A stretch of DNA of 64,000 nt from Solirubrobacterales bacterium (GTDB lineage Bacteria; Actinomycetota; Thermoleophilia; Solirubrobacterales; 70-9). A program made the translations under genes and the position numbers. Positions 1 through 64,000 of the stretch are shown piece by piece. Below the pieces are notes generated by a model. That model made no database searches. It saw only the letters and a list, made by a program, of their open reading frames with translations, and was not told the origin of the DNA. Every line of letters begins with the position of its first letter. Positions within the stretch are counted from its first letter, which is position 1. Where the stretch lies: positions 13,753-77,752 of the forward strand of contig DASYKN010000055.1 in the NCBI GenBank assembly GCA_035995325.1, in the 5' to 3' direction.

Positions 1-1728
1 GGATTTGCGCTGCTGATGGCGGTCGGCGCGATCTTCGCGGCGCCCACGAGCGCCGGCGCGGCGATGATCCCGGTGGCGACCACGAGCGACGTCTCCGCCG
101 TGCAGTGCACCCTGCGCGACGCGATCGTCGCCGCCAACACCGACGCCTTCACCGGGGGGTGCCCGCCCGGCAGCGCCTCCCCCGCCGTCGACACGATCCA
201 GTTCAACCTGGGAATCGGCAGCTCGATCATCGCCGCCACGCCGCTGCCGGCGATCGTCGGCAGCGTCGTCATCGCCGGTCCCGGGGCGGGATCGCTGACG
301 GTCTCGGGCGGCGACGCGACCTCTCTCTTCCAGGTCGAATCCTCCGGCTCGGCCCTGATCGTCGGGCTGACGATCGCGCACGCCAAATGCGCGTTCGCGT
401 GTGGGGTCCTCAACCTCGGGGACCTGAAGCTGTCCGGGGTCGTCGTCGAGCAGAACGTCGCGACCGCAACGGGTGGCGCCAGCATCTTTCCCGAGGCGGG
501 CGGGATCTACAACGCCGGCACGCTGCTGCTTAGCCAGAGCGCCGTCAGGGACAACAGCGTGATCGCAAGCGGCGGCAGCAGCCAGAACGGCCCCGCCGGA
601 GGCGGCATCTACAACAACAGCGGCGCCAGCCTGACGATCCGCCACAGCACGATCAGCGGCAACAAAGCCCTCGCCACGGCCGGGGCCGGCGGGACGGCCA
701 ACGCCATCGGCGGCGGCATCTCCAATGCCGGCGAACTGGTGATCGGGAGGAGCACGATCAGCGGCAACAGCGCCAGCGGCAGCGGCAGCGCCAGCTTCAA
801 CGAAGGCCAGGGAGGCGGCATTCAGAACGCCAACTCGGCGGCGGTCAAAGTCTCGATCGCCGACAGCACGATCAGCGGCAACACCGCCAGCGGCAGTGGC
901 GGCACCTCGCCGGCCAGCAGCGGCGGCGGCCTCACGATCTACGGCTCGTCGTTCTCGGTGCGGAACTCGACGATCGCCGGCAACGCCGCCAAAACGGGCG
1001 CCAACGCGTTCGTCTCCGCGACGGTGACGTTCGCCAGCACGATCGTCGCCCAGCCGCTGGGCGGAGGACTGAACTGCAGCAGCGCCGTCAAAGTGGTCTC
1101 CGCCGGCTTCAATCTCGAGGATGCCGAAAGCTGCGGCTTCATACAGGCGAGCGACCGCTCCAAAACCGACCCGCTGCTAGTGCCGGGCGGCCCTACGGAC
1201 AATGGCGGCCCGACCCCGACGATCGCGCTGTCGAGCGACAGCCCCGCGATCGACCAGGGCCTCGCAGCGGTGGGTGAAACCGAGGACCAGCGCGACCTCA
1301 ACCGCCCGGTTGACCTGCCCGCGGTCCCCAACGCCGTCGGCGGCGATGGCACCGACATCGGGGCTTTCGAGGTCCAGCTCCCCGACCCCGGCCCGGCGCC
1401 GCCCGCCCCGACCCCACCCGCCGACTCCGGCCCGACCCCGCCGCCGAAATCCGAGCCAGTCGGCGACACGGTTGCCCCCAAAGTCACTTTGAAAGGCCTG
1501 AAGAAGACCACTCGCAAGCGCAGCCTCAAGATCCGCTTCGCCTCTTCGGAGGCCGGCTCGTCCTTCCGCTGCAAGCTCGACAAAAAGGCCTTCAAGCCGT
1601 GCCGCTCGCCGTTCGGCGCGAGCGGACTCGCGCTCGGCCCCCACGTCTTCACCGTGATCGCGACGGACCCAGCCGGCAACGCCGGCAAGGCGGCCCGGAA
1701 GGCGTTCCGGGTCCTCGCGGGTAAGTAA
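1..1728 (+). CDS. Secreted right-handed beta-helix repeat protein (choice-of-anchor-Q / Pmp-like repeats) with a C-terminal Cys-containing Ig-like module. The 5' end is probably outside the window.
   Basis: ORF 16..1728. The reading frame is open from base 1 and starts inside a signal-peptide-like h-region (GFALLMAVGAIFAAPTSAGA). It has a CTLRDAIVAAN motif and many GGGIxN / STISGN repeats. The tail reads SSFRCKLDKKAFKPCRSPF...HVFTVIATDPAGN. Confidence 0.7.
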   Translation, partial: GFALLMAVGAIFAAPTSAGAAMIPVATTSDVSAVQCTLRDAIVAANTDAFTGGCPPGSASPAVDTIQFNLGIGSSIIAATPLPAIVGSVVIAGPGAGSLTVSGGDATSLFQVESSGSALIVGLTIAHAKCAFACGVLNLGDLKLSGVVVEQNVATATGGASIFPEAGGIYNAGTLLLSQSAVRDNSVIASGGSSQNGPAGGGIYNNSGASLTIRHSTISGNKALATAGAGGTANAIGGGISNAGELVIGRSTISGNSASGSGSASFNEGQGGGIQNANSAAVKVSIADSTISGNTASGSGGTSPASSGGGLTIYGSSFSVRNSTIAGNAAKTGANAFVSATVTFASTIVAQPLGGGLNCSSAVKVVSAGFNLEDAESCGFIQASDRSKTDPLLVPGGPTDNGGPTPTIALSSDSPAIDQGLAAVGETEDQRDLNRPVDLPAVPNAVGGDGTDIGAFEVQLPDPGPAPPAPTPPADSGPTPPPKSEPVGDTVAPKVTLKGLKKTTRKRSLKIRFASSEAGSSFRCKLDKKAFKPCRSPFGASGLALGPHVFTVIATDPAGNAGKAARKAFRVLAGK

Positions 1729-1758
1729 ATCCCGGGGTGTACATAGGATCCACCCCTC

Positions 1759-2535
1759 ATGGGGAGGCACTGTTCATTCTGTGGGACCGAACTAACCGAT
1801 GAGACGGCCAGCTTCTGCCGTGGCTGCGGCGCACCGGTGGGGAGCCCTACCGGTGAGGTGAAGAAACGCTCGTCCCGGCTTTTGCCATTCGTTGTCATTG
1901 GTGTTGTCCTGATCGCGCTGGGAGCGGGTGTCGTCCTGCTGGTGTCCGGTAGTGACCCGGAGCAGAGCCCAGCCCTGGCCTCGCTGCCGCTTCCGCAGGA
2001 AGTGCCGCCGGACATCGCGGTAGTGATCGACGTCCCCTCCTCCCAGGGTGAGGTGAGCAGCCGCGAGTTCGATCGCGCGATGGAGCAGCAGGCGGCGCAG
2101 AAGAAATTGAAGACCGTTCCCGCGGAGGGTGAGGCCGGATACGAAGAACTCGAGCAGGCCGCGCTGGGCGAACTCCTCGACTCGATCTGGATCCGGGGGC
2201 AGGCGGCCGAAATGGGCGTCTCGGTGACGCCCGCCCAGGTGACCGCCGAACTCGAGAACATCAAGCGACGGAGCTTCAAGTCCGAAGCCGAATACCAAAC
2301 GTTCCTCGCAAGCTCTCACTTCAGCGAGCGCGACACCCGCGAACGCGTCGAGCTGCAGCTACTCAGCACCGATCTGCAGGACAAGGTTGGGAGCGGCGCC
2401 AAGACGAAGGCCGAGGGTGAAAAGGACTTCGCGAAGTTCGTCTCCAGCTACCAGCGCCGGTGGCGGTCGCGGACCGTCTGCGCCCCCGAGTTCGCCAACG
2501 AGAGGTGCGCGAACGGGGAGGCTCCCGAAGGGTGA
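1759..2535 (+). CDS. Zinc-ribbon, single-pass membrane protein with a SurA-N/PpiD-like chaperone domain
   Basis: The N-terminus CSFCGTEL...FCRGCGAP is a zinc ribbon. A TM helix follows (LLPFVVIGVVLIALGAGVVLLV), then a SurA_N-like region (EYQTFLASSHFSERDTRERVELQLL). Confidence 0.6.
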   Translation: MGRHCSFCGTELTDETASFCRGCGAPVGSPTGEVKKRSSRLLPFVVIGVVLIALGAGVVLLVSGSDPEQSPALASLPLPQEVPPDIAVVIDVPSSQGEVSSREFDRAMEQQAAQKKLKTVPAEGEAGYEELEQAALGELLDSIWIRGQAAEMGVSVTPAQVTAELENIKRRSFKSEAEYQTFLASSHFSERDTRERVELQLLSTDLQDKVGSGAKTKAEGEKDFAKFVSSYQRRWRSRTVCAPEFANERCANGEAPEG

Positions 2536-2551
2536 CCGCAGGTGCCTTGGG

Positions 2552-3196
2552 TCAGGCTCGGGCCGCGCGCCGGTTCCAGGTTCGCTCGGTCTGCCGCAGC
2601 AGCGCCGGGTAGACGACCAGGTAGCGGAAGGGCTTGATCAGCGCCATGTACCCCTGGCCGAAGAGGCCGCGCGGTTTCACGTAGACGGCCATCTGGCCCT
2701 GGTAGTGGCCCTCGCCCTGGTCGGCCCAGGCCAGGTGCATGACGCCGTGGACGGTCCGGTTCGAGATCTCGGCGGCGAACTCGGTCTCGGTGCGGAAGAG
2801 GGGGGCGAAGGGCAGCGAGCCGAAGTCCAGTCCCGCCGCGGAGCCGCGCAGGTCGTCCGGCAGCCGCGCCGCCAGTGAGTTTTCGCTCGTGCCCGGGATC
2901 GCCAGCCCCCAGTCCGCGCCGTCCTCGCTTGGAGTCGAGATCCGGCCGAGGTCGAGCCATTTGCCGAGGCGGTCGCGGATGCCCCACAGCACCCGGGTTG
3001 GCAGCGATTCCGCGCTGGCCGGGTCGGAGGAGGCCATCAGCTCGAGCAGATCCTCGAACTCCCCGGCGCCTCCCCGCGCCGGCAGCGCCCAGACGTCCTC
3101 GAGGACGAAGTCCGGCACGATCTCGCGAACCCGCCAGGGCCCGGACTCATGCACCGAGTTCGGGATCCGGCCGCTCTCCGTCGTTCCATACGTCAT
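2552..3196 (-). CDS. DUF2867-like hypothetical protein
   Basis: This is the C-terminal 215 codons of ORF 2552..3373. The ATG at 3196 (MTYGTTESG) lies divergent from the TetR gene. The upstream part of the ORF is Arg/Pro-rich shadow. Confidence 0.55.
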   Translation of the reverse strand: MTYGTTESGRIPNSVHESGPWRVREIVPDFVLEDVWALPARGGAGEFEDLLELMASSDPASAESLPTRVLWGIRDRLGKWLDLGRISTPSEDGADWGLAIPGTSENSLAARLPDDLRGSAAGLDFGSLPFAPLFRTETEFAAEISNRTVHGVMHLAWADQGEGHYQGQMAVYVKPRGLFGQGYMALIKPFRYLVVYPALLRQTERTWNRRAARA

Positions 3197-3249
3197 CGTA
3201 TGGATTCTAGGCCCGCCGCTTGCGATTGTCAATACGGTGGCGTATAGAT

Positions 3250-3804
3250 ATGGCGATGGCCAAGGCCCGGACCCCACGCAGCGCCTGGATCGAGGCGGCG
3301 ACGCAGGCGCTGGCCGTGGCAGGGCCGGATGCGGTGCGGGTCGAGGCGCTGGCCAAGGGCCTGGGGGTCTCAAAGGGGGGCTTCTACTGGCACTTCGACG
3401 ACCGCGGGGCGCTGCTGGAGGAGACGCTCGACGCCTGGGAGCAGGCCGGGACCGAGGACGTCATCGCCTTCGTCGACGGCGGCCCGGACGATCCCCCCGC
3501 GAAGCTGCGCCGGCTCTTCGAGCTGGCCCCCTCGGCGAAAGGGCTGTTCGCGGTCGAGCTGGCGCTGCGCGACTGGTCGCGCCGCGACCGTGAGGTCGCC
3601 AAGCGGCTGCGCCGGGTCGACGATCGCCGCATGGCCTACCTGCGCCAGCTCTTCGGGCAGTTCTGCGCCGACGAGGACGACGCCGAGGCCCGCACGATGC
3701 TGGCCTACTCTCTGTTCATCGGCAGCTACTTCGTGATGACGAAGCAGGGCAAGAGGTCCCGCGCTGAGGTGCAGGGGCTCGCGATCGAGCGGCTGCTCGA
3801 ATGA
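3250..3804 (+). CDS. TetR/AcrR family transcriptional regulator
   Basis: N-terminal HTH: RSAWIEAATQALAVAGPDAVRVEALAKGLGVSKGGFYWHF. Start taken at the ATG at 3250. Confidence 0.85.
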   Translation: MAMAKARTPRSAWIEAATQALAVAGPDAVRVEALAKGLGVSKGGFYWHFDDRGALLEETLDAWEQAGTEDVIAFVDGGPDDPPAKLRRLFELAPSAKGLFAVELALRDWSRRDREVAKRLRRVDDRRMAYLRQLFGQFCADEDDAEARTMLAYSLFIGSYFVMTKQGKRSRAEVQGLAIERLLE

Positions 3805-4181
3805 GCGGGGGGTCCGAGATGAGCCGTCCCGTCCTGCTCTACGACGGCGACTGTGCCTTTTGCACCACCTGCGTGCAGCTGCTGGAAAGGCGGATCCACC
3901 CCGACGCCGAGATCGTCCCCTGGCAGTTCGCCGACCTCGCCGCGCTGGGGGTTACCGAGGCGCAGGCGACCGACGCCCTGCAGTGGATCGAAGCCGGCGG
4001 CGCCATTCGCTCGGGGCACGAGGCGGTCGCCGCGATGCTGATCAGCTCGGCCCCGCTCTGGCGGCTCGCCGGCCGCGTCCTGCTGCTGCCGGGGGTTTCC
4101 TGGGCGGCGGCCCGGGCCTACCGGCTGATCGCCGCCAACCGCCACCGGCTGCCTGGAGGCACGCCCGCCTGCGCGCGCTAG
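3801..4181 (+). CDS. Thiol-disulfide oxidoreductase, DCC family (DUF393)
   Basis: LLYDGDCAFCTTCV motif. The ATGA start/stop overlap with the TetR gene implies an operon. Confidence 0.8.
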   Translation: MSGGSEMSRPVLLYDGDCAFCTTCVQLLERRIHPDAEIVPWQFADLAALGVTEAQATDALQWIEAGGAIRSGHEAVAAMLISSAPLWRLAGRVLLLPGVSWAAARAYRLIAANRHRLPGGTPACAR

Positions 4182-4225
4182 CCGGCGAACGGGTAGGGAG
4201 AGCCAGACCGGCCAAGGAGAACGTG

Positions 4226-4660
4226 ATGCAGATGACCAGGAAGACGATCCGCCTGCAGGCGCAGCCGCGCGGCTTTCACCTGGTCACCGCCGAGGTTCTC
4301 GACGCCCTGCCCGAGCTGCGCGAGTTCTCAGTCGGGATCCTGCACCTGCTGATCCAGCACACCTCCGCCTCCCTGGCCCTGAGCGAGAACGCCTCGCCGG
4401 AAGTGCGGCACGACTTCGAGGCCTGGTTCGACCGCGCGGTGCCCGAAGGCGCCCCCTACTGGACCCACACCCTCGAGGGCGATGACGACATGCCCGCCCA
4501 CATAAAGGCGGCCCTGCTGGGCCCGACCCTGACCCTGCCACTGAGCGACGGCCGTCCCGCGCTCGGGACCTGGCAGGGCATCTACCTCTGTGAGCATCGG
4601 GACCACGGCGGCCCGCGGTCCTTGGTCGCGACGGCCTGGGGTGAGGCGGCCGGCGGCTGA
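4226..4660 (+). CDS. YjbQ/UPF0047 family secondary thiamine-phosphate synthase-like protein
   Basis: GILHLLIQHTSASLALSENASPEVRHD...DDMPAHIKAALLGP is typical of the family. An AAGGAGA RBS sits at 4214-4220. The upstream part of ORF 3860..4660 is discarded. Confidence 0.85.
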   Translation: MQMTRKTIRLQAQPRGFHLVTAEVLDALPELREFSVGILHLLIQHTSASLALSENASPEVRHDFEAWFDRAVPEGAPYWTHTLEGDDDMPAHIKAALLGPTLTLPLSDGRPALGTWQGIYLCEHRDHGGPRSLVATAWGEAAGG

Positions 4661-4675
4661 GCCAGCCAGCGCGCG

Positions 4676-5167
4676 CTACTTGGCCAGTTTCGCCTTCCAG
4701 GTCCCGTGGCCGGAGCAGCCGCTGCCGTCGGCGGAGGTGATCGTGTAGGTGCCCGACGCCTGCTTGCCGGTGATCTTGCCCTGGAAGACGGCCTTGACGC
4801 TGGCGGTCCCGTAGACGACGTCTTCGCCGACCTGGCTCACGACTTCGACCGAGCCCTGTTCGCTCGCGTTGAACTTGCCCCCCGGCGCCGGGACCGCGGC
4901 GGCTTTGGCGCCGAACGGGTAGTCGAAGCCATCCCTGATCCCGCCGGTCCCGCAGGCGAAGGGCATATTGATCTCGAACTTCTTCGCCTTGCCGCCCTGG
5001 TAGGTGAAGTAGATCGGCGGCTGGTCGTGGCTTTCCTGTTCGATCGCCGACTTCGCCTTGCCGCCGTAGTCGCCGACGGCGGGGGCGGATGACTTGGCGA
5101 CCAGGTTGGGAGCGAGGATCGCGAAGCAGGCGACGCAGGCCGCCAGGGCGATTGCAAGACGAGTCAT
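4676..5167 (-). CDS. Secreted hypothetical protein
   Basis: N-terminal signal peptide MTRLAIALAACVACFAILAP. Coding-like composition. No recognisable domain. Confidence 0.6.
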   Translation of the reverse strand: MTRLAIALAACVACFAILAPNLVAKSSAPAVGDYGGKAKSAIEQESHDQPPIYFTYQGGKAKKFEINMPFACGTGGIRDGFDYPFGAKAAAVPAPGGKFNASEQGSVEVVSQVGEDVVYGTASVKAVFQGKITGKQASGTYTITSADGSGCSGHGTWKAKLAK

Positions 5168-5251
5168 CGGTGAGGCCTTTCGTCGTGCTGCTTCCCAGAC
5201 GCGCTCAGCCTAATTCACGCCGGTGACGAAAGCGGGGCTTACGATGCTGCG

Positions 5252-6463
5252 GTGGCTCCCGTTACTCGGATCGCGATCGTCGTGCTGCTGGCTTTCGGCG
5301 CGCTCGCGCTTCCCACCTCTGCGGTTGCGAGCGGCTCCGGGGAAGCCGACGCCTCGATCGGCTTCGAGCCGGTCCCGCTCTCCCTCGCCGCTGACGCAGC
5401 CGGCCACGTCTACCTCTCGCACCCCCAGGGCAGCGCTCAGATCCAGCAGTACTCCGCCGACGGCGCCCTGCTGGCGGACTGGGGCAACTTCGCCCGCTCC
5501 GGCAGCGCCCTCCAGCCCCGCGGCGTCGCCACCGACGCCGCCGGCGACCTCTACGTCGGCGACAGCAGCCGCGACCTGCTCTCCGTGCTGGGGCCGGATG
5601 GCGCCACGCTGCGCCAGTGGAAAGCGGACAGCCGCGACCTCGCCGTCGGTGCCGGTGGAGACGTCTACGTCGCCGGCCCCCATGAAGTCCAGCGCTTCGC
5701 CGCGGACGGCGCCCTCCTCTCCAAGTGGGGAGCGGGCGGCGAGGGCGACGGGCAGTTCGGCTCGGTCTACGGCATCGACACGAGCCCCTCGGGCCTCGTC
5801 TACGTCGCCGACACCTACTCGAGCCGGATCCAGGTCTTCAGCGCCGACGGCGCCTTCGTCACGAAGTGGGGGAGCTTCGGCTGCGACGAGGGCGAGTTCG
5901 TCTACCCATACGGCATCGCCACCGATGCCGCCGGCGACGTCTACGTCGCCGACACCGCCAACGCCCGGATCCAGAAGTTCAGCGGCAGCGGCGCCTTCCT
6001 CGGCTCCTGGGGTGGCCACGGCCGCGGTCCCGGGCGCTTCTACACCCCGACCTCCGTCGCCACCGACCCTGCCGGGTTCGTCTACGTCGCCGACGCGGGC
6101 GAACCGTACCCCGACCCCGGCGGCGCCCGGGTGCAGAAATTCACCGCCAGCGGCGAGTTCGTCACCGAGTGGGGGGACATCCCCAACCGCCGTCCGCCGC
6201 GGCCGCGCCTCGCGGGGGAGATCGCGCCACGGACCACGCAGGACTCCATCGCTTTTCGCTTCAGCTCCCCTCAGGAAGGCGCCCGCTTCCAGTGCCGGCT
6301 GAGCGGCGATGGCGTCGCGGCGAAGCTGCGCCCCTGGGGCGCCTGCACCTCGCCGAAACGCTACGCCCAGCTCCGACCGGGCCGCAAGCTCTTCCACCTG
6401 CGCGCGCTCGCGCCCTCGGGGATAAGCGGCCAGGTCCGCCGCTCCTGGCTGATCGTCGGCTAG
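5252..6463 (+). CDS. Secreted NHL-repeat beta-propeller protein with a C-terminal Cys-containing module
   Basis: Signal peptide, then six repeats of the type GxxGxxxGQFxxPxGIAxDxxGxVYVAD. The tail reads FRFSSPQEGARFQCRLSGD...WGACTSP. Confidence 0.8.
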   Translation: MAPVTRIAIVVLLAFGALALPTSAVASGSGEADASIGFEPVPLSLAADAAGHVYLSHPQGSAQIQQYSADGALLADWGNFARSGSALQPRGVATDAAGDLYVGDSSRDLLSVLGPDGATLRQWKADSRDLAVGAGGDVYVAGPHEVQRFAADGALLSKWGAGGEGDGQFGSVYGIDTSPSGLVYVADTYSSRIQVFSADGAFVTKWGSFGCDEGEFVYPYGIATDAAGDVYVADTANARIQKFSGSGAFLGSWGGHGRGPGRFYTPTSVATDPAGFVYVADAGEPYPDPGGARVQKFTASGEFVTEWGDIPNRRPPRPRLAGEIAPRTTQDSIAFRFSSPQEGARFQCRLSGDGVAAKLRPWGACTSPKRYAQLRPGRKLFHLRALAPSGISGQVRRSWLIVG

Positions 6464-6467
6464 ACGC

Positions 6468-6872
6468 TCAGCCCTGAGGTTGGACGATCTCCTGGACGGC
6501 CCAGCCGTTGCCGTCCGGGTCGGCGAAGAAGACGAAGCGGCCCCAGGGGAACTCCTGCACCTCGCTCGCCTCGATCCCGCGCTCGATCAGCTCCGCCCTG
6601 GCGGCGTCGGCGTCCGCGACGACCAGCTGCAAGCCCGAGACGCTGCCCGGCGCCATCTGGTGCGCGCCGGTGGTCAGCGCGATCGAGCAGGCCGAGCCGG
6701 GCGGGGTCAGCTGCACGAAGCGCAGCTCCTCGCTCACCTGGTGGTCGTGTTCGGCGAGGAAGCCGATCCGCTCGACGTAGAAGGCCTTGGCCCGGTCCAC
6801 GTCGGAGACCGGGACCTGCACCAGCTCCAGCCGCCACTCGATCTTCGATGCCGTGTTTCCCGCATCCGCCAT
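6468..6872 (-). CDS. VOC (glyoxalase/bleomycin-resistance) family protein
   Basis: VPVSDVDRAKAFYVERIGF ... FFADPDGNGWAVQE. Confidence 0.85.
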   Translation of the reverse strand: MADAGNTASKIEWRLELVQVPVSDVDRAKAFYVERIGFLAEHDHQVSEELRFVQLTPPGSACSIALTTGAHQMAPGSVSGLQLVVADADAARAELIERGIEASEVQEFPWGRFVFFADPDGNGWAVQEIVQPQG

Positions 6873-6958
6873 TTTCAGCTCCTCTCGCCAGCCGAGCGTC
6901 CTATGATCTCTTGCTCGGTAAGTTCCTTATCTACCAAGTATCTTAGCTACTAAGAGAC

Positions 6959-7429
6959 ATGTCCGCAAGTCCGAAGAGAGAGCTGATCCAGGGGCTGATC
7001 GCCGCCTTCCGCGCCAGCGGCAACCAGGACAGCGCCTTCGAAAACCTCGCCGCCGACCGGCTCGGGGTCAACCGCACCGACCTGCACTGCTTGAACGCGA
7101 TCGAGAACGCCGGCGGCCTCAGCGCCGGGCAGCTGGCGGCCGCGGTGGGATTGACCAGCGGCGCGGTGACCGGCGTCGTCGACCGGCTCGAGCGGTCCGG
7201 CTTCGCCCGCCGCGTCGCCGACCCCGCCGACCGCCGCCGCGTCAAGGTCGAGGTGACCCCCGAGTTCTACGCCCGCGCCGAGCGGATCTGGGGCCCGCTG
7301 GCGGCGGAGTGGGAGGCCTCCCTGGCCAGCCACTTCACCGCCGCCGAACTGGCCCGTGTGACCGAGTTCCTGCGCCTCACCAACGAGGTCGGCAAACGCC
7401 ACCTCGACCGCCTGGAGCGGGAGAGCTGA
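6959..7429 (+). CDS. MarR family transcriptional regulator
   Basis: Winged-helix region LSAGQLAAAVGLTSGAVTGVVDRLERSGFARRVADPADRRRV. Confidence 0.85.
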   Translation: MSASPKRELIQGLIAAFRASGNQDSAFENLAADRLGVNRTDLHCLNAIENAGGLSAGQLAAAVGLTSGAVTGVVDRLERSGFARRVADPADRRRVKVEVTPEFYARAERIWGPLAAEWEASLASHFTAAELARVTEFLRLTNEVGKRHLDRLERES

Positions 7430-7443
7430 AGCTGGACCGCTGC

Positions 7444-7704
7444 CTAGGCCTCCTCGAGCAGGACCAGCGTCTCGGGGCGGACGCCGTCGTTCTGCATCGC
7501 CGCCGCTGCCTCATCGGTCGCCAGCATCTCCTGCAGGGCAGAGATGTCGGGCACGTCGAGGATCAACCCGACCCGGTTTGAGCCTTTCTGGTCCTTGAAG
7601 GTCCGGACCGAGATCCCGGCCGGCCCGAAGAACTCATCCCGTTTGGGCGAGCTGAGCCACCTGTCGACATCGTCCACCTCGTGAACAACAAGCACCGTTG
7701 GCAT
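7444..7704 (-). CDS. Small hypothetical protein (86 aa)
   Basis: ATG at 7704 (MPTVLVVHEV...) within ORF 7444..7767. Coding-like composition. No domain recognised. Confidence 0.5.
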   Translation of the reverse strand: MPTVLVVHEVDDVDRWLSSPKRDEFFGPAGISVRTFKDQKGSNRVGLILDVPDISALQEMLATDEAAAAMQNDGVRPETLVLLEEA

Positions 7705-7844
7705 CGTCTTTTGTCTCCCTTTTCGGCGGGAACCCACCCGCGCTGACGTTGGTTGGATGGGGAGCATCTCACCCCCGGTCGAAGCGCTCGTCCTATCGAG
7801 CGAATCAGCGGCGCCAGCGTCGCGGGCGCAGTACCGTCAGCTCG

Positions 7845-8708
7845 ATGCGGATCGCCACCTGGAACGTGAACTCGGCCAAGCAACGGCTGCCGCGCTTGCT
7901 CCCGTGGCTGGACCAGCGCAACCCGGACGTGGTCTGCCTGCAGGAGACGAAGCTCGCCGACGAAGCGCTGCTCGTCCTGCTCGGCGACGAGCTGACGAGC
8001 CGCGGTTTCGAGGTCGCCGTGCATGGAGAGGCGAGCTGGAACGGCGTCGCGATCTTCTCGCGCGTCGGCTTGGAGGACGTCGTTCCGGGCCTCGCGGGCG
8101 CTCCCGGCTTCCCGCATCCGGAGGCGCGGGCGCTGGCGGCGACCTGCGGCGGCATCCGCGTTCACTCGGTCTACGTCCCCAACGGCCGCGAGCCGGGCTC
8201 CGACCACTACGAGTACAAGCTCGCCTGGCTGGCCGCGCTGCGCGAGGCGGTGGCCGCGGGCCCGGAGGCGGTGCTTGTCTGCGGCGACGTCAACATCGCC
8301 CCGGCCGACGCGGACGTCTTCGACCCGGCGGCCTACGCGGGGCAGACGCACGTGACGCCGCCGGAGCGCGCCGCCTTGGCGGAGCTGCAGGCGCTGGGGT
8401 TGCGCGATGTCGTCCGCGACCGCTGGCCGGGCGAGCGGGTCTTCAGCTACTGGGACTACCGGGCCGGGATGTTCCACCGCGACCTGGGGATGCGGATCGA
8501 CCTGGTCCTCGCCAGCGCCCCGGTCGCCGCCCGGGTGCGCGCGGCCTGGGTCGACCGCCTGGCGCGCAAAGGCAAGGGGCCGAGCGACCACGCGCCGGTC
8601 GTCGTCGACCTCGACGAGGCCCCCGACGGGGACATCGGCCCCGTGGTGCCGCCGCCCTCGGCGCCGGTCACGAAGCGCGGCGCGGCCAAGCTGCCGCAGT
8701 CGCCCTAG
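7845..8708 (+). CDS. xthA: Exodeoxyribonuclease III
   Basis: MRIATWNVNSAKQRLPRLLPWL...VVCLQETK ... PSDHAPVVVDL. Start at the ATG at 7845 inside ORF 7698..8708. Confidence 0.9.
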   Translation: MRIATWNVNSAKQRLPRLLPWLDQRNPDVVCLQETKLADEALLVLLGDELTSRGFEVAVHGEASWNGVAIFSRVGLEDVVPGLAGAPGFPHPEARALAATCGGIRVHSVYVPNGREPGSDHYEYKLAWLAALREAVAAGPEAVLVCGDVNIAPADADVFDPAAYAGQTHVTPPERAALAELQALGLRDVVRDRWPGERVFSYWDYRAGMFHRDLGMRIDLVLASAPVAARVRAAWVDRLARKGKGPSDHAPVVVDLDEAPDGDIGPVVPPPSAPVTKRGAAKLPQSP

Positions 8709-9763
8709 CTCGCGCCGCGCTCGCGCGAGGGCTGCACCCGCTTCGGCTCCCCCGGCATCTTCGGATAGGAGGGGGGATAGGGCATGTCGGCCTCCCCCTC
8801 GGCGGCATCGCGCTCGTAGAGGTCGAGCAGCGGCTGCAGCGAGTGGGCGACGTCGTCGATCGCGGCGTGCAGGTCTCCCTCGGCGGCGAAGCGAGCGGGA
8901 AGCGTGGCGACCGTGAACTCCCCCGGCGTAACGTCCGCAAGCTCCTCCCACCGCACCGGCGCCGAGACCGGCGCGCCCGGCTTCGGCCGCACGCTGTAGG
9001 CGGAGGCGATCGTGCGGTCGCGCGCGTTCTGGTTGTAGTCGACGAAGATCCGCTCGCCGCGCTCCTCCTTCCACCACTTCGTCGTCACCTCTCCGGGCAG
9101 GCGCCGCTCCAGCTCCCGCCCGAAGGCGATCGCCGCGTGGCGGACCTCCGTGAAGCTCCAGCGCGGCTCGATCCGCACGTAGATGTGGATGCCGCGGCCA
9201 CCCGACGTCTTCGGGAAGCCGGCGTAGCCAAGCTCCTCCAGCAGCGCCCGCGCCTCCGCCGCCACCCGCACCGCGTCGCCGAAGCCGGTGCCCTCCTGCG
9301 GGTCGAGGTCGAGCCGCAGCTCGTCGGGGTGGTCGACGTCCGCCGCGCGCACCGGCCAGGGATGGAAGGTGATCGTCCCCATCTGCGCCGCCCATGCCAC
9401 CGTGGCCAGCTCGGTCGGGCAGACCTCGTCGGCGTGCCGGCCCGAGGGAAAGTCGATCCGCGCCGTCCGCACCCACTCCGGCGCCCCCCGCGGGACCCGC
9501 TTCTGGAAGAACGCGTCGCCACCGCCTTTCTCCCTGGTCGAGACGACGGTCCCGGGGTGGACGCCCTTCGGCCAGCGCTCGAGCGTCGTCGGCCGTTGCC
9601 CCACCGCCCGCATGACCCCCTCTCCGACCGCGAGGTAGTACTTGACGATGTCGAGCTTGGTCAGCGCCGGCGTCAGCTCGGTGGCGGGGAAGATCACGCG
9701 GTCCGGGCTGCTGACCCGCACCTCGCGTCCCCCCGCGTCGACGACCTCGGCTTTAGCTGCCAT
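8705..9763 (-). CDS. Stand-alone LigD-type polymerase/primase domain protein (NHEJ)
   Basis: VRVSSPDRVIFP...TKLDIVKYY...FPKTSGGRGIHIYV...DYNQNARDRTIASAYSVR are LigD-Pol signatures. There is no ligase or nuclease domain in the ORF. Start at the ATG at 9763. Confidence 0.85.
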   Translation of the reverse strand: MAAKAEVVDAGGREVRVSSPDRVIFPATELTPALTKLDIVKYYLAVGEGVMRAVGQRPTTLERWPKGVHPGTVVSTREKGGGDAFFQKRVPRGAPEWVRTARIDFPSGRHADEVCPTELATVAWAAQMGTITFHPWPVRAADVDHPDELRLDLDPQEGTGFGDAVRVAAEARALLEELGYAGFPKTSGGRGIHIYVRIEPRWSFTEVRHAAIAFGRELERRLPGEVTTKWWKEERGERIFVDYNQNARDRTIASAYSVRPKPGAPVSAPVRWEELADVTPGEFTVATLPARFAAEGDLHAAIDDVAHSLQPLLDLYERDAAEGEADMPYPPSYPKMPGEPKRVQPSRERGAS

Positions 9764-10049
9764 GTGGCTCAGTGCCGTTGCGATCGGCCCTTTGGGTGCG
9801 TAACCGGATCGGCCCCTTGGCACGAGCCAGGTCGACGACCTCTCCACGCTGAGTCACCTCGATCTGACCGGCCTCGACCAGTTCGCCGGCGGCGCCCCGC
9901 ACCAAGTCCATCAATGGCCGGAAGCCGTCGTCGCCGCCGAGCGCACGGGCAGCGTCGGAGGGACAGATCGTCTTGTCGGGACCCCGTTCCGCGAGCAGCT
10001 CGAGAATCGCCCTTCGCCCCTGCGCTCTGGTCACCGAGCCCATCGGCAC
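9753..10049 (-). CDS. DUF3253 domain protein
   Basis: ILELLAERGPDKTICPSDAARAL...RPLMDLVRGAAGELVEAGQIEVTQRGEVVD is typical of DUF3253. It overlaps the LigD-Pol start by 11 nt. Confidence 0.7.
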   Translation of the reverse strand: MPMGSVTRAQGRRAILELLAERGPDKTICPSDAARALGGDDGFRPLMDLVRGAAGELVEAGQIEVTQRGEVVDLARAKGPIRLRTQRADRNGTEPHGS

Positions 10050-10251
10050 AGGGTAGGCATCCGCGGTCGCGAGTTCTGTAGACGGGTGCCCCGCGCCTCT
10101 GCTTCCTTCATATGGAAGCCATTTCGATGACGGATCGCCAACCGCGATTCACCGGCCTCTGCAGTTGCTCGGGTAATCCAGAGTAATCGGGGTAGTAATG
10201 GGCAACGATGGACGCCACATGGAGGCGTCCACGCATCGATAGGAGATCAAA

Positions 10252-10917
10252 GTGAGAAAACGACTCATGGCCTTCGCCTGCGCGATCGCCGTCTGCACCG
10301 CCGGGGCGGCGACGGCACCGGCCGCTTCATTCGGACAGGACCCGATCCTTTTCGTCCACGGCTACCTGGAGAGCGCCTCTCTCTGGAACACGATGATTGG
10401 GCGGTTCGAAAAAGACGGCTACCCGTCGTCTTACCTGAGCGCGTACAGTTACAACACCTCGCAGTCGAACAAAGTCGACGCCGAAAAAGAAGTGAAATCG
10501 CACGTCGAAAGCCTGCTCAAAGCAACGGGCGCGACGAAGGTGGACATCATCGCCCACTCGATGGGCAGCCTCAACAGCCGCTGGTACATCAAGTTCCTCG
10601 GCGGCGAAACGAAGGTTGACGACTGGGTCTCGCTGGGCGGTCCCAACCACGGCACGGAAACGGCGAACTTCTGCTTCAGCACCTCCTGCGTGGAGATGCG
10701 GATCGGCTCCACCTTCCTCAAAGAACTGAACGCCGGGGACGAGACGCCGGGAACCGTCAACTACGGCACCTGGTGGTCGCCGTGCGACGAAGTCATCAAT
10801 CCCGACTCGAGCGTCCTGCTCACGGGAGCGACGAACACGGAAACCGCGTGCATCTCGCACACGGCCCTGACGACCGACGAAACCGTCTACAAACAGGTCC
10901 GCGAATTCGTCAAATAG
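10252..10917 (+). CDS. Secreted small lipase/esterase (Bacillus LipA-like, family I.4 type)
   Basis: Signal peptide. PILFVHGY oxyanion region and IIAHSMGS nucleophile elbow (AxSxG). GTG start with a GGAGA RBS. G+C is visibly lower than in the neighbouring genes. Confidence 0.8.
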   Translation: MRKRLMAFACAIAVCTAGAATAPAASFGQDPILFVHGYLESASLWNTMIGRFEKDGYPSSYLSAYSYNTSQSNKVDAEKEVKSHVESLLKATGATKVDIIAHSMGSLNSRWYIKFLGGETKVDDWVSLGGPNHGTETANFCFSTSCVEMRIGSTFLKELNAGDETPGTVNYGTWWSPCDEVINPDSSVLLTGATNTETACISHTALTTDETVYKQVREFVK

Positions 10918-10926
10918 GCGTTCTGG

Positions 10927-10958
10927 GCGCGATCCTGGTGGGCACCCCAGGATCGCGC
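10927..10958. terminator. Bidirectional stem-loop between convergent genes
   Basis: A perfect 12-bp inverted repeat, GCGCGATCCTGG-tgggcacc-CCAGGATCGCGC, lies between the lipase stop and the stop of the gene at 11004. Confidence 0.55.
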
Positions 10959-11003
10959 TAGGCCCTCGGTTGGCAGCGTAGGCATCCGCTGCCGCGAGCC
11001 GGC

Positions 11004-11807
11004 TCAGGGGTCGAACGGCCCGCCGGAGATCAGCGGCGGCGGGTCGCCGACGCATTCTGTCGGCTGGCCGGAGCTTGAGTAGCGGCAGAGCCTCGCCTTC
11101 GAGCCGGGTCCGTTCAGCAGCCTCGACCCGCCGCCGAGGAAGCTGGCTTCAAGCTCCCCCGACCAGGTTCCGGGTGAGGCTGGGTCGGCGTTGTAGGAGA
11201 CGCCCTGGACGGCTGCGCTGAGCGGGCCGGAGCCGGGTTCGCTGACCTTGAGGAAGATCGGCCCGGCCCCGTAGGTGAACCTCCCGACCGTCAGCGTCGG
11301 GAAGGTTTCCAGCGCGCCGGCCGCGATGTCCTCCAGGTTTTCGCCATAGCGCGATTCCCAGGCTCGCATCGCCAGCAGGGTGCCGTCCGCTTCGCTGGCC
11401 ACCGCCAGCTGGGCTTCGGTTCCCCGGTCGACCTGGAGCCGTGGCGCCGCGTAGGTCGCGAGCGGCGCTTCCGTCGCCGGGTCGCCAGCGGCGGCTTCTT
11501 CGCAGACGAGCGGGAAGCTGCGCCGTTGCCTCCCCTTCGCCTCGACCCGGTGCATCTCGAAGTAGCCGTTCTCGCCGCGCAGCGAGATCGTCCCGCGGTA
11601 GGTCCCACGTTCGACCCGGGGCCGCGGGCCGACGCAACCGCTGCGGTGCCGGCCCAGCTTCACCTCTTCGGGATGGAAGCGGAGCGTGACGCTGCCAATC
11701 GCGCCGAACTCGGCGCGCAGCACGCCGCTCGAGAGCGGGCGCAGGGGCCTGGCCGCGTACTTCGCCCACTGCGCGAAGGGCAGTTCGTGGATCCGGCCTC
11801 CGCTCAC
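11004..11807 (-). CDS. Hypothetical protein, probably secreted. The annotated start is uncertain.
   Basis: ORF 11004..11807. The frame stays open upstream to about 12010 and encodes a signal-peptide-like RRRVAAITAGLPVLAALLLLPGGSVASAAG. No ATG, GTG or TTG is available there (see findings). Confidence 0.5.
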   Translation of the reverse strand: MSGGRIHELPFAQWAKYAARPLRPLSSGVLRAEFGAIGSVTLRFHPEEVKLGRHRSGCVGPRPRVERGTYRGTISLRGENGYFEMHRVEAKGRQRRSFPLVCEEAAAGDPATEAPLATYAAPRLQVDRGTEAQLAVASEADGTLLAMRAWESRYGENLEDIAAGALETFPTLTVGRFTYGAGPIFLKVSEPGSGPLSAAVQGVSYNADPASPGTWSGELEASFLGGGSRLLNGPGSKARLCRYSSSGQPTECVGDPPPLISGGPFDP

Positions 11808-11995
11808 TCTGAGGACGGCGGCGTGATCGTTCGGGACTGTCAGCCCGACTTCGTAGATGCCGTGCGGACCGGCGCGACCGAGGAGGGCTGAACCGGCCGT
11901 GTTTGCCCCCAGGGTTGAGCCGGCGGCGGATGCGACCGAGCCACCCGGGAGCAGCAGGAGCGCCGCGAGGACAGGGAGGCCAGCGGTGATCGCTG

Positions 11996-12262
11996 CTACC
12001 CGCCGTCGCGCTCGCGGTGCTTGCAGCCCGGCCAGCAGCAGGGCCGGCGCTGGCCTTCCTCCAGCTCTTCCCGGGTGCGGCGAATACGGCGCTCCCGAGT
12101 TGCCGCTTGCTTGGCGTCCTCGACCCAGCAGATGAACTCGTTGCGCGCCAGGGGCGTGATGTCCTTCCAGGTAGCGAGGGTGTTGGCGTCGGCGCTCAAC
12201 GCCTCGCGCAGGTCTGCAGGCAGCTCGTGGACGACACCACCCGGGACTTGCTGGCTACCCAT
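11996..12262 (-). CDS. YdeI/OmpD-associated family protein
   Basis: LPADLREAL...WKDITPLARNEFICWVEDAKQAATRERRI matches the YdeI C-terminal family. Confidence 0.7.
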   Translation of the reverse strand: MGSQQVPGGVVHELPADLREALSADANTLATWKDITPLARNEFICWVEDAKQAATRERRIRRTREELEEGQRRPCCWPGCKHRERDGG

Positions 12263-12518
12263 GGGGTGATCGTACCCCCGCTGCTCATCGCGTTTCCGCT
12301 ACACATGCCGGACTGCGGGCGCCGATGTACGGTTTCGGAGAGCGGCGCGGCAGCAGGCGTAGGCGCTGCAGGTGAGAGCGCCGAGACGGGCTCAGCGCCA
12401 GCTGAGCCCCCTGCGTGGTAGGCCGTATCGAACCTCGCCTCGCCCGCATGCCTCACGGGATCGAGCCCTGCCGGAATCGAACCGGGCAGGCGCCTCAAGG
12501 TGGATCGGAGATGCGTCG

Positions 12519-14276
12519 ATGCACACGTTGATGCCCGACAGTCGAGTGACCAAGCGCTTTTTCGCCACCCTGGCCGTATTGATCGCGTCCCTGGCCGCCG
12601 TGGCCGTCCTCGGCATCGGTGGACTGAACACGGTCAGCGAAGCGAACGATCAGGTCTTCTCAGACAACCTCCAGACGGCGCTGGCGACCAGTCGCCTCAG
12701 CCGCGACATCGGTCATGCCGAGACTCTCGGGCTGGAGGTCGCCGCCAACTCGGGGACCGTGGTGGCCGATCTCCGGCGCGCGCAGCTGGTGCAGAGCATC
12801 GCGCCTCAAGTGGAAGCCGATATCGCCCGCCTTTTGAAGCTCCACGCCAGTGATCCCGCGGCAGAGCGCCGAAAGCTCGCGCGGATTCCCCATGACTGGC
12901 AGTCGTTCCTGAAGACGACCAAGCAGGGGGGGCTCGCGCGCAGCGTCCCCTTAAATGCCGCCCAGCGCACCGCGACCGCGAGGGAGGTGGCCGGCGCGCT
13001 CGATCCCCTTCATGCCTTCGTATCCGGTCGCCAGTCCGTCGAGTTGGCGGCGGCGAGCGCGGCTCACCAACATGCGGATGCGACCTATCGGAGCAGTCTG
13101 CGGTGGCTTCTGATCGCGAGTGCGGTTGCGTTGGCGGCGGCCATCGCGATGGTTCAGATCGGGCTGACGCTGAAGCGGCTGGTCGACCAGCGACAGCGAG
13201 AGCGACGCCAGGGCGAGAGCGCCAGCGAGTACATCGACACCTTGCAGGTAACCGAGAGCGAGGACGAGGCCCAGGAGTTGCTGCGCCGCCAGGTGGAGCG
13301 TTCGATCGTCGGTTCTCGGGCGGTTGTCTTGGCGCGCAACAACAGCGCCGATCGCCTTGAACCGAAGACCGAGCTGTCCGAGCTGTCCGAGCTCCGCGCA
13401 CCGCTTGCCGGTGCGGTCCCAAGATCATGCCTCGCGGTCAGGTTCGGCCGCAACCATGCTCAGGAGCACGACAGCGACGCGCTGATGAGCTGCGAGCTTT
13501 GCGGTGCCCTTCCGGGCTCTTCGAGCTGCGAGCCGCTTCTCGTCGGCGGCGAGGTGATCGGCTCCGTTCTCATCAATGTCGACGGACAAACCGCCCCGGA
13601 CCGCCAGCGCAGCCGCGAAACCGTCGCGCAGGCGGCGCCCGTCCTCGCCAACCTGCGCAACCTTGCGATAGCGGAGCTTCGCGCGGCGACCGACGTGCTG
13701 ACCGGGCTGCCCAACCAGCGTGCGATTCAGGACACGCTGAAGCGGATGGTCGCCCAGGCGTCGCGCACGATCAGCCCGCTTGCCGCGTTGCTCGTCGACC
13801 TCGATCACTTCAAGCAGGTCAACGACATCTACGGTCACGATCGTGGCGACGAGGTTCTTGCCGCGGTCGGAGTCGCGATGCGGAGCGTGCTGCGCGACAG
13901 CGACTTCGTCGGCCGCTATGGCGGCGAGGAGTTCCTGATGCTGCTGCCTGACACCGGCAACGCGGGGGCGCTGCAGGTCGCCGAGGCGGTGCGCAGCGTG
14001 GTCTCCGCGATCAGCATCCCCGGCGTCGAACAGCCAATTACGGCAAGTGTCGGAGTCGCGATCTTGCCTGACCACGCGGGGGAGGCGACCACGCTGTTCC
14101 GCATGGCCGACCGTTCTCTATACGCGGCGAAGAACCGCGGCCGGGACCGGGTCGAGAGCGCGGCGAGCTACCGGGACGACGATGGGGGCGCTCACGTCCG
14201 AGCTCCGGGGGCCGTTGATCGCGGATCGGATCGTGACGGGTCAGCGGTAATCAAGCGGGCTGAGGACGGCGGCTGA
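12519..14276 (+). CDS. Membrane-bound diguanylate cyclase (4-helix-bundle sensor, TM helix, GAF-like region, GGDEF domain)
   Basis: TM1 FFATLAVLIASLAAVAVLGIG and TM2 LLIASAVALAAAIAMVQIGL. GGDEF domain with RYGGEEFLMLL and LYAAKNRGRDRV. Start at the ATG at 12519 inside ORF 12372..14276. Confidence 0.85.
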   Translation: MHTLMPDSRVTKRFFATLAVLIASLAAVAVLGIGGLNTVSEANDQVFSDNLQTALATSRLSRDIGHAETLGLEVAANSGTVVADLRRAQLVQSIAPQVEADIARLLKLHASDPAAERRKLARIPHDWQSFLKTTKQGGLARSVPLNAAQRTATAREVAGALDPLHAFVSGRQSVELAAASAAHQHADATYRSSLRWLLIASAVALAAAIAMVQIGLTLKRLVDQRQRERRQGESASEYIDTLQVTESEDEAQELLRRQVERSIVGSRAVVLARNNSADRLEPKTELSELSELRAPLAGAVPRSCLAVRFGRNHAQEHDSDALMSCELCGALPGSSSCEPLLVGGEVIGSVLINVDGQTAPDRQRSRETVAQAAPVLANLRNLAIAELRAATDVLTGLPNQRAIQDTLKRMVAQASRTISPLAALLVDLDHFKQVNDIYGHDRGDEVLAAVGVAMRSVLRDSDFVGRYGGEEFLMLLPDTGNAGALQVAEAVRSVVSAISIPGVEQPITASVGVAILPDHAGEATTLFRMADRSLYAAKNRGRDRVESAASYRDDDGGAHVRAPGAVDRGSDRDGSAVIKRAEDGG

Positions 14277-14329
14277 GGAAAGCCGTCCCGGAGGGGGTGT
14301 TGCAAGGGCACGCTGGTGATCGGCGTCGT

Positions 14330-14808
14330 CGAGATTAACTCCGACGCCAAGCTCTCGACCAACATCCAGTTTGAGAAATGCGAAGTGGCCCGGTCATTGT
14401 TGGCGAGCCCGCCGCACAGTCCGCCAAGAGTCAGGGTGATCTTGAGAATGACCGCCGTGATCGCCAGGCCGATCAGCGGATCGGCGATCGGTAGGCCGAG
14501 CGCGACAACGATTGCCGTCGCCATGACGGCAAGAACTGTCGAGGCGGTTGCCGGCGCGAGTGCGGATGACTGCTGCGATCCAATTGCCGACAAATCCGAT
14601 CAGCCCGGCGGGGCCAGGCCAAGAAGGTGGGTTGCCGTCTGGGGATGGATCTGCCGCGAGATCGCCTCGAGCCCGGCAACCCAGGCCGAGACAAAGATCG
14701 TCGCGACCACGAACAGCCCCGCCCAACGCTCGGCCCGCCGAGCGCAGCAGGAAGGCGGCGCTGAGCGGGATCGCGGTTGGCATCGCCGAAGTTGTGGATC
14801 AGGTCGGC
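14330..14808 (-). pseudogene. Cation diffusion facilitator (CDF) transporter remnant, frameshifted and truncated
   Basis: CDF-like pieces lie in three different minus-strand frames: IADLIHNFGDA, then ERWAGLFVVATIFVSAWVAGLEAISRQIHP, then LAVMATAIVVALGLPIADPLIGLAITAVILKI. TM1 and the C-terminal cytoplasmic domain are missing. The 5' break coincides with the start of repeat copy A. Confidence 0.65.
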
Positions 14809-14923
14809 AATGAGGGATAGGACGCGATGGTTCAAGTTTCCCCTGGAGGGCGAAGTTGCCCGTTTGCAGGGTGGGTGAGTGGAGCTAGGCGGATTCGAAC
14901 CGCCGACCTCCTGGGTGCGATCC
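14809..14923. repeat. Repeat copy A: about 70 nt of flank F plus a 44-nt 3' fragment of tRNA-Ala(CGC)
   Basis: aatgagggatagga.gcgatggttcaagtttcccctggag.gcgaagttgcccgtttgcagg..gtgggtgag followed by tggagctaggcggattcgaaccgccgacctcctgggtgcgatcc. The latter is identical to 36052-36095 of the intact tRNA gene. Confidence 0.9.
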
Positions 14924-15019
14924 GCGGCGGCGGCCAGGGCTACCTTCGCAATAAGTGGCCTATTTGCAGGGGCTTACCAGCGGGTTGAAGGTCCGTCGAG
15001 CAGCGTTTGAGCCTGTCGG

Positions 15020-15082
15020 ATATGCACGGATATGCGGCGATGTGATCCGAGTCGGGAACTTTTGGCGAGAAGTTCCCGAAAT
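15020..15082. repeat. Conserved cassette-proximal block with an interrupted palindrome
   Basis: atatgcacggatatgcggcgatgtgatccgagTCGGGAACTTttggcgagAAGTTCCCGAaat is nearly identical to 30199-30261. Confidence 0.85.
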
Positions 15083-15363
15083 GACGCGGCGCGGTTCAAG
15101 GCCCATAAACGGAAAGCGCGACGACTCACTGCCCTAAGCCTGCAACGGCGAATTCCATGCTCCCATTGTGTTCACTAGGGACATTGCACGGTGCAAGTCC
15201 ACCGGCCGTCTAAGACGATCGATCCGACCAGTCTAAGAACCTCAGTATGGTCGAAGACCATGCTGAATCCTTCCCCGCCGATGCAATCTATGGCCGTGGA
15301 TGCTGATGGAACTCGGATGCTCGAGCCGTGACAATTTTTTCACGTCTTAGAGAGGAGAGTTGA

Positions 15364-16509
15364 GTGTCGATCAGAGCTACCTCCACGGACGAACTCGCCC
15401 GTCAGGTCGAGGCTAAGGTGGAACTGCCGTCGGGTGGCGCCATCGTCCCGGTGCCCGAGTTTGCCGCCGCCTCTTCCACCCCATGCGATTCCACCGATCT
15501 GCTGAGCTGGATGGGGTGGATGACGGCGGGGCCGCCCACCTTGGCGGCGGAGGTGCTCCGCAGCGCTGGCTACTGGGCGTGGGTTCGCTATCGATGGGCC
15601 TTGGAGGACGCACATGAAGTCGTCAGGCCGACCGCCGCCGCGCGATCGATAAGACAGCACACCCGCTCAATGTTTAGCGAGGCGGTCGGAGTCGGCACGG
15701 CTGGCTACGTCGGCTGCCTGCGCCTTGCCCCGTCGGGATCTTTGGCTGTGGTCAACTTGGACGACACGATTGACCCGCTGCTGACGAGCAGAGTCATCCG
15801 TCGGCGGTTCGGCTCAGGAAAGAGGCAACCCGACTATTTGATCATCGGGGGGCTTGACAGAGGCCGGGTGGAACTCCTAGCGATCGAGTGCAAAGGCACC
15901 GTCAAGAACGAGAGGACCGCGATCGGTCAGCTTGTTGCAGGAGTTCGGCAGGTCCTGGGGGTCGAATCCGACCTGCCCATGCGGAGGGTGGTCTTCGCCA
16001 CCTCGCTGGATCTCGATGAAAAGGAACCGGCCGTGAGGTGCCACGCAATCGAGGTCAAGGCCGAAGACAGATTCCAAGGCGGGCTCGATATCGAAGTTGC
16101 GCGTGAAGCGGTACGGGACGCCGCCTTGATCCGGGCGCTTCGCTGTGCCGGTCGCTACGACGATGCCGAGCGTACGCGCCAAGGCTATGTAGCGGACTGG
16201 TTCGAGCCCCAAGAGACCTTTCGCATCGCCGACAGGCCGATGGTCGGCCGGGGAGTCGAGCTCCTCTCCGTCGACGCCCACCTTCGGGCCGAGGTGGGTG
16301 TCGACCTTGAGCTCCTGCGAGCGCTGGCGGCTCCTCGATCTGAGCGACAGGCTCTTCTTGAGCCGCTGGAAGGTGAGATTCCAGATCAAGAGAGGGACCG
16401 GCGCATCGATAGTCCGGAGCGAGTCCAGCAGGAAACTCTGATGAGGGACGGCCTCGGCATCCGTTTCGAGCGGCGGGGCCGGGATTCCGGCGAAGAGAGA
16501 TTTCAGTAG
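15364..16509 (+). CDS. Hypothetical protein with a PD-(D/E)xK nuclease-like core
   Basis: GTG start preceded by a GAGGAG RBS. Motif KRQPDYLIIGG...VELLAIECKGT (D ... E-x-K). No other domain recognised. Confidence 0.6.
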   Translation: MSIRATSTDELARQVEAKVELPSGGAIVPVPEFAAASSTPCDSTDLLSWMGWMTAGPPTLAAEVLRSAGYWAWVRYRWALEDAHEVVRPTAAARSIRQHTRSMFSEAVGVGTAGYVGCLRLAPSGSLAVVNLDDTIDPLLTSRVIRRRFGSGKRQPDYLIIGGLDRGRVELLAIECKGTVKNERTAIGQLVAGVRQVLGVESDLPMRRVVFATSLDLDEKEPAVRCHAIEVKAEDRFQGGLDIEVAREAVRDAALIRALRCAGRYDDAERTRQGYVADWFEPQETFRIADRPMVGRGVELLSVDAHLRAEVGVDLELLRALAAPRSERQALLEPLEGEIPDQERDRRIDSPERVQQETLMRDGLGIRFERRGRDSGEERFQ

Positions 16510-16516
16510 GGACCTC

Positions 16517-17035
16517 TTGGCCGGCGCCGCCACCTACTTGGTTGAGTTCGACGGTGCGCTCGTCAGGCGCGGATTCTGGCTCTACGTACTTCAGGCCACC
16601 GTCCCGGACGGAGAGCAGTTTCTCTACGTAGGCAGGACGGGCGACAGTTCGTCCTTCAACGCGCAATCCGCCTACAACCGGCTCGGCAAACACCTTGGCG
16701 CCAACACCACGACGAACCAGATGCGCAGGCACCTGACGAAGAAGGAGTTAGAACCGGAGGCCTGCCTTTACCGCTTCGTTGCCTACGGGCCCGTCCTTGC
16801 AGAGGCAGCAACCAAAGACCAAGGCAGTCACTATCCGCTCCGGGACAAGGTGGCGGCGATGGAGAGGGAACTCGCAGTCCTACTAGAGAGAGCAGGCTAC
16901 TTGGTGCTCAACGAAGTCAGGTCAAAAAAATTGCTGGACGAGAACGCATTTCGACCCGTGGTCGCGGCCATCTCCGAGTACTTCCCCAAACTTGCCGAGT
17001 ACTGTTCTCCGCCGGAACAGGACGTGACTCTGTGA
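16517..17035 (+). CDS. Hypothetical protein with GIY-YIG nuclease-like motifs
   Basis: FWLYVLQ...EQFLYVGRTGD...YNRLGKH...MERELA...LNEV fits the GIY / YIG / R / E / N spacing. It starts 8 nt after the previous gene, so an operon is likely. Confidence 0.5.
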   Translation: MAGAATYLVEFDGALVRRGFWLYVLQATVPDGEQFLYVGRTGDSSSFNAQSAYNRLGKHLGANTTTNQMRRHLTKKELEPEACLYRFVAYGPVLAEAATKDQGSHYPLRDKVAAMERELAVLLERAGYLVLNEVRSKKLLDENAFRPVVAAISEYFPKLAEYCSPPEQDVTL

Positions 17036-17091
17036 TCCCCGAGGTCGATCTTGAGCCTCGCATCTCTACTCCGCTGCCGGTGAGCCCTATG

Positions 17092-17156
17092 GATGGTTCA
17101 AGTTTTCCCCTGGAGAGCGAAGTTGCCCGTTTTGCAGGGGGTGTGGGTGAGTGGAG
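17092..17156. repeat. Repeat copy B: 60 nt of flank F plus only the last 5-6 nt of the tRNA 3' end
   Basis: gatggttcaagttttcccctggagagcgaagttgcccgttttgcagggggtgtgggtgagtggag. After this the sequence diverges. Confidence 0.85.
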
Positions 17157-17280
17157 ATCTCGCCGATCAGCCAGTACCTCTCCGCGACGCGAAGGACGGG
17201 CGGATCCGACCTGCGGAGCAGAGTGCCGCAGTTGGTCGTGGTTCTAATGGTTCAACCCAGGCATCGCGCTCTTCGACCGA

Positions 17281-17811
17281 TCAAGCACCCGTTTCACGGG
17301 ACCTCGGCTCGTTGACGCACACTTGGGGAGAGATAGCTCGCGCCAGCTCGATCAGTCGCTCGACCTGCCCACATGCGCCGTGGACCACCAGCTCCTGGCC
17401 ATTGGCGGCGAGCTGAGATTGCATCTTGGTGATGACGCCAAGCGCACCGGCGTCGAGAAGCTGACAAGTCGAAAGATCCAAGACGATGCAGGGGAGCCCC
17501 GATCCCAACATGTCAGCGAGTAGGTGCTGGAGGGGACCGGTGCCGGCGAGATCCAGCTCGCCGCTCACGCTTATCTGGCGCGCCTCCGCCCAGATCACCG
17601 TTTGCTCAATATGCAGCGCCGCCGGCGCTCGCGCGGGATGATTTTGGGGAGCCAGTCGAGCCGGTGTCTCTTGGTCCTCGGGCTTTCCCTCATCTGGGAG
17701 GGAGACGAGCTCGAAGCGTCCCATTCCTCGCACGAGGCAACGGGGGCAATGTAGGGGAGGGGCCGCGGTACGGATTCGCAGCCGGCAATTGGGACATTGC
17801 GTCCGCGACAT
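17281..17811 (-). CDS. Zinc-ribbon-fused STAS domain protein (anti-sigma-factor antagonist-like)
   Basis: N-terminal CPNCRLRI...LHCPRCLV. C-terminal STAS region (ISVSGELDLAGTGPLQHLL...IVLDLSTCQLLDAGALGVI). Start at the ATG at 17811. Confidence 0.7.
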   Translation of the reverse strand: MSRTQCPNCRLRIRTAAPPLHCPRCLVRGMGRFELVSLPDEGKPEDQETPARLAPQNHPARAPAALHIEQTVIWAEARQISVSGELDLAGTGPLQHLLADMLGSGLPCIVLDLSTCQLLDAGALGVITKMQSQLAANGQELVVHGACGQVERLIELARAISPQVCVNEPRSRETGA

Positions 17812-18055
17812 GGTGAGCACACTGCACCGCCTCCGACCGCCATAGGGCCTCCGGTCAGACGCTGGAGGATCAGCGCCAACGTCGAGTTGTTTCGAATCCA
17901 ACCCCGCCTCTTTTCAGATCGCCAACGTGCGGGCCGCCCTCGCCATCCCGAGTGCACTCCCATTGGTATGACATGCGGACGCTGCTTCAAGCCCAGCGCC
18001 GCCCTCGGCTGACCCAGAGTTGACAACCCAGCGGCACCGGCCTACCAGATGCCAC

Positions 18056-18811
18056 ATGGCCGCTGTGCGCAATGAGCGGATCGGAGACCCCATCGGCCTC
18101 CACGAGCGACGGGTGCTCGCCTGGCTGCGTTCCCGCGGAAGCGACGTCCTCTCCGGCCGCGTCGTTTGGTGCGCCTCCGCCCACGACGGTGGCCACACGG
18201 CTGGTCGGCGCCTCCGGGAGCTGCTGGACGACGACCTCGAGGTTGCTCCCCTTGCCGTGAACGCGCCCGAGCCTCCGGCGGTGTTGGCACGGCGGCTCGA
18301 TGCGATGCTGGCCGGGGTCCCCTCCCCCCGATCGCTCGGGGCCGCAGCGCGGACCGCATACGCCCGCAGCGCCGAGCTCGCCGAGCCCGCCCTCGATAGA
18401 AAGGTGAGGCCCGGGGACGTCGTCGTCCTTCATGACTGCTTTACGGTCTCCTCCGCGGCGGCACTCCGGGAGCGGGGGGCGCACGCGATCTGGCATCTGC
18501 GCAGAGGATCTGGATCGCATGCTCCTTGCGTTGGGGCAGCGATCGACTTTCTCCACCGAGGTGGCGCCGGCGCGGTCGATGCGGTGGTGGCCCACGAGCG
18601 CCAGAGGAACGACGAAGAAGGCCTGATCACCGCCTTCCTGCCAGCCGCCCAGCTTCTCGACATCCGCGAACTGTCGCTGGAGGGGGATGCGGCGCGGGCC
18701 GAGCGGGTGGCGCTCGCGTGGATCAGCCTGCTCGGCGACATCGTCGAGGAAGACCGGGCCGACCACGTCGGCGGCACGATCCAGGCGCGGCCGGTGGTCG
18801 CTGCGCGCTGA
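18056..18811 (+). CDS. Hypothetical protein (weak glycosyltransferase-N-like motif)
   Basis: Coding-like composition. The motif PGDVVVLHD resembles GT4/TreT N-domains. Start at the in-frame ATG at 18056. Confidence 0.4.
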   Translation: MAAVRNERIGDPIGLHERRVLAWLRSRGSDVLSGRVVWCASAHDGGHTAGRRLRELLDDDLEVAPLAVNAPEPPAVLARRLDAMLAGVPSPRSLGAAARTAYARSAELAEPALDRKVRPGDVVVLHDCFTVSSAAALRERGAHAIWHLRRGSGSHAPCVGAAIDFLHRGGAGAVDAVVAHERQRNDEEGLITAFLPAAQLLDIRELSLEGDAARAERVALAWISLLGDIVEEDRADHVGGTIQARPVVAAR

Positions 18812-18815
18812 GGGC

Positions 18816-20471
18816 ATGGGCGCCGCTGAGCCAACCGAGGTCACCGAGACCCCCGACCGCGACGGCGCCTTCCCGCGGCTCAGCGGGGGTCAGATCGAGA
18901 CGTTGACGGCGCACGGGCGTAGCTCGCCGACGAAGCTGGGGGAGCGCCTCTACCGCCAGGGCGACTCTCCTTACGACTTCTTCGTTGTCCTCGAGGGCCT
19001 GGTATCTGCCCACACCGATGCCGAGGGGGACGAGCCCGCGGTCGCCGTCCACGGCCCCCGCCGCTTCCTCGGCGAGCTCAGCCTGTTGACCGGGCAGCCG
19101 GCTTTTTACACGACGGTCGTCCGCGAGGCCGGGGAGGTACTGCAGGTGGCCCCGGAGACGCTGCGCCGGCTGGTCGGCGAAGATCCGGCTCTCGCCGACC
19201 TCGTACTGCGAGCCTTCCTGCTGCGTCGAGAGCTCCTCAGCGGCCTCGGCGCCGGCTTGAAAATCGTCGGCTCACGCCACCTCCCGGACACCCGCCGCCT
19301 ACGCGACTTCGCTGCCCGCAACCGGCTGCCATTCCGCTGGATTGACCCTGACCGCGACCCTCGTGCCGAGGCGCTTCTCGAGCGGCTTGGGATCCTGCCC
19401 GAGGAAACCCCGGTCGTGGTCTGGGGCAGCCGGGTCTGGCGCAACCCGGGCAACGCCGAACTGGCGGCGGCGGCCGGGATGCGCGAGGAGCCGCCGCGCG
19501 ACCGGGTCAGCGACCTCGTCGTCGTCGGCGCCGGGCCGGCTGGCCTGGCGGCGACCGTTTACGGTGCCTCGGAGGGCTTGCTCACCGCGGCCCTCGACGG
19601 AATCGCCGTCGGCGGCCAGGCCAGCACCTCCTCGCGGATCGAGAACTACCTTGGCTTCCCGTCGGGGATCTCCGGCGCCGAGCTGGCCGAACGAGCGACG
19701 ATCCAGGCGCGCAAGTTCGGCGCCCGGATCGTCGTCGGTGCCGCCGCGGTCGGGCTCGAGCTCGGGGACGGAGCCCACACGATCTCGCTTGACGACGGCT
19801 CGACGCTGGAAACGCGGGCGCTGCTGATCGCCACCGGGGCCCGTTATCGCCGCCTCCCGGTCGAGCGGCTCGAGTACTTCGAGGGCGGCGGGGTGCACTA
19901 CGAGGCAACCTTCATGGAGGAGCAGCTCTGCGTCGGCGCTCCGGTCGCCGTGGTCGGCGGCGGCAACTCGGCCGGGCAGGCAACCGCCTTCCTCTCACGC
20001 CGTGCCGGCAAGGTCTATCTGCTGCTTCGCCATGGCGAGCTGACTCGCGACATGTCGCGCTACCTGGCCGACCGGATCGAGCGCCTGCCCAACGTCGAGG
20101 TGCTCCGCAACACCGAGGTCCGCGAGCTACTCGGGGATGACTCCCTGGAAGGCGTCGTCGTCGAGGACCTGAAGAGCGGCGCGCGCCTACGCCTCGACCT
20201 CCGCGAGCTGTTCGTCTTCATCGGCGCCGAGCCGTGCACGGACTGGCTCGAGGGCGTCGTCCCCCTCGACGACCACGGTTACGTGCTGACCGGGTCCGGC
20301 GCGGTAGCTGAGAGCTGCAACGGCGAGGCGCCGCCCGCCCTGCTCGAAACCGGGGTGCCGGGGATCCTCGCCGCCGGGGATGTCCGTGCCGGCTCGATCA
20401 AGCGCGTCGCCTCGGCGGTCGGCGAGGGAGCGATGGCGGTACGCCTCGTCTACGCCCAACTCAACCCCTGA
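18816..20471 (+). CDS. Cyclic-nucleotide-binding domain fused to a thioredoxin-reductase-like FAD/NAD(P) oxidoreductase
   Basis: The cNMP-binding region reads LYRQGDSPYDFFVVLEG...FLGELSLL. This is followed by VVVGAGPAGLAATVYGASEGL, GGGNSAGQA and AAGDVRAGSIKRVASAVGEG. Confidence 0.85.
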   Translation: MGAAEPTEVTETPDRDGAFPRLSGGQIETLTAHGRSSPTKLGERLYRQGDSPYDFFVVLEGLVSAHTDAEGDEPAVAVHGPRRFLGELSLLTGQPAFYTTVVREAGEVLQVAPETLRRLVGEDPALADLVLRAFLLRRELLSGLGAGLKIVGSRHLPDTRRLRDFAARNRLPFRWIDPDRDPRAEALLERLGILPEETPVVVWGSRVWRNPGNAELAAAAGMREEPPRDRVSDLVVVGAGPAGLAATVYGASEGLLTAALDGIAVGGQASTSSRIENYLGFPSGISGAELAERATIQARKFGARIVVGAAAVGLELGDGAHTISLDDGSTLETRALLIATGARYRRLPVERLEYFEGGGVHYEATFMEEQLCVGAPVAVVGGGNSAGQATAFLSRRAGKVYLLLRHGELTRDMSRYLADRIERLPNVEVLRNTEVRELLGDDSLEGVVVEDLKSGARLRLDLRELFVFIGAEPCTDWLEGVVPLDDHGYVLTGSGAVAESCNGEAPPALLETGVPGILAAGDVRAGSIKRVASAVGEGAMAVRLVYAQLNP

Positions 20472-20522
20472 GCTGCGAGCCAAGTGGGAGCCGTTCGGGC
20501 CCCCGCCCGGCTTTCCGCACCG

Positions 20523-20981
20523 CTATGAGCTCTCTTCCTCTTCCTCGTTGCCGCCGACCGTGACCTTGCGGGCTTTCGCCCGCTCCGGCTTCGGGATCTC
20601 GACGAGCATCACACCGCCCTCGAGCCGCGCGTCGACCCGTTCGGGATCGACGTCGCTGGGCAGCGCCACGCGGATCTCGAACTTGCCGGTTCGGCGGGTG
20701 CGGTGGCGTAGCACGCCGACCCGCTCACGCTCCTTGATCTCGCCGGTGACCAGCAGCTCGCCGTCGCGCACTTCGACGTCGACGTCCTTGCGCTTCACCC
20801 CCGGCAGCTCAGCCTCGACGATCCAGGCCTCCTCGGTCTCCTCGATGTCGAAGCGCGGTATGAACGCACTCTGCCCGTTCTGCATCGTGTTGCCGAAGAC
20901 CCCTTGGATCAGCTCGCGGAACGGATCCCATTGCTCGACCGCCAGCGGGGCACCGGCGGAGCGACGTACTGGCAGTGCCAT
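20523..20981 (-). CDS. Hsp20/alpha-crystallin small heat-shock protein
   Basis: PRFDIEETEEAWIVEAELPGVKRKDVDVEV...FEIRVALP...GVMLVEIPK. Confidence 0.9.
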   Translation of the reverse strand: MALPVRRSAGAPLAVEQWDPFRELIQGVFGNTMQNGQSAFIPRFDIEETEEAWIVEAELPGVKRKDVDVEVRDGELLVTGEIKERERVGVLRHRTRRTGKFEIRVALPSDVDPERVDARLEGGVMLVEIPKPERAKARKVTVGGNEEEEESS

Positions 20982-21114
20982 GTCTCTCCTCCTTTACGTA
21001 GGACTGCTTGTCGTCCCGCCAGTAGGTAGGCCTGCGGGCGCCCTTGTCGAGGGTTGATCTGCCGCCAACCAGGACCTCGGGGGCGGCCTGGAGGCCGCGA
21101 GTCCGCGAGCGGCG

Positions 21115-22044
21115 CTAGAGCCAGAGTCGAACGGTGAAGCGGGCATCGCTCGGGAAAGCCTCCAGCTTCTTGACCAGCTGCCGCACGACCCACATCCCCG
21201 GCGCCTGGCCACCCGGCTCGCCGGGGGGATCGAAGCCGATCAGCGGATCGTCAAAGCCCGGGCCCTGGTCGACCACCTCGCAGACCACCAGGTTGCCGAC
21301 CCTGCCGAGCCGGACCTCGACCGGCGGCTCGCCGTGCCCGAAGGCGTTGAGGATCGCCTCGTTGGCCGCCAGCACGGTCTCCAGCGCGCGCGAGCCGCCC
21401 ACCCCTTGGGCGGCGAGCGCCGCGCCGAGCTGTTCGCGCAGCGCCTCGGGGCCCTCGCCCGCGGCAACCGTCCGCAAGTCGGGCAGCGCCCGCGGTAGCG
21501 GGGTCCGCTCCCTGAGGATCTCCGTGAGGTCGGCGCGGGGACTGCCAAGGCGAGCCCCGCCGCTCAGCGCCGGGTGACCGCGCAGGACCGCGTCGAGCAT
21601 CGGCGCCGGAGTGCGCCGGGCGTCATAGCCGCAGAGTGCCCACACCGGCATCGCGGCGAGTGCTCGCTCGAGCGACGCCTCGTAGCCGAGCCAGTCCAGC
21701 CAGCCGTCTTGGGCCGGCCCCGGCTCGACCCCGACGAGCAGTCGCACCGCCGGAAAGCGTCGCAGTCGCTCATACAGCGCCGCGTACTGGGCGGCGAGGG
21801 TCCGTGCGGGCCGGTCGGCGACCGCGGCGAGGTCGAGGAAGCCGACCTCCTCCGAGACCGAGCCGAGGGCGCGGCGGATCAGCGCCTGGCGGTCGCGCGG
21901 AGCCGCGACCAGCGCTCCCTCACCGCCCTCCAGCCCCGCGCGGAGGAAATCGGCCGCTGCTTCAACGTATTCCGCGTCGGATGAGTAGACGAATGCGGTG
22001 TGGCGAAGTTCCGGTTGGCTCACGGCTGGTGATGCTTCTACCAA
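21115..22044 (-). CDS. MEDS-domain sensor fused to an RsbW-like HATPase anti-sigma domain
   Basis: N-terminal HTAFVYSSDAEYVEAAADFLRAGL (MEDS-like). C-terminal NEAILNAFGHG...VVDQGPGFDDP (HATPase_c). It starts 10 nt downstream of the sigma factor gene. Confidence 0.7.
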   Translation of the reverse strand: MVEASPAVSQPELRHTAFVYSSDAEYVEAAADFLRAGLEGGEGALVAAPRDRQALIRRALGSVSEEVGFLDLAAVADRPARTLAAQYAALYERLRRFPAVRLLVGVEPGPAQDGWLDWLGYEASLERALAAMPVWALCGYDARRTPAPMLDAVLRGHPALSGGARLGSPRADLTEILRERTPLPRALPDLRTVAAGEGPEALREQLGAALAAQGVGGSRALETVLAANEAILNAFGHGEPPVEVRLGRVGNLVVCEVVDQGPGFDDPLIGFDPPGEPGGQAPGMWVVRQLVKKLEAFPSDARFTVRLWL

Positions 22045-22053
22045 AGCCGGCCG

Positions 22054-22824
22054 CTACCTCCGTGAAGTGCTCGCTGGCCAAGCGGCTGCCTGGCGTAGTT
22101 TGCCGAGGGCGCGGTCCTCCAGCTGTCTGACCCGCTCCACGCTGAGGTCGAACTCCCGGCCGATCTCGCGCAGCGTCCGCTGCCGGCAGTCAATCCCGTA
22201 ATGAGCGAAGACGATGCGGCGCTCGCGCTCCTCGAGGCCGGCGGCGAGATCCTGGATATGCTCCCCGCCGGCCAGATCGACGATCCGTTCGTAGTCCTCC
22301 TCGGTGGCCGGATCGGCGAGTCGCTCGACGAAGGTCGTCGCCATCTCCTCGTCGCCGGGAAGTCGCGCCTGCAGGCTGCTCGGGGCGCGCTCGACCGAGA
22401 TCAGATGCTGGATCTGGTCCAGCGGCATTTTCGTACTCTCGGCGAGCTCGGAGTCGGAAGGCTCACGCCGGTTCGCCTGGGCGAAGGCGGATCGCGCCCG
22501 CTTCATCTGGACGAGACTGCGGGTGGCTCGGTCGGAGAGGACGACGGGGCTGGTCAGCTCGGCGACGAGCTGCTGCATCGCCTGCCGAACCCACCACGAC
22601 GCGTAAGCCCAGAACGGCGTCTCGTAACGCTGGTCATAGCGCCGCGCGGCGCGCAGCAGGCCGACCACCCCCTCCTGCTGGAGCTCCCGGCGCTCGAGGC
22701 TGGCAAAGCTCCGGTAGAGGTTCGCGACTCCGTTGATCGCCGGCATAAAGGCCGTCACCAATTCCTCGGTGGCGGTTCGGTCACCGGCCTCGGTCAGGGC
22801 GAGAAGGTGGCGCTCTCGGGCCAT
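22054..22824 (-). CDS. RNA polymerase sigma factor, group 3 (SigB/SigF-like)
   Basis: Region 2: DLQQEGVVGLLRAARRYD...FWAYASWWVRQAM. Region 4: RRIVFAHYG...RTLREIGREFDLSVERVRQLEDRAL. Start at the ATG at 22824. Confidence 0.85.
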   Translation of the reverse strand: MARERHLLALTEAGDRTATEELVTAFMPAINGVANLYRSFASLERRELQQEGVVGLLRAARRYDQRYETPFWAYASWWVRQAMQQLVAELTSPVVLSDRATRSLVQMKRARSAFAQANRREPSDSELAESTKMPLDQIQHLISVERAPSSLQARLPGDEEMATTFVERLADPATEEDYERIVDLAGGEHIQDLAAGLEERERRIVFAHYGIDCRQRTLREIGREFDLSVERVRQLEDRALGKLRQAAAWPASTSRR

Positions 22825-22929
22825 AGGGAGAGGCGAGCTCGCTGGATGCGCCTGGTCGCGCAATGCGCCTTCTTCCGGTGTGTTGCAGTCGGCTGACCGA
22901 ACAGCTCCGGATCACCTTAGACCATAGAT

Positions 22930-23031
22930 CGCCACCCCGATACCCCTTAAAACGCCACCCCGGTACCCCCTTTAAATCCCCTTCAAGAGGCTGCCTAAAC
23001 CTCTTGACGCCAGCCTTTGCCGACCTACCAG
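22930..23031 (+). promoter_or_regulatory. dnaK upstream control region: tandem 22-24-bp direct repeats, an inverted repeat overlapping a TTGACG -35-like box, and a TACCAG box
   Basis: Direct repeats cgccaccccgataccccttaaa (22930-22951) and cgccaccccggtaccccctttaaa (22953-22976). Inverted repeat TCAAGAGG-N9-CCTCTTGA at 22983-23007. TTGACG at 23004-23009 and TACCAG at 23026-23031. Confidence 0.45.
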
Positions 23032-23085
23032 GAGGTGTGAAAGCCCGCGAACGGCCCGGACGCCCGGGCTCGAGAGGAGGCCACG

Positions 23086-24966
23086 ATGGCAAAGGCTGTC
23101 GGAATTGACCTCGGCACGACCAACTCGGTGGTCGCCGCAACGTTGGAGGGCGGACAGGCCGAGGTGATCCCAAACTCCGAGGGCTCACGGACGACGCCAT
23201 CGGTGGTCGCCTTCACTGAGGACAGCGAGCGGTTGGTCGGTCAGATCGCCAAACGCCAGGCGATCCTCAATGCCGAGGCGACCATCTACTCCGCCAAGCG
23301 CTTCATCGGCCGCAAGTGGGGCGAGGTCGACGAGGAGGCGAAAATCGTCTCCTACAAGGTGGTCAAAGGCGAGAACGACGCGGTTCGCTTTGAAGTCCGC
23401 GGCAGGCAACACGCGCCGGAGGAGATCTCCGCACAGGTGCTGCGCAAGCTCGCCGACGACGCGGCCAAGTTCCTCGGCGAAAAAGTCACCGAGGCGGTGA
23501 TCACCGTGCCCGCCTACTTCAACGACTCACAGCGGCAGGCGACCAAAGACGCAGGCAAAATTGCCGGCCTCGAGGTGCTGCGGATCATCAACGAGCCGAC
23601 CGCGGCCGCCCTCGCCTACGGCCTCGACAAGAAAGGCTCCGAGACGGTCCTCGTCTTCGATCTCGGCGGCGGCACCTTCGATGTCTCGCTGCTGGAAGTC
23701 GGCGACGGCGTGATCGAGGTTCGCTCGACCAGCGGTGACGGTCATCTTGGCGGCGACGACTTCGACAAACGGGTGGTCGACTGGCTGGCCGACGAATTCA
23801 AGAAGGACCAGGGAATCGACCTGGCGGCGGATCCCCAGGCCCTGCAGCGCCTCTTCGAGGCCGCCGAGCGGGCGAAGATCGAGCTCTCCTCGACCACCCA
23901 GACGCAGATCAACCTGCCGTACATCACCGCCGACGCGGCGGGCCCGAAACACCTCAACATCACGCTCGCCCGGTCGAAGTTCGAGCAGCTGGTCGAGGAT
24001 CTGATCGCCCGCACCCGTGGGCCGGTCGAACAGGCGCTGAAAGACGCCGGCCTCAGCGCCGACGACATCGACGAGGTGATCCTGGTCGGCGGCTCGACCC
24101 GGATCCCGAAAGTCCAGGACCTGGTGCGCAAACTGACCGGCGGCAAGGACCCGAACCAGACGGTCAATCCGGACGAGGTAGTGGCGATCGGGGCCGCCCT
24201 GCAGGCCGGGGTGCTGAAAGGCGAGGTCGAGGACGTCGTCCTGCTCGACGTCACCCCGCTCTCGCTCGGGCTGGAGACGATGGGCGGCGTGATGACGAAA
24301 GTCATCGAGCGCAACACGACGATCCCAGCCCGGCGGACCGAGGTCTTCTCCACCGCCGAGGACAACCAGACCGCGGTCGACGTCGTCGTCCTCCAGGGCG
24401 AGCGCGAGATGGCCCGCGACAATCGGCAGCTGGCCAAATTCCGGCTCGAAGGAATCCGGCCGGCGCCCCGCGGCGAGCCGCAGGTCGAGGTCACCTTCGA
24501 CATCGACGCGAACGGCATTCTCAACGTCTCTGCGCGCGACAAAGACACCGGTGCCGAACAGCAGGTGACGATCACCGAAACGACCAACCTCGACAGCTCC
24601 GACATCGAGCGGATGATCAAGGAGGCCGAAGAACACGCGGCCGAAGACCGCCAGCAGCGCGAAGAAGTCGACGCCCGCAACGAGCTCGACGCCTTCGCCC
24701 ATCGGGTCGAGCGGCAGCTCGAGGAGCTTGGCGATCGGGTGCCGGTCAACCAGAAGGAACAGGCCGAGGCGCTGGTCCGCGACGCGCGGGGAGCGATCGA
24801 GGAGCAAGCCGGTCTCGACCGTGCGCGGCCGCTGATCTCCGACCTGCAGCAGATGGTTCAGGCGCTGCAGAGTGCCGGTGTGACTGCCGGCCCCCGGGAC
24901 GGCGGCGAGGGTGAGCCCGCGGCCGAGGAGGAGGAAGTCGTCGATGCCGAGTTCACCCGCGAGTGA
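23086..24966 (+). CDS. dnaK: Molecular chaperone DnaK (Hsp70)
   Basis: [22 protein letters not shown] and [14 protein letters not shown] signatures. 626 aa. Confidence 0.97.
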
Positions 24967-25486
24967 AGAGGAGCAACAGGCGGGCCAGGCCGCGGGAGCG
25001 GCGCAGGTGACCAACCAGGAATCAGGCAGCACGCAGCCTCCGCCTCGCGATGACGAGCGTTACCTGCGCGCTCTCGCCGACCTCGAGAACTATCGCAAGC
25101 GCTCGGCGCAGGAAGTGGAGCGGCGGGTCAGCGAACAGGCCGAGCGGCTGCTGCTCGACTGGATCGAGGCGGTGGACAGCGTCGACCGAGCACTGGGGAT
25201 GCAGCCCTCCGACGGGCTGCGCAGAGTCCTCGAGCAGATGGAGGGGATCCTTGCCCGGCAGGGCGTCGCGCGGGTGGGCGCCGTGGGCGATCGCTTCGAT
25301 CCCGAGCTGCACGAGGCGATCTCCGTTCAGGAGAGCGACGAGGTCCCCGACCGCACCGTGCTCGACGTCGCCCGCTCGGGCTATCGCCACAGCGAGCGGG
25401 TGCTGCGCCCGGCCCAGGTGGTGGTTTCGCGGCACGGCGGCGGCTCAGAGCAAAAGCGGAAGCCCAGCGAAGAAAGGAAGGACTGA
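24944..25486 (+). CDS. grpE: Nucleotide exchange factor GrpE
   Basis: [12 protein letters not shown]...[12 protein letters not shown]. The ATG at 24944 overlaps the dnaK 3' end. Confidence 0.9.
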
Positions 25487-26395
25487 TTGGCAGTCGGCTT
25501 TCGCGATTACTACGAGTTACTGGGCGTCCCCCGCGGCGCCGGCGACGAGGAGATCCGCAGCGCCTACCGCAAGCTCGCGCGCGAATTTCATCCGGACGTC
25601 AACAAGGATCCCGACGCCGAGGACCGCTTCAAAGAGGTCTCGGAGGCCTACGAGGTCCTGCGCGACCCCGAGAAACGGGAGAAATACGAACGCCTCGGGA
25701 CGAACTGGAAAGCCGGTGAGGACGTCAGCGGCGCCTCCGGGTTCGGTGGGGGCTTCGGGGGCGGCGACGGCAAGGGATTCGGCGACGCCGCCGGCTTCAG
25801 CGACTTCTTCGAGAGCTTCTTCGGCGGCCGGCGAGGGCCCCCCCGGGGCTTCGATGGCTTCTCGATGCGGGGCGGTGACCAAGAGGCGACGCTCGAGGTC
25901 ACGCTCGAGGAAGCGGCCCGTGGTGGCAAACAGAGCATCTCGCTCCCCGACGGTCGCGATTTCGAGGTGCAGATCCCGCCCGGCGTCCGCGACGGTCAGA
26001 AAATCCGTCTCGCCGGGCAACGCGGGGAAGGGGCGAGCGGCGGTCCGGCGGGGGACCTCTACCTGCGGGTGCGGATCAAACCCCACCCGCGCTTCCGCCG
26101 CGAAGACGACGACCTCGTGGTCGAGGTCCCGGTCGCGCCCTGGGAGGCGGCGCTCGGGGCCACGGTTCCCGTCCCCACCCTCCACGGCAACGCTAAAGTC
26201 AAAGTTCCGGCCGGCTCCTCCAGCGGCCGCCGTTTGCGACTGAGAGGCGAGGGGATGTCGGGCCCCGGCCGGCGCAAGGGCGATCTCTACGCAAGCGTCA
26301 GGATCGTGGTTCCTAAGGTCCTCGAGAAACGCGAGCGCGAGCTGTTCGAGGAGCTGGCCGCGGTCTCGCGGTTCGACCCGAGGCAGGGGCGCTGA
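25487..26395 (+). CDS. cbpA: J-domain co-chaperone without a zinc-finger domain (CbpA-like DnaJ)
   Basis: DYYELLGVPRGAGDEEIRSAYRKLAREFHPDVNKD, a G/F-rich linker and C-terminal substrate-binding domains. No CxxCxGxG repeats. TTG start. Confidence 0.85.
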   Translation: MAVGFRDYYELLGVPRGAGDEEIRSAYRKLAREFHPDVNKDPDAEDRFKEVSEAYEVLRDPEKREKYERLGTNWKAGEDVSGASGFGGGFGGGDGKGFGDAAGFSDFFESFFGGRRGPPRGFDGFSMRGGDQEATLEVTLEEAARGGKQSISLPDGRDFEVQIPPGVRDGQKIRLAGQRGEGASGGPAGDLYLRVRIKPHPRFRREDDDLVVEVPVAPWEAALGATVPVPTLHGNAKVKVPAGSSSGRRLRLRGEGMSGPGRRKGDLYASVRIVVPKVLEKRERELFEELAAVSRFDPRQGR

Positions 26396-26640
26396 TGTCG
26401 CCTGGCACGGCCCTCATCCTCGCCGACGCCCGGGTGCTCGCCCGCCGCTCTGGCCTGCACCCCGACTTGGTGCGGCGGCTGGTCGCGCTCGACGCCGTCG
26501 ACCCCCTCGACTGGGACGCCGCGGCGCGCCTCGCGCGCCTGGTGCGGCTGCGCCACGACCTCGGCCTCAACGTCGCCGGCGCGGCGCTCGCCTGTGACCT
26601 GCTGATGCGGATCGAGGAGCTGGAAGCGCGGCGGCCCTAG
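26395..26640 (+). CDS. cbpM: MerR_2-type chaperone modulator (CbpM/HspR-like)
   Basis: 81 aa. SGLHPDLVRRLVALDAVDP ... RLRHDLGLNVAGAALACDLLMRIEELE. ATGA-type overlap with the cbpA stop. Confidence 0.7.
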   Translation: MSPGTALILADARVLARRSGLHPDLVRRLVALDAVDPLDWDAAARLARLVRLRHDLGLNVAGAALACDLLMRIEELEARRP

Positions 26641-26656
26641 GCGCCCTGCGATAGCC

Positions 26657-27712
26657 ATGGCTGCGGTAAAGCTCGGGCTGATCGTCTCGCCGGCAATCGA
26701 CCAGCTGGCGGTGGACGAGCTGGCGGCCGACCTCGGCGCCGCTCTGGCCGAGCGCTACCCCGAGGTCGAGTGGGAGCTGGAGGTCCTCACCGACTTGTTG
26801 GCCGAGCCGCCGGCACACTTGACCGAACTCGTCTCCGCGGCCCGTCGCCTTCTGCTCGACGCCGACTGGGACCTGGCGGTGGCGGTCACCGAGCTGCCCC
26901 TGCGACTCGCTCACCGGACGTTGCTCAGCCATGCCAGCCGCACCCACGGCGTCGCGTTGGTCTCGCTACCGGCGCTCGGCGTCCTGAGGCGCCGCCGACG
27001 CCTCCACGACGTCGTCGCCGACGCGGTCGGGACGCTGGTTGGCGATCCGGTGCGCGGCCGCGCCTCCCAGTCCGCCGCCGCTCGGCTCGGAGTCGAGCGC
27101 CGCCTCGCCGAGCTGGCTGGCGAGGTCGACGACGGGGGCGCCGCCTACGTCGCCCGGGTGATCGGCGGCAACTTGCGGCTGTTGGCCGGGATGGTTGGCG
27201 CCAATCACCCCTGGCGGCTGGTCGGGCGGCTTTGGCGGGCGATGCTGGCGGCGGTTGCGGCTGTCGCCTTCGGCTTGATCCAGATCGAAGTCTGGAAAAT
27301 CGCCGCAACCCTCGGGCCGCTGCGACTGGCGCTCGCCGCCCTCGCCTCGATCGCCGCCGCCTCAGTGACGTTGATCGCCGGCCACCGCCTCTGGGAGCGC
27401 GCACCCGACCCTCGCGTGCGCGAGCAGGTGACGCTGTTCAACCTGGCGACCACCGCAACGGTCGTGTTCGGAATCATCGCGCTCTACTTCTTCGTGTTCG
27501 TCGCCAGCCTCGTTGCCGCCCTGCTGCTGATCGAACCGTCGCTTCTCTCGCAAGCGCTTGGGCGAGACACGGACGTCTGGGATTACGTGCGCCTCGCCTG
27601 GCTCTCGACCGCCCTGGGGACGATTGGCGGCGCCCTGGGGGCGACCTTGGAGACCGACGAGGCGGTCAGCGAGGCCGCCTACACGTACCGACCGACGAGC
27701 GCCCGCGAGTGA
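26657..27712 (+). CDS. Hypothetical integral membrane protein
   Basis: A soluble N-terminal half is followed by about four hydrophobic helices (WRAMLAAVAAVAFGLIQIEVW, LALAALASIAAASVTLIAG, VVFGIIALYFFVFVASLVAALLLI, WLSTALGTIGGALGA). Confidence 0.6.
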   Translation: MAAVKLGLIVSPAIDQLAVDELAADLGAALAERYPEVEWELEVLTDLLAEPPAHLTELVSAARRLLLDADWDLAVAVTELPLRLAHRTLLSHASRTHGVALVSLPALGVLRRRRRLHDVVADAVGTLVGDPVRGRASQSAAARLGVERRLAELAGEVDDGGAAYVARVIGGNLRLLAGMVGANHPWRLVGRLWRAMLAAVAAVAFGLIQIEVWKIAATLGPLRLALAALASIAAASVTLIAGHRLWERAPDPRVREQVTLFNLATTATVVFGIIALYFFVFVASLVAALLLIEPSLLSQALGRDTDVWDYVRLAWLSTALGTIGGALGATLETDEAVSEAAYTYRPTSARE

Positions 27713-27734
27713 TAGCGCGCCGATTCGAGCTGAG

Positions 27735-29162
27735 CTAGCCCAGGGCGTCGCGGATCGGCGCGTCGGCCGGCGTGATCGCGATCAGCTTGCGATTGGCGAA
27801 CTCGAGGATCCCGAGGTGGGAGAGCTCGCGCCCGAAGCCGGAGCGCTTGGCTCCGCCGAAGGGAAGGGTCGGCTCCGAGGCGGTCGGGTGGTTCACGAAG
27901 ACCATCCCGGCCTCGAGCCGGTCGGCCACCGCCTGGGTGCGCTCGCCGTCGCTGCCGAACACCGCCCCGCCGAGCCCGTACTGCGAGCCGTTGGCGAGGG
28001 CGATCGCCTGCTCGTCCGACTCGACCCGGTACACGGCAGCCACCGGACCGAACAGCTCCTCGTGGTAGGCGCGCATCTCAGGGGTGACGTCGACCAGGAT
28101 CGTCGGCTCGACGAAGGCGCCCGGCCGGTCGATGCGGCGGCCGCCGGTCACCACGCCGGCGCCCTTCTCGATCGCCTCGTCGACCTGCTCGATCGCCAGC
28201 TCGGCCGCCCGCTCGGAGGAGAGCGGCGCCAGCGTCGTCCTCTCGTCGAACGGGTCGCCGGGTTCGAGCTCGGCCATCCGTTCGGCAAGGCCGTCGAGGA
28301 AGTCTTGGAAGACGTCGGCCATCACGATCATCCGCTTGGCGCTGGTGCAGACCTGGCCCATGTTGTGCATCCGCCCGACGAACGCCGCCTCCACGGTGCG
28401 CTCGAGGTTGGCGCCGTCGAGGACGATGAAGGGGTCGCTACCACCGAGCTCGAGCACCGCCTTCTTGACGGCGCGCCCGGCCTCCTCGCCCAAGGCGGAG
28501 CCGGCCCGGTCGCTGCCGGTCAGCGAGCAGCCCTGCACGAGCGGGCTCTCGACCATCCGCGCGATGTCCTCCACCTCGACGAAGACGTTGGTGAAGACGC
28601 CCTCGGGAGCACCGGCATCTGCGAACAGCGCCTCGATCGCCAGGGCGGATTGGGGCACGCTCCGCGCGTGCTTGAGCAGGATCGTGTTGCCGAGCACCAG
28701 ATTCGGGGCGCTGATCCGGATCGCCTGGTAGGCGGGGAAGTTCCAAGGCTGCACGGTCAGCAGGACCCCGAGCGGCTCGGTGCGGATGAGCGCCGAGCCC
28801 TCGTCGTCCATCTCCAGCGGCTGATCGGCGATCTGCGCCGGGCCCTTCTGCGCGTAGTACTCGAGGATTCGGATCGTCAGGTCCAACTCCGCCCGGCTAT
28901 GGCGGATCAGCTTCCCCATCTCGAGCGTAATCGTCCGCGCCAGCTCCTCGTAGTGCTTCCGCATCAGCAGCGCCGCGCGCCCGACGATCCCGGCCCGCTC
29001 CGCCGCCCCCCGTTCTCGCCACGGCCCCGACGCGCGCTGGGCCCGCTCCATGACCCGATCGATCTCCTCGCCGCGCAGCGACGGGAACTCCCGCACGACC
29101 TCGTTGGTGTACGGGTTGACGGTCGCGAAGCTGCTGCGGGCGCCTGCCTTGGTATGAGCCAT
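27735..29162 (-). CDS. NAD(P)-dependent aldehyde dehydrogenase (succinate-semialdehyde dehydrogenase-like)
   Basis: [22 protein letters not shown] (catalytic Cys) and EELFGPV motifs. Start at the ATG at 29162. Confidence 0.9.
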
Positions 29163-29213
29163 CGTCAGGGGCGTTGGTAGGCCACTCGCGCCGCCGGTCA
29201 ACCGCTGCGCCTC

Positions 29214-29777
29214 CTACGCCCGCAGCGCGGAGATGTCGATTCGCACCGCAACCTGCTCGCCGACCAGCAGCCCGCCGCCGACAAGCGACTGCTGCCAGGT
29301 GAGACCGAACTCGGTCCGGTCGATCGAGCCGCGGACCGCGACGCCGACGCGATCGTTGCCCCAGGGGTCGACGGCTGCGCCTTCGACGTTGGCCTCAACC
29401 TGGATCTCGCGGGTGACGTCCTTGATCGTCAGGTTGCCGGTGACCCGGTAGCTCCCGAGCACGACGTGCTCGATCGCGGTCGACTCGAACGTGATCGACG
29501 GCCAGCGCTCGGCGTCGAAGAAGTCCGGCCCCAGAAGGTGTTCATCGCGGTCGGCGTTGTTGGTGTCGATCGAGGCGACCTGGACGCTGCCCCAGACCCG
29601 CGAGTCGTGGTAGTCCTCGGCCGCCTCCAGCGTCCCCTCGTACTGTTTGAAGTGGCCGCGGACGGTGGAGATCATCATGTGCTTAACCTCGAAGCCGACG
29701 CTGGAGTGGATCGGGTCGACCCTCCAGGTACCGGTCGGCACCCGCACGATTCCCTGTTCGGTCTGCAGCTGGGTCAT
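29214..29777 (-). CDS. YceI family periplasmic polyisoprenoid-binding-like protein
   Basis: WRVDPIHSSVGFEVKHMMISTVRGHF...DTNNADRDEHL...LTIKDVTREI. Confidence 0.85.
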   Translation of the reverse strand: MTQLQTEQGIVRVPTGTWRVDPIHSSVGFEVKHMMISTVRGHFKQYEGTLEAAEDYHDSRVWGSVQVASIDTNNADRDEHLLGPDFFDAERWPSITFESTAIEHVVLGSYRVTGNLTIKDVTREIQVEANVEGAAVDPWGNDRVGVAVRGSIDRTEFGLTWQQSLVGGGLLVGEQVAVRIDISALRA

Positions 29778-29925
29778 TGGAGTTGCTCCTTGTCGGTTAG
29801 GTACTCGTACCGCCGTTCCGCAACGTCCCTCGCCGACCGGGGGCGACGCAAACGATCGCTGCGTAGGGCGCCCATGTTGCTTTTCCGGTAGGCCGCCGCG
29901 GCGCTTCTGTCAACGGGCGGAATCG

Positions 29926-30099
29926 ACGGGAATCGGCGTCAATCCCCGCATATCCAGGCCATTTCGGGAACTAGTTCCCGAAATGCGGGGATAGGAGGCG
30001 ATGGTTAAGTTTCCCCCTGGAGAGCGAAGCTGCCCGTTTGCAGGGGGTGTGGGTAAGTGGAGCTAGGCGGATTCGAACCGCCGACCTCCTGGGTGCGAT
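29926..30099. repeat. Repeat copy C: full flank F (132 nt) plus a 42-nt 3' fragment of tRNA-Ala(CGC)
   Basis: Near-identical by eye to 35919-36093. Contains the 24-bp perfect palindrome ATTTCGGGAACTAGTTCCCGAAAT at 29961-29984. Confidence 0.9.
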
Positions 30100-30198
30100 T
30101 CAAGGTGGCAGGCTAGGATTTCTACTTCAATAAAGCGCTTCTTTACAGGGAATTTCTAGTCCTATGCCGGGAGCATCGAGCGACGATTCTCGCGCCAA

Positions 30199-30261
30199 AT
30201 ATGCGCGGATATGCGGCGATGTGATCCGAGTCGGGAACTTCTAGCGAGAAGTTCCCGAAAT
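30199..30261. repeat. Conserved cassette-proximal block with an interrupted palindrome
   Basis: atatgcgcggatatgcggcgatgtgatccgagTCGGGAACTTctagcgagAAGTTCCCGAaat. This is the paralogue of 15020-15082. Confidence 0.85.
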
Positions 30262-30332
30262 CGCAGAGGCCGGTTCAAGACTTCCGAGCGGCCGGCGAGA
30301 GTCGACTCAGCCTGTCGCGCTCTTACGCATGA

Positions 30333-32690
30333 CTAAACAACGCCGTCGGACTCCCCGGTGAGCAGCCACTCCCGCAGGTCCACCAAGAAGGCGTAGTCCT
30401 CTTCGCTGATCGCGCCTCCGTGGGAGACTTCGTTTCGGATCGGGTTGAGACGCTTGATCCAGTCCAGGCGGTTTTTCCAGGTACCGGAGAGATCCTCGTC
30501 TTCGGGTCGCGTGTAGCGAGCGGCGAAGCGGCTTTCCCAGACCGCGTTGGTGCAGGACTTGATCACCTCGTAGTAGTCGACGATGTACATCATGTCCCAG
30601 CCGCCCACCTGTTCTGACGGGTCGAGGTCGAGGTTCTTCTCAATCGCCCGCTCGGCGCTCTCCTTGCGGACCTTGCGCGGGATCCCGAGGCGTTCCCAGT
30701 CTTTGCCGTGCTCGTCCTCGAGCCGCTCGCGGATGTCCTTCTTGAAGAAGGCCTCAAGGTCGCCGACGATCTCCCGGGCCTGGTTGGTGTACTGCTTGTC
30801 CTGGGCTTTTTCCCACTCATCGAGGCCCGGGGCTTTGAAGTTGGGCCGCGCCGCGCGCACCGCCTGCTGGAGCTTTCGATAGTACTTCGAGCCGGCGCCC
30901 GAGCCGTAGTTCGTGCGGTATTCGACGCCCTCCTCGCGGCTCAGCCCCTCGAGGTGGTCTACCAGCGAGTCCAGGTAGGGGCGACAGGCCTCGACCATTT
31001 CCCCGGTGCTGGTGCTGAGTGGATTAACTCCCTCGTCCTCGATCACGGTTTCGACGATGTCGCTGAGCACCCGCAGGAGCGCCTCAACCCCGTTATTCAT
31101 GAAGACGAAGCCGCCCTCGGCGCTGCCGTACTGCCATTGCGCGGGCAGCCCCTCTTTGAGGATCTCGAAGCTGGCCTCGAGGAACGGCGTTAGGAGGTCG
31201 GCGGTCGGCTGGTTGTCACCTGCGTAGAAGGTGCCCACCTTTTTCGCACCCGCTTTCGTGAAGCTGCCGATGAAGTTTCCGCGCCGCAGACCGTTGTCGA
31301 TCGCGTCGATCGTGATCGACCTCGTGTGCGTTTTGGCGTTCTCACCGATGATCATCCGGTCAAAGAGCGGCGAGGACTTCTGCTCGCCGAGGTGCTGGGC
31401 GATCCTCAGGCGCAGGGCCTTTGCGCGCTGGCGGTAGTCGTCTGAAGCCCAGAGCAGGTCCGAGTTCAGCGTGTTCCGCAGGTTCTTGGGAACCGCCTGC
31501 TGGTTCTCGTTGATCTGCATGAAGAGGCGAACCTGCTCCTCTCTCGGCAGGTCGACGAAGGCGACGACCGGGACCAGGTCGGTCTCGGTCCGGCTTGAGT
31601 CGGCGTACCCGTAGAGGCGATGCTGTCCGTCGATGACGTAGGCGGCCCGATAGGTCTGCGGCAGGTGCAGGAGCCCAATTTTCGAGGGCCCGGGCGATTT
31701 CGGAGCGAGGTCGAACTGCAGCCCACCTCTCCTTTTCCCGGTTTCGATGTTGAGGATGATCGAGTTCGGGAAGAAGCCACCCCCCTCGACGAACTCGGCG
31801 ACCTTTCTCAGGCGCGATTTCTTGATCAGCCGCTGATAGGTGGGCATCAGCGCGCTGTTGGCTTGGTTTCGGTGCAGCACGTAGGACATCTTCAGCAGGC
31901 GCGCGGGCTCGATCGCGAAGGAGAAGTAGGTGTAACCGCCCATCGAGCCGCGGATCGCCGGCACTTCCGGCTCGAGGTTCGGGATCCTCGTCCCGGCGAA
32001 CAACGCGCCGAGCAGCTGGTATTTCGCGGCGGCCCCCAGGTGCTCTGCCAGCCGCAGGTAGTACTCGACCGTGTCCTCGTCGACGTGGAAGATTTGGGCG
32101 CCCTCGACACGCTCTTTGACCTGCGCGGAGAGGGTGTAGTTGTTAGTCGCGAGCAGGAAGCGGATCTTGTGGTCGGGGTACTCTTCTTTAACCCGCCGGA
32201 CGATCCCCTGCCGCCGTCCCGAGATCGCCTCGACCTCCTTCTTGAACTGCCCGGGGCGGATCGTCTCAGAGGATTTGCACTCGATCAGCAGCACTGACTC
32301 CTCATCGGCCGCGAATACGTCGATTTGCTGCTTTGCGCTCGCCGCCGCCCCGTAGCTCAGCTTGAAAGAGCCGTCGCGATTCAGGTGCGGGAACTGCAGC
32401 TGCGCGCACATCGCCCAGACGCGGTCCTCGAAGGCTCGCTCGTGGCGCTTCTCGCGCCGCATTTTGGTCCGGATTTTCAGCTCCTTCTCGACAACCCAGC
32501 CGTCGGCTTCGTAGGCCTCGACCTTCGCCTTCGAAATCGTCTCGAAGGCGTGGGGCAGAAGCCGCTTCCGCGTCTCGCCTTTGATTTTGTTGAACGCCAG
32601 GAGGTGATCGCTGATTGCCTCCCCGGGAACCCAGATCGCCTTCGTCTCCGTTTTCGCGTTTGCCTCCGCTTCCGTCTCGGCCCTCGCCAT
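30333..32690 (-). CDS. Three-domain protein: N-terminal PD-(D/E)xK nuclease-like, central DGQHR (DndB/ParB-like) and C-terminal HEPN (Rx4H) domains
   Basis: QQIDVFAADEESVLLIECKSS (D...ExK). AYVIDGQHRLYGY and FMQINENQQAV (DGQHR/DndB signatures). C-terminal LNPIRNEVSHGG (HEPN R-x4-H). The start codon shares one base with the MTase stop (TGATG). Confidence 0.75.
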   Translation of the reverse strand: MARAETEAEANAKTETKAIWVPGEAISDHLLAFNKIKGETRKRLLPHAFETISKAKVEAYEADGWVVEKELKIRTKMRREKRHERAFEDRVWAMCAQLQFPHLNRDGSFKLSYGAAASAKQQIDVFAADEESVLLIECKSSETIRPGQFKKEVEAISGRRQGIVRRVKEEYPDHKIRFLLATNNYTLSAQVKERVEGAQIFHVDEDTVEYYLRLAEHLGAAAKYQLLGALFAGTRIPNLEPEVPAIRGSMGGYTYFSFAIEPARLLKMSYVLHRNQANSALMPTYQRLIKKSRLRKVAEFVEGGGFFPNSIILNIETGKRRGGLQFDLAPKSPGPSKIGLLHLPQTYRAAYVIDGQHRLYGYADSSRTETDLVPVVAFVDLPREEQVRLFMQINENQQAVPKNLRNTLNSDLLWASDDYRQRAKALRLRIAQHLGEQKSSPLFDRMIIGENAKTHTRSITIDAIDNGLRRGNFIGSFTKAGAKKVGTFYAGDNQPTADLLTPFLEASFEILKEGLPAQWQYGSAEGGFVFMNNGVEALLRVLSDIVETVIEDEGVNPLSTSTGEMVEACRPYLDSLVDHLEGLSREEGVEYRTNYGSGAGSKYYRKLQQAVRAARPNFKAPGLDEWEKAQDKQYTNQAREIVGDLEAFFKKDIRERLEDEHGKDWERLGIPRKVRKESAERAIEKNLDLDPSEQVGGWDMMYIVDYYEVIKSCTNAVWESRFAARYTRPEDEDLSGTWKNRLDWIKRLNPIRNEVSHGGAISEEDYAFLVDLREWLLTGESDGVV

Positions 32691-33532
32691 CAGCCGGCCG
32701 TCTCCAGGTTCGTGAAAAGAAGCTCTTTCGCGCTGCCCCGTATTGCGTTCGCTCCCCCCACCGAGTTGCGTCGGCTGGTCTTGATCACCGAGTCACCCTT
32801 GTCGAACAGCTCGATGATCGAGTCGTGCGCCGCGTTGGCGAGGATGTAGTGGGCGTCGCGCTCCTTGATCTCATCAACTAGCTTGCTGAGGCGGCGCTGG
32901 TCCTCAAAGGAAAAAAGCCGCTGGTTGTACTTCACGAATCCGTTTTCATTGTGGGCGACCGTGTAGGGGGGGTCGAGGAAGACCAAGTCCCCGGCGCCTA
33001 CCCGGTCGATGCACTTGGCGAAGTCGCTGGCTTTCAGGGTGGCCTGCTCCAGTCGAGAGGCCACCGCCCGCAGCTGCTCTGCGGTAGGGATGTGGGCGAT
33101 CCGCTCGCCGCCAAAGGGCACGTTGTAGGTCCCTGCCAGGTTGACGCGGTAGATGCCGTTGAACGAGGTGTGGTTCAGGTAGAGGAAGCGAGCGGCGCTC
33201 TCGATCAACCCGCCCGGAACCGATGCCCTGACCTTGTAGTAGGTCTCTTCATCGCGGGCGTACGCCCGGGCTTTGTTGGCGACCCGGGTCGGGTGATCCC
33301 TGATCGCCTCGAAGGCGGAGATCAGCTCCACGTTGGTATCGCTGAGGTGAGCTTTCGAGAACGGGCCCAGAGCCAGAAAAACCGAGGCGCCGCCCAGGAA
33401 GGGCTCGTGATAGGCGGCGATCTCGGTCTCGCCGACCAGCTTTCTTAGCTTCGGGATCAGCCACCGCTTGCCGCCGACCCACCGCAGCGGCGAGGCCACC
33501 GACGCAGTCGTCTCGCTCGCCCCCGTCGTCAC
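32690..33532 (-). CDS. Dam-like (D12 class) N6-adenine DNA methyltransferase
   Basis: PLRWVGGKRWL, HEPFLGGASVF (motif I) and VFLDPPYTV (motif IV, DPPY). GTG start at 33532 chosen inside ORF 32690..33637 (alternative at 33541). Confidence 0.85.
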   Translation of the reverse strand: MTTGASETTASVASPLRWVGGKRWLIPKLRKLVGETEIAAYHEPFLGGASVFLALGPFSKAHLSDTNVELISAFEAIRDHPTRVANKARAYARDEETYYKVRASVPGGLIESAARFLYLNHTSFNGIYRVNLAGTYNVPFGGERIAHIPTAEQLRAVASRLEQATLKASDFAKCIDRVGAGDLVFLDPPYTVAHNENGFVKYNQRLFSFEDQRRLSKLVDEIKERDAHYILANAAHDSIIELFDKGDSVIKTSRRNSVGGANAIRGSAKELLFTNLETAG

Positions 33533-33645
33533 CGGTGCAACCCTATCGTCGTGAGTTGTACGTCGTAAGTGCCGTCCATTACTCAGATGGAACCGCGTAC
33601 GTGGCAAACGCGGCCCCGGTGAGTGACAGGGAGGCACCGAGGATC

Positions 33646-33762
33646 ATCGACGGTCGTTGGCTGCTCGGCCCGCCGGCAGGCGATGGTGGGATGTCCGAGG
33701 TCTACCGTGCCACCGACATCGATCACGAGTACGGGCCGCTGGCGCTGAAGCTCCTGCCGGCC
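33646..33762 (+). pseudogene. Ser/Thr protein kinase N-terminal fragment (remnant)
   Basis: IDGRWLLGPPAGDGGMSEVYRATDIDHEYGPLALKLLPA resembles a Gly-rich loop plus the VAIK-type lysine region. No catalytic-loop motifs follow in any frame. Confidence 0.3.
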
Positions 33763-33929
33763 CCGCGTCAGGAGGGACCGGTGGGCGGTCAAGGAGCTGG
33801 TCGATGGGGTCTGCCACTTCGTCGAGCTCGCGGAGCCAGTCGACTAGGCCGAGCGGAGTGGTCGTCGCGGCCATCGCGACGCCTTCCGGGATGATCTGCC
33901 GTTAATTGGTTCATCCAAGGATGAAGACA

Positions 33930-34019
33930 AGGCATTCCGGCGTCAATCGTGAAGCCGTCTTTTGCGGGAGGCTTGAGTGGAGCTAGGCGGATTCGAACCG
34001 CCGACCTCCTGGGTGCGAT
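33930..34019. repeat. Repeat copy D: internally deleted flank F (about 48 nt) plus a 42-nt tRNA-Ala(CGC) 3' fragment
   Basis: ggcattccggcgtcaatcg...gaagccgtcttttgcgggaggcttgag followed by tggagctaggcggattcgaaccgccgacctcctgggtgcgat. Confidence 0.85.
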
Positions 34020-34231
34020 TCGGGTGGCGTCTAGGAACTTCCTCATCGCCCTGATGATCGGGCGCGACGACGATCCACTTCTAGCAACGCTGCCAGGGAT
34101 CGGACGCTGGTATGTGGACGTCGCTCGCCCGTGGGTCTGTTGAGACTTCCCGCAAACAGGGGGTCGTCCGCTCAGATCTAGATTATCCAGGCGCTACCTT
34201 TCGTCCTGTGACGAGGCTAAGATACGAACAT

Positions 34232-35137
34232 ATGTTCGATAAAGAGACGCTTGTGAGCACTAGGGAGCGCGCGGCGATACTCGCGCTGATGGCGCGGCGG
34301 AAAGTCGAGTGGAACCGTCTCGCCGGCGCCATCGAGGAGGCGGGAAGCGCCCTCGCCTTGCTCGGAAAGATGGACGCAAGTCAAGACGCCCGTCTGTTCG
34401 AGGTTGAAACAGCCCAGGTGACCCTGGATCAGCTCGAGGAACGCGTGATCTCCTACGAACACGAAGGCATCCGGCTGATAACCGTCCTCGATGCCAGCTA
34501 TCCGATGAATCTGCGGATGGTCCACGATCGGCCCCCGGCACTCTTTGTTCGAGGCGAGCTGAGTCCAGCCGACGAGCGCTCTGCAGCGGTGGTCGGCAGT
34601 CGCAAAGCCTCACCGGAGGGGCTCGAAAAGGCCTCCGAGATCGTGCGAGATCTCGTTGCCCATGACTACGTCGTCTTCAGTGGTCTTGCCGCTGGCATAG
34701 ATACCGCCGCTCATGAGGCCGCCTTGGCGGCGGGGGGGCGCACGGTGGCAGTCATCGGCACCGGCCTGCGACACCACTTCCCGAAGCAGAACGCGGATCT
34801 GCAGGATCGACTTTGCCGGGAGAGCGCGGTCGTTTCCCAGTTCTGGCCGGGTCAAGAACCGCGGCGCTGGACGTTTCCCCAGAGGAACGCCGTGATGTCT
34901 GGTCTGGCCCGCGCCACCATCGTCGTTGAGGCCGGTAACAAGAGTGGGGCGCGCATGCAGGCTCGGTTGGCGATCGAGCACGGACGACCTGTCTTCCTGC
35001 TGCGCTCGCTATTGCGCCATCAGTGGGCACAGACGTACGCCAGTGAGCGGCCCGGTACCTATGTCGTGGAGACGGGCGAAGAGATTTTGCGGCACCTTGA
35101 GCGGCTTTACGCCGACGAGCTCGTCCTCACCGCTTAA
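34232..35137 (+). CDS. DprA/Smf-like (SLOG superfamily) protein
   Basis: AVVGSRKASPEGLEKA...VVFSGLAAGIDTAAHEAAL...TVAVIGTGL...FPQRNAVMSGLARATIVVEAGNKSGA is the DprA Rossmann core. Start at the ATG at 34232. Confidence 0.8.
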   Translation: MFDKETLVSTRERAAILALMARRKVEWNRLAGAIEEAGSALALLGKMDASQDARLFEVETAQVTLDQLEERVISYEHEGIRLITVLDASYPMNLRMVHDRPPALFVRGELSPADERSAAVVGSRKASPEGLEKASEIVRDLVAHDYVVFSGLAAGIDTAAHEAALAAGGRTVAVIGTGLRHHFPKQNADLQDRLCRESAVVSQFWPGQEPRRWTFPQRNAVMSGLARATIVVEAGNKSGARMQARLAIEHGRPVFLLRSLLRHQWAQTYASERPGTYVVETGEEILRHLERLYADELVLTA

Positions 35138-35147
35138 TCTCTAGCCG

Positions 35148-35897
35148 ATGGCGGTTGGGGTCGATGAGGCCAGCGAGGCGTATGAGCGCGCGATGCGCAA
35201 CATTGCCACTGTCGGTCCAGGCATTTGCCGGATCTGCCGGACTTTCATAGATCCTGGATATGACACCTGCTACCCGTGCGGCTTTGAGCCCGACAACCTC
35301 GCTGCGGTGGTCCCGATCACCTACAGCGAGAACCTTGGACAGGTGCATACGGCGCTTCGCAACTACAAGGATGGCGAGAGCAACGCAATCCGCCGACATG
35401 CTGCCGTTCGGCTCGCGGCGATCCTCTGGCGCTTTCTCCGCGAGCACGAGGCCTGTGTTGCAGGTGCCGCAGGCGTGGACAAATTCGACCTCGTCACGAT
35501 CATCCCATCCAGCAGCCCACAGCGAGACGAGCACTCCGCCTTCCGTGAGTTGACCAGTTGGATCGAGCCCGCCAGCTCACGGATGCGCCGGACTCTGGAG
35601 CCGACTGGCAAGGTCGAAGAGAGAGGGTTTGATCCCGACCGTTTCAGTTCCACCACTGAGCTACCTGGCAAGTCTGTGCTGCTCCTTGACGATACCTGGA
35701 CTACTGGCGGCCATGCGCGGTCTGCCTCTTACTCTCTACTCGCAGCCGGTGCCGCCACCGTCTCGCTGGTAGTGGTCGGCCGCCATGTCAACGGTGACTA
35801 CGAACCAGCTAAAGGCAGTGGCGAGAGCTGCACCGATCTCCTCGATGCGCTTCCCGAGGACTTCGATTGGGCCACTTGCGCCGTTCACGCCACTTAG
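35148..35897 (+). CDS. ComF-like phosphoribosyltransferase-fold protein with an N-terminal zinc finger
   Basis: CRICRTFIDPGYDTCYPCG zinc finger. PRPP-loop-like VLLLDDTWTTGGHARSA. Starts 11 nt after the dprA-like stop. Confidence 0.75.
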   Translation: MAVGVDEASEAYERAMRNIATVGPGICRICRTFIDPGYDTCYPCGFEPDNLAAVVPITYSENLGQVHTALRNYKDGESNAIRRHAAVRLAAILWRFLREHEACVAGAAGVDKFDLVTIIPSSSPQRDEHSAFRELTSWIEPASSRMRRTLEPTGKVEERGFDPDRFSSTTELPGKSVLLLDDTWTTGGHARSASYSLLAAGAATVSLVVVGRHVNGDYEPAKGSGESCTDLLDALPEDFDWATCAVHAT

Positions 35898-35918
35898 CTC
35901 CGCCGCCCCCGAAAGCGA

Positions 35919-36051
35919 GGCGGAATCGGCGTCAATCCCCGCGTATCCAGGCCATTTCGGGAACTAGTTCCCGAAATGAGGGGGATAGGAGGCGATGGTT
36001 CAAGTTCCCCCTGGAGAGCGAAGTTGCCCGTTTGCAGGGGGTGTCGGTGAG
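35919..36051. repeat. Flank F copy E, directly abutting the 3' end of the intact tRNA-Ala(CGC)
   Basis: Near-identical by eye to 29926-30057. Palindrome ATTTCGGGAACTAGTTCCCGAAAT at 35954-35977. Confidence 0.9.
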
Positions 36052-36124
36052 TGGAGCTAGGCGGATTCGAACCGCCGACCTCCTGGGTGCGATCCAGGCG
36101 CTCTGCCAGCTGAGCTATAGCCCC
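36052..36124 (-). tRNA. tRNA-Ala (anticodon CGC)
   Basis: The reverse complement is GGGGCTATAGCTCAGCTGGCAGAGCGCCTGGATCGCACCCAGGAGGTCGGCGGTTCGAATCCGCCTAGCTCCA. It folds as a cloverleaf with a G3:U70 pair, anticodon loop AUCGCAC and a GTTCGAATC T-loop. Confidence 0.95.
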
Positions 36125-36209
36125 GAGGGCGTGGCTGGGAAGTTGATCCCACTGCCTCGCAAGCGGAAGGATAACCGCATAGTCTTTGCCAGCCTCCCGG
36201 GAACCGGCT

Positions 36210-37208
36210 ATGAGCATCCTCGACGACGCAATCCGTGAGCACCTGGAACTGAAGCGCGCCCATGGCGCGGATGACGTCGAGCTTAAAAAGCTCGAGGACG
36301 AGGCGTTTGGGCCGCCGGCCCGGCCCGATGAGCCAGATCCGTATGCCGAGGCCCCGACCGAGTTCCTGGTCGCCCCTGGCAGCGAGGACGCCTCTGGGGA
36401 GGACGACCAGGGCGGGCGTCGCGCCCCCAACATCACCGACTTGCAGGAGGCGCCCGCGCCTTCGCCGGAGCCCGCCGACGCTCCCGAGGCCGAGCAGGCA
36501 GCCGACGAGGAGCAGCCCGCCGCCGATCCCGACCCCATCGCCGACGCCGGCCACTCGACCGAGGAGCGGCACGCGATCGCCTCGCAGCCGACCGAAATCT
36601 TCGACGTCCAGGGCCAATTCGAGGACGCCGCCACCGAGGCCGACGCCCCCTCCGACGAGGAGCTTGCCGACGCCGAGCTGGCTGAGCCGCGCCTCGCCCC
36701 GGTCGACCCGATCGCCGGGATCGAGGCCTCCGCTGCTCCCTCCTCCGAGCCAGCCGCCGCCGAGGAGGAGCATGAGGACGAATTCGACGAGTTCTTCAGC
36801 GAGCAGCGCCTCTCCGACGAGCTGAACCAGGCGCTCGAGGCGCCGCTCCCGGACGAGCCCGGCGCCCCCGTGACCGAGGAAGCGACCGCCCTCTACGACG
36901 TGGTCGAGGCCGAGGAGGCCGAGATCGCCGACGAGACCGCGCCCCCGCTGGAGGAGGACTCGGCCGAGTACGAGATCGTCGAGAGCGACTCCGAGGAACA
37001 TGAGGTAGCCGACGAGGCTTCCGATGAATTCGAGACGGTCGAGGGCGATTCCAAGGACGAAGGCGAGGCGCCCGCCGCCTCCAGCCCGCCGCCCCCCGCG
37101 CACGAGGACGTGCTGGAGGACACCCCGCAGTTCCTCGAGGACGCGCCCGAGGACGACGAGCTTTGGTTCGAGCAGCGTCCCCCCAAGGACATCGACTTCG
37201 GCGACTAG
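36210..37208 (+). CDS. Highly acidic low-complexity protein (D/E/A/P-rich), function unknown
   Basis: ATG at 36210 (MSILDDAIREHLELKR...). The long acidic middle lies between structured-looking N- and C-termini (DELWFEQRPPKDIDFGD). The antisense ORF 36057..37262 is judged a shadow. Confidence 0.6.
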   Translation: MSILDDAIREHLELKRAHGADDVELKKLEDEAFGPPARPDEPDPYAEAPTEFLVAPGSEDASGEDDQGGRRAPNITDLQEAPAPSPEPADAPEAEQAADEEQPAADPDPIADAGHSTEERHAIASQPTEIFDVQGQFEDAATEADAPSDEELADAELAEPRLAPVDPIAGIEASAAPSSEPAAAEEEHEDEFDEFFSEQRLSDELNQALEAPLPDEPGAPVTEEATALYDVVEAEEAEIADETAPPLEEDSAEYEIVESDSEEHEVADEASDEFETVEGDSKDEGEAPAASSPPPPAHEDVLEDTPQFLEDAPEDDELWFEQRPPKDIDFGD

Positions 37209-37243
37209 TCCGTCCGGGCCCGGGCACTCAGTAGTTTGCCCGG

Positions 37244-38227
37244 ATGCCCACTGACCTGGCAATCGAAGCCGAGGGACTGCGCAAGTCCTACGGCAAGGTG
37301 CAGGCGCTCGACGGCGTCGACCTCAGCGTCCCCGCCGGCACCGTCCTCGGCCTGCTCGGGCCCAACGGCGCCGGCAAGACCACCGCGGTCCGCATCCTCA
37401 CCACGCTGCTCCCCGCCGACGGCGGCAGCGCCCGCGTCGCCGGCCTCGACGTCGCCACCCAGGCGCCGCAGCTGCGCACCCAGATCGGCCTCGCCGGCCA
37501 GTACGCCGCGGTCGACGAGAACCTGACCGGGGCCGAGAACCTGGAGATGGTCGGCCGCCTCTACCACCTGCCCAAGGGCGAGCCGCGCGCCCGCGCCGCC
37601 GAGCTGCTGGAGCGCTTCGACCTCGATGAAGCCGCCGACCGCCTCGTCCGCACCTACTCGGGCGGGATGCGCCGCCGCCTTGACCTCGCCGCCGCCCTGG
37701 TTGCCCACCCGCCGGTCCTCTTCCTCGACGAGCCGACCACCGGGCTCGACCCGCGCAGCCGCCTCGGCCTCTGGGAGACGATCGAAGGCCGGGTCGCCGA
37801 AGGGACGACGGTGCTGCTCACCACCCAGTACCTGGACGAGGCCGACGCGCTTGCCGACCGCATCTCCGTGATCGACCGCGGCCGCGTCATCGCCGCCGGC
37901 AGCTCCGACGAGCTGAAGGACCAGGTCGGCGGCGAGCGGCTCGACGTCACGCTCGAGTCCGAGGCCGACGCCGAGACGGCGATCGCGACGCTGGAGCCGA
38001 TCGCCGCGGAGCGGCCCCAGCTCGCCGACGGCGTCCTGCGGATGCCGATCCGCCAGCGCAAGGGCACGATCGCCGACGCGGTCCGCCGCCTCAACGAGGC
38101 GGGAATCGGGATCGACGACATCGCGATGCGGCGCCCGACCCTCGACGACGTCTTCCTCGCCCTCACCGGCCACGCGGCCGAGGCCGAGGACGGCGGCGAG
38201 AGCGGGGAGGAGGGGGAGGAGCGATGA
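37244..38227 (+). CDS. ABC transporter ATP-binding protein (DrrA-like, ABC-2 exporter)
   Basis: Walker A GPNGAGKTT, signature YSGGMRRRL and Walker B VLFLDEPTTGLD. Confidence 0.9.
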   Translation: MPTDLAIEAEGLRKSYGKVQALDGVDLSVPAGTVLGLLGPNGAGKTTAVRILTTLLPADGGSARVAGLDVATQAPQLRTQIGLAGQYAAVDENLTGAENLEMVGRLYHLPKGEPRARAAELLERFDLDEAADRLVRTYSGGMRRRLDLAAALVAHPPVLFLDEPTTGLDPRSRLGLWETIEGRVAEGTTVLLTTQYLDEADALADRISVIDRGRVIAAGSSDELKDQVGGERLDVTLESEADAETAIATLEPIAAERPQLADGVLRMPIRQRKGTIADAVRRLNEAGIGIDDIAMRRPTLDDVFLALTGHAAEAEDGGESGEEGEER

Positions 38228-38997
38228 GCGGCTTCCGCTACGCCGTCGCCGACACCCTGGTGCTGGCCAAACGCAGCCTCCTGCGCATCCCCCGCGCGCC
38301 CGACCTGCTGCTCTCCTTCACCGTGCAGCCGATCATGTTCGTGCTGCTCTTCGCCTACGTCTTCGGCGGCGCGATCAGCACCCCCGGCTACAGCTACATC
38401 GACTTCCTGATGCCCGGGATCATCGTCCAGACGATGTCCTTCGGCGGCTTCGTCACCGCCCTCGGCCTCTCCGAGGACCTGCGCAAAGGCCTGGTCGACC
38501 GCTTCCGCTCGCTGCCGATGTCCCGCGCCGCCGTCCTCGCCGGCCGCACCCTCGCCGACGTCGCCACCAACTCGGTCTCGATCGCGGTGATGCTGGTCGT
38601 CGGCGTCATCGCCGGCTTCTCCTTCGACGCGCCGCTGACCCAGATCGTTGGCGGCATCCTGCTGCTGCTCCTGTTCGGCTACGCCTTCTCCTGGGTCTTC
38701 GCCTTCGTCGGCCTCACCTCCAGCTCGCCCGAGGCCGCCCAGTCGCTCGGCTTCATCGTCATCTTCCCGCTGACCTTCGTCTCCTCGGCCTTCGTCCCGG
38801 TCGAATCGATGCCCGGGGCGCTGCAGGCCTTCGCCGAAGTCAACCCCTTCACGATCGTCGTCGACGCGATGCGCTCGCTCTTCCTCGGCGCCCCTGCCGG
38901 CAACAACGTCTGGGGCGCCGTCGCCTGGTCGCTGGGGATCATCGCCGTCTTCGCCACCCTCTCGGTGCGCAAATACAAACGCGCCGTCGTCCGCTGA
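38224..38997 (+). CDS. ABC-2 type transporter permease (DrrB-like)
   Basis: Six hydrophobic segments. 4-nt overlap with the ATPase gene. Confidence 0.85.
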   Translation: MSGFRYAVADTLVLAKRSLLRIPRAPDLLLSFTVQPIMFVLLFAYVFGGAISTPGYSYIDFLMPGIIVQTMSFGGFVTALGLSEDLRKGLVDRFRSLPMSRAAVLAGRTLADVATNSVSIAVMLVVGVIAGFSFDAPLTQIVGGILLLLLFGYAFSWVFAFVGLTSSSPEAAQSLGFIVIFPLTFVSSAFVPVESMPGALQAFAEVNPFTIVVDAMRSLFLGAPAGNNVWGAVAWSLGIIAVFATLSVRKYKRAVVR

Positions 38998-39052
38998 GCG
39001 GCGGCGCCCGGCGCCGGGCGCGCCCGGCCGAAGGTCTTAAACTTTGGGACGA

Positions 39053-39125
39053 GGGGCCATAGCTCAGCTGGCAGAGCGCCGCGTTTGCAACGCGGAGGTC
39101 GTCGGTTCGATCCCGTCTGGCTCCA
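39053..39125 (+). tRNA. tRNA-Ala (anticodon UGC)
   Basis: GGGGCCATAGCTCAGCTGGCAGAGCGCCGCGTTTGCAACGCGGAGGTCGTCGGTTCGATCCCGTCTGGCTCCA. G3:U70 pair and anticodon loop UUUGCAA. Confidence 0.95.
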
Positions 39126-39156
39126 CTCACGAGTTTCGGCTCGCATCCGCGCCAGC

Positions 39157-41004
39157 GTGGATCATGGGCCGGTGACTCTCAGGCACAGGGTGGCACTGGC
39201 TCTCGCAGCGTTGGCTCTCGCCGCGCTGATCTCTGGATCGGCGTGGGGGGCTGGTGAGCCGGCGGCGCCGACCGAGTTGGTCTCCGCTGACGGCGGCGGC
39301 GCGGGTGGCGACGGCAACTCGCTCGCTCCTTCGATCTCCGCTGACGGCCGCTACGTGGCGTTCAGCTCGCGGGCCAAGAACCTCAGTCCGGCCGCCAAGA
39401 GCGGCACGCAACAGATCTACGTGCGGGACATGGAGACGGGGACGACGACCCTGGTCTCCCGCGCCGGCGGCGCCGACGGGGCGGTCGCAGAGTACGACGC
39501 CTATGGCCCCTCGATCTCCGGCGACGGACGCTACGTCGCCTTCAGCTCCAGCGCCGAGAGCCTCAGCCCCGACGATGCCGCTGGCAGCGACGTCTTCGTC
39601 CGCGACCTGGCCACCGCCACGACCACTCTGGTCTCGCGCGCGACCGGCGCCGCGGGGGCGCCCGCCAGCGCCGAGTCCTATGACCCCTCGATCTCCGCCG
39701 ACGGCCGCCACGTCGCCTTCGCGTCCCGGGCCGACAACCTCAGCTCGGAAGGCACCGGACCGGGCAGCGCCGACATCTTCGTCCGCGATCTCGACCCCGG
39801 TGTGACCGAGCTGGTCTCCCGAGCCAGCGGCGCGACCGGCGCCGTCGCCAGCGAGTCCTATGCCCCTTCGATCTCCGGCGACGGGCGCTATGTCGCCTTC
39901 AGCTCGCCCGCCTCGCTCAGCCCCGAAGACTTCGACGCGCCCAGCTTCCCGATGGACGTCTTCGTCCGCGACCGGGCGAGCGCCGTGACGATCCTGGTCT
40001 CCCGCAAAAGCGGCGCCGCGGGCGCCGCGGGCGACGTTCAGTCGGAGGCGCCGGCGATCTCTGCCGACGGCAGCCACGTCGCTTTCAGCTCAGACGCCAA
40101 GCTGACCGGCCAGCGGGGCTACGGCCGCAACGTCTTCGTCCGCGACATCGTGGCCGGCACGACGAAGCTGGCCTCGGTCGGCGACGAGGGGCGGGCCGGG
40201 GACGCCAAGCGCAACCCCTCGATCTCCGCCGACGGCCGCTACGTCGCCTTCCAGACCCGCGGCAACGGGCTCAGCCCGGTCGACGCCGACGGCCGGGTCG
40301 ACGTCTTCGTCCGCGACATGCAGAAGGGGCTGACCGTGACCGCCTCCCGCGCTTCGGGCAGCGTCGGGGTGCCCGCAGACGCCGCGGCCTTCGACGCTTC
40401 GATCTCCGCCGACGGCAGCTTCGTCGCCTTCGATTCGCGCGCCGCCAACCTCAGCGCCGCCGACGAGGATCGCTTTGCCGACGTCTTCCGGCGTCAGCTC
40501 GTCTACGCCAAGGAGCCGCAGCTGCCGCGCTGCGCAGGGCGGATCGCGACCGTGATCGGCAGCGCCGGGCGCGACGTGCTGAAAGGCACCGAGCGCAAGG
40601 ACGTTGTCGTCGCCCTCGGCGGCGATGACCGCATCGACAGTTTCGCCGGCGCCGACGTGGTCTGCGCCGGCCCGGGCAAGGACGTCGTCGACGCCGGCAG
40701 CAACGGGAGCGGTGGCGGCTCGGACCTGGTTCTCGGTGGGCCCGGAGACGACCGCCTGGCGCTCGGCCCGGAGCTGGGAACCCTCGAGGGGGAGGGCGGA
40801 GACGACCTGCTGCTCGGCAGCAAGGGAGGCGATTCCCTCTACGGCGGTCCCGGGAACGACGTCCTGCGGGGCGGTCCCAACCCCCTCTTCAACAGCGACT
40901 TCCTCCACGGCGGCCCCGGAAACGACGCTCTATTTGGCGGCCCCGGACCGAACCAGCTGGAGGGCGGCCCGGGGCACGATCGCGAAGTGGGAGACAACCG
41001 CTAA
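39157..41004 (+). CDS. Secreted PD40/TolB-like beta-propeller repeat protein with C-terminal RTX-type Ca-binding repeats
   Basis: Signal peptide (ALALAALALAALISGSAWG). About eight repeats of the form PSISADGRYVAFSS...VFVRD. The tail has GGDD/GGPGND nonapeptide-like repeats. GTG start at 39157 or 39172. The part of ORF 39085 that overlaps the tRNA is rejected. Confidence 0.75.
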   Translation: MDHGPVTLRHRVALALAALALAALISGSAWGAGEPAAPTELVSADGGGAGGDGNSLAPSISADGRYVAFSSRAKNLSPAAKSGTQQIYVRDMETGTTTLVSRAGGADGAVAEYDAYGPSISGDGRYVAFSSSAESLSPDDAAGSDVFVRDLATATTTLVSRATGAAGAPASAESYDPSISADGRHVAFASRADNLSSEGTGPGSADIFVRDLDPGVTELVSRASGATGAVASESYAPSISGDGRYVAFSSPASLSPEDFDAPSFPMDVFVRDRASAVTILVSRKSGAAGAAGDVQSEAPAISADGSHVAFSSDAKLTGQRGYGRNVFVRDIVAGTTKLASVGDEGRAGDAKRNPSISADGRYVAFQTRGNGLSPVDADGRVDVFVRDMQKGLTVTASRASGSVGVPADAAAFDASISADGSFVAFDSRAANLSAADEDRFADVFRRQLVYAKEPQLPRCAGRIATVIGSAGRDVLKGTERKDVVVALGGDDRIDSFAGADVVCAGPGKDVVDAGSNGSGGGSDLVLGGPGDDRLALGPELGTLEGEGGDDLLLGSKGGDSLYGGPGNDVLRGGPNPLFNSDFLHGGPGNDALFGGPGPNQLEGGPGHDREVGDNR

Positions 41005-41025
41005 CTGAGGCGAGAAGTACTCGGC

Positions 41026-41424
41026 TCAGCCAGCGAGCCCGATCATCAACTGCGAGTGGTCGCTCGGGTCGACCTTGACCGGGACCTGGGCGCCGGGCTG
41101 GAGCTGGCCGATGATCGCGGGGGAGACGACCTGGACGTGGCTGACCTCGGACTTGCTGCCGTTGACGTCGACGGCCAGCTGGAACTGCAGCTCGGGCTGC
41201 ATATTGATCGTGCGGCCGGTGGCGACCATCTGGCCGATCGTGGCGGTGCCGTCGACGCCCTCGTTGGCGAGCTTCTCGGCCAGGGCCTGGTTGCCCTGCA
41301 CTTCCTGCACGGCTTGGTTCGCCTGGGCGAGGCCGTCTTTCATCATCTTCAGGCTGCCGCCGCGTTCCTTCTTCATTTCCTTGCCGGTCTTGCTCAGGTC
41401 CCTCATGTCCTTGAACATGCCCAT
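41026..41424 (-). CDS. Hypothetical protein (132 aa)
   Basis: ATG at 41424 with a GAGGAG RBS. The upstream part of ORF 41026..41628 is discarded. Confidence 0.55.
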   Translation of the reverse strand: MGMFKDMRDLSKTGKEMKKERGGSLKMMKDGLAQANQAVQEVQGNQALAEKLANEGVDGTATIGQMVATGRTINMQPELQFQLAVDVNGSKSEVSHVQVVSPAIIGQLQPGAQVPVKVDPSDHSQLMIGLAG

Positions 41425-41524
41425 CTGGCTGGCTCCTCTGTTCACAGGCCGGTTTGCCGGCCTGACTGGGTGGTTTGACGCGAACCTAGCGCCCCGGGGC
41501 GGCGCCCCGGTATAGGTTCGGCAG

Positions 41525-41926
41525 ATGTTCTTCTCGGGCTTAGCCCTGCTCGCGATCGCCCTGGTCGCCGCCGTCTTCGCGGTCGCGCCGCCGGTCGAGG
41601 CGGCCCGCGCCGGCGCGATCGGGGTCATGCTCGGCTGCGGGCTCGCCGGTGCCCTGCTCGTCTACCTCGACGCGCCGCGCCGGCGGCCGAAGACGCCGCC
41701 GGGGAGGCTGCGCGCCAAGGCGACGATCCTCGACGCCGCCGGCACCCCGGGCGCGGTCGCCGGCTACCAGATGGTCGAGCTGACGCTCGAGGTGCGGCCC
41801 AAGGAGGGGATGCCCTTCCAGGTCAAGCGCAAGTTCTCCGCCGGCCGCCTCGGCCGCATCGAGCAGGGCCGCAACCTCGATGTCGTTTACGACCCGGCCG
41901 ACCCGGAACGGCTCGAACTGGCCTGA
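41525..41926 (+). CDS. Hypothetical membrane protein (two N-terminal TM helices, DUF3592-like)
   Basis: MFFSGLALLAIALVAAVFAV and IGVMLGCGLAGALLVYL helices, followed by a soluble beta-rich tail. Confidence 0.55.
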   Translation: MFFSGLALLAIALVAAVFAVAPPVEAARAGAIGVMLGCGLAGALLVYLDAPRRRPKTPPGRLRAKATILDAAGTPGAVAGYQMVELTLEVRPKEGMPFQVKRKFSAGRLGRIEQGRNLDVVYDPADPERLELA

Positions 41927-41977
41927 GCCGGCCGCGTGGCCTGAGCCGGCCGCGATTCAGCCGGGCGAACGCTCCGT

Positions 41978-42982
41978 TTAGGAAGCGATCAGGCTCTCGG
42001 CCCGGTGGGCCTCGGGCAGGTTCTGGTCCGCGTGGTAGCTGCTGCGGACCAGGGGGCCGGCGGCGACGGACTCGAAGCCGAGGTCGTAGGCCGCCTTCTC
42101 CAGCGCCGCGAACTCGTCCGGGTGCCAGTAGCGGGTGACCGGCAGGTGGTTCTCGGTCGGCCGCAGGTACTGGCCGACGGTCAGCACCTGGACCTTGTGC
42201 TGGCGCAGCAGGCCGAAGGTCTCGACCATCTCCTCGAAGCTCTCGCCCAGCCCGACCATCAGGCCCGACTTGGTGACCACATCCGGCCCGCCCATCTCCT
42301 TCGCCATCTTCAGCACCCGGGCCGAGCGCAGGAACTGGGAGCCACGGCGCGCCACCGGGTAGAGGCGCGGCACCGTCTCGACGTTGTGGTTGAAGACGTC
42401 GGGCTTCTCGTGGATGACCTTGGCCAGCGGCATCTCCTGGCCGCGGAAGTCGGGGGTGAGAACCTCGACCTTGCAGCCGGGGGCCTGCATCCGGATCGAG
42501 CGGATCACGCCGACGAAGGCGCTGGCGCCGTAGTCGGGAAGGTCGTCGCGGTCGACCGAGGTGACGACGGCGTGGCGCAGGCCCATCTGCTTCACCTGGT
42601 TGGCCACCCGCAGCGGCTCCAGCGGGTCGTTCCAGGTCGGCTTGCCGGTCTGCACATTGCAGAAGCCGCAGCGGCGGGTGCAGACGTCGCCGAGGATCAT
42701 GAAGGTCGCGGTGCCGCGCTCCCAGCACTCACCGACGTTGGGGCAGTTGGCCTCCTCGCAGACCGTGTGCAGGTTGTCGGAGCCGATCGTCGCCTTCAGG
42801 CGCCGGTAGTTGGGCCCGCCCGGCGCTGGCACTTTCAGCCACGGCGGCTTGCGGGCGCGCTTGAAGGGGACGGTGCCGTCGGACTCGGCGGCGGTGCCGC
42901 CGGGCTTGGCCCGAGAGCGGGTGACGTGGACGCGCTCGGCTGGTGCCGCGGCCGCTTCGGTCTGCTCGATCGTCTCGCTCAT
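41978..42982 (-). CDS. lipA: Lipoyl synthase
   Basis: CEEANCPNVGECW and CTRRCGFC radical-SAM clusters. ATG at 42982 within ORF 41978..43564. Confidence 0.95.
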   Translation of the reverse strand: MSETIEQTEAAAAPAERVHVTRSRAKPGGTAAESDGTVPFKRARKPPWLKVPAPGGPNYRRLKATIGSDNLHTVCEEANCPNVGECWERGTATFMILGDVCTRRCGFCNVQTGKPTWNDPLEPLRVANQVKQMGLRHAVVTSVDRDDLPDYGASAFVGVIRSIRMQAPGCKVEVLTPDFRGQEMPLAKVIHEKPDVFNHNVETVPRLYPVARRGSQFLRSARVLKMAKEMGGPDVVTKSGLMVGLGESFEEMVETFGLLRQHKVQVLTVGQYLRPTENHLPVTRYWHPDEFAALEKAAYDLGFESVAAGPLVRSSYHADQNLPEAHRAESLIAS

Positions 42983-43752
42983 CGGGGGATACCGAGCGTA
43001 GCGGGCGGCAGCTCCAGGCCCAGGTCGGCGGGATCGGCGGCGACCGGCTCCCGCTCGAAGACCGCCCCGAAGCGGGCCGCGACCGTGTCGGCGAAGGCAG
43101 GGAGGCCCTGCTCGGCGTCCAGCTCGCGCGCCAGCGAGGTCATCGCCACCCCCTCGATCCCGCAGGGGACGATCCACTCGAATGGCTGTAGGTCGTTGTC
43201 GACGTTGACCGCCAGCCCGTGCGTGGTCACCCCCCGGCTCACATGCACGCCAATCGACCCGATCTTGCGGGCCTGCGCCGCCGATGGGCCGATTTCCCTC
43301 GCCATGTGTGGGATATCGGCCCGTCGGGCCGTGCCTTGGCGGGTCCAGACGCCGGTCAGTCCCTCGATCAGCTCCGCCTCGACGCCGTGGTCGGCCAGCG
43401 CCCCGATCATCACCCGCTCCAGCCCGCGCACGTACTCGAGGACGTCGTCGCCGTAGGGCCGCAGCGAGACGATCGGGTAGGCGACGAGCTGGCCGGGGCC
43501 GTGGTAGGTGACGCGGCCGCCGCGGTCGGTGTCGCGGACTTCGATCCCCTGCCGCTCGTACCAATCGCGGCCCATCGGCAGCTCCTCATGGCTCGAGCGG
43601 CGCCCGCGCGTGTAGACGGGGTGATGCTCGAGCAGCAGCAGGACGTCGCCGACCTCGCCGCGCTGGCGCTGTTCCTGCAGGCGCAACTGTGCCTGGCGCG
43701 CCTGCTCGTAGGGCACGATTCCGCAGCGGACAACGAGGATCTCGTCGCTCAT
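42979..43752 (-). CDS. lipB: Lipoyl(octanoyl) transferase
   Basis: LLLLEHHPVYTRG...DRGGRVTYHGPGQLVAYP...KIGSIGVHV. ATG at 43752. ATGA overlap with lipA. Confidence 0.9.
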   Translation of the reverse strand: MSDEILVVRCGIVPYEQARQAQLRLQEQRQRGEVGDVLLLLEHHPVYTRGRRSSHEELPMGRDWYERQGIEVRDTDRGGRVTYHGPGQLVAYPIVSLRPYGDDVLEYVRGLERVMIGALADHGVEAELIEGLTGVWTRQGTARRADIPHMAREIGPSAAQARKIGSIGVHVSRGVTTHGLAVNVDNDLQPFEWIVPCGIEGVAMTSLARELDAEQGLPAFADTVAARFGAVFEREPVAADPADLGLELPPATLGIPR

Positions 43753-43868
43753 CCTTGAAATCGTCGCATGAGCTGGCTCTATGCTTGCCGTGTCCCGGCC
43801 GGACGGCACCCCAGCCCGCCTCCAAGCAGCAGCCCCGGCCCCGCTTCCCCAGCCGCACCCAGCCCTTA

Positions 43869-45527
43869 GTGACTGACCGCCCCGCAAAGACGATCGATCG
43901 CTGGAGATACGCCGGCGAAGCCTCGCGCCTGGTCGATTCCGACCCGGGCGGCAGCGACGCCAGCGTCGCTCGCGCCTGGCTGCTCTGGGGCGGCGTCTTC
44001 GTCCCGGTCCTGCTCGCGGCGATCGCCTACATCGCGCTGCGCCCGCCGAGCGTCGACCTGGCGGCGCAGCTGTTCCGCACCGAACTGTTCGCCTCGCACG
44101 GCTTCCTCGCCTGGAACAACTACTGGTACAGCGGCCACTACCTGCTCGGCTACAGCCTCCTTTTCCCGCCGCTGGGCGCGGCAGTGGGGGCAACCGTGGT
44201 CGGCGGCCTCGCCGCGGTCGCGGCCACCGTCCTCTTCGGCCTCCTCGCCGGCCGCCACTACAGCTCCGGCGCCCGCCTGGCGACGCTCTGGTTCGGGGCG
44301 GGCACGATCGCGATGCTGCTCAGCGGCCGGCTCACCTTCGCCCTCGGCGTCGCGATCGGCCTGGCGGCGCTGGTCGCCCTCGACCGCGACCGCCCGCTGC
44401 TGGCGATGCCGCTGGCGCTCGCCACCTCCTGCGCCAGCCCGGTCGCCGGTTTCTTCGTGGCCCTGATCGGCGCCGCGCTGTTCCTCGTCGGCGACCGCCG
44501 CCGGGGCGCTGCCCTGGCCGCCTGCGCCGCCGCCCCGGTCGCGGTCATGGCGATCGCCTTCCCAGGCGCCGGCCGCGAGCCCTTCGTCCTCTCCAGCCTG
44601 CTCGGGGCGCTCGCCGTCACCCTGCTCGTCTACCTCGTCCTGCCCAGGCAGGAGCGTCTGCTGCGCCGCGCCACCGCTCTCTACGGCGCCGCGGTGTTCT
44701 GCGCTTTCGCGATTCCCAACGCGATGGGGGGCAACGTCGTCCGCCTCGGCAACCTCGTGGCGGGGCCGCTGGTCGTGCTGGCGCTGGCGACCAGGCCGCA
44801 GCGCCGGTGGTTGCTGGTGGCGCTGGCCATCCCGCTGCTCTATCTGCAGTGGCAGGGGGCGGTTCGCGACGTCTCCCGTGCCTCGGCTGACCCCTCCGTG
44901 CAGCGCGGCTTCTACACGCCGCTGCTGGCCGAGCTGAAGGCCCGGACCGGGGGGGAGCCGGTGCGGATCGAGATCCCGCCGACCCGGGACCGCTGGGAGT
45001 CCTATTACGTCTCGCCCGAGTTCTCGCTGGCCCGCGGCTGGGAACGGCAGGCGGAAACGGACGAGCTTCAGCTCTTCCGCACTGGCCTTTCCCCCCGTTC
45101 CTACCGCAAGTGGCTGCTGGCGAACGGGGTCAGCTACGTCGCCATTCCGGACGTCCCGCTCGACTACCTCGCCCATCGCGAGGAACTGCTGATCGACCGC
45201 ACCCTGCCCTACCTGAGGCCGATCTGGGCCAACGGCAACTGGCGCCTGTTCGCGGTCCGCGACGCTACCGGCCTGGTCGACAGGCCGGCGCGCCTCACCT
45301 CGATCGGGGCGGACTGGTTCGACCTGCGGGTCCCGCGCGCGAGCCGCTTCGAGCTGCGCATCCACTTCAGCCCCTACTGGAGCGTCAGCGGCGCCGGCGC
45401 CTGCCTACAGGAGCGCGGGCCCTGGACCCTGGTCGACGCCCGCGGCCCCGGCTCGATCCACGTCGGCACCGACCTCAGCGCCAGCGCCCTGCTCGGGCGC
45501 CACCGCGTCTGCGCCGACAGCCGCTAG
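43869..45527 (+). CDS. Polytopic membrane protein (GT-C/DUF2029-like glycosyltransferase candidate)
   Basis: More than 9 hydrophobic helices followed by a soluble C-terminal domain. GTG at 43869. The function assignment is weak. Confidence 0.5.
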   Translation: MTDRPAKTIDRWRYAGEASRLVDSDPGGSDASVARAWLLWGGVFVPVLLAAIAYIALRPPSVDLAAQLFRTELFASHGFLAWNNYWYSGHYLLGYSLLFPPLGAAVGATVVGGLAAVAATVLFGLLAGRHYSSGARLATLWFGAGTIAMLLSGRLTFALGVAIGLAALVALDRDRPLLAMPLALATSCASPVAGFFVALIGAALFLVGDRRRGAALAACAAAPVAVMAIAFPGAGREPFVLSSLLGALAVTLLVYLVLPRQERLLRRATALYGAAVFCAFAIPNAMGGNVVRLGNLVAGPLVVLALATRPQRRWLLVALAIPLLYLQWQGAVRDVSRASADPSVQRGFYTPLLAELKARTGGEPVRIEIPPTRDRWESYYVSPEFSLARGWERQAETDELQLFRTGLSPRSYRKWLLANGVSYVAIPDVPLDYLAHREELLIDRTLPYLRPIWANGNWRLFAVRDATGLVDRPARLTSIGADWFDLRVPRASRFELRIHFSPYWSVSGAGACLQERGPWTLVDARGPGSIHVGTDLSASALLGRHRVCADSR

Positions 45528-45540
45528 CGCCGCGGGCTGC

Positions 45541-46893
45541 CTAGAGCGCCAGCGCGACCGGCTCCTCCAGCAGCGCCCGCACCCGTGCCAGGAACTCGGC
45601 GGCGGGGGCGCCGTAGAGGATGCGGTGGTCGCAGGCGAGGGTGACGTTGAGCGTGTGGGCGGCGACGATCTCGCCCGCGCGCACGACCGCCCGCTCCTTG
45701 ATCGCGCCGACGGCGAGGATCGCCGCCTGCGGGGTGTTGATCACGGCGCTGAAGTTGTCGATCCCGTACATCCCCAGGTTGGAGACGGTGAAGGTGCCGC
45801 CCGATAGCTCCGGCGGGGTGATCGAGCCGTCGCGGACCTTCTGCGCCAGCGCCCGCGAGTCGGCGGCGATCTGCCGCAGCCCCTTCCTGTCGGCGTCGAA
45901 GACGGTGGGGACGACGAGCGAGTCCCGGGCGGCGACGGCGATGCCGACGTTGACCCGCGAATAAAGCTCGAAGCGGCCGTCGCGGTAGGCGCCGTTGGCG
46001 CGCGGATGCTCGCGCAGGGCGAGCGCGCAGGCCTTGACGACCATGTCGTTGAACGAGGGCACCAGCTCGCCCTCGCCGGCGTCGGCCTTGATCCGCGCCC
46101 GCCCCTCGACCGCCCGGCTCATGTCGATCTCCGCCTGGAGGTAGAAGTGCGGCGCCGTCGCCTTCGACTCCGACATCCGCCGCGCGATCGTCGACTGCAG
46201 CTTCGAGAGGTCCTCGTAGGCCGTCTGCCCCTTGGCGGTCTCGGGGGTGATGGGAGAGGAAGCGCCCGCCTCAACGGCGGCGGCTGGCGCGGCGCCATCC
46301 CCCGCCCCTGCGTCACTCGCGGAAGAGGCCGCAGCCTTCTTCACGTCCTTCTTGACGATGCGCCCACCCGGCCCGGAGCCAGTGATGGTGGACAGATCGA
46401 GCCCTTTCTCTTTCGCGATCCGTCGCGCGACGGGCGAGGCTTTGACCCTCTCACCTGCGTCCGAACCCTCGCCATCAGCTTTTACAGCTGCGCCCTCGGA
46501 GTCCGCCGCTCCGTTGTCGTCCCTGGCGTCATCTTCAGACGCCTCACCTGCGGGTGGCGGCGTAGGGGGGCCCACCCCCGAGGAAGCTTTAGCTACCGCA
46601 GGGGGTGGGGGGTCCCCTGCGCCGACAGGCCCCGCAGCTGAGGCCCCTGAACCCTCGCCCGAATCGCCAACCCGCGCAATCGGAGTCCCGATCGGCAGCG
46701 TCTCGCCCTCCTGCGCCAAGATCTCCGTCAGCGTCCCGGCCACATCGCTCTCGTAGGCCATGTTCGCCTTGTCGGTCTCGATTTCGACGATCTCCTCGCC
46801 GACCGCGATCTCCTCGCCGACCTGCTTCATCCAGGTGAGGATCGTCCCCTCCTCCATCGAGTCCGAGAGGCGGGGCATGACGATGTCGGCCAT
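45541..46893 (-). CDS. Dihydrolipoamide acyltransferase E2 component
   Basis: Lipoyl domain (IETDKANM), a P/A-rich linker, the E3-binding domain (ASPVARRIAKEKGLDL) and the catalytic DHRILYG motif. Confidence 0.93.
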   Translation of the reverse strand: MADIVMPRLSDSMEEGTILTWMKQVGEEIAVGEEIVEIETDKANMAYESDVAGTLTEILAQEGETLPIGTPIARVGDSGEGSGASAAGPVGAGDPPPPAVAKASSGVGPPTPPPAGEASEDDARDDNGAADSEGAAVKADGEGSDAGERVKASPVARRIAKEKGLDLSTITGSGPGGRIVKKDVKKAAASSASDAGAGDGAAPAAAVEAGASSPITPETAKGQTAYEDLSKLQSTIARRMSESKATAPHFYLQAEIDMSRAVEGRARIKADAGEGELVPSFNDMVVKACALALREHPRANGAYRDGRFELYSRVNVGIAVAARDSLVVPTVFDADRKGLRQIAADSRALAQKVRDGSITPPELSGGTFTVSNLGMYGIDNFSAVINTPQAAILAVGAIKERAVVRAGEIVAAHTLNVTLACDHRILYGAPAAEFLARVRALLEEPVALAL

Positions 46894-47882
46894 CAGATCG
46901 TTCCCTCCAGGGTCGCCAGCGCCGCGCTCACCACATGCTCCTCATGGGGAATCGCCGCCTGCTCGAGCCGTTTCGAATACGGCATGTGGACATCGGCGCC
47001 GGTCACCCGCTGCACCGGCGCGTCGAGGTCGTCGAAGGCCTGCTCGGTGATCAGCGTCGCCAGGTTGGCGCCGACGCCGCCGTGCGGCCAGCCCTCCTCG
47101 ACGATCACCGCCCGGTTGGTCTTGCGCACCGACTCGAGGATCGTGTCGAGGTCGAGCGGGCGCAGCGTGCGCGGGTCGATCACCTCGGCCTCGACCCCAT
47201 GCTCCTCAGCCAGCTTCGCCGCCGCCTGCTCGGCCACCTGGGCCATCTTCAGCACGCCGACGATGGTGACATCGGAGCCCTGGCGCCGCACCGCCGCTTC
47301 GCCGAAGCGCAGCACCTCGTCCTCCCCCTCGGGCACCTCGCCGCGGACGCCGTAGAGGCTCTCGTGCTCGATGAAGATCACCGGGTTGTCGTCGCGGATC
47401 GCCGCCTTCAGCAGCGCCTTGCCGTCGGCCGGGGTCGAGGGGCAGGCGACCAGCAGGCCCGGCACCTGCAGGAACAGCGCCTCGAAGCTGTGCGAGTGGG
47501 TCGGCCCGAGCTGGTGGCCGCCGCCGCCCGGCATCCGGATCACCATCGGCACCTTCGCCTGGCCGTTGAACATGTAGGGGATCGCAGCGGCGTGGTTGAC
47601 GATCTGGTCCAGCGCCAGCAGCGAGAAGTTGACGGTCATCAGCTCGACCACCGGCCGCAGCCCGCCCATCGCCGCGCCGACCCCGGCGCCGACGATCGTG
47701 TTCTCGGAGATTGGCGTGTCGCGCACCCGCCGCTCGCCGAACTCGTCGATCAGCCCCTCGGTCACCTTGAAGGCGCCCTGAAAGACGGCGACGTCCTCGC
47801 CGATCACGAGGACGGCCTCGTCGCGGCGCATCTCCTCCGCCATCGCGTCGCGCAGGGCCTCGCGCATCCGCAGCTCAGGCAT
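46893..47882 (-). CDS. 2-oxoacid (pyruvate-type) dehydrogenase E1 beta subunit
   Basis: MREALRDAMAEEMRRDE...VFQGAFKVTEGL...RVRDTPISE. ATG at 47882 within ORF 46893..48098. Confidence 0.92.
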   Translation of the reverse strand: MPELRMREALRDAMAEEMRRDEAVLVIGEDVAVFQGAFKVTEGLIDEFGERRVRDTPISENTIVGAGVGAAMGGLRPVVELMTVNFSLLALDQIVNHAAAIPYMFNGQAKVPMVIRMPGGGGHQLGPTHSHSFEALFLQVPGLLVACPSTPADGKALLKAAIRDDNPVIFIEHESLYGVRGEVPEGEDEVLRFGEAAVRRQGSDVTIVGVLKMAQVAEQAAAKLAEEHGVEAEVIDPRTLRPLDLDTILESVRKTNRAVIVEEGWPHGGVGANLATLITEQAFDDLDAPVQRVTGADVHMPYSKRLEQAAIPHEEHVVSAALATLEGTI

Positions 47883-49098
47883 TGAGGTCCTCCGCCTCGT
47901 CGCCGGCCTCGCGATCGGCCGAGACCCGCGACTCGGCGCCGTCCTGCGCGTCGCCCTGCAGCGCCGGGTTCGGCCGCCGGCCCTCGCGCTCGTCAGGCTG
48001 CTCGGCGTAGGCCGCGCCGGCCTCGGCCAGCTGGCGGGCGGCGTCGGGCATCTCCGCCTCGTCCTCGCCGCGGTGCGGCTCGGGGCTGCGCTCGTCAACG
48101 GCGTACCAGCCGCCCGGGTCGGTGACCGCGTAGAGGTTCTCGTACATCGTGTCGAGCGGCGGCTCCGGCGAGGCCTCGGCGAACTCGACCGCCTCGGTCA
48201 CCGTCGACTCGGCCGCCTCGCGCGCCTGCTTGACCTCGCGCTCGCCCAGCACGCCGGCCTCGACGCAGCGCCGGGCGAAGCTCTCGATCGGGTCTTTCTG
48301 GCGCCACTCCTCGACCTCCTCGCGCTCGCGGTAGACCTCGGGGTCGGCGGCGGAGTGGCCGCGGTAGCGGTAGGTGACGACCTCGAGCAGGGTGGGGCGG
48401 TCCTCTTCGCGCGCCGCCGCGATCCCGGCGGCGACGGCCTCGCGCACGGCGACCACGTCCATGCCGTCGGCCCGCGCGCCGGGGATCCCGTAGCCCTCGG
48501 CCTTCTTCGAGAGGTCGGTCTGGGCCGAGTGGCGCTCGACCGCGGTCCCCATCCCGTAGAGGTTGTTCTCGACCAGAAAGAAGACCGGCAGCTTCCACAG
48601 CGCCGCCAGGTTCATCGTCTCGCCGAAGTTGCCGGTGTTGGAGGCGCCGTCGCCGAACATGCAGACGGTGACCGCGTCTTCTCCCTTGTACTGGGAGGAG
48701 AGGGCGAGCCCGGCGGCGATCGGCAGGTTGCCGCCGACGATCCCGTAGCCGCCCATGAAGCGGCGCTCGGCGTCGAAGATGTGCATCGAGCCGCCGCGGC
48801 CGCCGCTGGTGCCGTCGACCCGGCCGAACAGCTCCGCCATCACCCGCTTCGGCTCGGTGCCGCGGGCGATCGCGTGGCCGTGGGTGCGGTAGGTGCCGAT
48901 CAGGAAGTCTTCCTCGCGCATCACCGAGGTGGTGCCGACGATCGTCGCCTCCTCGCCGATCGCCAGGTGCAGGAAGCCGCCGGCTTTGGCTCGCTGGTAC
49001 TGGCGCCCCGCCTCCTCCTCGAAGCGGCGAATCAGGGCCATGCGCGCGAGCAGCTCGTAACAGGTCGCGGCATCGGGCAGATCGGCCATTGGATTCAC
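47875..49098 (-). CDS. 2-oxoacid (pyruvate-type) dehydrogenase E1 alpha subunit with a C-terminal acidic extension
   Basis: The TPP motif region reads GDGASNTGNFGETMNLAALWKLPVFFLVENNLYGMGT, followed by YRYRGHS. About 80 extra acidic residues follow the conserved core. Confidence 0.92.
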   Translation of the reverse strand: MNPMADLPDAATCYELLARMALIRRFEEEAGRQYQRAKAGGFLHLAIGEEATIVGTTSVMREEDFLIGTYRTHGHAIARGTEPKRVMAELFGRVDGTSGGRGGSMHIFDAERRFMGGYGIVGGNLPIAAGLALSSQYKGEDAVTVCMFGDGASNTGNFGETMNLAALWKLPVFFLVENNLYGMGTAVERHSAQTDLSKKAEGYGIPGARADGMDVVAVREAVAAGIAAAREEDRPTLLEVVTYRYRGHSAADPEVYREREEVEEWRQKDPIESFARRCVEAGVLGEREVKQAREAAESTVTEAVEFAEASPEPPLDTMYENLYAVTDPGGWYAVDERSPEPHRGEDEAEMPDAARQLAEAGAAYAEQPDEREGRRPNPALQGDAQDGAESRVSADREAGDEAEDLNA

Positions 49099-49140
49099 CT
49101 TAGCGAGGCGCCCCCGCCTGCCTCGCCGCGGGCCGATCGG

Positions 49141-49734
49141 TCAGCTCGCAGCGGCCTCGACGCCTTCCTCGAGCCGGTCGTCCCCCCAGAAGACCTCGTC
49201 GCCGACGACCAGCGCCGGCACGCCTTCGACGCCGCGGTCCCCGGCCGCCGCGGTCGCCTCCTTCAGCGCGTTTTTGACGATCTCGGTCTCGACCGCTTTC
49301 AGCAGCGCCCGCGGGTGCAGCTCGCAGGCGGCGGCAGCGATCATCACGTTTTCGGGATCGCTGAGGTCGCGGCCGGCGGCGAAGGCCTGGCGGAAGGCGG
49401 CGAGGGAATAGGAGACGGTGCGGCCGGTCTGCTTGGCGAAGGTCGCGACCCGCATCGCCGTCAGCATGTTGCCCGGCCAGGGGTCGGGCCAGACGAGCGG
49501 CGGCAGCACGTAGGCGGCAGCCCGCCGCTCGACCTCGGCGATGCCCTCCGCCCGGCCCGGCGTCTGCGACCAGGAGCCGCGGTCGAAGCGGTGGAAGAGG
49601 CCGCCGAGCAGGACCGGTTGCCACTCCGGCTGCTCCAGGCCCGCTTCCGTGAACAGCCCGCTGATCCGCTCAGCCGAGAGGTACGCGTAGGGCGAGCCGA
49701 GGTCGAAGTAGAAGCTGGCGCGAAGCGCCGTCAA
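49141..49734 (-). CDS. DsbA-family / 2-hydroxychromene-2-carboxylate isomerase-like protein
   Basis: FYFDLGSPYAYL N-terminus and the GVPALVVGDEVFWGDDRL C-terminus typical of HCCA isomerase/DsbA-like proteins. 4-nt overlap with lpd. Confidence 0.75.
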   Translation of the reverse strand: MTALRASFYFDLGSPYAYLSAERISGLFTEAGLEQPEWQPVLLGGLFHRFDRGSWSQTPGRAEGIAEVERRAAAYVLPPLVWPDPWPGNMLTAMRVATFAKQTGRTVSYSLAAFRQAFAAGRDLSDPENVMIAAAACELHPRALLKAVETEIVKNALKEATAAAGDRGVEGVPALVVGDEVFWGDDRLEEGVEAAAS

Positions 49735-51098
49735 GCGTGCGTCGCCCAGCCGTCGACGGCGCGGGCGGCTTCGAAGATCGACTCGGAGATCGTCGGATGG
49801 GGATGGACGATCCGCGCCAGCTCCTGGTAGCCGCCCTCCAGCGCCATCGTCGCGACCAGCTCGGCGATCATGTCGCAGGCGCGGTTGCCGACGATGTGGA
49901 CGCCGAGGATCTCCCCGTACTTGGCGTCGGCGACGACCTTGACCATGCCTTCTTTATCGTCGTAGACGGTGGCGCCGCCGACGCCGCCGAGTTTGAACTT
50001 GCCGACCTTGACGTCGTTGCCGGCCTCCTTCGCGGCCGCCTCGGTGAGGCCGACGCTGGCGACCTGGGGGTGGCTGAAGGTGGCGCCGGCGATCAGGTTC
50101 TGGTCGACCGGGTGGGAAGGCTCGCCGGCCACGTACTCGACCGCGACGACGGCCTCCTCGGATGCCTTGTGCGCCAGCGCCTTCTTGTTCACCAGGTCGC
50201 CGATCGCGTAGACCTTCGGGTTCGTGGTCCGCTGGTTCTCGTCGACCTTGACCTTGCCGTTCTGCTCCAGCTCGATCCCGGCCGCGGCCAGGCCCAGCGG
50301 CGCGGTGTCGGCGCCGCGGCCGCCGGCGACGCAGAGGTAGTCGACCTCGGCCGACTCGCCGCCGTAGCTGAACTTGACCGACTTCTCGCCGGCCTCGACG
50401 TTCTCGACCGGGCTGCCGGTGGCGACGGTGATGTTCTGCTTCTTGAAGGCGCGCTCGACGACCCGGACGATGTCCTTGTCCTCGGCCGGGAGGATCTGCG
50501 GCAGCATCTCGATCAGCAGCACCTCGGTCCCGAAGCGCCCGTAGGCGGAGGCGATCTCACAGCCCGAGGCGCCGGCGCCGACCACGGCGATCTTCTTCGG
50601 CACCTGCGGCAGCGACCAGGCGCCCCAGGTGTCGACGACGCGGCCGCCGAATTCGACCCCGGGGATCGGCAGCGCCACCGAGCCGGTCGCGAGGATGACG
50701 GCGCCGGCCTCGTAGACCTCCTCGCCGACCTTGACGTTGCCCTCGGCGGTGAGCGAGCCCTCGCCCTCGATCACGCTGACTTTGTTTTTGTCCCAGAGCA
50801 TCTTCACCCCGCCCGAGAGCGACTCCGAGACGGCGGCGCGGCGCTTGCCGACGGCGTCCCAGTCGAGCGAGACGTCCTTGGCGACGACGCCCAGCTCGGC
50901 CCCCTCGCGGGCCTCGGTGTAGATCTCCGCCGTGCGCAGGATCGTCTTCGCCGGGATGCAGGCGTAGTTGAGGCAGCGCCCGCCCGCCTTGTCGCGCTCG
51001 ACCACGGCGGTTTTCTTGCCCAGCTGGGCGGCGCGGATGGCTGCGACGTAGCCACCGGGCCCGCCGCCGATCACGATTACGTCGAAGGAATCAGCCAT
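49731..51098 (-). CDS. lpd: Dihydrolipoyl dehydrogenase (E3)
   Basis: VIVIGGGPGGYVAAIRAAQLG, GGRCLNYACIPAK redox-active disulfide, HPHPTISE. Confidence 0.95.
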   Translation of the reverse strand: MADSFDVIVIGGGPGGYVAAIRAAQLGKKTAVVERDKAGGRCLNYACIPAKTILRTAEIYTEAREGAELGVVAKDVSLDWDAVGKRRAAVSESLSGGVKMLWDKNKVSVIEGEGSLTAEGNVKVGEEVYEAGAVILATGSVALPIPGVEFGGRVVDTWGAWSLPQVPKKIAVVGAGASGCEIASAYGRFGTEVLLIEMLPQILPAEDKDIVRVVERAFKKQNITVATGSPVENVEAGEKSVKFSYGGESAEVDYLCVAGGRGADTAPLGLAAAGIELEQNGKVKVDENQRTTNPKVYAIGDLVNKKALAHKASEEAVVAVEYVAGEPSHPVDQNLIAGATFSHPQVASVGLTEAAAKEAGNDVKVGKFKLGGVGGATVYDDKEGMVKVVADAKYGEILGVHIVGNRACDMIAELVATMALEGGYQELARIVHPHPTISESIFEAARAVDGWATHA

Positions 51099-51120
51099 GC
51101 GCCTGAGCCTATAGAACGTC

Positions 51121-51612
51121 TTAGCTCTTCTTCTGACCCGGCATCCGGCTGGCCAGCTTCCCCATCGGCCCGACCGCGCCCTGCAGGGTCTCGACGCTCT
51201 CGTTGAGGCCGGCGACCGCGGTAAGGATCCGCTCCATCAGGCCGCTCAGCTGCTCGATTCCGCCGTCCAGGCCCTGGATTCCCTGCTCGAGCCGCCCCAT
51301 CGTCTCCGGCAGCGCCGCCAGGTGGCTCTGGACCTCGACCAGGACCGGCATCGCCGCCTCGACCGCCGCCAGCCGGCCGTCCAGCGCCCCGATCGTCTCG
51401 CTCACCCCGGCCATTTCCTCGCGCAGGCCCGGCAGCGCGGCGGTGTCGCCGGCGACCCGGTCGAGCGAGTCCGCGACCCGTCCTAGCTGGGCGGTGTGCT
51501 CCTTCATCGCCCGGGTGTTCTCGACGATCTCCGGGATCGTCCGCAGCGCCGCCAGCACGTCGGTCGGCAGGGCCGAGATCTTGTCGAGTGAGGGGAGGCC
51601 GAGAGGGGTCAT
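51121..51612 (-). CDS. Hypothetical coiled-coil protein
   Basis: Heptad-like Leu/Ala/Glu-rich sequence. No domain recognised. Confidence 0.5.
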   Translation of the reverse strand: MTPLGLPSLDKISALPTDVLAALRTIPEIVENTRAMKEHTAQLGRVADSLDRVAGDTAALPGLREEMAGVSETIGALDGRLAAVEAAMPVLVEVQSHLAALPETMGRLEQGIQGLDGGIEQLSGLMERILTAVAGLNESVETLQGAVGPMGKLASRMPGQKKS

Positions 51613-51617
51613 CGGGC

Positions 51618-52064
51618 TCAGCCGCGCGGCGTCCGCTCAGGCATCTGGATCCGCGCCATCGCCTTGACCATGAAGAAGAAGAAGGTGCCGGTGACCGCCA
51701 GCAGCCCCAGCGTCGCCGCGAACTGGGCCACGGTCGAGGCCTGCACGGCGAGTCCGAAGACGGCGCTGAAGATGAGGAAGACGAGGATCAGCTGGAAGCC
51801 CAGCACGGCCCAGTAGCGGGCGCGCCACATGCCCCAGGCCATGACCCCGAGGATCAGCGCCGGGGCGATCACCTGCGGCACTTTCGGCGTTTCGCCGTCG
51901 ACCTTGACCCCGGCCAGGTAGCCGCCGACGATCGAGAGCGCGATCAGGGCGGAGACGACGGCGCCGATCGTGACCACGGTCGGCCGCTCGCCCTCGCCCA
52001 GCGGCACCAGCGCTTCGCGCGCCGCCTGGTTGCGCAGCTCGGCCTTGGCGTAGCCGCGCTGCAT
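51618..52064 (-). CDS. Hypothetical membrane protein (four TM helices)
   Basis: ATG at 52064 (MQRGYAKAEL...). Helices VVTIGAVVSALIALSIVGGYL, VIAPALILGVMAWGMW, AVLGFQLILVFLIFSAVFGL and FAATLGLLAVTGTFFFFMV. Confidence 0.55.
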   Translation of the reverse strand: MQRGYAKAELRNQAAREALVPLGEGERPTVVTIGAVVSALIALSIVGGYLAGVKVDGETPKVPQVIAPALILGVMAWGMWRARYWAVLGFQLILVFLIFSAVFGLAVQASTVAQFAATLGLLAVTGTFFFFMVKAMARIQMPERTPRG

Positions 52065-52107
52065 GCGCTCGGCGCCCGAGCCGCGCTGCTTGCGCTTGCG
52101 CGGTTGC

Positions 52108-52782
52108 TCAGCCACCCGGCGCCACCCCGACGGTCCGCCGCAGCGCCGCGGCAACGGCGGCCGGCTCGGCGGCGTCGCGGATCGCCCGCACGACGCAGAT
52201 CCGCCGCGCGCCCGCCGCGACCGCCTGCGCCGCGTTGGACGTGTCGATGCCGCCGATCGCGAAGAAGGGATGGGCAGCGTGCGCGGCGGCGTGGGCGACC
52301 AGCTCGAGCCCGACCGCGGGCCGGCCGGCTTTCGTCGGCGTCTCCCAGACCGGCCCGACCGAGATGTGGTCGACCTTGGCCTCGGCCGCGGCCGCGATCT
52401 GCTCCTCGGAGTGGGTCGAGAGGCCGATGATCGCGTCGGGCCCGAGCAGCTCCCGCGCCGCCGTGACCGAACCGTCGTCCTGGCCGAGGTGGACGCCGTC
52501 GGCGTCGCAGGACCGCGCCAGATCGGGGTCGTCGTTGACGATGAAGGGAGCGCTGTAGGTGTCGCAGACGCGGCGGAAGGTCGAGGCCGCGCGCTCGATC
52601 TCGGCCCGGCTCAGGTTCTTCTCGCGTAGCTGGACGATGTCGACGCCGCCGCTCAGCGCCGCCCGTAGCAGCGGTTCGGGATCGGCGCCGCCGGGGCGGG
52701 CGTCGCAGACGAAGTAGAGGCGCGCGGTGCGCAGGCGCTCGCGGCGCAGCGGGCCGACCGACTCGGGGGGAGCGAGGCTCAT
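52108..52782 (-). CDS. thiE: Thiamine-phosphate synthase
   Basis: LYFVCD...VDIVQLREK...DGVHLGQDD...GLSTHS...YISVGPVWETPTK...FAIGGI. Confidence 0.92.
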   Translation of the reverse strand: MSLAPPESVGPLRRERLRTARLYFVCDARPGGADPEPLLRAALSGGVDIVQLREKNLSRAEIERAASTFRRVCDTYSAPFIVNDDPDLARSCDADGVHLGQDDGSVTAARELLGPDAIIGLSTHSEEQIAAAAEAKVDHISVGPVWETPTKAGRPAVGLELVAHAAAHAAHPFFAIGGIDTSNAAQAVAAGARRICVVRAIRDAAEPAAVAAALRRTVGVAPGG

Positions 52783-52869
52783 GCGTCGATTATGAACCGG
52801 GGCCGCGCCCGCCCGCCGAGCGCGCGTCTCCCGCCCCGCGCTTGCGGCCGCGCCCCGGCGGTAGCATCG

Positions 52870-52960
52870 TTGTCGTAACGGGAGCCCGCGAGGGCTGAGA
52901 GGGTGGCAACGAGGTCACCGACCGTCTGGACCTGATCCGGGTAATGCCGGCGGAGGCAAT
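52870..52960 (+). ncRNA. TPP (THI-box) riboswitch upstream of thiO and the thiS-thiG fusion
   Basis: gggagcccgcgagggCTGAGAgggtggcaacgaggtcACCgaccgtctggACCTGATCCGGGTAATGCCGGCGgAGGcA matches the THI element core (CUGAGA ... ACCUGAUCnGGnUAAUnCCnGCG). Confidence 0.88.
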
Positions 52961-52963
52961 GAT

Positions 52964-55137
<2,174 letters not shown>

Positions 55138-55228
55138 GCGGGAGCGCGTTCGTCGCTTGTCACCCTCTGGGATACAAACGACGAACGCCGCCGCACGCCA
55201 CTCAGCCTGCCTCTACCATGGGCCATTC

Positions 55229-55302
55229 GCCCCTGTAGCTCAGCTGGTTAGAGCGGTGGCCTTTTAAGCCGCGCGTCGCGGGTTCGAGTCCCGCCGGGGG
55301 CA
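55229..55302 (+). tRNA. tRNA-Lys (anticodon UUU)
   Basis: GCCCCTGTAGCTCAGCTGGTTAGAGCGGTGGCCTTTTAAGCCGCGCGTCGCGGGTTCGAGTCCCGCCGGGGGCA. Anticodon loop CUUUUAA. Confidence 0.93.
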
Positions 55303-55304
55303 TT

Positions 55305-56015
55305 TTGCCGGGGATCAACAGGAGCAGGTGGGAGGCGCACGACGAGCATCTGCTCCGCGTGCCCGCCGACGCCGAGGGTCAGGACAAACTCCGGCTCGAC
55401 CGCATCCGCACCGAGATCGACGCCGGCTTCGACGCCCTGCGCGACATCGACGACGGCGTCTCCGTCTTCGGCTCGGCTCGCATCCCCGAGGGCCACCGCT
55501 GGTATGAGCTCTGCCGCGAGACCGGCGCCTGCCTCGCCCAGCACGGCTTCACCGTGATCACCGGCGGCGGGCCGGGGCTGATGGAGGCTGCCAACCGTGG
55601 CGCCACCGAGGCCGGCGGCCTCTCGGTCGGCCTCAACATCGAGCTGCCGCACGAGCAGCAGCCGAACCCCTACGCCAACCGCTCGCTCGACTTCCACTAC
55701 TTCTTCGCCCGCAAGCTGATGTTCGTCCGCTACGCCCGCGCCTTCGTAATCTTCCCCGGCGGCTTCGGCACCCTCGACGAGATGTTCGAGAGCCTGACCC
55801 TGATCCAAACCCACCGGATCAAGCACTTCCCGACGATCCTCGTCGACTCCACCCACTGGAAGCCCCTGCTCGCCTGGATCGACGACACGCTCGAGGACGA
55901 CGGCATGATCGGCCCCGAGGACAAAGAGCTGCTGCTCACCGCCGACACCCCTGCCGAGATCTGCGACCACGTCGTCCGCGCCAGCGAGATGCAGAAGGAG
56001 CTGGCCGGCTCTTAG
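55305..56015 (+). CDS. LOG family protein (TIGR00730, nucleotide 5'-monophosphate nucleosidase-like)
   Basis: VSVFGSARI...ITGGGPGLMEAANRGA...PGGFGTLDEMFE. The start is uncertain: 55305 lies only 3 nt after the tRNA, and GTG at 55359 is an alternative. Confidence 0.85.
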   Translation: MPGINRSRWEAHDEHLLRVPADAEGQDKLRLDRIRTEIDAGFDALRDIDDGVSVFGSARIPEGHRWYELCRETGACLAQHGFTVITGGGPGLMEAANRGATEAGGLSVGLNIELPHEQQPNPYANRSLDFHYFFARKLMFVRYARAFVIFPGGFGTLDEMFESLTLIQTHRIKHFPTILVDSTHWKPLLAWIDDTLEDDGMIGPEDKELLLTADTPAEICDHVVRASEMQKELAGS

Positions 56016-57475
56016 TCAGGCCGAAGCCAGCTAGGCACGGCGGAGGCTTGCTCGTCCGGCTCTATTGGACTGGGTGCCGGCCTCGTTTGGTTGGTCTCCG
56101 TTGGGGCTGCCTCAGGCTGAGGCGATCCCTCTGGCGTACTCGAGATCGTGTGCCGGGGGTCTTCTTCATGCGACGACTCCTTGGAGGAGAGCCGCGGCGC
56201 TTTTGGCTGCCAGTCCCTCAGACTTTCGACAAGGTCTCCATAAAAAGCGACCACCTGGCGGCGAGTCTCGAGCACGAACGAGCGCTCCCCTCTGCCACGC
56301 TTCGTCCCCAGCGGTCGGGCAAGCGAGAGGTTGAACGCGCGTGGGTCTCGCTTCGGATCGGTGGGCGACAGCAAGGCCTTTGGTTCTTCGAGGGCGTCAG
56401 ATAGGAGGAGCGCCGTCGTCTCCTTGGTCCGTGCGAACTGGACCTCTACTCGGAGGTCTTTCGGAGCGTTCGCCAGCTGGCGAAGAATCCAGTTCACTTG
56501 AGTGAGCGGCCGTCCGTCCTTGGGCGCCGCGACCTTGACCGTGGTTCGAGTCAGGCGTGCGCGTAGATCGGCTTCGACGTCTATTGGCCCTACTGCGTCG
56601 GGGACGCGGAAAGAGCCGGTCAGCTTGCCCCCTTCTTCCAAGCTGCACAAAAGCGACTCAGTCCACTGTTCGCCCTGCTTCGTCTGCGATTGCGTGGATG
56701 AGACCTGAACGCCCAAATCCTGGCTCAACCCGAGGCAGAGGTACTCCATGAACTGCTCCCACCTATCGACTACATCCCGCACGCCCGAGTCCGCGATCCG
56801 GACCGTGCCGTCGCGAGCGGAGTTCCTAACCTGGACCCAGTTCTGGCCCATGTCCTCGAAGCCGACGGCGCCTGACCTTTCGTGCTCGAGATAGGCGATC
56901 AACTCGCCGAGGATCCAAGCCTGGTCCGGATCCTTGACGCCGCGATGCTGATGCTGCATTACTGCCTCGGTCAGGATTCGCCACCAAGAGAGGTGGCGAA
57001 GCTCAACGCTTCGAAGCTTGCGGCGATCCACCACGACCGGCACCTCCGTCGGACCGCCGCTGATCTGATTCGAGACGGTCAGAACGGCATCAAAGCCGTG
57101 ATCCCGCGCCAGATCCAGATAGCTGGATACCTGGCTGGGATCCAAGGGTGCGTTCCCGGTCTTCACCTCGACCAGGCATCTCCAGGACTTTTTTCCTCTT
57201 TCCACAACGATCGCACCGTCTGGCCTGAGGATCTTTCCGTCGGGTGCCTCGAGAGGAACCTCGGTAAACGTCGAGATCCGCCCGGCGGGAGCGCCTACGT
57301 CTCGCAGCAGCCCGCGCCCAAACTCGTCAACCGCCCCCATAACTGCGAGCAGGGAAGAGGCAGCCCGGATCTCCTGCTCGTCCTGACCGCGGATTCCGGC
57401 CACAGGGATCAACCGTGCTGGCATCCATGCCTTTGCAGCTTGCGTCATCGTTTTGCTCGGGTCTTTTTGCGGCAT
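56012..57475 (-). CDS. Hypothetical 487-aa protein: N-terminal PD-(D/E)xK nuclease-like core plus an uncharacterised C-terminal region
   Basis: ILRPDGAIVVERGKKSWRCLVEVKTG (PD ... E-x-K). The rest is unrecognised, with a P/E/S-rich tail. Visibly lower G+C. 4-nt convergent overlap with the LOG gene. Confidence 0.6.
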   Translation of the reverse strand: MPQKDPSKTMTQAAKAWMPARLIPVAGIRGQDEQEIRAASSLLAVMGAVDEFGRGLLRDVGAPAGRISTFTEVPLEAPDGKILRPDGAIVVERGKKSWRCLVEVKTGNAPLDPSQVSSYLDLARDHGFDAVLTVSNQISGGPTEVPVVVDRRKLRSVELRHLSWWRILTEAVMQHQHRGVKDPDQAWILGELIAYLEHERSGAVGFEDMGQNWVQVRNSARDGTVRIADSGVRDVVDRWEQFMEYLCLGLSQDLGVQVSSTQSQTKQGEQWTESLLCSLEEGGKLTGSFRVPDAVGPIDVEADLRARLTRTTVKVAAPKDGRPLTQVNWILRQLANAPKDLRVEVQFARTKETTALLLSDALEEPKALLSPTDPKRDPRAFNLSLARPLGTKRGRGERSFVLETRRQVVAFYGDLVESLRDWQPKAPRLSSKESSHEEDPRHTISSTPEGSPQPEAAPTETNQTRPAPSPIEPDEQASAVPSWLRPD

Positions 57476-57532
57476 ATGCCCAACCTATCGGCAGACAGGA
57501 CACCATCGTCTGCAATGAACCCGAGGTTGCAT

Positions 57533-57566
57533 CCAGAAAAGAGAACGGCCCGCATATGCGGGCCGT
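57533..57566 (-). terminator. Rho-independent-type terminator (minus strand)
   Basis: On the minus strand, ACGGCCCGCATATGCGGGCCGT (a perfect 22-nt palindrome: 9-bp GC-rich stem plus 4-nt loop) is followed by TCTCTTTTCTGG. Confidence 0.6.
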
Positions 57567-57624
57567 CTCAAATCGGGGTTGCCGCCGAACTTCACGACCC
57601 CACCCTCACGTTTTTCGATCATAG

Positions 57625-57695
57625 CGCCCCGAGCGGGAGTCGAACCCGCCAACCCCCGCTTCGTGAGGGCAGGGTCCGCGTCCGGCGGCCGGGGC
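57625..57695 (-). pseudogene. tRNA-like sequence (decayed tRNA or att remnant)
   Basis: The reverse complement is GCCCCGGCCGCCGGACGCGGACCCTGCCCTCACGAAGCGGGGGTTGGCGGGTTCGACTCCCGCTCGGGGCG. It has a good 7-bp acceptor stem, a GCGGG-TTCGACT-CCCGC T-arm and a CUCACGA anticodon-loop-like heptamer. The D-arm is not canonical and positions 8/9 are missing. Confidence 0.35.
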
Positions 57696-57802
57696 GTTCG
57701 CCGCGGCCACGACGGAGCGAACCTATTGCGGAAGATCTAACGCGTCTTTCACACACTCACACGACTGTGTGAACTCTTTAGGGCGCCCCGGAGAACAGCC
57801 GG

Positions 57803-59419
57803 CTAGTGCCGGAAGTGCCGGTGCTTGGTGAAGACCATCGCGACGCCACCGGCGTCGCAGGCCTCGATGACCTCGCCGTCGCGTTTGGAGCCGCCCGGCT
57901 GGATCACGGCGTTGGAGCCGGCCTGGATCCCCAGCTCGGGGCCGTCGGCGAAGGGGAAGAAGGCGTCGGAGGCGAGGGCGGAGCCGGCCAGCAGCGCCTC
58001 GGCCTCCTCGCCGCGGGCGTCGCGGCACTTCTCGACCGCGAGGCGGACCGAGTCGACGCGGCTCATCTGGCCGGCGCCGATGCCGAGGGTGGCGCCGTCC
58101 TTGGCGATCACGATCGCGTTGGAGCGGACCCGGCGGCAGACGGTCCAGGCGAAGAGCAGGTCCTGCCACTGCTCCTCGCTCGGCTGCGTGGCGGTCACCA
58201 CCTCCATGATCTCCTGCGGCTCGGGGTCGCCGTCGCGGTCCTGGACCAGCAGCCCGCCGTGGACCCGCTTGACGTCGCGCTCGCGCGGGTCGGCCTGGCG
58301 GCGCTCCTCCTCGCAGAGGATCCGAATCGCCTCCTTCTGCTGCAGCACCGCCAGCGCCCCGTGCTCGTAGTCGGGCGCGCTCAGCACCTCGACGAAGTTC
58401 TTGTGCAGCTCCTCGGCCAGCCCGCTGCTGACCGGGCGGTTGAGAGCGATCACGCCGCCGTAGGCGGAGACCGGGTCGCAGGCGAGCGCCTTCAGGTAGG
58501 CCTCGAGCGCGTCGGCGCCGATCGCCACCCCGCAGGGGTTGTTGTGCTTGACGATCACGCAGGCCGGCTGCTCGAAGTCGTCGACCAGGCCGCGGGCCGA
58601 GTCGAGGTCGAGGACGTTGTTGAAGGAGAGCGCCTTGCCGTGCAGCTTCGAGACCCGCGAGAGGATGTGGCTGCGGGCGCCGGCGTCGGCGTAGAGCGCC
58701 GCCCGCTGATGCGGGTTCTCGCCGTAGGAGAGGTCGAGGACCTTCTCGTAGGCGACCGCCAGGTGTTCCGGGAAGTCCTCGTACTCGGCCGAGAACCAGC
58801 GGCTGATCGCGGCGTCGTAGCGCGCGGTCTGGGCGAAGGCCTCGTTGGCCAGCCAGTGCCGGGTCGAGGCCGAGATCTCGCCGCCGCTCTCCTCCAGCTC
58901 GGCGCTGACCGCGTCGTAGGCCTCGGGCTTGACGACGACGGCGACGCCCTCGTGGTTCTTGGCGGCGGCGCGGATCATCGTCGGCCCGCCGATGTCGATG
59001 TTCTCGATCGCCACCTCGGGCGCGACGTCGGCGCCAGCAACGGTCTGCTCGAAGGGGTAGAGGTTGACGCAGACGATGTCGATCGGCTCGATCCCCTCGC
59101 GCGCCAGCGTCGCCATGTGGTCGGGGTCGCCGCGCCGCGCCAGCAGCGCCGCGTGCAGCCGCGGGTGCAGGGTCTTGACGCGGCCGTCGAGGATCTCCTC
59201 CTGGCCGGTGAACTCGGAGACGTCGGTCACCTCGAGCCCCGCCTCGCGCAGGGCGCTGGCGGTGCCGCCGGTGGAGAGAATCTCGACCCCGAGCGCCGCC
59301 AGGCTCTTGGCGAAGTCGGCGACGCCGGTCTTGTCGGAGACCGAGATCAGCGCCCGGCGCACCTGGATCGCGCCGTTCTCGGCGTTCTCCTCGCGGGTGT
59401 CGGCGGTTGCCTCAGTCAT
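57803..59419 (-). CDS. purH: Bifunctional AICAR transformylase / IMP cyclohydrolase
   Basis: RALISVSDKTG...GGTA...VCVNLYPF...KHNNPCG...VIQPGGSKRD. Confidence 0.96.
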   Translation of the reverse strand: MTEATADTREENAENGAIQVRRALISVSDKTGVADFAKSLAALGVEILSTGGTASALREAGLEVTDVSEFTGQEEILDGRVKTLHPRLHAALLARRGDPDHMATLAREGIEPIDIVCVNLYPFEQTVAGADVAPEVAIENIDIGGPTMIRAAAKNHEGVAVVVKPEAYDAVSAELEESGGEISASTRHWLANEAFAQTARYDAAISRWFSAEYEDFPEHLAVAYEKVLDLSYGENPHQRAALYADAGARSHILSRVSKLHGKALSFNNVLDLDSARGLVDDFEQPACVIVKHNNPCGVAIGADALEAYLKALACDPVSAYGGVIALNRPVSSGLAEELHKNFVEVLSAPDYEHGALAVLQQKEAIRILCEEERRQADPRERDVKRVHGGLLVQDRDGDPEPQEIMEVVTATQPSEEQWQDLLFAWTVCRRVRSNAIVIAKDGATLGIGAGQMSRVDSVRLAVEKCRDARGEEAEALLAGSALASDAFFPFADGPELGIQAGSNAVIQPGGSKRDGEVIEACDAGGVAMVFTKHRHFRH

Positions 59420-60032
59420 CGATCACGACGGTCCGGGGATCGTCGGCGTCGATCCTAACCCGGCCCTCCGCGATCATGCGGATCGCCTCCGGGTAGAGCT
59501 GGTGCTCGACCGCGTGGATCGAGGCCTCCAGCACCTGCCGCTCGCGCCCGACCGGCACCGGCACGCGCCGCTGCAGGATCGTCGGGCCGGTGTCGACTCC
59601 CTCGTCGACGAAGTGGACGGTGACGCCGGTCTCCTGCGCGCCCGCCGCCAGCGCCTGGCCGATCGCGTCGAGGCCGGGGAACTGCGGCAGCAGGGCGGGG
59701 TGGACGTTGACGATGCGGCCGCGGAAGCGGGCGACGAACGGTTCGCTCAGCAGCTGCATGTAGCCGGCGAGGACGACGAGGTCGGCGCGGTGCGCCCCGA
59801 CCCAGTCGGCCAGCGCCGCGTCGCGCCCGAGCCGGTCCTCATAGGCCTCGGCGGGGAAGACCGCGGTCTCGACCCCGGCGGCGACCGCGCGCTCCAGCGC
59901 CTTCGCCCCGGGCTTGTCGGAGCCGACGCCGACGACCTCGATCCCGTCGCTGCCGTGTAACTGGTCGAGGATCGCCTGCAGATTGGTGCCGCCGCCGGAG
60001 GCGAGGACGACGAGCTTGAAGGTGCCGGCCAT
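59412..60032 (-). CDS. purN: Phosphoribosylglycinamide formyltransferase
   Basis: LVVLASGGGTNLQAILD...IVNVHPALLP...GVTVHFVDEGVDTGP. ATG at 60032 (alternative 60041) inside ORF 59412..60905. 8-nt overlap with purH. Confidence 0.92.
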   Translation of the reverse strand: MAGTFKLVVLASGGGTNLQAILDQLHGSDGIEVVGVGSDKPGAKALERAVAAGVETAVFPAEAYEDRLGRDAALADWVGAHRADLVVLAGYMQLLSEPFVARFRGRIVNVHPALLPQFPGLDAIGQALAAGAQETGVTVHFVDEGVDTGPTILQRRVPVPVGRERQVLEASIHAVEHQLYPEAIRMIAEGRVRIDADDPRTVVIDD

Positions 60033-60098
60033 TGGCGGCATCTTCGCGCAGGACCGGGACCAGCGGTGAACTCGGCTCCGCCGTCTTAGGATCGACCG

Positions 60099-61058
60099 AT
60101 GACCTTCCTCGAGCGGCTTGGCGTCGCGGTACCCGTTGTCCAGGCGGGGATGGGAGGCGGCCTCAGCCGCCACGAGCTGGCGGCCGCCGTCTCCGAGGCG
60201 GGCGGGCTGGGGACGATCGCGGTCAGCGGCGCCGTCGCGATCGAGCGCCAGCTCGCCGCCGCCAGGGCGTTGACCGCGGCGCCGCTGGCGGTCAACCTGC
60301 TGCTTCCCTTTGCCACCCGGGCATGGTTCGAAGCGGCCGCCGCCGCTGACGTGGTCGTGACTTTTTGGGGGCGGCCGCGGCGGCGCGTCCCGGGCGTCTG
60401 GATCCACCAGTGCGGCTCGGTCGCGGAGGCGCGCTCGGCCCACGCCGCCGGCGCCGATGCGGTGATCGTCCAGGGCGTCGAGGCCGGCGGCCATGTGCGC
60501 GGCTCGATCCCGGCGCTGGAGCTGCACGAGCGGGTCAGGGCAGAGCTGCCCGGCGGCTTCCCCACCCTTCTCGCCGGCGGCATCGCCGAGCGCGCCGACG
60601 TCGCCGTGGCGCTGGAGGCGGGCGCGATCGGGGCGGTTGCGGGGACGCGCTTCCTGCTCAGCGAGGAGAGCCGCGCCCATCCCGCCTACCGGCAGCAGCT
60701 GCTGGAGGCGAGCGAGACGGTGCTGACCGAGTTGTTCGGGGCTGGCTGGCCGGCGCCCCACCGCGTTGTCGAGAACGCCGCCACCCGGCGCTGGCTCGCC
60801 GGCGACTCCCGCGGCCCGCGTCTGAACCGGGCGCTGAACCGCCTCTCCGCTCCGGGAGCCCGCTGGCTCCCGGCCTCGATCCAGCTTCGCCTCGCCACCG
60901 CCCAACGCCCCGGCAGCCGCCTGCTGACGCCGGCCGGGCCGACCGACGACGGGCCGTCGAACCTAGTCGACGCCGGTCCGCTGTACGCGGGGGAGACGGT
61001 CGCCCGCATCCGCGACGTCGGCCCCGCCGCCGCGATCGTCGCCGCGCTGACGCCCTAG
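60099..61058 (+). CDS. Nitronate monooxygenase / FMN-dependent enoyl-reductase-like protein
   Basis: PVVQAGMGGGLS...GADAVIVQGVEAGGHV...AGGIA motifs. Confidence 0.85.
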   Translation: MTFLERLGVAVPVVQAGMGGGLSRHELAAAVSEAGGLGTIAVSGAVAIERQLAAARALTAAPLAVNLLLPFATRAWFEAAAAADVVVTFWGRPRRRVPGVWIHQCGSVAEARSAHAAGADAVIVQGVEAGGHVRGSIPALELHERVRAELPGGFPTLLAGGIAERADVAVALEAGAIGAVAGTRFLLSEESRAHPAYRQQLLEASETVLTELFGAGWPAPHRVVENAATRRWLAGDSRGPRLNRALNRLSAPGARWLPASIQLRLATAQRPGSRLLTPAGPTDDGPSNLVDAGPLYAGETVARIRDVGPAAAIVAALTP

Positions 61059-62500
61059 GAGCTGGCGGGCACGACGGCGATCTCCTCGAGCGCGAACTTC
61101 CCGTTCGCGTCGTCGGGGTCGCCGAGCGGGTAGAAGCCGCTGAAGCAGGCGTCGCAGTGTTCGTTCGCGTCGCCCTCGATCGCCTCGTAGACGCCCTCCA
61201 TCGAGAGGTAGGCGAGCGAGTCGGCGTCGAGCTCCTCGGCGATCTCCTGGATGCTGCGCTTGTGGGCGATCATCTCCTCGCGGGTCGACATGTCGACGCC
61301 GTAGTGGCAGGGGTTGCGGATCGGCGGCGCCGAGATCCGCAGGTGGACCTCTTTGGCGCCGGCGTCGCGCAGCATGCCGACGATCTGCCGGGTCGTGTTG
61401 CCGCGCACGATCGAGTCGTCGACGACGACGATCCGCTGGCCGGAGACGATCTCCGGCAGCGGGTTGAACTTCAGCCGCAGGCCGTGCTTGCGCAGCTCCT
61501 GGCCGGGCTGAATGAAGGTCCGGGCCACGTAGCGGTTCTTGATCAGGCCGTCGTCACGTGGCAGCCCCGAGGCGCGCGCGAACCCCGCCGCCGCCGGGTT
61601 GCCGGAGTCCGGCACCGCGATCACCAGGTCGGCTTCGACCGGCGACTCGCGCCAGAGGATCTCGCCCATCCGCCCGCGCGACTGCTGTAGCACTTTGCCC
61701 TCGAGGCGGCTGTCGGGGCGGGAGAAGTAGATGTGCTCGAAGACGCAGGTGGCGCGGCGCTCGGTCTTGACCACCTGGCGCGTCTCCAGCCCGCGCTCGG
61801 TCAGGCTGACCATCTCGCCGGGATGCACCTCGCGCATCAGTTCGGCGCCGATGATGTCGAAGGCGCAGCTCTCCGAAGCGACGACGAAGCGGTCGCCGAG
61901 CCGGCCCAGCGAGAGCGGCCGGATCCCGTGCGGGTCGCGGAAGGCGACGATCGCGTGCTTGGTCATGACCACGGTCGAGTAGGCGCCCTGCAGGCGCGGC
62001 ATCACGTCGGCGACCGCGTCCTCGATCAGCTTGCCGCCGTGGGAGGAGAGCAGGGCGGCGATGATCTCCGAGTCGGAGGTGCCGCGGAAGTCGATCCCCA
62101 GCTCCTTCAGCGCCGCCCACAGCTCGACCGCGTTGGTCAGGTTGCCGTTGTGGGCCAACGCCACCTCGCGGCCGTCGTCGCGCCAGACCGGCTGCGCGTT
62201 CTCCCAGGAGCCGCCGCCGGTGGTCGAGTAGCGCACGTGGCCGATCGCCATGTCGCCCTCGAGCGCCCGCAGCTTCTCCTCGTCGAAGACCTGGGAGACG
62301 AGGCCGGAGTCGCGCAGGGTGGTGATGTGGCCGCCCTCGCAGGTGGCGATCCCGGCCGACTCCTGGCCGCGGTGCTGCAGCGCGTAGAGGCTGAAGTAGG
62401 CGAGGCGGGCGACATCGTGGCCCGGTGCGTATACGCCGAATACCCCACACTCGTCGCGGGGGCCATCGCGGTCGGTCAAGGGCCGCTCGGCGGTAGTCAA
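61055..62500 (-). CDS. purF: Amidophosphoribosyltransferase
   Basis: ECGVFGVY N-terminal nucleophile, HRGQESAGI, VVVDDSIVRGNT, and Cys ligands in the C-terminal region. Confidence 0.96.
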   Translation of the reverse strand: MTTAERPLTDRDGPRDECGVFGVYAPGHDVARLAYFSLYALQHRGQESAGIATCEGGHITTLRDSGLVSQVFDEEKLRALEGDMAIGHVRYSTTGGGSWENAQPVWRDDGREVALAHNGNLTNAVELWAALKELGIDFRGTSDSEIIAALLSSHGGKLIEDAVADVMPRLQGAYSTVVMTKHAIVAFRDPHGIRPLSLGRLGDRFVVASESCAFDIIGAELMREVHPGEMVSLTERGLETRQVVKTERRATCVFEHIYFSRPDSRLEGKVLQQSRGRMGEILWRESPVEADLVIAVPDSGNPAAAGFARASGLPRDDGLIKNRYVARTFIQPGQELRKHGLRLKFNPLPEIVSGQRIVVVDDSIVRGNTTRQIVGMLRDAGAKEVHLRISAPPIRNPCHYGVDMSTREEMIAHKRSIQEIAEELDADSLAYLSMEGVYEAIEGDANEHCDACFSGFYPLGDPDDANGKFALEEIAVVPASS

Positions 62501-62625
62501 GAGCGCGTGTTCCTCGCTGATAGAGAGACGGGACGCGCAGGCGGACTGCCTACTCCGGCAGGGTAGCAGCGGCGGGTGGTCGTTCCGGCGCCCCCGAATA
62601 GCCGCGATTTGCGGCTATCTCCGGG

Positions 62626-63798
62626 CTACTTCCGCAGGCTCTTGCCGTCCTCCGGGTCGAAGAGGTGGAGCTTGGCGGTGTCCGCCCACAGCTCCGTCCG
62701 CTCGCCGCGCTTGACCTCGCTGGTCGGGTCGAGGCGGGCGACCACCTGCTCCTCGCCCTCGCGGATGTTGGCGGCGCCGGTCTCGTCGAGCCGGTCCTCG
62801 ACCAGGTCGGCGAGCTGGTCGGACTGGACCCCTTCGGACTCGACGTGGAAGTAGGCGAAGAGGTCGGAGCCGAGCGACTCGACCAGGTCGATCTCGGCCT
62901 CGAAGACGACGCCGCGCTCCTGCTTGAGGTCGCCGACCACGCTGGCGTCCTCGAAGTTCTCCGGCCGCAGCCCGGCGACGACCTTGCCGTCGCCGTGTCC
63001 GCCCGCGAGGTCGCCGGCGTCGACCTCGCCGATCGGCAACTTCAGCTTGCCGCCGCTCAGCTCCGCCGGCATGAAGTTCATCGCCGGCGAGCCGATGAAG
63101 CCGGCGACGAAGAGGTTCTTCGGCGAGTCGTACAGTTCGGCCGGCGTGCCGACCTGCTGCAGGACGCCGGCCCGCATCACCGCGACCCGGTCGCCGAGCG
63201 TCATCGCCTCGGTCTGGTCGTGGGTGACGTAGACCATCGTCGTCTCCAGCTGCGACTGCAGCCGCGCCACCTCGGTCCGCATCTGCACCCGTAGCTTCGC
63301 GTCGAGGTTGGAGAGCGGCTCGTCCATCAGGAAGGCCTTCGGGTCGCGCACGATCGCCCTTCCCATCGCCACCCGCTGGCGCTGGCCGCCGGAGAGGTTG
63401 GCGGGGCGGCGGTCGAGGTGCTGGGTGAGGTCGAGCGTCTTCGCCGCCGCCTCGACCTTCTTGTCGATCTCGTCCTTGTCGACCTTGGCCAGCTTCAGGG
63501 CGAAGCCCATGTTCTCGCGCACGGTCATGTGCGGGTAGAGCGCGTAGTTCTGGAAGACCATGGCGATGTCGCGGTCCTTCGGCGCGCGGTCGTTGACGAC
63601 GTCGCCGCCGATCTTCAGCTCGCCCGAGGAGATGTCCTCGAGCCCGGCGATCATCCGCAGCGCCGTCGACTTGCCGCAGCCGGACGGGCCGACGAGGATC
63701 ATGAACTCGCCGTCGGCGATGTCGAGGCTCATCTCCTTGACGGCTTCGAAACCGTCGGCGAAGACCTTGCTGACCCCATCGAGGACTATCTCTGACAT
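62626..63798 (-). CDS. Sugar ABC transporter ATP-binding protein (MalK/UgpC/MsiK-like)
   Basis: GPSGCGKST, LSGGQRQRVAMGRA, FLMDEPLSNLD and a C-terminal TOBE-like regulatory domain. Confidence 0.93.
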   Translation of the reverse strand: MSEIVLDGVSKVFADGFEAVKEMSLDIADGEFMILVGPSGCGKSTALRMIAGLEDISSGELKIGGDVVNDRAPKDRDIAMVFQNYALYPHMTVRENMGFALKLAKVDKDEIDKKVEAAAKTLDLTQHLDRRPANLSGGQRQRVAMGRAIVRDPKAFLMDEPLSNLDAKLRVQMRTEVARLQSQLETTMVYVTHDQTEAMTLGDRVAVMRAGVLQQVGTPAELYDSPKNLFVAGFIGSPAMNFMPAELSGGKLKLPIGEVDAGDLAGGHGDGKVVAGLRPENFEDASVVGDLKQERGVVFEAEIDLVESLGSDLFAYFHVESEGVQSDQLADLVEDRLDETGAANIREGEEQVVARLDPTSEVKRGERTELWADTAKLHLFDPEDGKSLRK

Positions 63799-63811
63799 CG
63801 GTGTTGCTCCT

Positions 63812-64000
63812 TTATCCCTTGACGGCGCCGGCGGTGAGGCCGGCGACGATTCGGCGCTGGAAGAAGAGGACGAAGACGATGATCGGCACCGTCACCACAA
63901 CCGCCGCGGCGGCGATGCTGCCGGTCGGCTGGGTGAACGACGACTCGCCGGTGAAGAAGGCGAGCGCCGCCGGCACGGTGCGCGAGGCATCGGATGAAGT
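63812..64000 (-). CDS. Carbohydrate ABC transporter permease, C-terminal part (continues beyond the window)
   Basis: The reverse translation ends ...[25 protein letters not shown], the typical MalG/UgpE-type C-terminus. Stop codon at 63812-63814. Confidence 0.8.

Follow-up and report, generated by a model that had tools for sequence, protein, structure and literature searches.

Palindromes beside tRNA-Ala fragments in an array of integrase-less cassettes: putative arm-type sites within attL and attR

What is the role of the palindromes that recur at the ends of cassettes beside a tRNA-Ala(CGC) gene in this Solirubrobacterales genome? The window analysed here, a stretch of 64,000 nucleotides, carries two exact copies of a perfect 24-bp palindrome, ATTTCGGGAACTAGTTCCCGAAAT, where the earlier note on this DNA had placed them (Table 1); shuffled sequence gave no match, even with up to three mismatches. 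The copy at 29.9 kb is enclosed, as also described there, by a second inverted pair, CCCCGCAT...ATGCGGGG (29944–29951 and 29983–29990), which folds as an outer helix, and the corresponding pair around the 35.9-kb copy is imperfect (CCCCGCGT...ATGAGGGG). Split palindromes of the form TCGGGAACTT-N8-AAGTTCCCGAAAT are likewise present in the left blocks of two cassettes. The half-sites are spaced by 0–4 nt in the arm that we call P and by 8–12 nt in P′. With a GC content of 42%, the palindromes differ from the genome at large (70.5%), and as DNA they are predicted to fold with −15 to −18 kcal/mol (z = −4.5 to −6). The 9-mer half-site TTCGGGAAC has six matches in the window vs 0.42 expected, and 14 in the 1.93-Mb assembly (70.5% GC, 74% complete), six of them at this locus, which holds all the paired copies; the eight copies outside the locus stand alone, lack a partner arm and fall in sequence that looks coding. 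The reversed-pattern control for TTCGGGAAC has 28 matches in the whole assembly. Of the roles suggested before, a recombinase or regulator site or an attC-like hairpin, a part in site-specific recombination remains the best reading, and the comparison with attC fails. We take the palindromes, with somewhat better than even confidence, to be putative accessory or arm-type protein sites within attL and attR arms.

The setting of the palindromes is a series of identical 42–45-nt copies of the tRNA 3′ segment, four in number, which start at 14880, 30058, 33978 and 36052, the last within the intact tRNA. Such a recurring 45-nt tRNA 3′ fragment is, on sequence grounds, the signature of elements integrated successively into a tRNA. 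On the plus strand the junction order is P arm, tRNA 3′ core and P′ arm, followed by divergence into cargo, and the whole junction unit spans ~350 bp. In the P arm, CCGCATATCC-type motifs in inverted orientation precede the perfect palindrome, which is followed by a GGTTCAAG motif and then by TTTGCAGGG; the P′ arm begins with TTTGCAGGG and continues with GATATGCGG-type direct repeats of 11 nt, three in number, the split palindrome, whose loop is YCTGGCGAGA, and GGTTCAAG. The conserved arms are ~130 nt and ~200 nt long, and the palindromes lie ~73–100 nt off one core end and ~130–155 nt off the other. Conservation continues into the element for ~45 nt past the P palindrome and ~30 nt past the P′ palindrome, and the palindromes are therefore internal to the arms and not located at the boundary between arm and cargo. 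The claim that a half-site recurs at every cassette boundary stood at the four palindrome sites and fell at three other places: the junction at 33930–34110, with the third tRNA fragment, has lost both palindromes by internal deletion, and the flank copies at 14808–14879 and 17092–17156 are without a palindrome.

Cassettes B and C encode defence genes only and cassette A encodes two nuclease-like genes, whose products have no Pfam or PADLOC match; integrase and transfer genes are absent from all three. The block 17157–29925 holds heat-shock genes that look native, among them dnaK, grpE and one for a sigma factor, and a conserved unknown gene and an ABC transporter lie upstream of the tRNA. No integrase was found in the window, and the whole genome has only two PF00589 matches, which are Xer-like by score and length and lie on other contigs. 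An Rfam search of 14.5–36.5 kb (E ≤ 1) returned the tRNA alone, and the arms match no RNA family. An exact-pattern scan with the P′ arm gave no match in viral contigs and two in genome contigs, one of which is a Solirubrobacterales MAG.

Table 1 Features of the tRNA-Ala(CGC) array in the window (positions are those of the window)
Feature	Position	Strand	Basis and remarks
P-arm palindrome, perfect 24 bp	35954..35977	.	lies 73 nt past the tRNA 3′ end and closes the ShosTA cassette on the right; same position at 112 sites listed in the genus
P-arm palindrome, second copy	29961..29984	.	enclosed by the outer inverted pair; DNA fold −18.2 kcal/mol, z = −5.8
P′ split palindrome, cassette B	30231..30261	.	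10–12-bp arms, loop CTAGCGAG; DNA fold −15.0 kcal/mol, z = −4.5
P′ split palindrome, stranded cassette A	15052..15082	.	loop TTGGCGAG
Intact tRNA-Ala(CGC), putative integration target (attB side)	36051..36124	-	ARAGORN; Rfam tRNA, 66.9 bits
P arm beside the intact tRNA	35922..36050	+	inverted GATATGCGG-type motifs (CCCCGCGTATCC), palindrome, GGTTCAAG motif, TTTGCAGGG; repeat families D6, D7, D11; alignment with relatives
P arm (flank F)	29926..30057	+	94–97% identity to 35922–36050
45-nt tRNA-Ala 3′ copy, att core, likely crossover region	30058..30102	-	anticodon loop to 3′ end
P′ arm, cassette B	30103..30290	+	TTTACAGGG, three 11-nt GATATGCGG-type repeats (30197–30229), split palindrome, GGTTCAAG; architecture kept in a 23-sequence alignment and at 57 genus sites
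P′ arm, cassette A	14925..15100	+	11-nt repeats at 15019–15049; repeat family D8
tRNA-Ala 3′ fragment (att core copy)	14880..14924	-	preceded by a P arm (14808–14879) truncated at the right edge of the would-be palindrome
tRNA-Ala 3′ fragment, degraded junction of cassettes B and C	33978..34022	-	both palindromes deleted
Cargo of cassette B	30333..33637	-	785-aa DndB/DpdB-like protein and D12 N6-adenine methyltransferase; Pfam, PADLOC
Cargo of cassette C	34112..35897	+	ShosA (DprA-like), 5.6e-68; ShosT (phosphoribosyltransferase-like), 2.2e-9; PADLOC; anti-phage system
Cargo of cassette A	15364..17035	+	two uncharacterised nuclease-like proteins; ...ELLAIECKG... motif in translation

In the reading that we favour, the elements would insert into the segment of tRNA-Ala(CGC) that runs from the anticodon loop to the 3′ end, and in relatives also into that of tRNA-Gly(GCC). 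Each element would then run from a tRNA 3′ fragment through the P′ arm (three 11-nt GATATGCGG-type repeats, then the split palindrome) and the cargo to the P arm (inverted GATATGCGG-type motifs, then the perfect palindrome), up to the next tRNA copy; the attL and attR arms together would be equivalent to one attP. The crossover is probably marked by the duplicated 45-nt tRNA 3′ fragment and not by the palindromes, since only a crossover in the tRNA explains the duplications of the tRNA fragment. The four half-sites, two per arm, would serve to dock a sequence-specific protein of the cognate element; candidates are the integrase, through its N-terminal part, and a small helix-turn-helix protein or directionality factor whose gene adjoins that of the integrase. 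Once docked, the protein would impose a bend on the arms and bring together the recombination complex, and each lineage of elements would have an address of its own. The P spacing (0–4 nt) and the P′ spacing (8–12 nt) are incompatible with one rigid dimer, and a monomeric arm-binding domain on four independent half-sites would reconcile the two. The three cassettes in the window would have lost, or never had, an integrase while keeping their arms; because the arms are kept, the cassettes may be passengers of the CIME kind, cis-mobilizable by a matching integrase that acts in trans.

The conservation of this architecture was followed in 185 genomes of the genus, which as related genomes are not independent samples. 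A P arm adjoins the core in 99 of the 185 genomes, and a P′ arm of the GGCGAG-loop type adjoins a tRNA fragment in 42 of them, at 57 sites. Relative to the start of the core, the P palindrome lies at −99..−72 and the P′ palindrome at about +160..+200 (15+ genomes). The similarity is thus non-random, as the earlier note had maintained: the palindromes are locus-specific, their placement at the ends of cassettes is conserved between the window and many relatives, and neither a dispersal of the motif across the genome nor its absence from cassette ends in relatives, the two outcomes named there as contrary, was found.

While the position is fixed, the palindrome sequence changes from site to site. 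The P typing table covers 112 listed sites, with 35 further P matches not included; among the sites listed there are 67 distinct palindromes, and pairing is complete (12/12) in 55 cases and 11/12 in 23. For 44 distinct type-I P sequences, 92.3% of cells pair and both sides have changed in 8 of 10 pairs; the covariation score of P is 0.39 vs 0.15 in shuffles, none of 500 of which reach it, and slid controls stay at or below 0.11. At P′, complementarity over 8 nt is perfect in 49 of the 54 sites, and the variants fall into five classes (TCGGGCAC, TCAGGCAC, TCGGGAAC, TCAGCCAC and TCACCCAC); CAGGCAG-TTT-CTGCCTG and TGGCAC-CA-GTGCCA are additional palindrome types. The loop YCTGGCGAGA is conserved while the P′ stems vary. 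The 11-nt arm-type repeats, two or three of them direct in P′ and inverted in P, change in copy number in 11-nt steps.

Strict Watson-Crick compensation and a conserved loop with varying arms are what a hairpin predicts, and count against the protein-site reading; a classical dimer operator predicts the opposite of a conserved loop with variable arms. The palindromes might instead act via nucleic-acid structure, either in DNA, where a cruciform or hairpin would bend the att arms or be recognised through its shape, or as an RNA terminator or insulator between cargo and tRNA. In keeping with this, complementarity of the arms is maintained by many independent compensatory changes, the predicted folds are stable, and loop size is free, as it would be in hairpins. 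A comparison of two relatives, G155 and G095, bears on the same point: both arms of P′ have changed in G155 and P has kept the older half-site, so that P′ was compensated independently of P, which also speaks against a protein site. Furthermore, palindromes recur as rearrangement breakpoints, which is expected of hairpin-extruding DNA. A P′/P hybrid without cargo is found in G018, a solo P′ abuts a truncated trpD-like gene in G029, and homology starts at the palindrome edge in the window (14808) and at the palindrome centre in G027. Hairpin-templated mutation can, however, maintain complementarity in quasi-palindromes without any function. Other observations count against structure as well. 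The mismatches are balanced (13 G.T vs 14 A.C), hence there is no strand bias that would favour an RNA; in a genome of 70% GC, the base of the stems is rich in AT; and there is no U-tract on either strand and no terminator call at the palindromes. A purely structural model leaves the identical stem sequence of P and P′ within one element unexplained, and we consider it unlikely, though it is the alternative that fares best. An intrinsic terminator, taken as a candidate of its own, was rejected on the missing U-tract, terminator calls and G.T wobble strand bias, and on flanks of the type ATTT...AAAT that lie inside the stem.

The agreement between P and P′ was evaluated by pairing each P′ with the next downstream P, 4–71 kb apart, which defines the ends of an element. 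The 8-mers of P and P′ are identical in 19 of 24 pairs within elements and in 7 of 13 junction pairs, i.e., arms 270 bp apart that belong to different elements; four of the 13 junction pairs share six or fewer of the eight positions. The contrast is modest, with rough one-sided estimates of p ~0.1 for the 8/8 class and ~0.04 for the class with six or fewer. Individual arrays illustrate the pattern: the inner element of G024 has TCAGCCAC at both ends and the outer P′ is TCGGGCAC, the same arrangement of inner and outer half-sites is seen in G157, G175 and G009, and rare palindrome types occur at both element ends in G015 and G012. Matching of P and P′ fits units that recombine at the tRNA core, each with its own pair of arms; it could also reflect co-inheritance instead of common recognition. 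Recognition at the level of DNA is supported by this match together with the lack of a U-tract and of a mismatch strand bias, the low GC content of the palindromes and the 11-nt steps of the repeats.

A bolder version of the arm-site reading holds that the matched palindromes are a specificity code, in which both arms of each element lineage have that lineage's half-site and a domain co-evolving with it, in the integrase or a partner protein, reads it; in a more radical form, extruded hairpins would serve as integrase-independent exchange points. We offer this as a speculation and consider it unlikely. If the code were real, an integrase would mobilise only its own integrase-less defence cassettes, and if the hairpin-exchange form held, the array would be a tRNA-anchored analogue of the integron.

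Relatives indicate which kind of element the arms belong to. In G003, tRNA-Gly(GCC) is the site of a 27-kb element that has the same P′ arm, including TTCGGGAAC-N12-GTTCCCGAA, and the same P arm and encodes a 601-aa tyrosine recombinase and a Replic_Relax protein, and G010 and G030 have tRNA-Ala genes with unrelated flanks. The arm sequences, judged by these occurrences, travel with the element and not with the chromosomal target. Homologues of the G003 integrase occur inside tRNA-Ala arrays of nine genomes (G012, G029, G009, G034, G126, G094, G087, G111 and G137), where they point towards the tRNA at a distance of 0.2–7 kb from the P end. The family comprises tyrosine-type integrases of ~450–600 aa, and in G012, G029 and G003 a Replic_Relax gene adjoins the integrase gene. 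The N-terminal domain has no Pfam or PDB sequence match. In many copies the long integrases end in a C-terminal Mrr_N-like winged-helix domain. This domain was considered as the required reader of the palindrome and rejected: short integrases that lack it (G064, G081, G153, G206 and G181) still have a palindrome, of the form GGCAC-N2-3-GTGCC at −93..−60 from the tRNA, and the domain is thus unnecessary for it. A more distant integrase at tRNA-Gly in G098 is accompanied by an ordinary terminator-like hairpin in the palindrome position. The window's own genome (a 74%-complete assembly) has no match to the integrase family and no helper element for mobilising the cassettes was found in it, and no excisionase was recognised.

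The genes beside the integrase raise the question of whether the palindromes are operators for a repressor, of XRE or Kor type, that the element itself encodes. Such a repressor would control transcription across the element ends, for example that of the genes for integrase and excision or transcription running on into the tRNA, and the palindromes would have no part in the recombination complex. A 52-kb element in G029 has TCAGGCAC in both palindromes, an integrase gene and, beside the integrase gene and the P arm, XRE, ArsR-like and ribbon-helix-helix genes. Homologues of its XRE gene are found in G034, likewise an HTH_3 gene beside integrase and P arm, and as paralogues in G009. AICEs consist of an integrase gene with attP downstream and an XRE or GntR regulator, which all of them encode, and Kor proteins bind inverted repeats of 14–16 bp (PMC2440964); the arrangement of integrase, att site and XRE gene in the relatives matches this layout (PMC2440964). 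The element-specific half-sites are also reminiscent of immunity specificities. Against an operator stand the cassettes of the window and many in relatives, which keep perfect palindromes and have no such repressor, as well as the position of the palindromes, which is fixed to the tRNA core and not to gene starts. Promoter-like hexamers are lacking near the palindromes, and integrase-bearing elements have no extra copies at promoters, with the solo P′ at the G029 breakpoint as the one exception. In G064, G081 and G153 the integrase gene ends 280–385 nt before the tRNA, and the gap contains the palindrome with no room for a regulator gene. We therefore regard the operator reading as rather improbable.

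Still less probable is that crossover occurs at the palindromes themselves, as at lox, FRT, dif or attC sites, with cargo swapped between P′ and P on an integron-like platform at the tRNA gene. The P′ palindrome does have the simple geometry of a tyrosine-recombinase site, with inverted arms of 10–12 bp around a conserved asymmetric 8-nt spacer, and several homology breaks fall at palindrome edges or centres. The hybrid in G018, which joins both arms without cargo over 253 bp from core to core, is the product to be expected, but it occurs in only one of 185 genomes. The conserved arms overrun the palindromes (~30 nt at P′, ~45 nt at P), so that cargo boundaries do not coincide with them, and there is neither an IntI nor a RYYYAAC/GTTRRRY motif. 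Tyrosine recombinases use overlap regions of 6–8 bp, and the P spacer of 0–4 nt is too short for their strand exchange. A generic dispersed repeat of the REP/BIME kind, or chance similarity, would account for palindromic form alone and has a negligible probability, as there are just 14 half-sites in 1.93 Mb, those outside the locus being lone and every paired copy being at this locus, with none in shuffles, and as the palindromes are tied to tRNA fragments in relatives.

Two further site types were compared with the palindromes and rejected. A LexA (Cheo/SOS) box, GAAC-N4-GTTC, does not agree with the spacings of N2 in P and N12 in P′, and relatives have GCAC/GTGC instead of GAAC/GTTC. An integron attC site requires pyrimidines where the half-site CGGGAAC/GTTCCCG has purines; in addition, IntI is missing and the palindromes are perfect. 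A search of the genome as far as assembled found no dif-like ATAAT-N6-TTATG motif.

The array resembles integrative elements that have accreted in tandem at a tRNA gene, some of them integrase-less in the manner of CIMEs, and such arrays are known. Matched, fast-diversifying and element-specific palindromes in both att arms were not found in the literature searched, nor was the association of such palindromes with this long integrase family in an uncultured lineage. Read as arm-type sites, the palindromes would explain how anti-phage cassettes without a recombinase (ShosTA; a methylase with a DndB-like nuclease) come to stand in a tRNA-linked array, namely by having kept complete lineage-specific attachment arms, and they would define an att-site architecture that is widespread in an uncultured high-GC lineage. 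The 67 natural palindrome variants provide a ready-made mutational series for the role of accessory palindromes in integrase complexes, and if the half-site is an address code, it could serve as a simple means of matching integrases with the cassettes that they move.

Among known systems, loxP, FRT and dif resemble the P′ palindrome in their inverted 10–12-bp arms and conserved asymmetric 8-nt spacer, but the half-sites of P are only 0–4 nt apart and a product of palindrome exchange is seen once in 185 genomes. With integron attC sites the palindromes share conserved palindromy with variable sequence and a place at the ends of promoter-poor, recombinase-less cassettes in arrays. Unlike an integron, the array lacks IntI, attI and Pc, its cassettes have two palindromes each in addition to a tRNA fragment, the palindromes are perfect and without extrahelical bases, and the crossover is placed, by our reading, in the tRNA core.

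The closest likeness at the level of the site is to the att sites of heterobivalent tyrosine integrases that target tRNA genes (lambda-type Int, mycobacteriophage L5, and the actinomycete integrative and conjugative elements pSAM2, SLP1 and pMEA300), in which an identity block from the anticodon loop to the tRNA 3′ end is duplicated at the element ends. As in attP of lambda and AICEs, the site measures ~350 bp and both of its arms contain repeated short motifs, which run in the same direction in P′ and are inverted copies in P (compare P′1–3 with P1/P2 of lambda), and as in actinomycete ICEs, the integrase gene of the related elements reads towards the att site and XRE-type regulators are nearby (PMC2440964). 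In contrast to the lambda, L5 and pSAM2 type, each arm also has a palindrome, with the same element-specific half-site and fast diversification between elements, and the integrase is unusually long in relatives and absent from the copies in the window.

At the level of the array, the cassettes are like CIMEs and the tandem accretion of ICESt1 and ICESt3, att-bounded segments without integrase or transfer genes that are stacked at one tRNA or tmRNA gene. They differ from CIMEs with a helper, in that no resident helper was found in the 74%-complete genome; matched conserved palindromes in both arms were not found described for CIMEs in the literature searched. With CIMEs, the Dehalococcoides ssrA islands (PMC3146451) and tycheposons (bioRxiv 10.1101/2020.12.28.424599) they share an adaptive or defensive cargo and integrase-bearing kin in sister genomes.

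An 'empty cassette' was observed in one genome (G018:C87, loci L027/L068; L027 positions 1266-1560), in the order partial tRNA-Ala core, normal P' arm (the element end with the split palindrome and 11-nt repeats), P'/P hybrid palindrome, P arm (the end with the perfect palindrome) and intact tRNA. The hybrid palindrome, GAG-TCAGCCAC-TA-GTGGCTGAAAT, is followed directly by the P arm, the core-to-core spacing is 253 bp, and this is the only case of a P'/P hybrid among the 185 genomes of the genus.

One 52-kb element, in G029 (C1, L056-L058), contains a solo P'-type palindrome (reverse-oriented position ~41985-42012) together with its right flank. The rearrangement breakpoint falls exactly at this palindrome, whose left edge directly adjoins a trpD-like reading frame (anthranilate phosphoribosyltransferase-like) that is truncated. 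At 14808-14879 in the window, homology to flank F, the P arm copy at 29926-30057, starts at the last bases of the expected P palindrome end (…GCAATGAGGGATAGG vs …GAAATGAGGGGGATAGG); the site is a further break at a palindrome edge.

Genus-wide, the spacing between core and palindrome in P' arms clusters near 154, 164 and 175 nt, and one step between these classes arises because the 11-nt GCATATC repeat is present in two versus three copies; the GCTAATC repeat variant tends to accompany the TCAGCCAC palindrome type. A GGTTSRAR motif occurs past both palindromes at a short and fairly fixed distance (window 29988-30057, 35982-36050 and 30262-30279, and relatives), and in P arms it is located in the loop of a small T-arm-like hairpin that shows covariation. 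In the window and relatives, TTTGCAGGG is found on either side of the tRNA core.

In L087 (G197:C5, oriented 8221-8342), the palindrome GGCAGAAAT-N4-ATTTCTGCC, with a half-site related to type-II arms, lies 26 nt past tRNA-His(GTG), with a member of the tyrosine integrase family described below ~6.5 kb upstream of the palindrome; it is possible that tRNA-His is a third target. Another locus, L084 (G137:C3, oriented 1769-2160), runs from integrase through P palindrome, tRNA-Ala and P' arm with palindrome to a tRNA 5'-half-like fragment, ATCCAGGCGCTCTGCCGGCTGAG. ARAGORN calls this tRNA-Ala complete, and a full-length tRNA copy appears to be part of the element; a similar case is seen at G027:C14:82373-82571.

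Beside the tRNA locus, the 340-aa protein has no Pfam match; it is syntenic throughout the genus and fast-evolving, with 43-75% identity as against 85-92% for the adjoining ABC ATPase. The 639-aa ORF contains seven tandem repeats of ~177-186 nt each (39327-40488), which bear no relation to the palindromes.

Reading frames adjoining the tRNA locus and the flank F homology in the window
Feature	Position	Location
Unknown 165-aa ORF	14316-14813	extends up to flank F homology start
340-aa protein	36186-37208	directly upstream of tRNA-Ala
639-aa ORF, repeat protein	39085-41004	just past tRNA-Ala(TGC)

The tyrosine integrase family (L037:12005-13810 in G003 C10, the G029 integrase and homologues) is found in 61 of the 185 genomes (E <= 1e-60). 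Its members are about 550-600 aa long, with an N-terminal region of ~80 aa free of domain assignment. The C-terminal domain of the long integrases, an Mrr_N-like winged helix (PF14338, 1.4e-10), is missing from shorter homologues (~445-480 aa).

Follow-up and report, generated by a model that had tools for sequence, protein, structure and literature searches.

How does a protein with three distinct modules in one chain work together with the DNA methyltransferase whose gene overlaps its own? The question is raised by a locus in a 64,000-nt stretch of DNA from a Solirubrobacterales bacterium (contig DASYKN010000055.1; henceforth the window), in which the gene for a 785-residue, three-domain DGQHR protein (henceforth DG3; 30333..32690, minus strand) adjoins that of a 280-residue Dam/DpnM-like, D12-class N6-adenine DNA methyltransferase (32690..33532, minus strand). 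The DG3 gene is supported by its ORF, full-length homologues and an AlphaFold2 model (mean pLDDT 93.8, pTM 0.84), the methyltransferase gene by family profile matches. An earlier note on this DNA had reported that the DG3 start codon overlaps the methyltransferase stop codon as TGATG. Indeed, this is what we read at 32688..32692 (minus strand), where the two codons have one base in common on the coding strand. The motifs quoted there were likewise all found in place: IDVFAADEESVLLIECKSS (residues 123-141), VIDGQHRLYGY (352-362), QINENQQAV (392-400) and IRNEVSHGG (751-759) in DG3, and FLGGASVF (residue 45) and DPPY (residue 187) in the methyltransferase. In its longest form the methyltransferase ORF begins at an in-frame GTG at 33637 and encodes 315 residues, while the start at 33532, which yields 280 residues, agrees with the 843-nt gene of a 96%-identical locus (L001). 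DG3 has more than 2,500 homologues, the full-length ones of about 770 residues, and 2,017 matches in a 50%-clustered library (495 with E below 1e-30). Thus, chance does not account for the DG3 ORF.

Domain organization of DG3

The earlier note had placed a PD-(D/E)xK, a DGQHR and a HEPN module in a single chain. Profile searches lend support to each module, in the case of HEPN at the level of the family, and all three assignments were upheld, albeit with unequal strength. That the central domain (residues ~242-620; 30831..31967, minus strand), a ParB-Srx-type domain with a helical extension, adopts the DGQHR/DndB ParB fold is certain. DG3 matches TIGR03187 (146.8 bits, cut-off 58.85, E 1e-42), Pfam DndB (PF14072; 44.4 bits, cut-off 29.1, E 1.6e-11) and PADLOC DpdB (E 5.8e-18), carries the DGQHR motif at 31617-31631 (minus strand), and is matched over this domain by ParB-N (5k5d_B) and PadC in Foldseek searches.

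The prediction that the N-terminal domain (residues ~30-232; 31995..32603, minus strand) is a PD-(D/E)xK nuclease is well supported by family-level HMM matches, a catalytic signature and structural comparison of the model. The isolated domain scored 22.0 bits against Pfam Hjc, for which the cut-off is 21.1 (17.9 bits with full-length DG3), and among 30 family members Hjc was matched by 15 (best E 2.1e-6), Card1_endonuc by eight and NERD by seven. The best PDB matches of the DG3 model in Foldseek were nuclease domains, namely those of Cdn1 (9u49_A; E 4.3e-4, probability 1.0), VC1899, Card1, NucS/EndoMS, AF1548, McrC and XisH. The candidate catalytic residues are E88 (32427-32429), D124 (32319-32321) and E137-x-K139 (32274-32282), all encoded on the minus strand.

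For the C-terminal domain (residues ~623-777; 30360..30824, minus strand), family-level profiles and an R752-x4-H757 motif (30420-30437, minus strand) support a putative Swt1-type HEPN domain. Against HEPN_Swt1 (PF18731), DG3 scored 15.5 bits at full length and 22.1 bits as an isolated domain (E 1.9e-4), the Pfam gathering score being 27.5; 38 of 66 C-termini from the family matched the profile at E <= 0.01 (best 7e-8), and a protein 68% identical to DG3 (P0033) has a precomputed PF18731 match. The isolated domain was modeled as all-helical (pLDDT 94.4). A Foldseek search of this model against the PDB gave nothing at E < 2 (Csm6 appeared at E = 9.6 only), and a profile search of PDB sequences returned HepS alone (9oij, E = 0.31), aligned at the motif. 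DG3 showed no helix-turn-helix domain in the Pfam search.

A very strongly conserved methyltransferase partner

The methyltransferase had been described as a D12-class N6-adenine enzyme, and three profiles agree on this assignment: Pfam MethyltransfD12 (4.2e-39), TIGR00571 dam (4.7e-54) and PADLOC MTase_II (5.7e-81). Its closest solved relatives, DpnM (2dpm, 2.8e-39) and E. coli Dam (4e-26), are both GATC enzymes; judging from these relatives and from three conserved Dam contact residues, its target is probably GATC.

We surveyed the neighborhoods of DG3 homologues at the best 80 genome loci, leaving out three that end at a contig end. A D12 methyltransferase gene adjoins the DG3 gene in 76 of the 77 informative loci. 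It lies immediately upstream on the same strand in 63, is a more divergent D12 enzyme in six, and is divergently transcribed in two; in five Bacteroidota loci DpnM-like, DpnII, DG3 and N6_N4 methylase genes form one block, and at the last locus the methyltransferase is 4 kb away. The junction seen in the window recurs among 63 related loci as a 4-nt overlap (29/63) or a 1-nt overlap (9/63). All other neighbors of DG3 vary among loci. Moreover, the distance matrices of the two proteins are correlated (r = 0.63, Mantel p = 0.001). Pairing with the methyltransferase is thus very strongly conserved. Since a DpnII endonuclease is also encoded in five of the loci, DG3 cannot simply be regarded as the pair's restriction enzyme.

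An independently mobile two-gene unit

The two genes, together with some 15-35 nt on each side, constitute a discrete unit (30319..33565) delimited by DNA identity to loci in four other genomes (L001, L002, L003 and L027): this interval alone is shared at 92-96% identity, and the flanks of these loci are unrelated to those in the window. The 3.25-kb, two-gene unit therefore moves between genomes on its own. In the window it lies in a low-GC island anchored at an intact tRNA-Ala(CGC) gene (36051..36124, minus strand; ARAGORN), the 3' end of which (36048-36098) is one of three copies of a direct repeat (family D3). The distal copy (30054..30104) marks the outer boundary of the cassette and the middle copy (33974..34024) separates the DG3 cassette from its neighbor. 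A homologous module elsewhere (L004) also lies between tRNA-Ala(cgc) and a repeated copy of the tRNA 3' end.

The neighboring cassette, which is context and separate from the DG3 module, encodes a Shosta defence system (34112..35897, plus strand) composed of ShosA (34112-35137; PADLOC 5.6e-68, Pfam DNA_processg_A 9.5e-62) and ShosT (35148-35897; PADLOC 2.2e-9). At other DG3 loci, six of ten large flanking genes match PADLOC defence models. The family keeps a constant architecture of about 770 residues across many phyla, with a sporadic, horizontally transferred distribution, and relatives occur at at least 509 loci in a collection of species-representative genomes. Phage and viral collections contain hardly any full-length copies, and plasmids yielded five full-length matches in 72,556 records. 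One full-length homologue, 31% identical to DG3, lies on plasmid pNL1 of N. aromaticivorans.

Complementary loss of the two catalytic motifs

Active-site conservation was scored in 140 diverse members of the family. In the DGQHR domain, D354, G355, Q356 and R358 are invariant, as is Q397 of the downstream QxNxxQ helix (QINENQQAV in DG3), and H357 is present in 139. The nuclease residues are conserved to a lesser degree, with E88 in 86%, D124 in 96%, E137 in 86% and K139 in 79% of members on the PD-(D/E)xK side, and R752 in 71% and H757 in 68% on the HEPN side. Both catalytic motifs are present in 64 members, including DG3 itself, the DNase motif only in 43, the HEPN motif only in 30 and neither in just three (Fisher p = 6e-4, a value that ignores kinship among the 140 members), each trait having changed about 16 times by parsimony. 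HEPN-only loci of Nocardia and Tsukamurella retain the methyltransferase. Each motif has thus been lost repeatedly and both almost never, a pattern that fits one sensor with two interchangeable effectors. As lineages keep one or the other, either nuclease can apparently serve alone.

Relation to known systems

The DG3-methyltransferase module matched no named defence system in PADLOC v2, NCBIfam or a literature search, which for this architecture returned brief in-silico mentions from 2013 only; it goes unreported by current defence-finding tools. The adjacent, co-inherited methyltransferase and nuclease genes that characterize Type II R-M systems are present (76/77 loci; Mantel r = 0.63). No recognised restriction-enzyme family accommodates DG3, since no PADLOC REase model matches it at E <= 0.1, a threshold passed only by DpdB and, weakly, by Csx1 'ARF+Nuclease'. 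PD-Lambda-5 was also set aside: the methylase matches PD-Lambda-5_B at only 1.6e-16, as against 5.7e-81 for MTase_II, and DG3 has no PD-Lambda-5_A match.

HEPN-related RNases embedded in R-M loci serve as a second line of defence in PrrC/EcoprrI and RloC. PrrC is a separate, ABC-ATPase-linked protein kept silent by a Type I enzyme, whereas in DG3 the predicted RNase domain shares a chain with the DNA-side domains and has only a methylase as partner. For HEPN domains inside R-M operons, a role as suicide or backup effectors has been suggested in PMC3710099. The same source (Anantharaman et al. 2013, Table 1) lists a Swt1-like HEPN fused to ParB (Saro_3948) as 'mostly active', which agrees with the 68-71% conservation of the HEPN motif residues in the DG3 family; the pNL1 gene SARO_RS17535 may be Saro_3948. 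ParB+HEPN fusions and HEPN-ParB-methylase operons are catalogued in silico there and in Makarova et al. 2013 (PMC3632139). These are entries of one line each, and we found in them no mention of the N-terminal PD-(D/E)xK domain, of near-obligate Dam pairing or of complementary active-site loss.

DndB and DpdB belong to the same DGQHR domain family (TIGR03187, PF14072) and are likewise tied to DNA-modification loci. They are single-domain proteins of about 350 residues that act on the modification side, whereas DG3 adds two nuclease domains. DG3 is not DndB or DpdB proper, given its scores of 57.8 for DpdB NF041060 (equivalog cut-off 300) and 81.3 for DGQHR_dnd_1 (equivalog cut-off 450), and no dnd or dpd genes were found near it in the cassette. 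A DndB-like protein has been described to bind ATP and GTP (bioRxiv 10.1101/2025.10.10.680097). With the DpnII-type cassette (DpnM, DpnA, DpnII) the locus shares a methylase most similar to DpnM, and the five Bacteroidota blocks enclose DG3 within genes of this kind. The window contains neither a DpnII-family endonuclease nor a second methylase, and DG3 is unrelated to DpnII.

In its logic the DG3 module is closest to SspE and DndI. In these proteins a nuclease is controlled by the ParB-like NTPase (D-G-Q-Q-R) to which it is fused and which senses modification of DNA; the modification state acts on the NTPase, which in turn governs whether DNA is bound or cleaved (PMC11662687, PMC13251355). 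Like DG3, these proteins combine in one polypeptide a ParB/Srx-fold domain bearing a D-G-Q-x-R motif with a nuclease, and have a modification module as partner. They differ in the clade of the ParB domain (DUF262 in SspE/DndI, DndB/DGQHR in DG3), in the nuclease (HNH/DUF1524 as opposed to PD-(D/E)xK plus HEPN) and in the partner (a phosphorothioate maker as opposed to a Dam-type m6A methylase). DG3 matched neither DUF262 nor HNH models in Pfam, NCBIfam or PADLOC. Membership in the SspE/DndI/GmrSD type (DUF262 + HNH) was consequently rejected, and the resemblance is confined to function and architecture.

Proposed function and its alternatives

Taking together the domains, the methyltransferase linkage, the mobility, the defence neighbors, the effector losses and the SspE/DndI precedent, we lean towards the view that the unit is a self-contained, horizontally mobile, restriction-modification-like defence module in which DG3 is an effector held in check by a methyl mark. 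The Dam/DpnM-like enzyme would mark host DNA by adenine methylation, with GATC as the probable site, and this mark would restrain DG3. The PD-(D/E)xK domain, whose fold and motifs are shown above, would bind and cut DNA. By analogy with SspE and DndI, the DGQHR domain might act as an NTP-binding and -hydrolysing switch that reads or relays the state of modification and so gates both nucleases. The HEPN domain may be a second effector that cuts RNA in an abortive or backup response. Unmethylated invading DNA would then elicit cleavage of DNA, RNA or both, and methylated self DNA would not. The five loci with a DpnII endonuclease, and distant family members (28-31% identity) that have a radical-SAM gene alongside in place of the methyltransferase, speak against this view. 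The earlier note had left open whether such an R-M-like system is modification-dependent or modification-protected; operon logic speaks for protection and against dependence, the function itself being a prediction.

Dependence would mean that the enzyme is Type IV-like and directed against m6A-modified DNA; many ParB-fold nucleases, GmrSD and BrxU among them, are modification-dependent (PMC4619093). With DG3 co-transcribed and apparently co-translated with an adenine methylase (76/77 loci), such an enzyme would target the host's own DNA, and DG3 moreover occurs alongside DpnII, whose self-protection relies on GATC methylation; we regard this reading as most improbable. A housekeeping or regulatory role is very unlikely as well. 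DG3 could be a regulator of the methylase in the manner of DndB, for which ATP-dependent repression of its own modification operon has been described (PMC4507180, PMC10853773), or a MutH/NucS-like repair nuclease using Dam marks for strand choice, in keeping with the NucS/EndoMS mismatch nucleases among the Foldseek matches. The sporadic, horizontally transferred distribution, the low-GC island and the defence genes nearby argue against either role, as does the lack of a detectable helix-turn-helix domain, and repair would have no use for a conserved HEPN RNase module.

It is less improbable, yet still somewhat unlikely, that DG3 is a guard of an abortive-infection module rather than a restriction enzyme, monitoring methylation of the cell's own or newly replicated DNA and killing or arresting the cell when it fails. 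Such failure could come about when a phage depletes SAM, when the methylase is inhibited or when unmethylated DNA floods the cell. The HEPN RNase would then be the principal weapon, and the PD-(D/E)xK domain would serve mostly to read DNA. PrrC guarding EcoprrI is a precedent. Such a guard would suit the 30 of 140 members with HEPN but without DNase residues, at loci that retain the methyltransferase, the five loci where a bona fide DpnII endonuclease already serves the same kind of methylase, and the suicide or backup role suggested for HEPN domains in R-M operons (PMC3710099). RNA cleavage cannot be the universal output, however, since 43 of 140 members have kept the DNase site only, and both sites are intact in the DG3 of the window.

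Type II R-M systems are known to act as addiction cassettes, and the unit might be a selfish one that stabilizes its carrier island or plasmid by post-segregational killing, with the methylase as antidote and a dual-nuclease toxin, rather than an anti-phage device. A tight two-gene unit that moves alone between genomes, its presence in tRNA-linked islands and on plasmids, and a methylase gene that comes first with overlapping stop and start codons would all fit this idea. We nevertheless hold it to be unlikely: the unit lies repeatedly among other defence genes and is rare on plasmids (the five full-length matches above), and addiction is in any case compatible with defence.

If the restriction-modification-like reading is correct, the module would be a common defence system, with relatives at the at least 509 loci noted above, and the principle of a modification-sensing ParB NTPase would reach past phosphorothioate (SspE, DndI) to ordinary adenine methylation. 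The family would also be a natural experiment in which one sensor is wired to a DNA- or RNA-cutting output. The complementary-loss pattern leads to direct mutant predictions, and the compact size (3.25 kb, two genes) makes for easy testing.

A possible wider class of effectors

A broader interpretation, which we put forward tentatively, is that DG3 represents a new class of NTP-gated effectors in which a DndB-type ParB fold reads DNA modification and drives cleavage of DNA or, through HEPN, of RNA. Evolution would toggle such proteins between direct restriction and abortive infection by inactivating one site, and some lineages would have re-paired them with an uncharacterised module in which a small DGQHR protein and a GHKL ATPase accompany a radical-SAM enzyme. 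If true, this pairing would imply an as yet undescribed DNA modification.

A two-gene unit with overlapping ORFs

The 785-aa effector ORF described in the earlier note (henceforth DG3, 30333-32690, minus strand) was confirmed, every peptide motif attributed to it was found at the expected residue, and the overlapping ORF ends at 32690. This second gene encodes a methylase of 280 aa on the same strand; its start at 33532 agrees with the 843-nt gene of a 96%-identical relative, and an in-frame GTG upstream at 33637 is a possible alternative. The TGATG overlap that had been claimed for the junction is borne out by the sequence, with one base common to the methylase stop and the DG3 start. G+C content is 61-65% across the 6-kb stretch holding both genes and roughly 70% in its surroundings.

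The methylase belongs to the D12-class Dam family (Pfam, 4.2e-39; TIGR00571, 4.7e-54; PADLOC MTase_II, 5.7e-81). Since both of its nearest solved relatives, DpnM (2.8e-39) and E. coli Dam (4e-26), are GATC-specific and conservation in its alignment with them extends to Dam positions R124, N120 and P134, the methylase is likely specific for GATC. The window contains 621 GATC sites compared with 587 expected, a count that says nothing on methylase specificity.

The unit is mobile and lies between tRNA repeats

The two-gene unit is mobile: 30319-33565 is the sole stretch common to the window and four close relatives (92-96% nucleotide identity), and the flanks are unrelated. It is flanked on both sides by a direct repeat of the tRNA-Ala(CGC) 3' end. 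Three such repeats (30054-30104, 33974-34024 and 36048-36098) delimit two tandem cassettes, the third copy being held by the intact tRNA-Ala(CGC) at 36051-36124, and a 175-nt duplication (29929-30102 and 35922-36096) also takes in DNA downstream of the tRNA. The other inter-repeat segment is filled by a Shosta system (34112-35897), with a DprA-like ShosA (PADLOC, 5.6e-68) and a PRTase-like ShosT (2.2e-9). A 77%-identical module in another genome (locus L004) is likewise framed by tRNA-Ala(cgc) and the matching repeat, and Shosta is absent there; in other relatives the module lies no more than a few kb from a different tRNA gene. Between 30104 and 36048 there is no ORF of the size of an integrase that would explain the repeats. 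The approximately 400 nt separating the mobile unit from the middle repeat (33566-33974) are absent from the close relatives. An ORF at 33535-33894 (plus strand, 119 aa) that looked kinase-like by eye had no Pfam match and was dropped.

A second low-GC island in the window is bounded by copies of this same tRNA-Ala-3'-like repeat and flank (14809-15100 and 17092-17156); neither of its two ORFs (15364-16509 and 16517-17035) matches Pfam, and they could be another cargo. The palindrome CGGGAAC(N0-12)GTTCCCG occurs four times in the window compared with 0.03 expected (15053-15078, 29965-29980, 30232-30257 and 35958-35973), and every copy is about 150 nt or less from the boundary of a tRNA repeat. 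Lacking a T-run, it is not an obvious terminator, and it might serve for recombination or protein binding.

Domain organization of DG3

DG3 had been interpreted as a chain of three modules, PD-(D/E)xK, DGQHR and HEPN, and our searches support this organization. The central domain is unambiguously of the DGQHR/DndB-type ParB-fold (TIGR03187, 1e-42; PF14072, 1.6e-11; PADLOC DpdB, 5.8e-18); a profile search of PDB sequences returned no solved-structure relative for it. DG3 is neither DndB nor DpdB proper: its equivalog scores fall far under the cut-offs, and dnd and dpd genes are absent.

An AlphaFold2 model of DG3 built from 140 homologues is confident (pLDDT 93.8, pTM 0.84). In Foldseek searches against the PDB, the top matches of the N-terminal domain were the nuclease domains of Cdn1/Card1/VC1899, NucS/EndoMS, AF1548, McrC and XisH, and ParB-N domains were likewise among the matches of the model. 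The isolated N-terminal domain narrowly exceeds the Pfam Hjc cut-off (22.0 bits vs 21.1), and half of the N-terminal domains from 30 diverse members match Hjc, with others matching Card1_endonuc or NERD. When the N-terminal sub-alignment was used as a profile against PDB sequences, Hjc was retrieved at E = 0.21, along with a lectin repeat match that was spurious.

For the C-terminal domain, the HEPN assignment is supported by sequence and motif rather than by structure comparison, since Foldseek of the isolated model (all-helical, pLDDT 94.4) against the PDB gave no significant match. The isolated domain matches HEPN_Swt1 at 1.9e-4, under the gathering score; 38 of 66 diverse family members match this profile (best 7e-8), and a homologue of 68% identity has a precomputed match to PF18731. 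Against PDB sequences, the HEPN sub-alignment retrieved HepS alone (E = 0.31).

DG3 is widespread and paired with a methylase

DG3 homologues number more than 2,500 among the scored candidates from a 90%-clustered collection. In a 50%-clustered library we obtained 2,017 matches (495 below 1e-30), nearly all 750-790 aa long and alignable end to end down to approximately 30% identity. Relatives occur in at least 509 loci of species-representative genomes, in Actinomycetota, Bacteroidota, Bacillota, Pseudomonadota, Chloroflexota and other phyla; the top matches come from Solirubrobacterales/Thermoleophilia MAGs (94-97% amino-acid identity). Full-length DG3 is near-absent from phage records and rare in IMG/VR (five in 2.9 million contigs). 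One Solirubrobacterales homologue (P0093; L008, 5974-7905) is shortened to 643 aa and devoid of the HEPN region, which could be frameshift or decay.

The neighbourhood survey proposed in the earlier note revealed near-obligate methylase pairing among the 80 best loci, three of which are cut at a contig end and uninformative. A D12 methylase of the window type lies directly upstream on the same strand in 63 loci, with a junction overlap of 4 nt in 29 of them and of 1 nt in nine. Six loci have a more divergent D12 methylase adjoining DG3, two a divergently transcribed methylase and one a methylase 4 kb away. The five others, all from Bacteroidota (L050, L054, L060, L063 and L069), hold DG3 inside a complete DpnII-type cassette composed of a DpnM-like methylase, the DpnII endonuclease (Pfam, 9.4e-96), DG3 and an N6_N4 methylase. 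The idea that the DNase site of DG3 is lost where DpnII is present was refuted, both DG3 active sites being intact there. In two more distant loci on viral contigs the methylase is downstream of DG3. The partners are co-inherited, as pairwise distances of DG3 and methylase correlate (r = 0.63, Mantel p = 0.001), and neighbours besides the methylase are not conserved. The context is one of defence: six of 10 large flanking genes sampled from other DG3 loci matched defence models (GmrSD-like, SNF2/DrmD-like, HsdR and methylase). Some Bacteroidota and Ignavibacteriales loci have an extra short DndB-like DGQHR gene (~370-390 aa) near DG3 (L032, 8893-10074; L066, 8915-10105; L053, 1551-2651).

Complementary retention of two active sites

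The DGQHR motif is invariant across 140 diverse members, whereas the DNase residues (E88 in 86%, D124 in 96%, E137 in 86% and K139 in 79%) and the HEPN residues (R752 in 71%, H757 in 68%) are each kept in part of the family. Both motifs are present in 64 members, the DNase motif alone in 43, the HEPN motif alone in 30 and neither in three, compared with ~11 expected under independence (Fisher p = 6e-4, kinship ignored); a looser motif definition lowers the last class to one. On a neighbour-joining tree, each trait changes state about 16 times. The methylase is kept in all HEPN-only loci of the Nocardia/Tsukamurella type and all DNase-only loci of the Clostridia type. The simplest reading of this pattern, new in the present analysis, is that in DG3 one sensor or switch is indispensable and the two nuclease outputs are interchangeable.

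Proposed mechanism and alternatives

The earlier note had considered both a modification-dependent and a modification-protected system. We favour the latter and, on balance, view the two-gene unit as a modification-protected, R-M-like defence module. Methylation would shield self DNA, and the DGQHR domain could act as an NTPase switch linking modification state to nuclease activity, a role we propose because of the analogy with SspE and DndI, in which nuclease activity is coupled to modification state (PMC11662687, PMC13251355), and because a DndB-like protein binds ATP/GTP (bioRxiv 10.1101/2025.10.10.680097). The HEPN domain would be a backup or abortive arm that cuts RNA, a role put forward in PMC3710099 for HEPN domains of R-M operons. 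The main rival, to which we give a clearly minor chance, is a guard or abortive system in which the DNase fold serves mainly as a DNA reader. A Type IV, modification-dependent activity is the least compatible reading because of the operon structure with the methylase, and we regard it as very improbable.

The PADLOC run that the earlier note had suggested for the locus returned, for DG3, only DpdB and no named or candidate system, and PD-Lambda-5 was rejected as its identity. DG3 has no model in PADLOC v2 and no specific one in NCBIfam, and its NCBI name is just 'DGQHR domain-containing protein'. Our results support DG3 as a putative, widespread modification-linked nuclease effector of ParB-NTPase type, the NTPase part by analogy. 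We found no experimental work on this architecture in the open-access literature; a recent subscription-only paper is possible. Related arrangements have been noted: PMC3632139 mentions DGQHR/DUF262 fusions to PD-(D/E)xK and HEPN domains, Table 1 of PMC3710099 lists a fusion of a Swt1-like HEPN with ParB (Saro_3948), classed as 'mostly active', and the same table has entries for HEPN genes that share operons with genes for ParB nuclease and methylase. A full-length DG3 homologue of 31% identity is encoded by plasmid pNL1 of N. aromaticivorans and may correspond to Saro_3948, which is absent from the supplement of PMC3710099.

Distant DG3 homologues (28-31% identity) adjoin a radical-SAM protein, not a Dam methylase (L081, 7278-11418; L082, 6371-10163; L085, 8213-9448). 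An IMG/VR contig carries one of these loci; the others are on plasmids of Alphaproteobacteria, pNL1 and one from Agrobacterium. Two of the three additionally encode a GHKL/HSP90-like ATPase together with a small DndB-like DGQHR protein. The radical-SAM module could represent a modification module not yet described. On the Agrobacterium plasmid, a further possible defence pair lies upstream of DG3 (L082, 206-3528), made up of genes for a GHKL ATPase and a protein with a PIN_8 domain (1e-25).

Follow-up and report, generated by a model that had tools for sequence, protein, structure and literature searches.

The locus comprises two intact, co-oriented genes on the plus strand of the 64-kb stretch of DNA analyzed here (the window), which encode a 301-aa DprA/SLOG protein and then a 249-aa zinc-ribbon plus phosphoribosyltransferase (PRTase) protein, with 10 bases between the stop codon of the DprA-like gene and the ATG of the PRTase gene (Table 1). 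The positions of both open reading frames reported in a first-pass annotation are correct and the motifs named there are present in the translations, with VVGSRKAS, SGLAAGIDTAAH, and FPQRNAVMSG found in the DprA-like protein and CRICR...CYPCG and LLLDDTWTTGGHA in the PRTase. An in-frame upstream ATG at 34112 was rejected as the true start of the first gene, as homologs align from Met-1 at 34232; the JGI gene call also begins at 34232, and the conservation upstream of this position is of the promoter type, unlike that of coding sequence. No second DprA-like or PRTase-like copy is found within the 64-kb window.

Table 1. Coordinates of the gene pair and associated features in the window.
Feature	Position	Strand	Description
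Copy (51 nt) of the 3' part of tRNA-Ala(CGC)	33974..34024	.	Left boundary of the ~2-kb cassette with the pair
Candidate promoter without a -35 hexamer	34203..34223	+	GTC at 34203-34205, 12 nt, -10 hexamer TAAGAT at 34218-34223
Predicted LexA (SOS) box CGAACATATGTTCG	34225..34238	.	Over the ATG (34232-34234) and the presumed transcription start of the DprA-like gene
shosA-like gene, DprA family	34232..35137	+	301 aa; N-terminal helical SAM-like domain plus Rossmann/SLOG domain
PRTase gene	35148..35897	+	249 aa; N-terminal CxxC...CxxC zinc ribbon plus type-I PRTase domain; predicted toxin/effector
Perfect palindrome (26 bp) CATTTCGGGAACTAGTTCCCGAAATG	35959..35984	.	Between the PRTase stop codon and the 3' end of tRNA-Ala
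Intact tRNA-Ala(CGC)	36051..36124	-	ARAGORN; Rfam RF00005, 66.9 bits; integration target, right boundary of the cassette array

Cassette context and distribution of the gene pair

The GC content is 58 to 65% at 30000-36000 versus 69 to 73% in the flanks, and copies of a direct repeat (family D3), which corresponds to the 3' part of tRNA-Ala(CGC), are located at 30054-30104, 33974-34024, and 36048-36098; the GC drop and the tRNA-Ala fragment copies bear out the earlier description of a low-GC cassette with tRNA-fragment boundaries. The 26-bp palindrome downstream of the PRTase gene, which may serve as a terminator in both directions or as a site of recombination, is duplicated at 29966-29991 and was not called in the terminator scan because it has no T-run. 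A neighboring cassette encodes a DGQHR/DndB-like protein and a D12 methylase, and tRNA is the only Rfam family detected in 29000-37000. The cassette that harbors the pair is chromosomal and has neither an integrase nor phage genes, and no competence genes are found near the pair.

The same gene order, DprA-like followed by PRTase, is found in 53 of 80 actinobacterial genome loci with flanks that are mostly unshared. Complete Solirubrobacterales chromosomes with the pair include OY970260.1, OY969774.1, and OY969122.1. tRNA fragments equivalent to that at 33974-34024 bound the pair in loci L009, L021, and L012, in the first two of which the pair lies ~160 nt from the same tRNA; these tRNA-fragment-bounded islands carry an integrase in L012 and restriction-modification cargo in L009 and in the window. 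The pair adjoins an integrase in the Gordonia temperate phages Vasanti and Bosnia and a MobF relaxase on a Mycobacterium branderi plasmid, and a scan of IMG/VR with the PRTase alignment returned a single weak locus. The DprA-like-then-PRTase order also recurs in the Escherichia coli P2-like phage 10W, which encodes a long ShosT (PDLC03012, 3e-294), and in phages Mana, PhiBP82.2, and Riah, which encode a short ShosT (141-151 bits). The neighborhoods of homologs, examined for an island or defense context, are those of islands, phages, and a plasmid, with nonsyntenic flanks and a patchy distribution. This recurrence argues for the earlier suggestion of a mobile, nucleotide-centered conflict module rather than competence machinery, although the identity of that module as ShosTA had been missed.

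Relationship of the two proteins to ShosTA and DprA-ComFC

A DprA-like protein paired with a PRTase constitutes the experimentally validated toxin-antitoxin and anti-phage system ShosTA (PMC9122126, PMC11961720, PMC12961424), in which the DprA-like protein is the antitoxin and the PRTase the toxin, and which protects against T7, lambda, and other phages (PMC9122126; bioRxiv 2022.05.11.491447; PMC11961720; PMC12961424). The adjacent and co-oriented genes at 34232-35137 and 35148-35897 have the one-operon arrangement and gene order of ShosTA from E. coli (APEC O1/P2-like prophage hotspot; 8zva, 8zvb, 9vzo, and 9w2p), and both pairs are carried on mobile elements. By analogy, we consider it reasonably probable that the pair is an actinobacterial version of this known system.

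The DprA-like protein is matched by the PADLOC profiles for ShosA (PDLC03961, 4e-68) and PsyrA (4.4e-33) and by the Pfam families DNA_processg_A (PF02481, 6.8e-62) and SLOG cluster 4 (3.7e-08). Sequence matches in the PDB include Streptococcus pneumoniae DprA (3uqz, 2.6e-42) and ShosA (8zva, 2e-26), and an AlphaFold2 model (pLDDT of 90.7) matches the folds of 3uqz, 3maj, and 8zva with TM scores of 0.67 to 0.79. The SAM and Rossmann domains that define the ShosA/DprA family are common to the model and E. coli ShosA (TM 0.72 over 307 columns of 8zva). Assignment as a competence DprA fails, with a score against the TIGR00732 dprA equivalog (189.8 bits) slightly below the cut-off of 191.15, an island-borne gene, and flanks that are unconserved in relatives. 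The protein is equally close to bona fide DprA and to E. coli ShosA, a point that counts against the ShosTA assignment. A ThsA-style SLOG ligand-sensor role, as first proposed, is not expected for this protein; what we expect instead, by analogy with ShosA, is an ssDNA- and RecA-binding antitoxin. PsyrTA (RqlHI) has a DprA-family antitoxin in common with the pair described here, but its toxin is a RecQ-like (helicase-like) protein rather than a PRTase with a PRPP-loop match.

An AlphaFold2 model of the PRTase (pLDDT of 95.4) adopts a type-I PRTase fold, with Helicobacter pylori ComF (7p0h) and E. coli ShosT (8zvb) as the best structural matches; the top Foldseek match, 7p0h, has an E-value of 4.4e-4 over 214 columns with a TM score of only 0.39. 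Among 56 homologs, C27, C41, C44, H100, C103, D181, D182, and C244 are invariant and C30 and H247 nearly so (at least 90%), with H100, C103, C244, and H247 probably forming a second metal site. The PRTase scores 16 bits against Pfam Pribosyltran (under the cut-off of 26.3), 19.4 bits against the ComF family TIGR00201 (cut-off of 233.55), and 22.2 bits against GntX NF008616 (cut-off of 304), with only the PRPP loop aligned in the latter two; phage, plasmid, and Streptomyces relatives likewise fall far under the ComF family-model cut-offs. The "ComF-like" label of the first-pass annotation therefore holds for architecture, since an N-terminal four-Cys zinc finger precedes a type-I PRTase domain as in ComF/ComFC and 7p0h is the top fold match, but not for family membership (19 bits versus 233).

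The resemblance to ShosT is similarly confined. The PADLOC ShosT model PDLC03962 matches residues 78 to 216 of the PRTase (2.2e-09, 35.5 bits), a model on which an unpaired, syntenic, and probably housekeeping PRTase scores 21.6 bits, and the long ShosT profile PDLC03012 finds no match in the PRTase. With hhalign, 44 PRPP-loop columns and nothing else align to the short and long ShosT, and a PDB profile search finds ShosT with an E-value of 0.013 on 44 residues; overall, ~45 to 85 residues around the PRPP loop, and no more, align with E. coli ShosT. In sequence, the similarity of the PRTase to E. coli ShosT and to H. pylori ComF is confined to the PRPP loop. E. coli ShosT is a 424- to 432-aa protein with an N-terminal pyrophosphatase-like hydrolase domain (residues 1-164), which is absent from the 249-aa PRTase and in place of which the zinc ribbon is found. 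What the PRTase does retain is the acidic PRPP loop: D181 and D182, within the loop LLLDDTWTTGGH, align to LVIDDFCTEG of the long ShosT, and the corresponding D331/D332 pair is essential for the toxicity of E. coli ShosT (PMC11961720). Judged by sequence, the PRTase is a lineage distinct from characterized ShosT, and because homology to the latter is weak, the prediction of its toxicity draws on analogy and on the conservation of the pairing.

A comparable arrangement is seen in the phages Burkholderia Mana (gp51/52), PhiBP82.2, Ralstonia YO009_3, and Pseudomonas Riah, in which a short, single-domain PRTase (201-227 aa) likewise follows the DprA-like gene beside the integrase/attP. These PRTases lack the zinc ribbon and score 141 to 151 bits against PADLOC ShosT, versus 35 bits for the PRTase of the window. 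The pair also has the same two folds as DprA-ComFC of natural transformation (S. pneumoniae DprA and H. pylori ComF), with a zinc-finger plus PRTase architecture of the second protein in both and with the ssDNA-binding motifs of DprA (GSR, GIDxxAH, and FPxRN) conserved in the DprA-like protein. Unlike DprA-ComFC, the pair is island-, phage-, or plasmid-borne, is putatively LexA-controlled, and has no competence context.

A predicted LexA box and a PafBC-like candidate promoter at the DprA-like gene

The palindrome over the start codon of the DprA-like gene, noted in the first-pass annotation as a possible autoregulatory operator, is indeed in place and is probably an operator, but nothing points to autoregulation. 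The sequence CGAACATATGTTCG, a predicted LexA site, is a perfect match to the Gram-positive/actinobacterial LexA box consensus CGAACRNRYGTTYC / tacGAACatatGTTCgta (PMC2248561). Significance could not be claimed from the window alone, where counts are at chance level, with 17 perfect palindromes of 14 bp or longer versus 12.8 ± 3.6 in shuffles and one GAAC-N4-GTTC site versus 0.9 expected; the palindrome is significant because it is conserved across loci and not because it is rare within the window. In 32 of 57 loci (0.07 expected), the start of the DprA-like gene has an exact GAAC-N4-GTTC over it or a short distance upstream, the Gordonia phage Vasanti also has such a box at its DprA-like gene, and the two halves of the box, noncoding and coding, are conserved to the same degree. 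Offsets range from -6 to -72, and the position differs in distant clades and in Vasanti. No such site is found near the PRTase start in any of the 27 PRTase loci where no DprA-like partner was detected. The remaining GAAC-N4-GTTC sites of the loci examined, considered as pointers to canonical SOS genes of these organisms, are mostly intragenic chance matches; the two best candidates lie ahead of a HipA-like gene or unknown ORFs and were uninformative.

Three betaproteobacterial P2-like phages, among the four with a short toxin, carry a proteobacterial LexA box of the CTGT-N8-ACAG type at the same place, just upstream of the DprA-like gene, with 16 to 17 of 20 consensus positions. A recognizable LexA box is absent in 25 of the 57 actinobacterial loci, in the Pseudomonas phage Riah, and in the E. 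coli phage 10W, in the latter within 128 nt of upstream sequence. The locus has the sequence features of a LexA regulon member, i.e., a consensus box over the promoter that is conserved in orthologous loci. As the start-codon palindrome is a textbook SOS box, DNA damage or phage replication probably induces expression of the pair. Modules of this kind are familiar from LexA-regulated toxins and prophage switches such as tisB/istR, the dinJ-yafQ class, and tum of coliphage 186, in which a function that is toxic or phage-related is made responsive to RecA-ssDNA through an SOS box overlying the promoter; the SOS box is common to these and to the pair, although the proteins are unrelated. We found no literature linking LexA or SOS with ShosTA or DprA-like genes, and the proposed SOS wiring of a ShosTA-type pair is previously unreported.

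From its sequence, the promoter resembles the PafBC "-26 element + -10" hybrid, defined as tGTCgg-N10-tAnnnT (PMC8635444). Seventeen related loci have GTC-N12-TAnnnT at an identical offset (-29), and this strict motif is present in 18 of 57 loci versus 0.25 expected, mostly in one clade, with ATC in four relatives; TCC.GTG and TAgAaT are the high-information blocks in 24 distinct promoters, and a perfect tGTCgg-N10-TAAGGT is found on the M. branderi plasmid. Since the -10 hexamer ends 8 nt before the ATG, the mRNA would be leaderless or nearly so. A sigma-70 -35/-10 pair was not found upstream, and a scan around the pair found neither a classical sigma-70 promoter nor an intrinsic terminator.

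Proposed mechanism, competing explanations, and implications

These features are consistent with a two-gene ShosTA-type toxin-antitoxin or abortive-infection module carried as cargo of an integrase-less cassette in tRNA-Ala(CGC). We propose that a single leaderless bicistronic mRNA would cover both genes, driven by a promoter without a -35 hexamer and with a PafBC-like -26 element, and that LexA bound to the perfect SOS box over the transcription and translation start would hold the module off. RecA-ssDNA filaments arising in DNA damage, phage replication, or prophage induction would lead to LexA cleavage and turn the module on. By analogy with ShosT, the downstream PRPP-binding PRTase would be the toxin, damaging nucleotide metabolism and DNA replication, and in the actinobacterial lineage a ComF-like zinc ribbon would replace the pyrophosphatase domain. 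By analogy with ShosA, the upstream DprA-family ssDNA-binding protein would be the antitoxin, neutralizing the toxin indirectly via RecA-dependent recombination and without binding it. The outcome would then be set by the state of the DprA-like protein, which could either cooperate with RecA or be titrated away by a surplus of foreign ssDNA; by analogy with ShosTA, an effect against phages would be expected. That toxin and antitoxin would be induced together leaves the release of the toxin unexplained, which is a point against the ShosTA assignment.

The strongest competitor, which we nonetheless regard as unlikely, is a nontoxic, SOS-induced accessory module for ssDNA handling and recombination that serves mobile elements or the host in recombinational repair or element replication instead of defense, with the DprA-like protein loading RecA and the zinc-ribbon PRTase binding ssDNA as ComFC does. 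DNA-repair genes are where LexA boxes and PafBC-like promoters are typically found, the DprA-like protein comes close to a canonical DprA in score (189.8 bits versus 191.15) and fold, and the PRTase, which has no specific relationship to ShosT, has the ComF architecture with ComF as its top fold match; its closest partner-less relatives are, in addition, syntenic and located immediately upstream of the endonuclease III gene (nth). What tips the balance toward a ShosTA-type module is that homologous DprA-like plus PRTase pairs are experimentally toxin-antitoxin or anti-phage systems (PMC9122126, PMC11961720, PMC12961424), that the pair occupies defense-type positions (P2-like hotspots, the integrase-proximal region of actinophages, and islands beside restriction-modification genes), and that its distribution is patchy with nonsyntenic flanks.

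An SOS-expressed module that benefits the phage or island, or counters defense, by aiding element replication or manipulating host nucleotide pools or RecA, would account for carriage of the pair by temperate phages and for LexA control that ties expression to prophage-inducing conditions. We view this as improbable, given that the pair of the window resides in an integrase-less chromosomal cassette without phage genes and that related systems from P2 hotspots shield the lysogen from other phages (PMC9122126). Still less probable is recognition of the start-codon palindrome by the DprA-like protein or the toxin-antitoxin pair rather than by LexA: many type II toxin-antitoxin operons are, as textbook knowledge has it, autoregulated through promoter-overlapping palindromes, and ShosA binds DNA (PMC11961720), but the palindrome coincides exactly with the LexA consensus of the phylum, the site switches to the proteobacterial LexA consensus in Betaproteobacteria while the DprA-like protein stays homologous, and the ssDNA binding of ShosA and DprA has no known sequence specificity. 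Finally, the notion that these are the housekeeping competence genes dprA and comFC, two families that by textbook accounts act together in natural transformation and the first of which nearly reaches its equivalog cut-off here, is very hard to reconcile with the ComF family score, the low-GC tRNA-fragment-bounded cassette, the unconserved flanks, the same pair on phages and a plasmid, and the lack of competence genes nearby.

The ShosTA-type module itself is already known, and what is new is the zinc-ribbon PRTase variant and its putative SOS wiring. The trigger of ShosTA is debated, with shut-off of host transcription by T7 Gp0.7 on one side and ssDNA/RecA sensing, for which phage escape mutants in SSB and primase-helicase speak, on the other. 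A LexA operator that is conserved in two phyla with different LexA motifs would, on the sequence evidence, link ShosTA-type expression directly to RecA-ssDNA. We tentatively put forward, as a possibility rather than an expectation, a joint reading in which ShosTA-type modules belong to the DNA-damage regulons of several phyla and are silenced by LexA, and in Actinobacteria possibly also by PafBC, until RecA-ssDNA appears, such that SOS gating would form the first sensing layer of the defense, and in which a ComF-like zinc-ribbon PRTase was recruited independently as the toxin in Actinobacteria. The analysis defines an actinobacterial ShosTA subtype that is barely detected by current ShosT models, on which zinc-ribbon PRTases score 17 to 35 bits; given these weak scores, defense annotation in Actinomycetota, actinophages, and mycobacterial plasmids may miss this subtype. 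The ComF-like architecture of the toxin suggests that abortive infection could have evolved out of transformation machinery, and, if the joint reading is true, the system would descend from, or repeatedly reassemble, the DprA-ComFC ssDNA-handling pair of natural transformation.

Identity of the DprA-like and zinc-ribbon PRTase proteins

Both open reading frames described in the first-pass annotation were read with the motifs quoted for them (see table) and are separated by 10 bases. The first gene product is a DprA-family protein: it matches Pfam PF02481 (6.8e-62; SLOG-cluster-4 as the secondary match), and its AlphaFold2 model (pLDDT 90.7) superposes over the full length on S. pneumoniae DprA, R. 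palustris DprA, and E. coli ShosA (TM 0.67–0.79). With 189.8 bits against TIGR00732 (cut-off, 191.15) and PDB matches to 3uqz (2.6e-42) and 8zva (2e-26), it resembles E. coli ShosA and true DprA to a similar degree.

The second protein scores 16 bits against the Pfam PRTase model, under threshold; in its predicted structure (pLDDT 95.4), a type-I PRTase fold comes after an N-terminal CxxC...CxxC ribbon. In structural comparison the model comes closest to H. pylori ComF (7p0h) and E. coli ShosT (8zvb), with E ≈5e-4 and low TM values of 0.31–0.39, and the PRPP loop is the sole part that aligns with ShosT/ComF in profile–profile and PDB comparisons. Among PRTase homologues (n = 56), the ribbon residues C27, C41, and C44, the PRPP-loop residues D181/D182, and H100, C103, and C244 are invariant, with C30 and H247 nearly so; a possible second metal site comprises H100, C103, C244, and H247. 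The earlier label “ComF-like” holds for the architecture, a zinc ribbon plus PRTase, but not for the family, as the protein fails curated ComF models (19 bits versus 233), and so do its relatives.

The first gene matches the PADLOC profile for ShosA (4e-68), and the second matches that for ShosT (2e-09). In ShosTA, a PRTase toxin is partnered by a DprA-like antitoxin; the system was discovered first as a toxin–antitoxin pair and later found to defend E. coli from T7, lambda, and other phages (PMC9122126; bioRxiv 2022.05.11.491447). The defense role proposed from sequence was essentially correct, although the system is one already known. By analogy, the pair is probably a ShosTA-type abortive-infection/toxin–antitoxin module, from which toxicity, rescue, and phage protection would be expected. 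Characterized ShosT proteins have 424 to 432 residues and an N-terminal pyrophosphatase-like domain, whereas the window PRTase belongs to a different lineage; it gives no match to the long-ShosT model and scores 35.5 bits with the general ShosT model, compared with 141 to 151 for proteobacterial short toxins and 180 for the E. coli long toxin.

Features of the window and of related loci (L numbers denote loci with their own coordinates)
Feature	Location	Strand	Remark
DprA-like ORF	34232-35137	+	301 aa; quoted motifs found
PRTase ORF	35148-35897	+	249 aa; quoted motifs found
Palindrome CGAACATATGTTCG	34225-34238		centered on ATG of DprA-like gene
-10 hexamer TAAGAT	34218-34223	+	ends 8 nt before ATG
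Conserved GTC	34203-34205	+	12 nt upstream of -10
tRNA-Ala(CGC)	36051-36124	-	right of pair
Copies of tRNA-Ala(CGC) 3' part	33974-34024; 30054-30104
175-nt repeat	29929-30104; 35922-36098		also 33974-34024
Palindrome CATTTCGGGAACTAGTTCCCGAAATG	29966; 35959		26 bp, perfect
Neighboring cassette	30333-33637	-	two genes
Fused methylase–Mrr-type endonuclease	L009 7114-8826		upstream of pair
Tyrosine integrase	L012 15376-16635
Reference partner-less locus	L045 9728-11317
SopEPhi pair	L091 687-2235		orf14-orf15
M. branderi PafBC-type promoter	L085 4000-4031		aTGTCGGtcggcggtccTAAGGT
Mana LexA box	L086 2205-2224		TACTGTATGCATAAACAGTA; CTGT-N8-ACAG, just upstream of pair
PhiBP82.2 LexA box	L089 1186-1205		TACTGTATATTTGTACAGAC; CTGT-N8-ACAG, just upstream of pair
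Ralstonia YO009_3 LexA box	L092 231-250		TACTGTACAAATATACAGGG; CTGT-N8-ACAG, just upstream of pair

Distribution, mobility, and island context

Searched by alignment, species-representative genomes gave 80 loci, from taxa including Solirubrobacterales, Thermoleophilia, Streptomyces, Kitasatospora, Micromonospora, Actinomadura, Kribbella, Rhodococcus, Amycolatopsis, and Mycobacterium; in 53 of these loci, the PRTase gene directly follows a DprA-like gene. Genes flanking the pair are mostly not in common between loci. The pair adjoins integrases in the Gordonia temperate phages Vasanti (gp30/gp29) and Bosnia (gp41/gp40) and a MobF relaxase on a Mycobacterium branderi plasmid, and in L012 it occupies an island that carries a tyrosine integrase and is bounded by tRNA fragments. 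Because its loci are patchy, with unshared flanks, and it is carried by phages and a plasmid, the pair behaves as an accessory mobile module, unlike competence genes; its earlier placement outside the competence machinery agrees with these neighborhoods. In SopEPhi, a Salmonella P2-like phage, the PRTase gene comes first and the DprA-like gene second, and gene order is therefore not fixed across the whole family.

No DprA-like gene lies beside the PRTase in the remaining 27 of the 80 loci (two of them truncated), whose PRTases share 28 to 37% identity with that of the window and are probably a housekeeping paralogue. Of these loci, 23 (Actinomycetes; a subset of L044–L083), with PRTases 33 to 37% identical to that of the window, were compared for synteny; most are mutually syntenic, and in reference locus L045 endonuclease III (nth, HhH-GPD) directly follows the PRTase, which suggests a link of this paralogue to base-excision repair.

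The window derives from a 99.5-kb soil-type metagenome contig, and its closest relatives are Solirubrobacterales MAGs. The low-GC cassette with tRNA fragments beside nuclease/methylase cassettes, as first described, is evident in the copies of the tRNA-Ala 3' part, in a GC content of 58 to 65% inside the island region versus 69 to 73% outside, and in the neighboring cassette. The latter encodes a 785-aa DGQHR/DndB-like protein (TIGR03187, 1e-42; DpdB, 6e-18) with a weak Hjc-nuclease match at its N terminus and a D12-class N6-adenine methylase, the start of which overlaps the end of the preceding gene; this pairing is an unusual restriction–modification-like arrangement. The island-bounding repeat is a 175-nt unit (94–97% identical) that exceeds the 46- to 51-nt tRNA-Ala 3' part, adding ≈125 nt downstream of the tRNA, and each copy contains the palindrome CATTTCGGGAACTAGTTCCCGAAATG. 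No integrase lies between the tRNA-Ala repeats of the window. Among the scan loci, the tRNA-Ala site is common only to L009 and L021, where the upstream cargo differs from that of the window; in L009, a related MAG with the same island, this slot holds an N6/N4 DNA methylase fused to an Mrr-type endonuclease, consistent with a variable defense hotspot.

A predicted LexA box over the start codon

The 14-bp palindrome reported over the dprA-like start, CGAACATATGTTCG, is present and unremarkable when judged within one window, in which perfect palindromes of at least 14 bp number 17 (12.8 ± 3.6 in shuffles) and GAAC-N4-GTTC occurs once (0.9 expected). It matches exactly the LexA (Cheo/SOS) box consensus of Firmicutes and Actinobacteria, CGAACRNRYGTTYC (palindromic form, tacGAACatatGTTCgta; PMC2248561). 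An exact GAAC-N4-GTTC overlaps the DprA-like start, or lies no more than ≈75 nt before it, in 32 of 57 pair-bearing loci; the background frequency over 1.47 Mb of these loci predicts ≈0.07. Of the 27 loci that show no recognizable DprA-like partner, none has the site near its PRTase start. In a comparison of 24 distinct promoters of the Solirubrobacterales type, positions next to the box vary, but its two halves, coding and non-coding, are equally invariant; more distant clades retain the box at shifted positions (−8 to −72), and Vasanti carries CGAACAAATGTTCG ≈30 nt upstream of gp30. No LexA box is recognizable in 25 of the actinobacterial loci or in phages 10W (E. coli) and Riah (Pseudomonas).

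Three betaproteobacterial P2-like phages with DprA-like and short-ShosT pairs (Mana, PhiBP82.2, and YO009_3) carry a proteobacterial LexA box at the same place, agreeing with the consensus at 16 to 17 of 20 positions. The operator thus follows the LexA specificity of the host, with no loss of homology between the encoded proteins, and this switch, the strongest argument available from sequence, points to LexA rather than to autoregulation. Together with the exact consensus and its retention, it leads us to replace the autoregulatory operator first proposed with a predicted LexA box. The Mana box falls within gp50, annotated as a “hypothetical protein” of 29 aa but unlikely to be a real gene.

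The promoter of the pair contains no sigma-70 −35/−10 pair, and no Shine–Dalgarno sequence precedes the DprA-like ATG; TAnnnT hexamers are a recurrent feature of the family, 6 to 8 nt ahead of the start, and the mRNA is probably leaderless. The spacing from the conserved GTC to the −10 hexamer is that of the mycobacterial PafBC hybrid promoter, tGTCgg-N10-tAnnnT (PMC8635444). A strict PafBC-like pattern occurs in 18 of 57 loci (0.25 expected); since most of these come from one clade and four relatives have ATC in place of GTC, we treat the element in the window as a candidate and a lead only. The DprA-like gene of M. branderi plasmid pJCM12687 has a perfect PafBC-type promoter, which stops 7 nt short of the ATG, and no LexA box; the arrangement suggests that some members of the family may be under PafBC control alone.

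Proposed mode of action

ShosT is a PRPP-binding toxin that interferes with purine metabolism and replication, with toxicity requiring its DD motif; ShosA does not bind ShosT, and binds ssDNA and RecA and counters damage (PMC11961720; PMC12961424). Phage mutants escaping ShosTA carry changes in SSB and primase–helicase (bioRxiv 2022.08.27.505566). From the anatomy, homology, conserved ligands, mobility, and conserved operators directly seen for the pair, we infer the following scheme. In undamaged cells, LexA would occupy the transcription/translation start and keep both genes low; DNA damage or replicating foreign DNA would give rise to RecA–ssDNA filaments, inactivation of LexA, and a bicistronic mRNA. 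The PRTase would then act in a PRPP-dependent manner, counteracted by the DprA-like protein and RecA unless excess ssDNA titrates the DprA-like protein, as proposed for ShosA (PMC12961424).

We retain one main alternative, a nontoxic SOS-induced recombination accessory, on the grounds that the PRTase has no specific likeness to ShosT and that its paralogue adjoins nth; we consider this alternative unlikely and favor the ShosTA-type toxin–antitoxin module. We found no literature linking ShosTA or DprA-like antitoxins with LexA, and the SOS-box wiring of ShosTA-type pairs, conserved across two phyla, appears to be unreported so far. The pairs with a zinc-ribbon PRTase would make up a new actinobacterial subtype of ShosTA, one that current models barely pick up.
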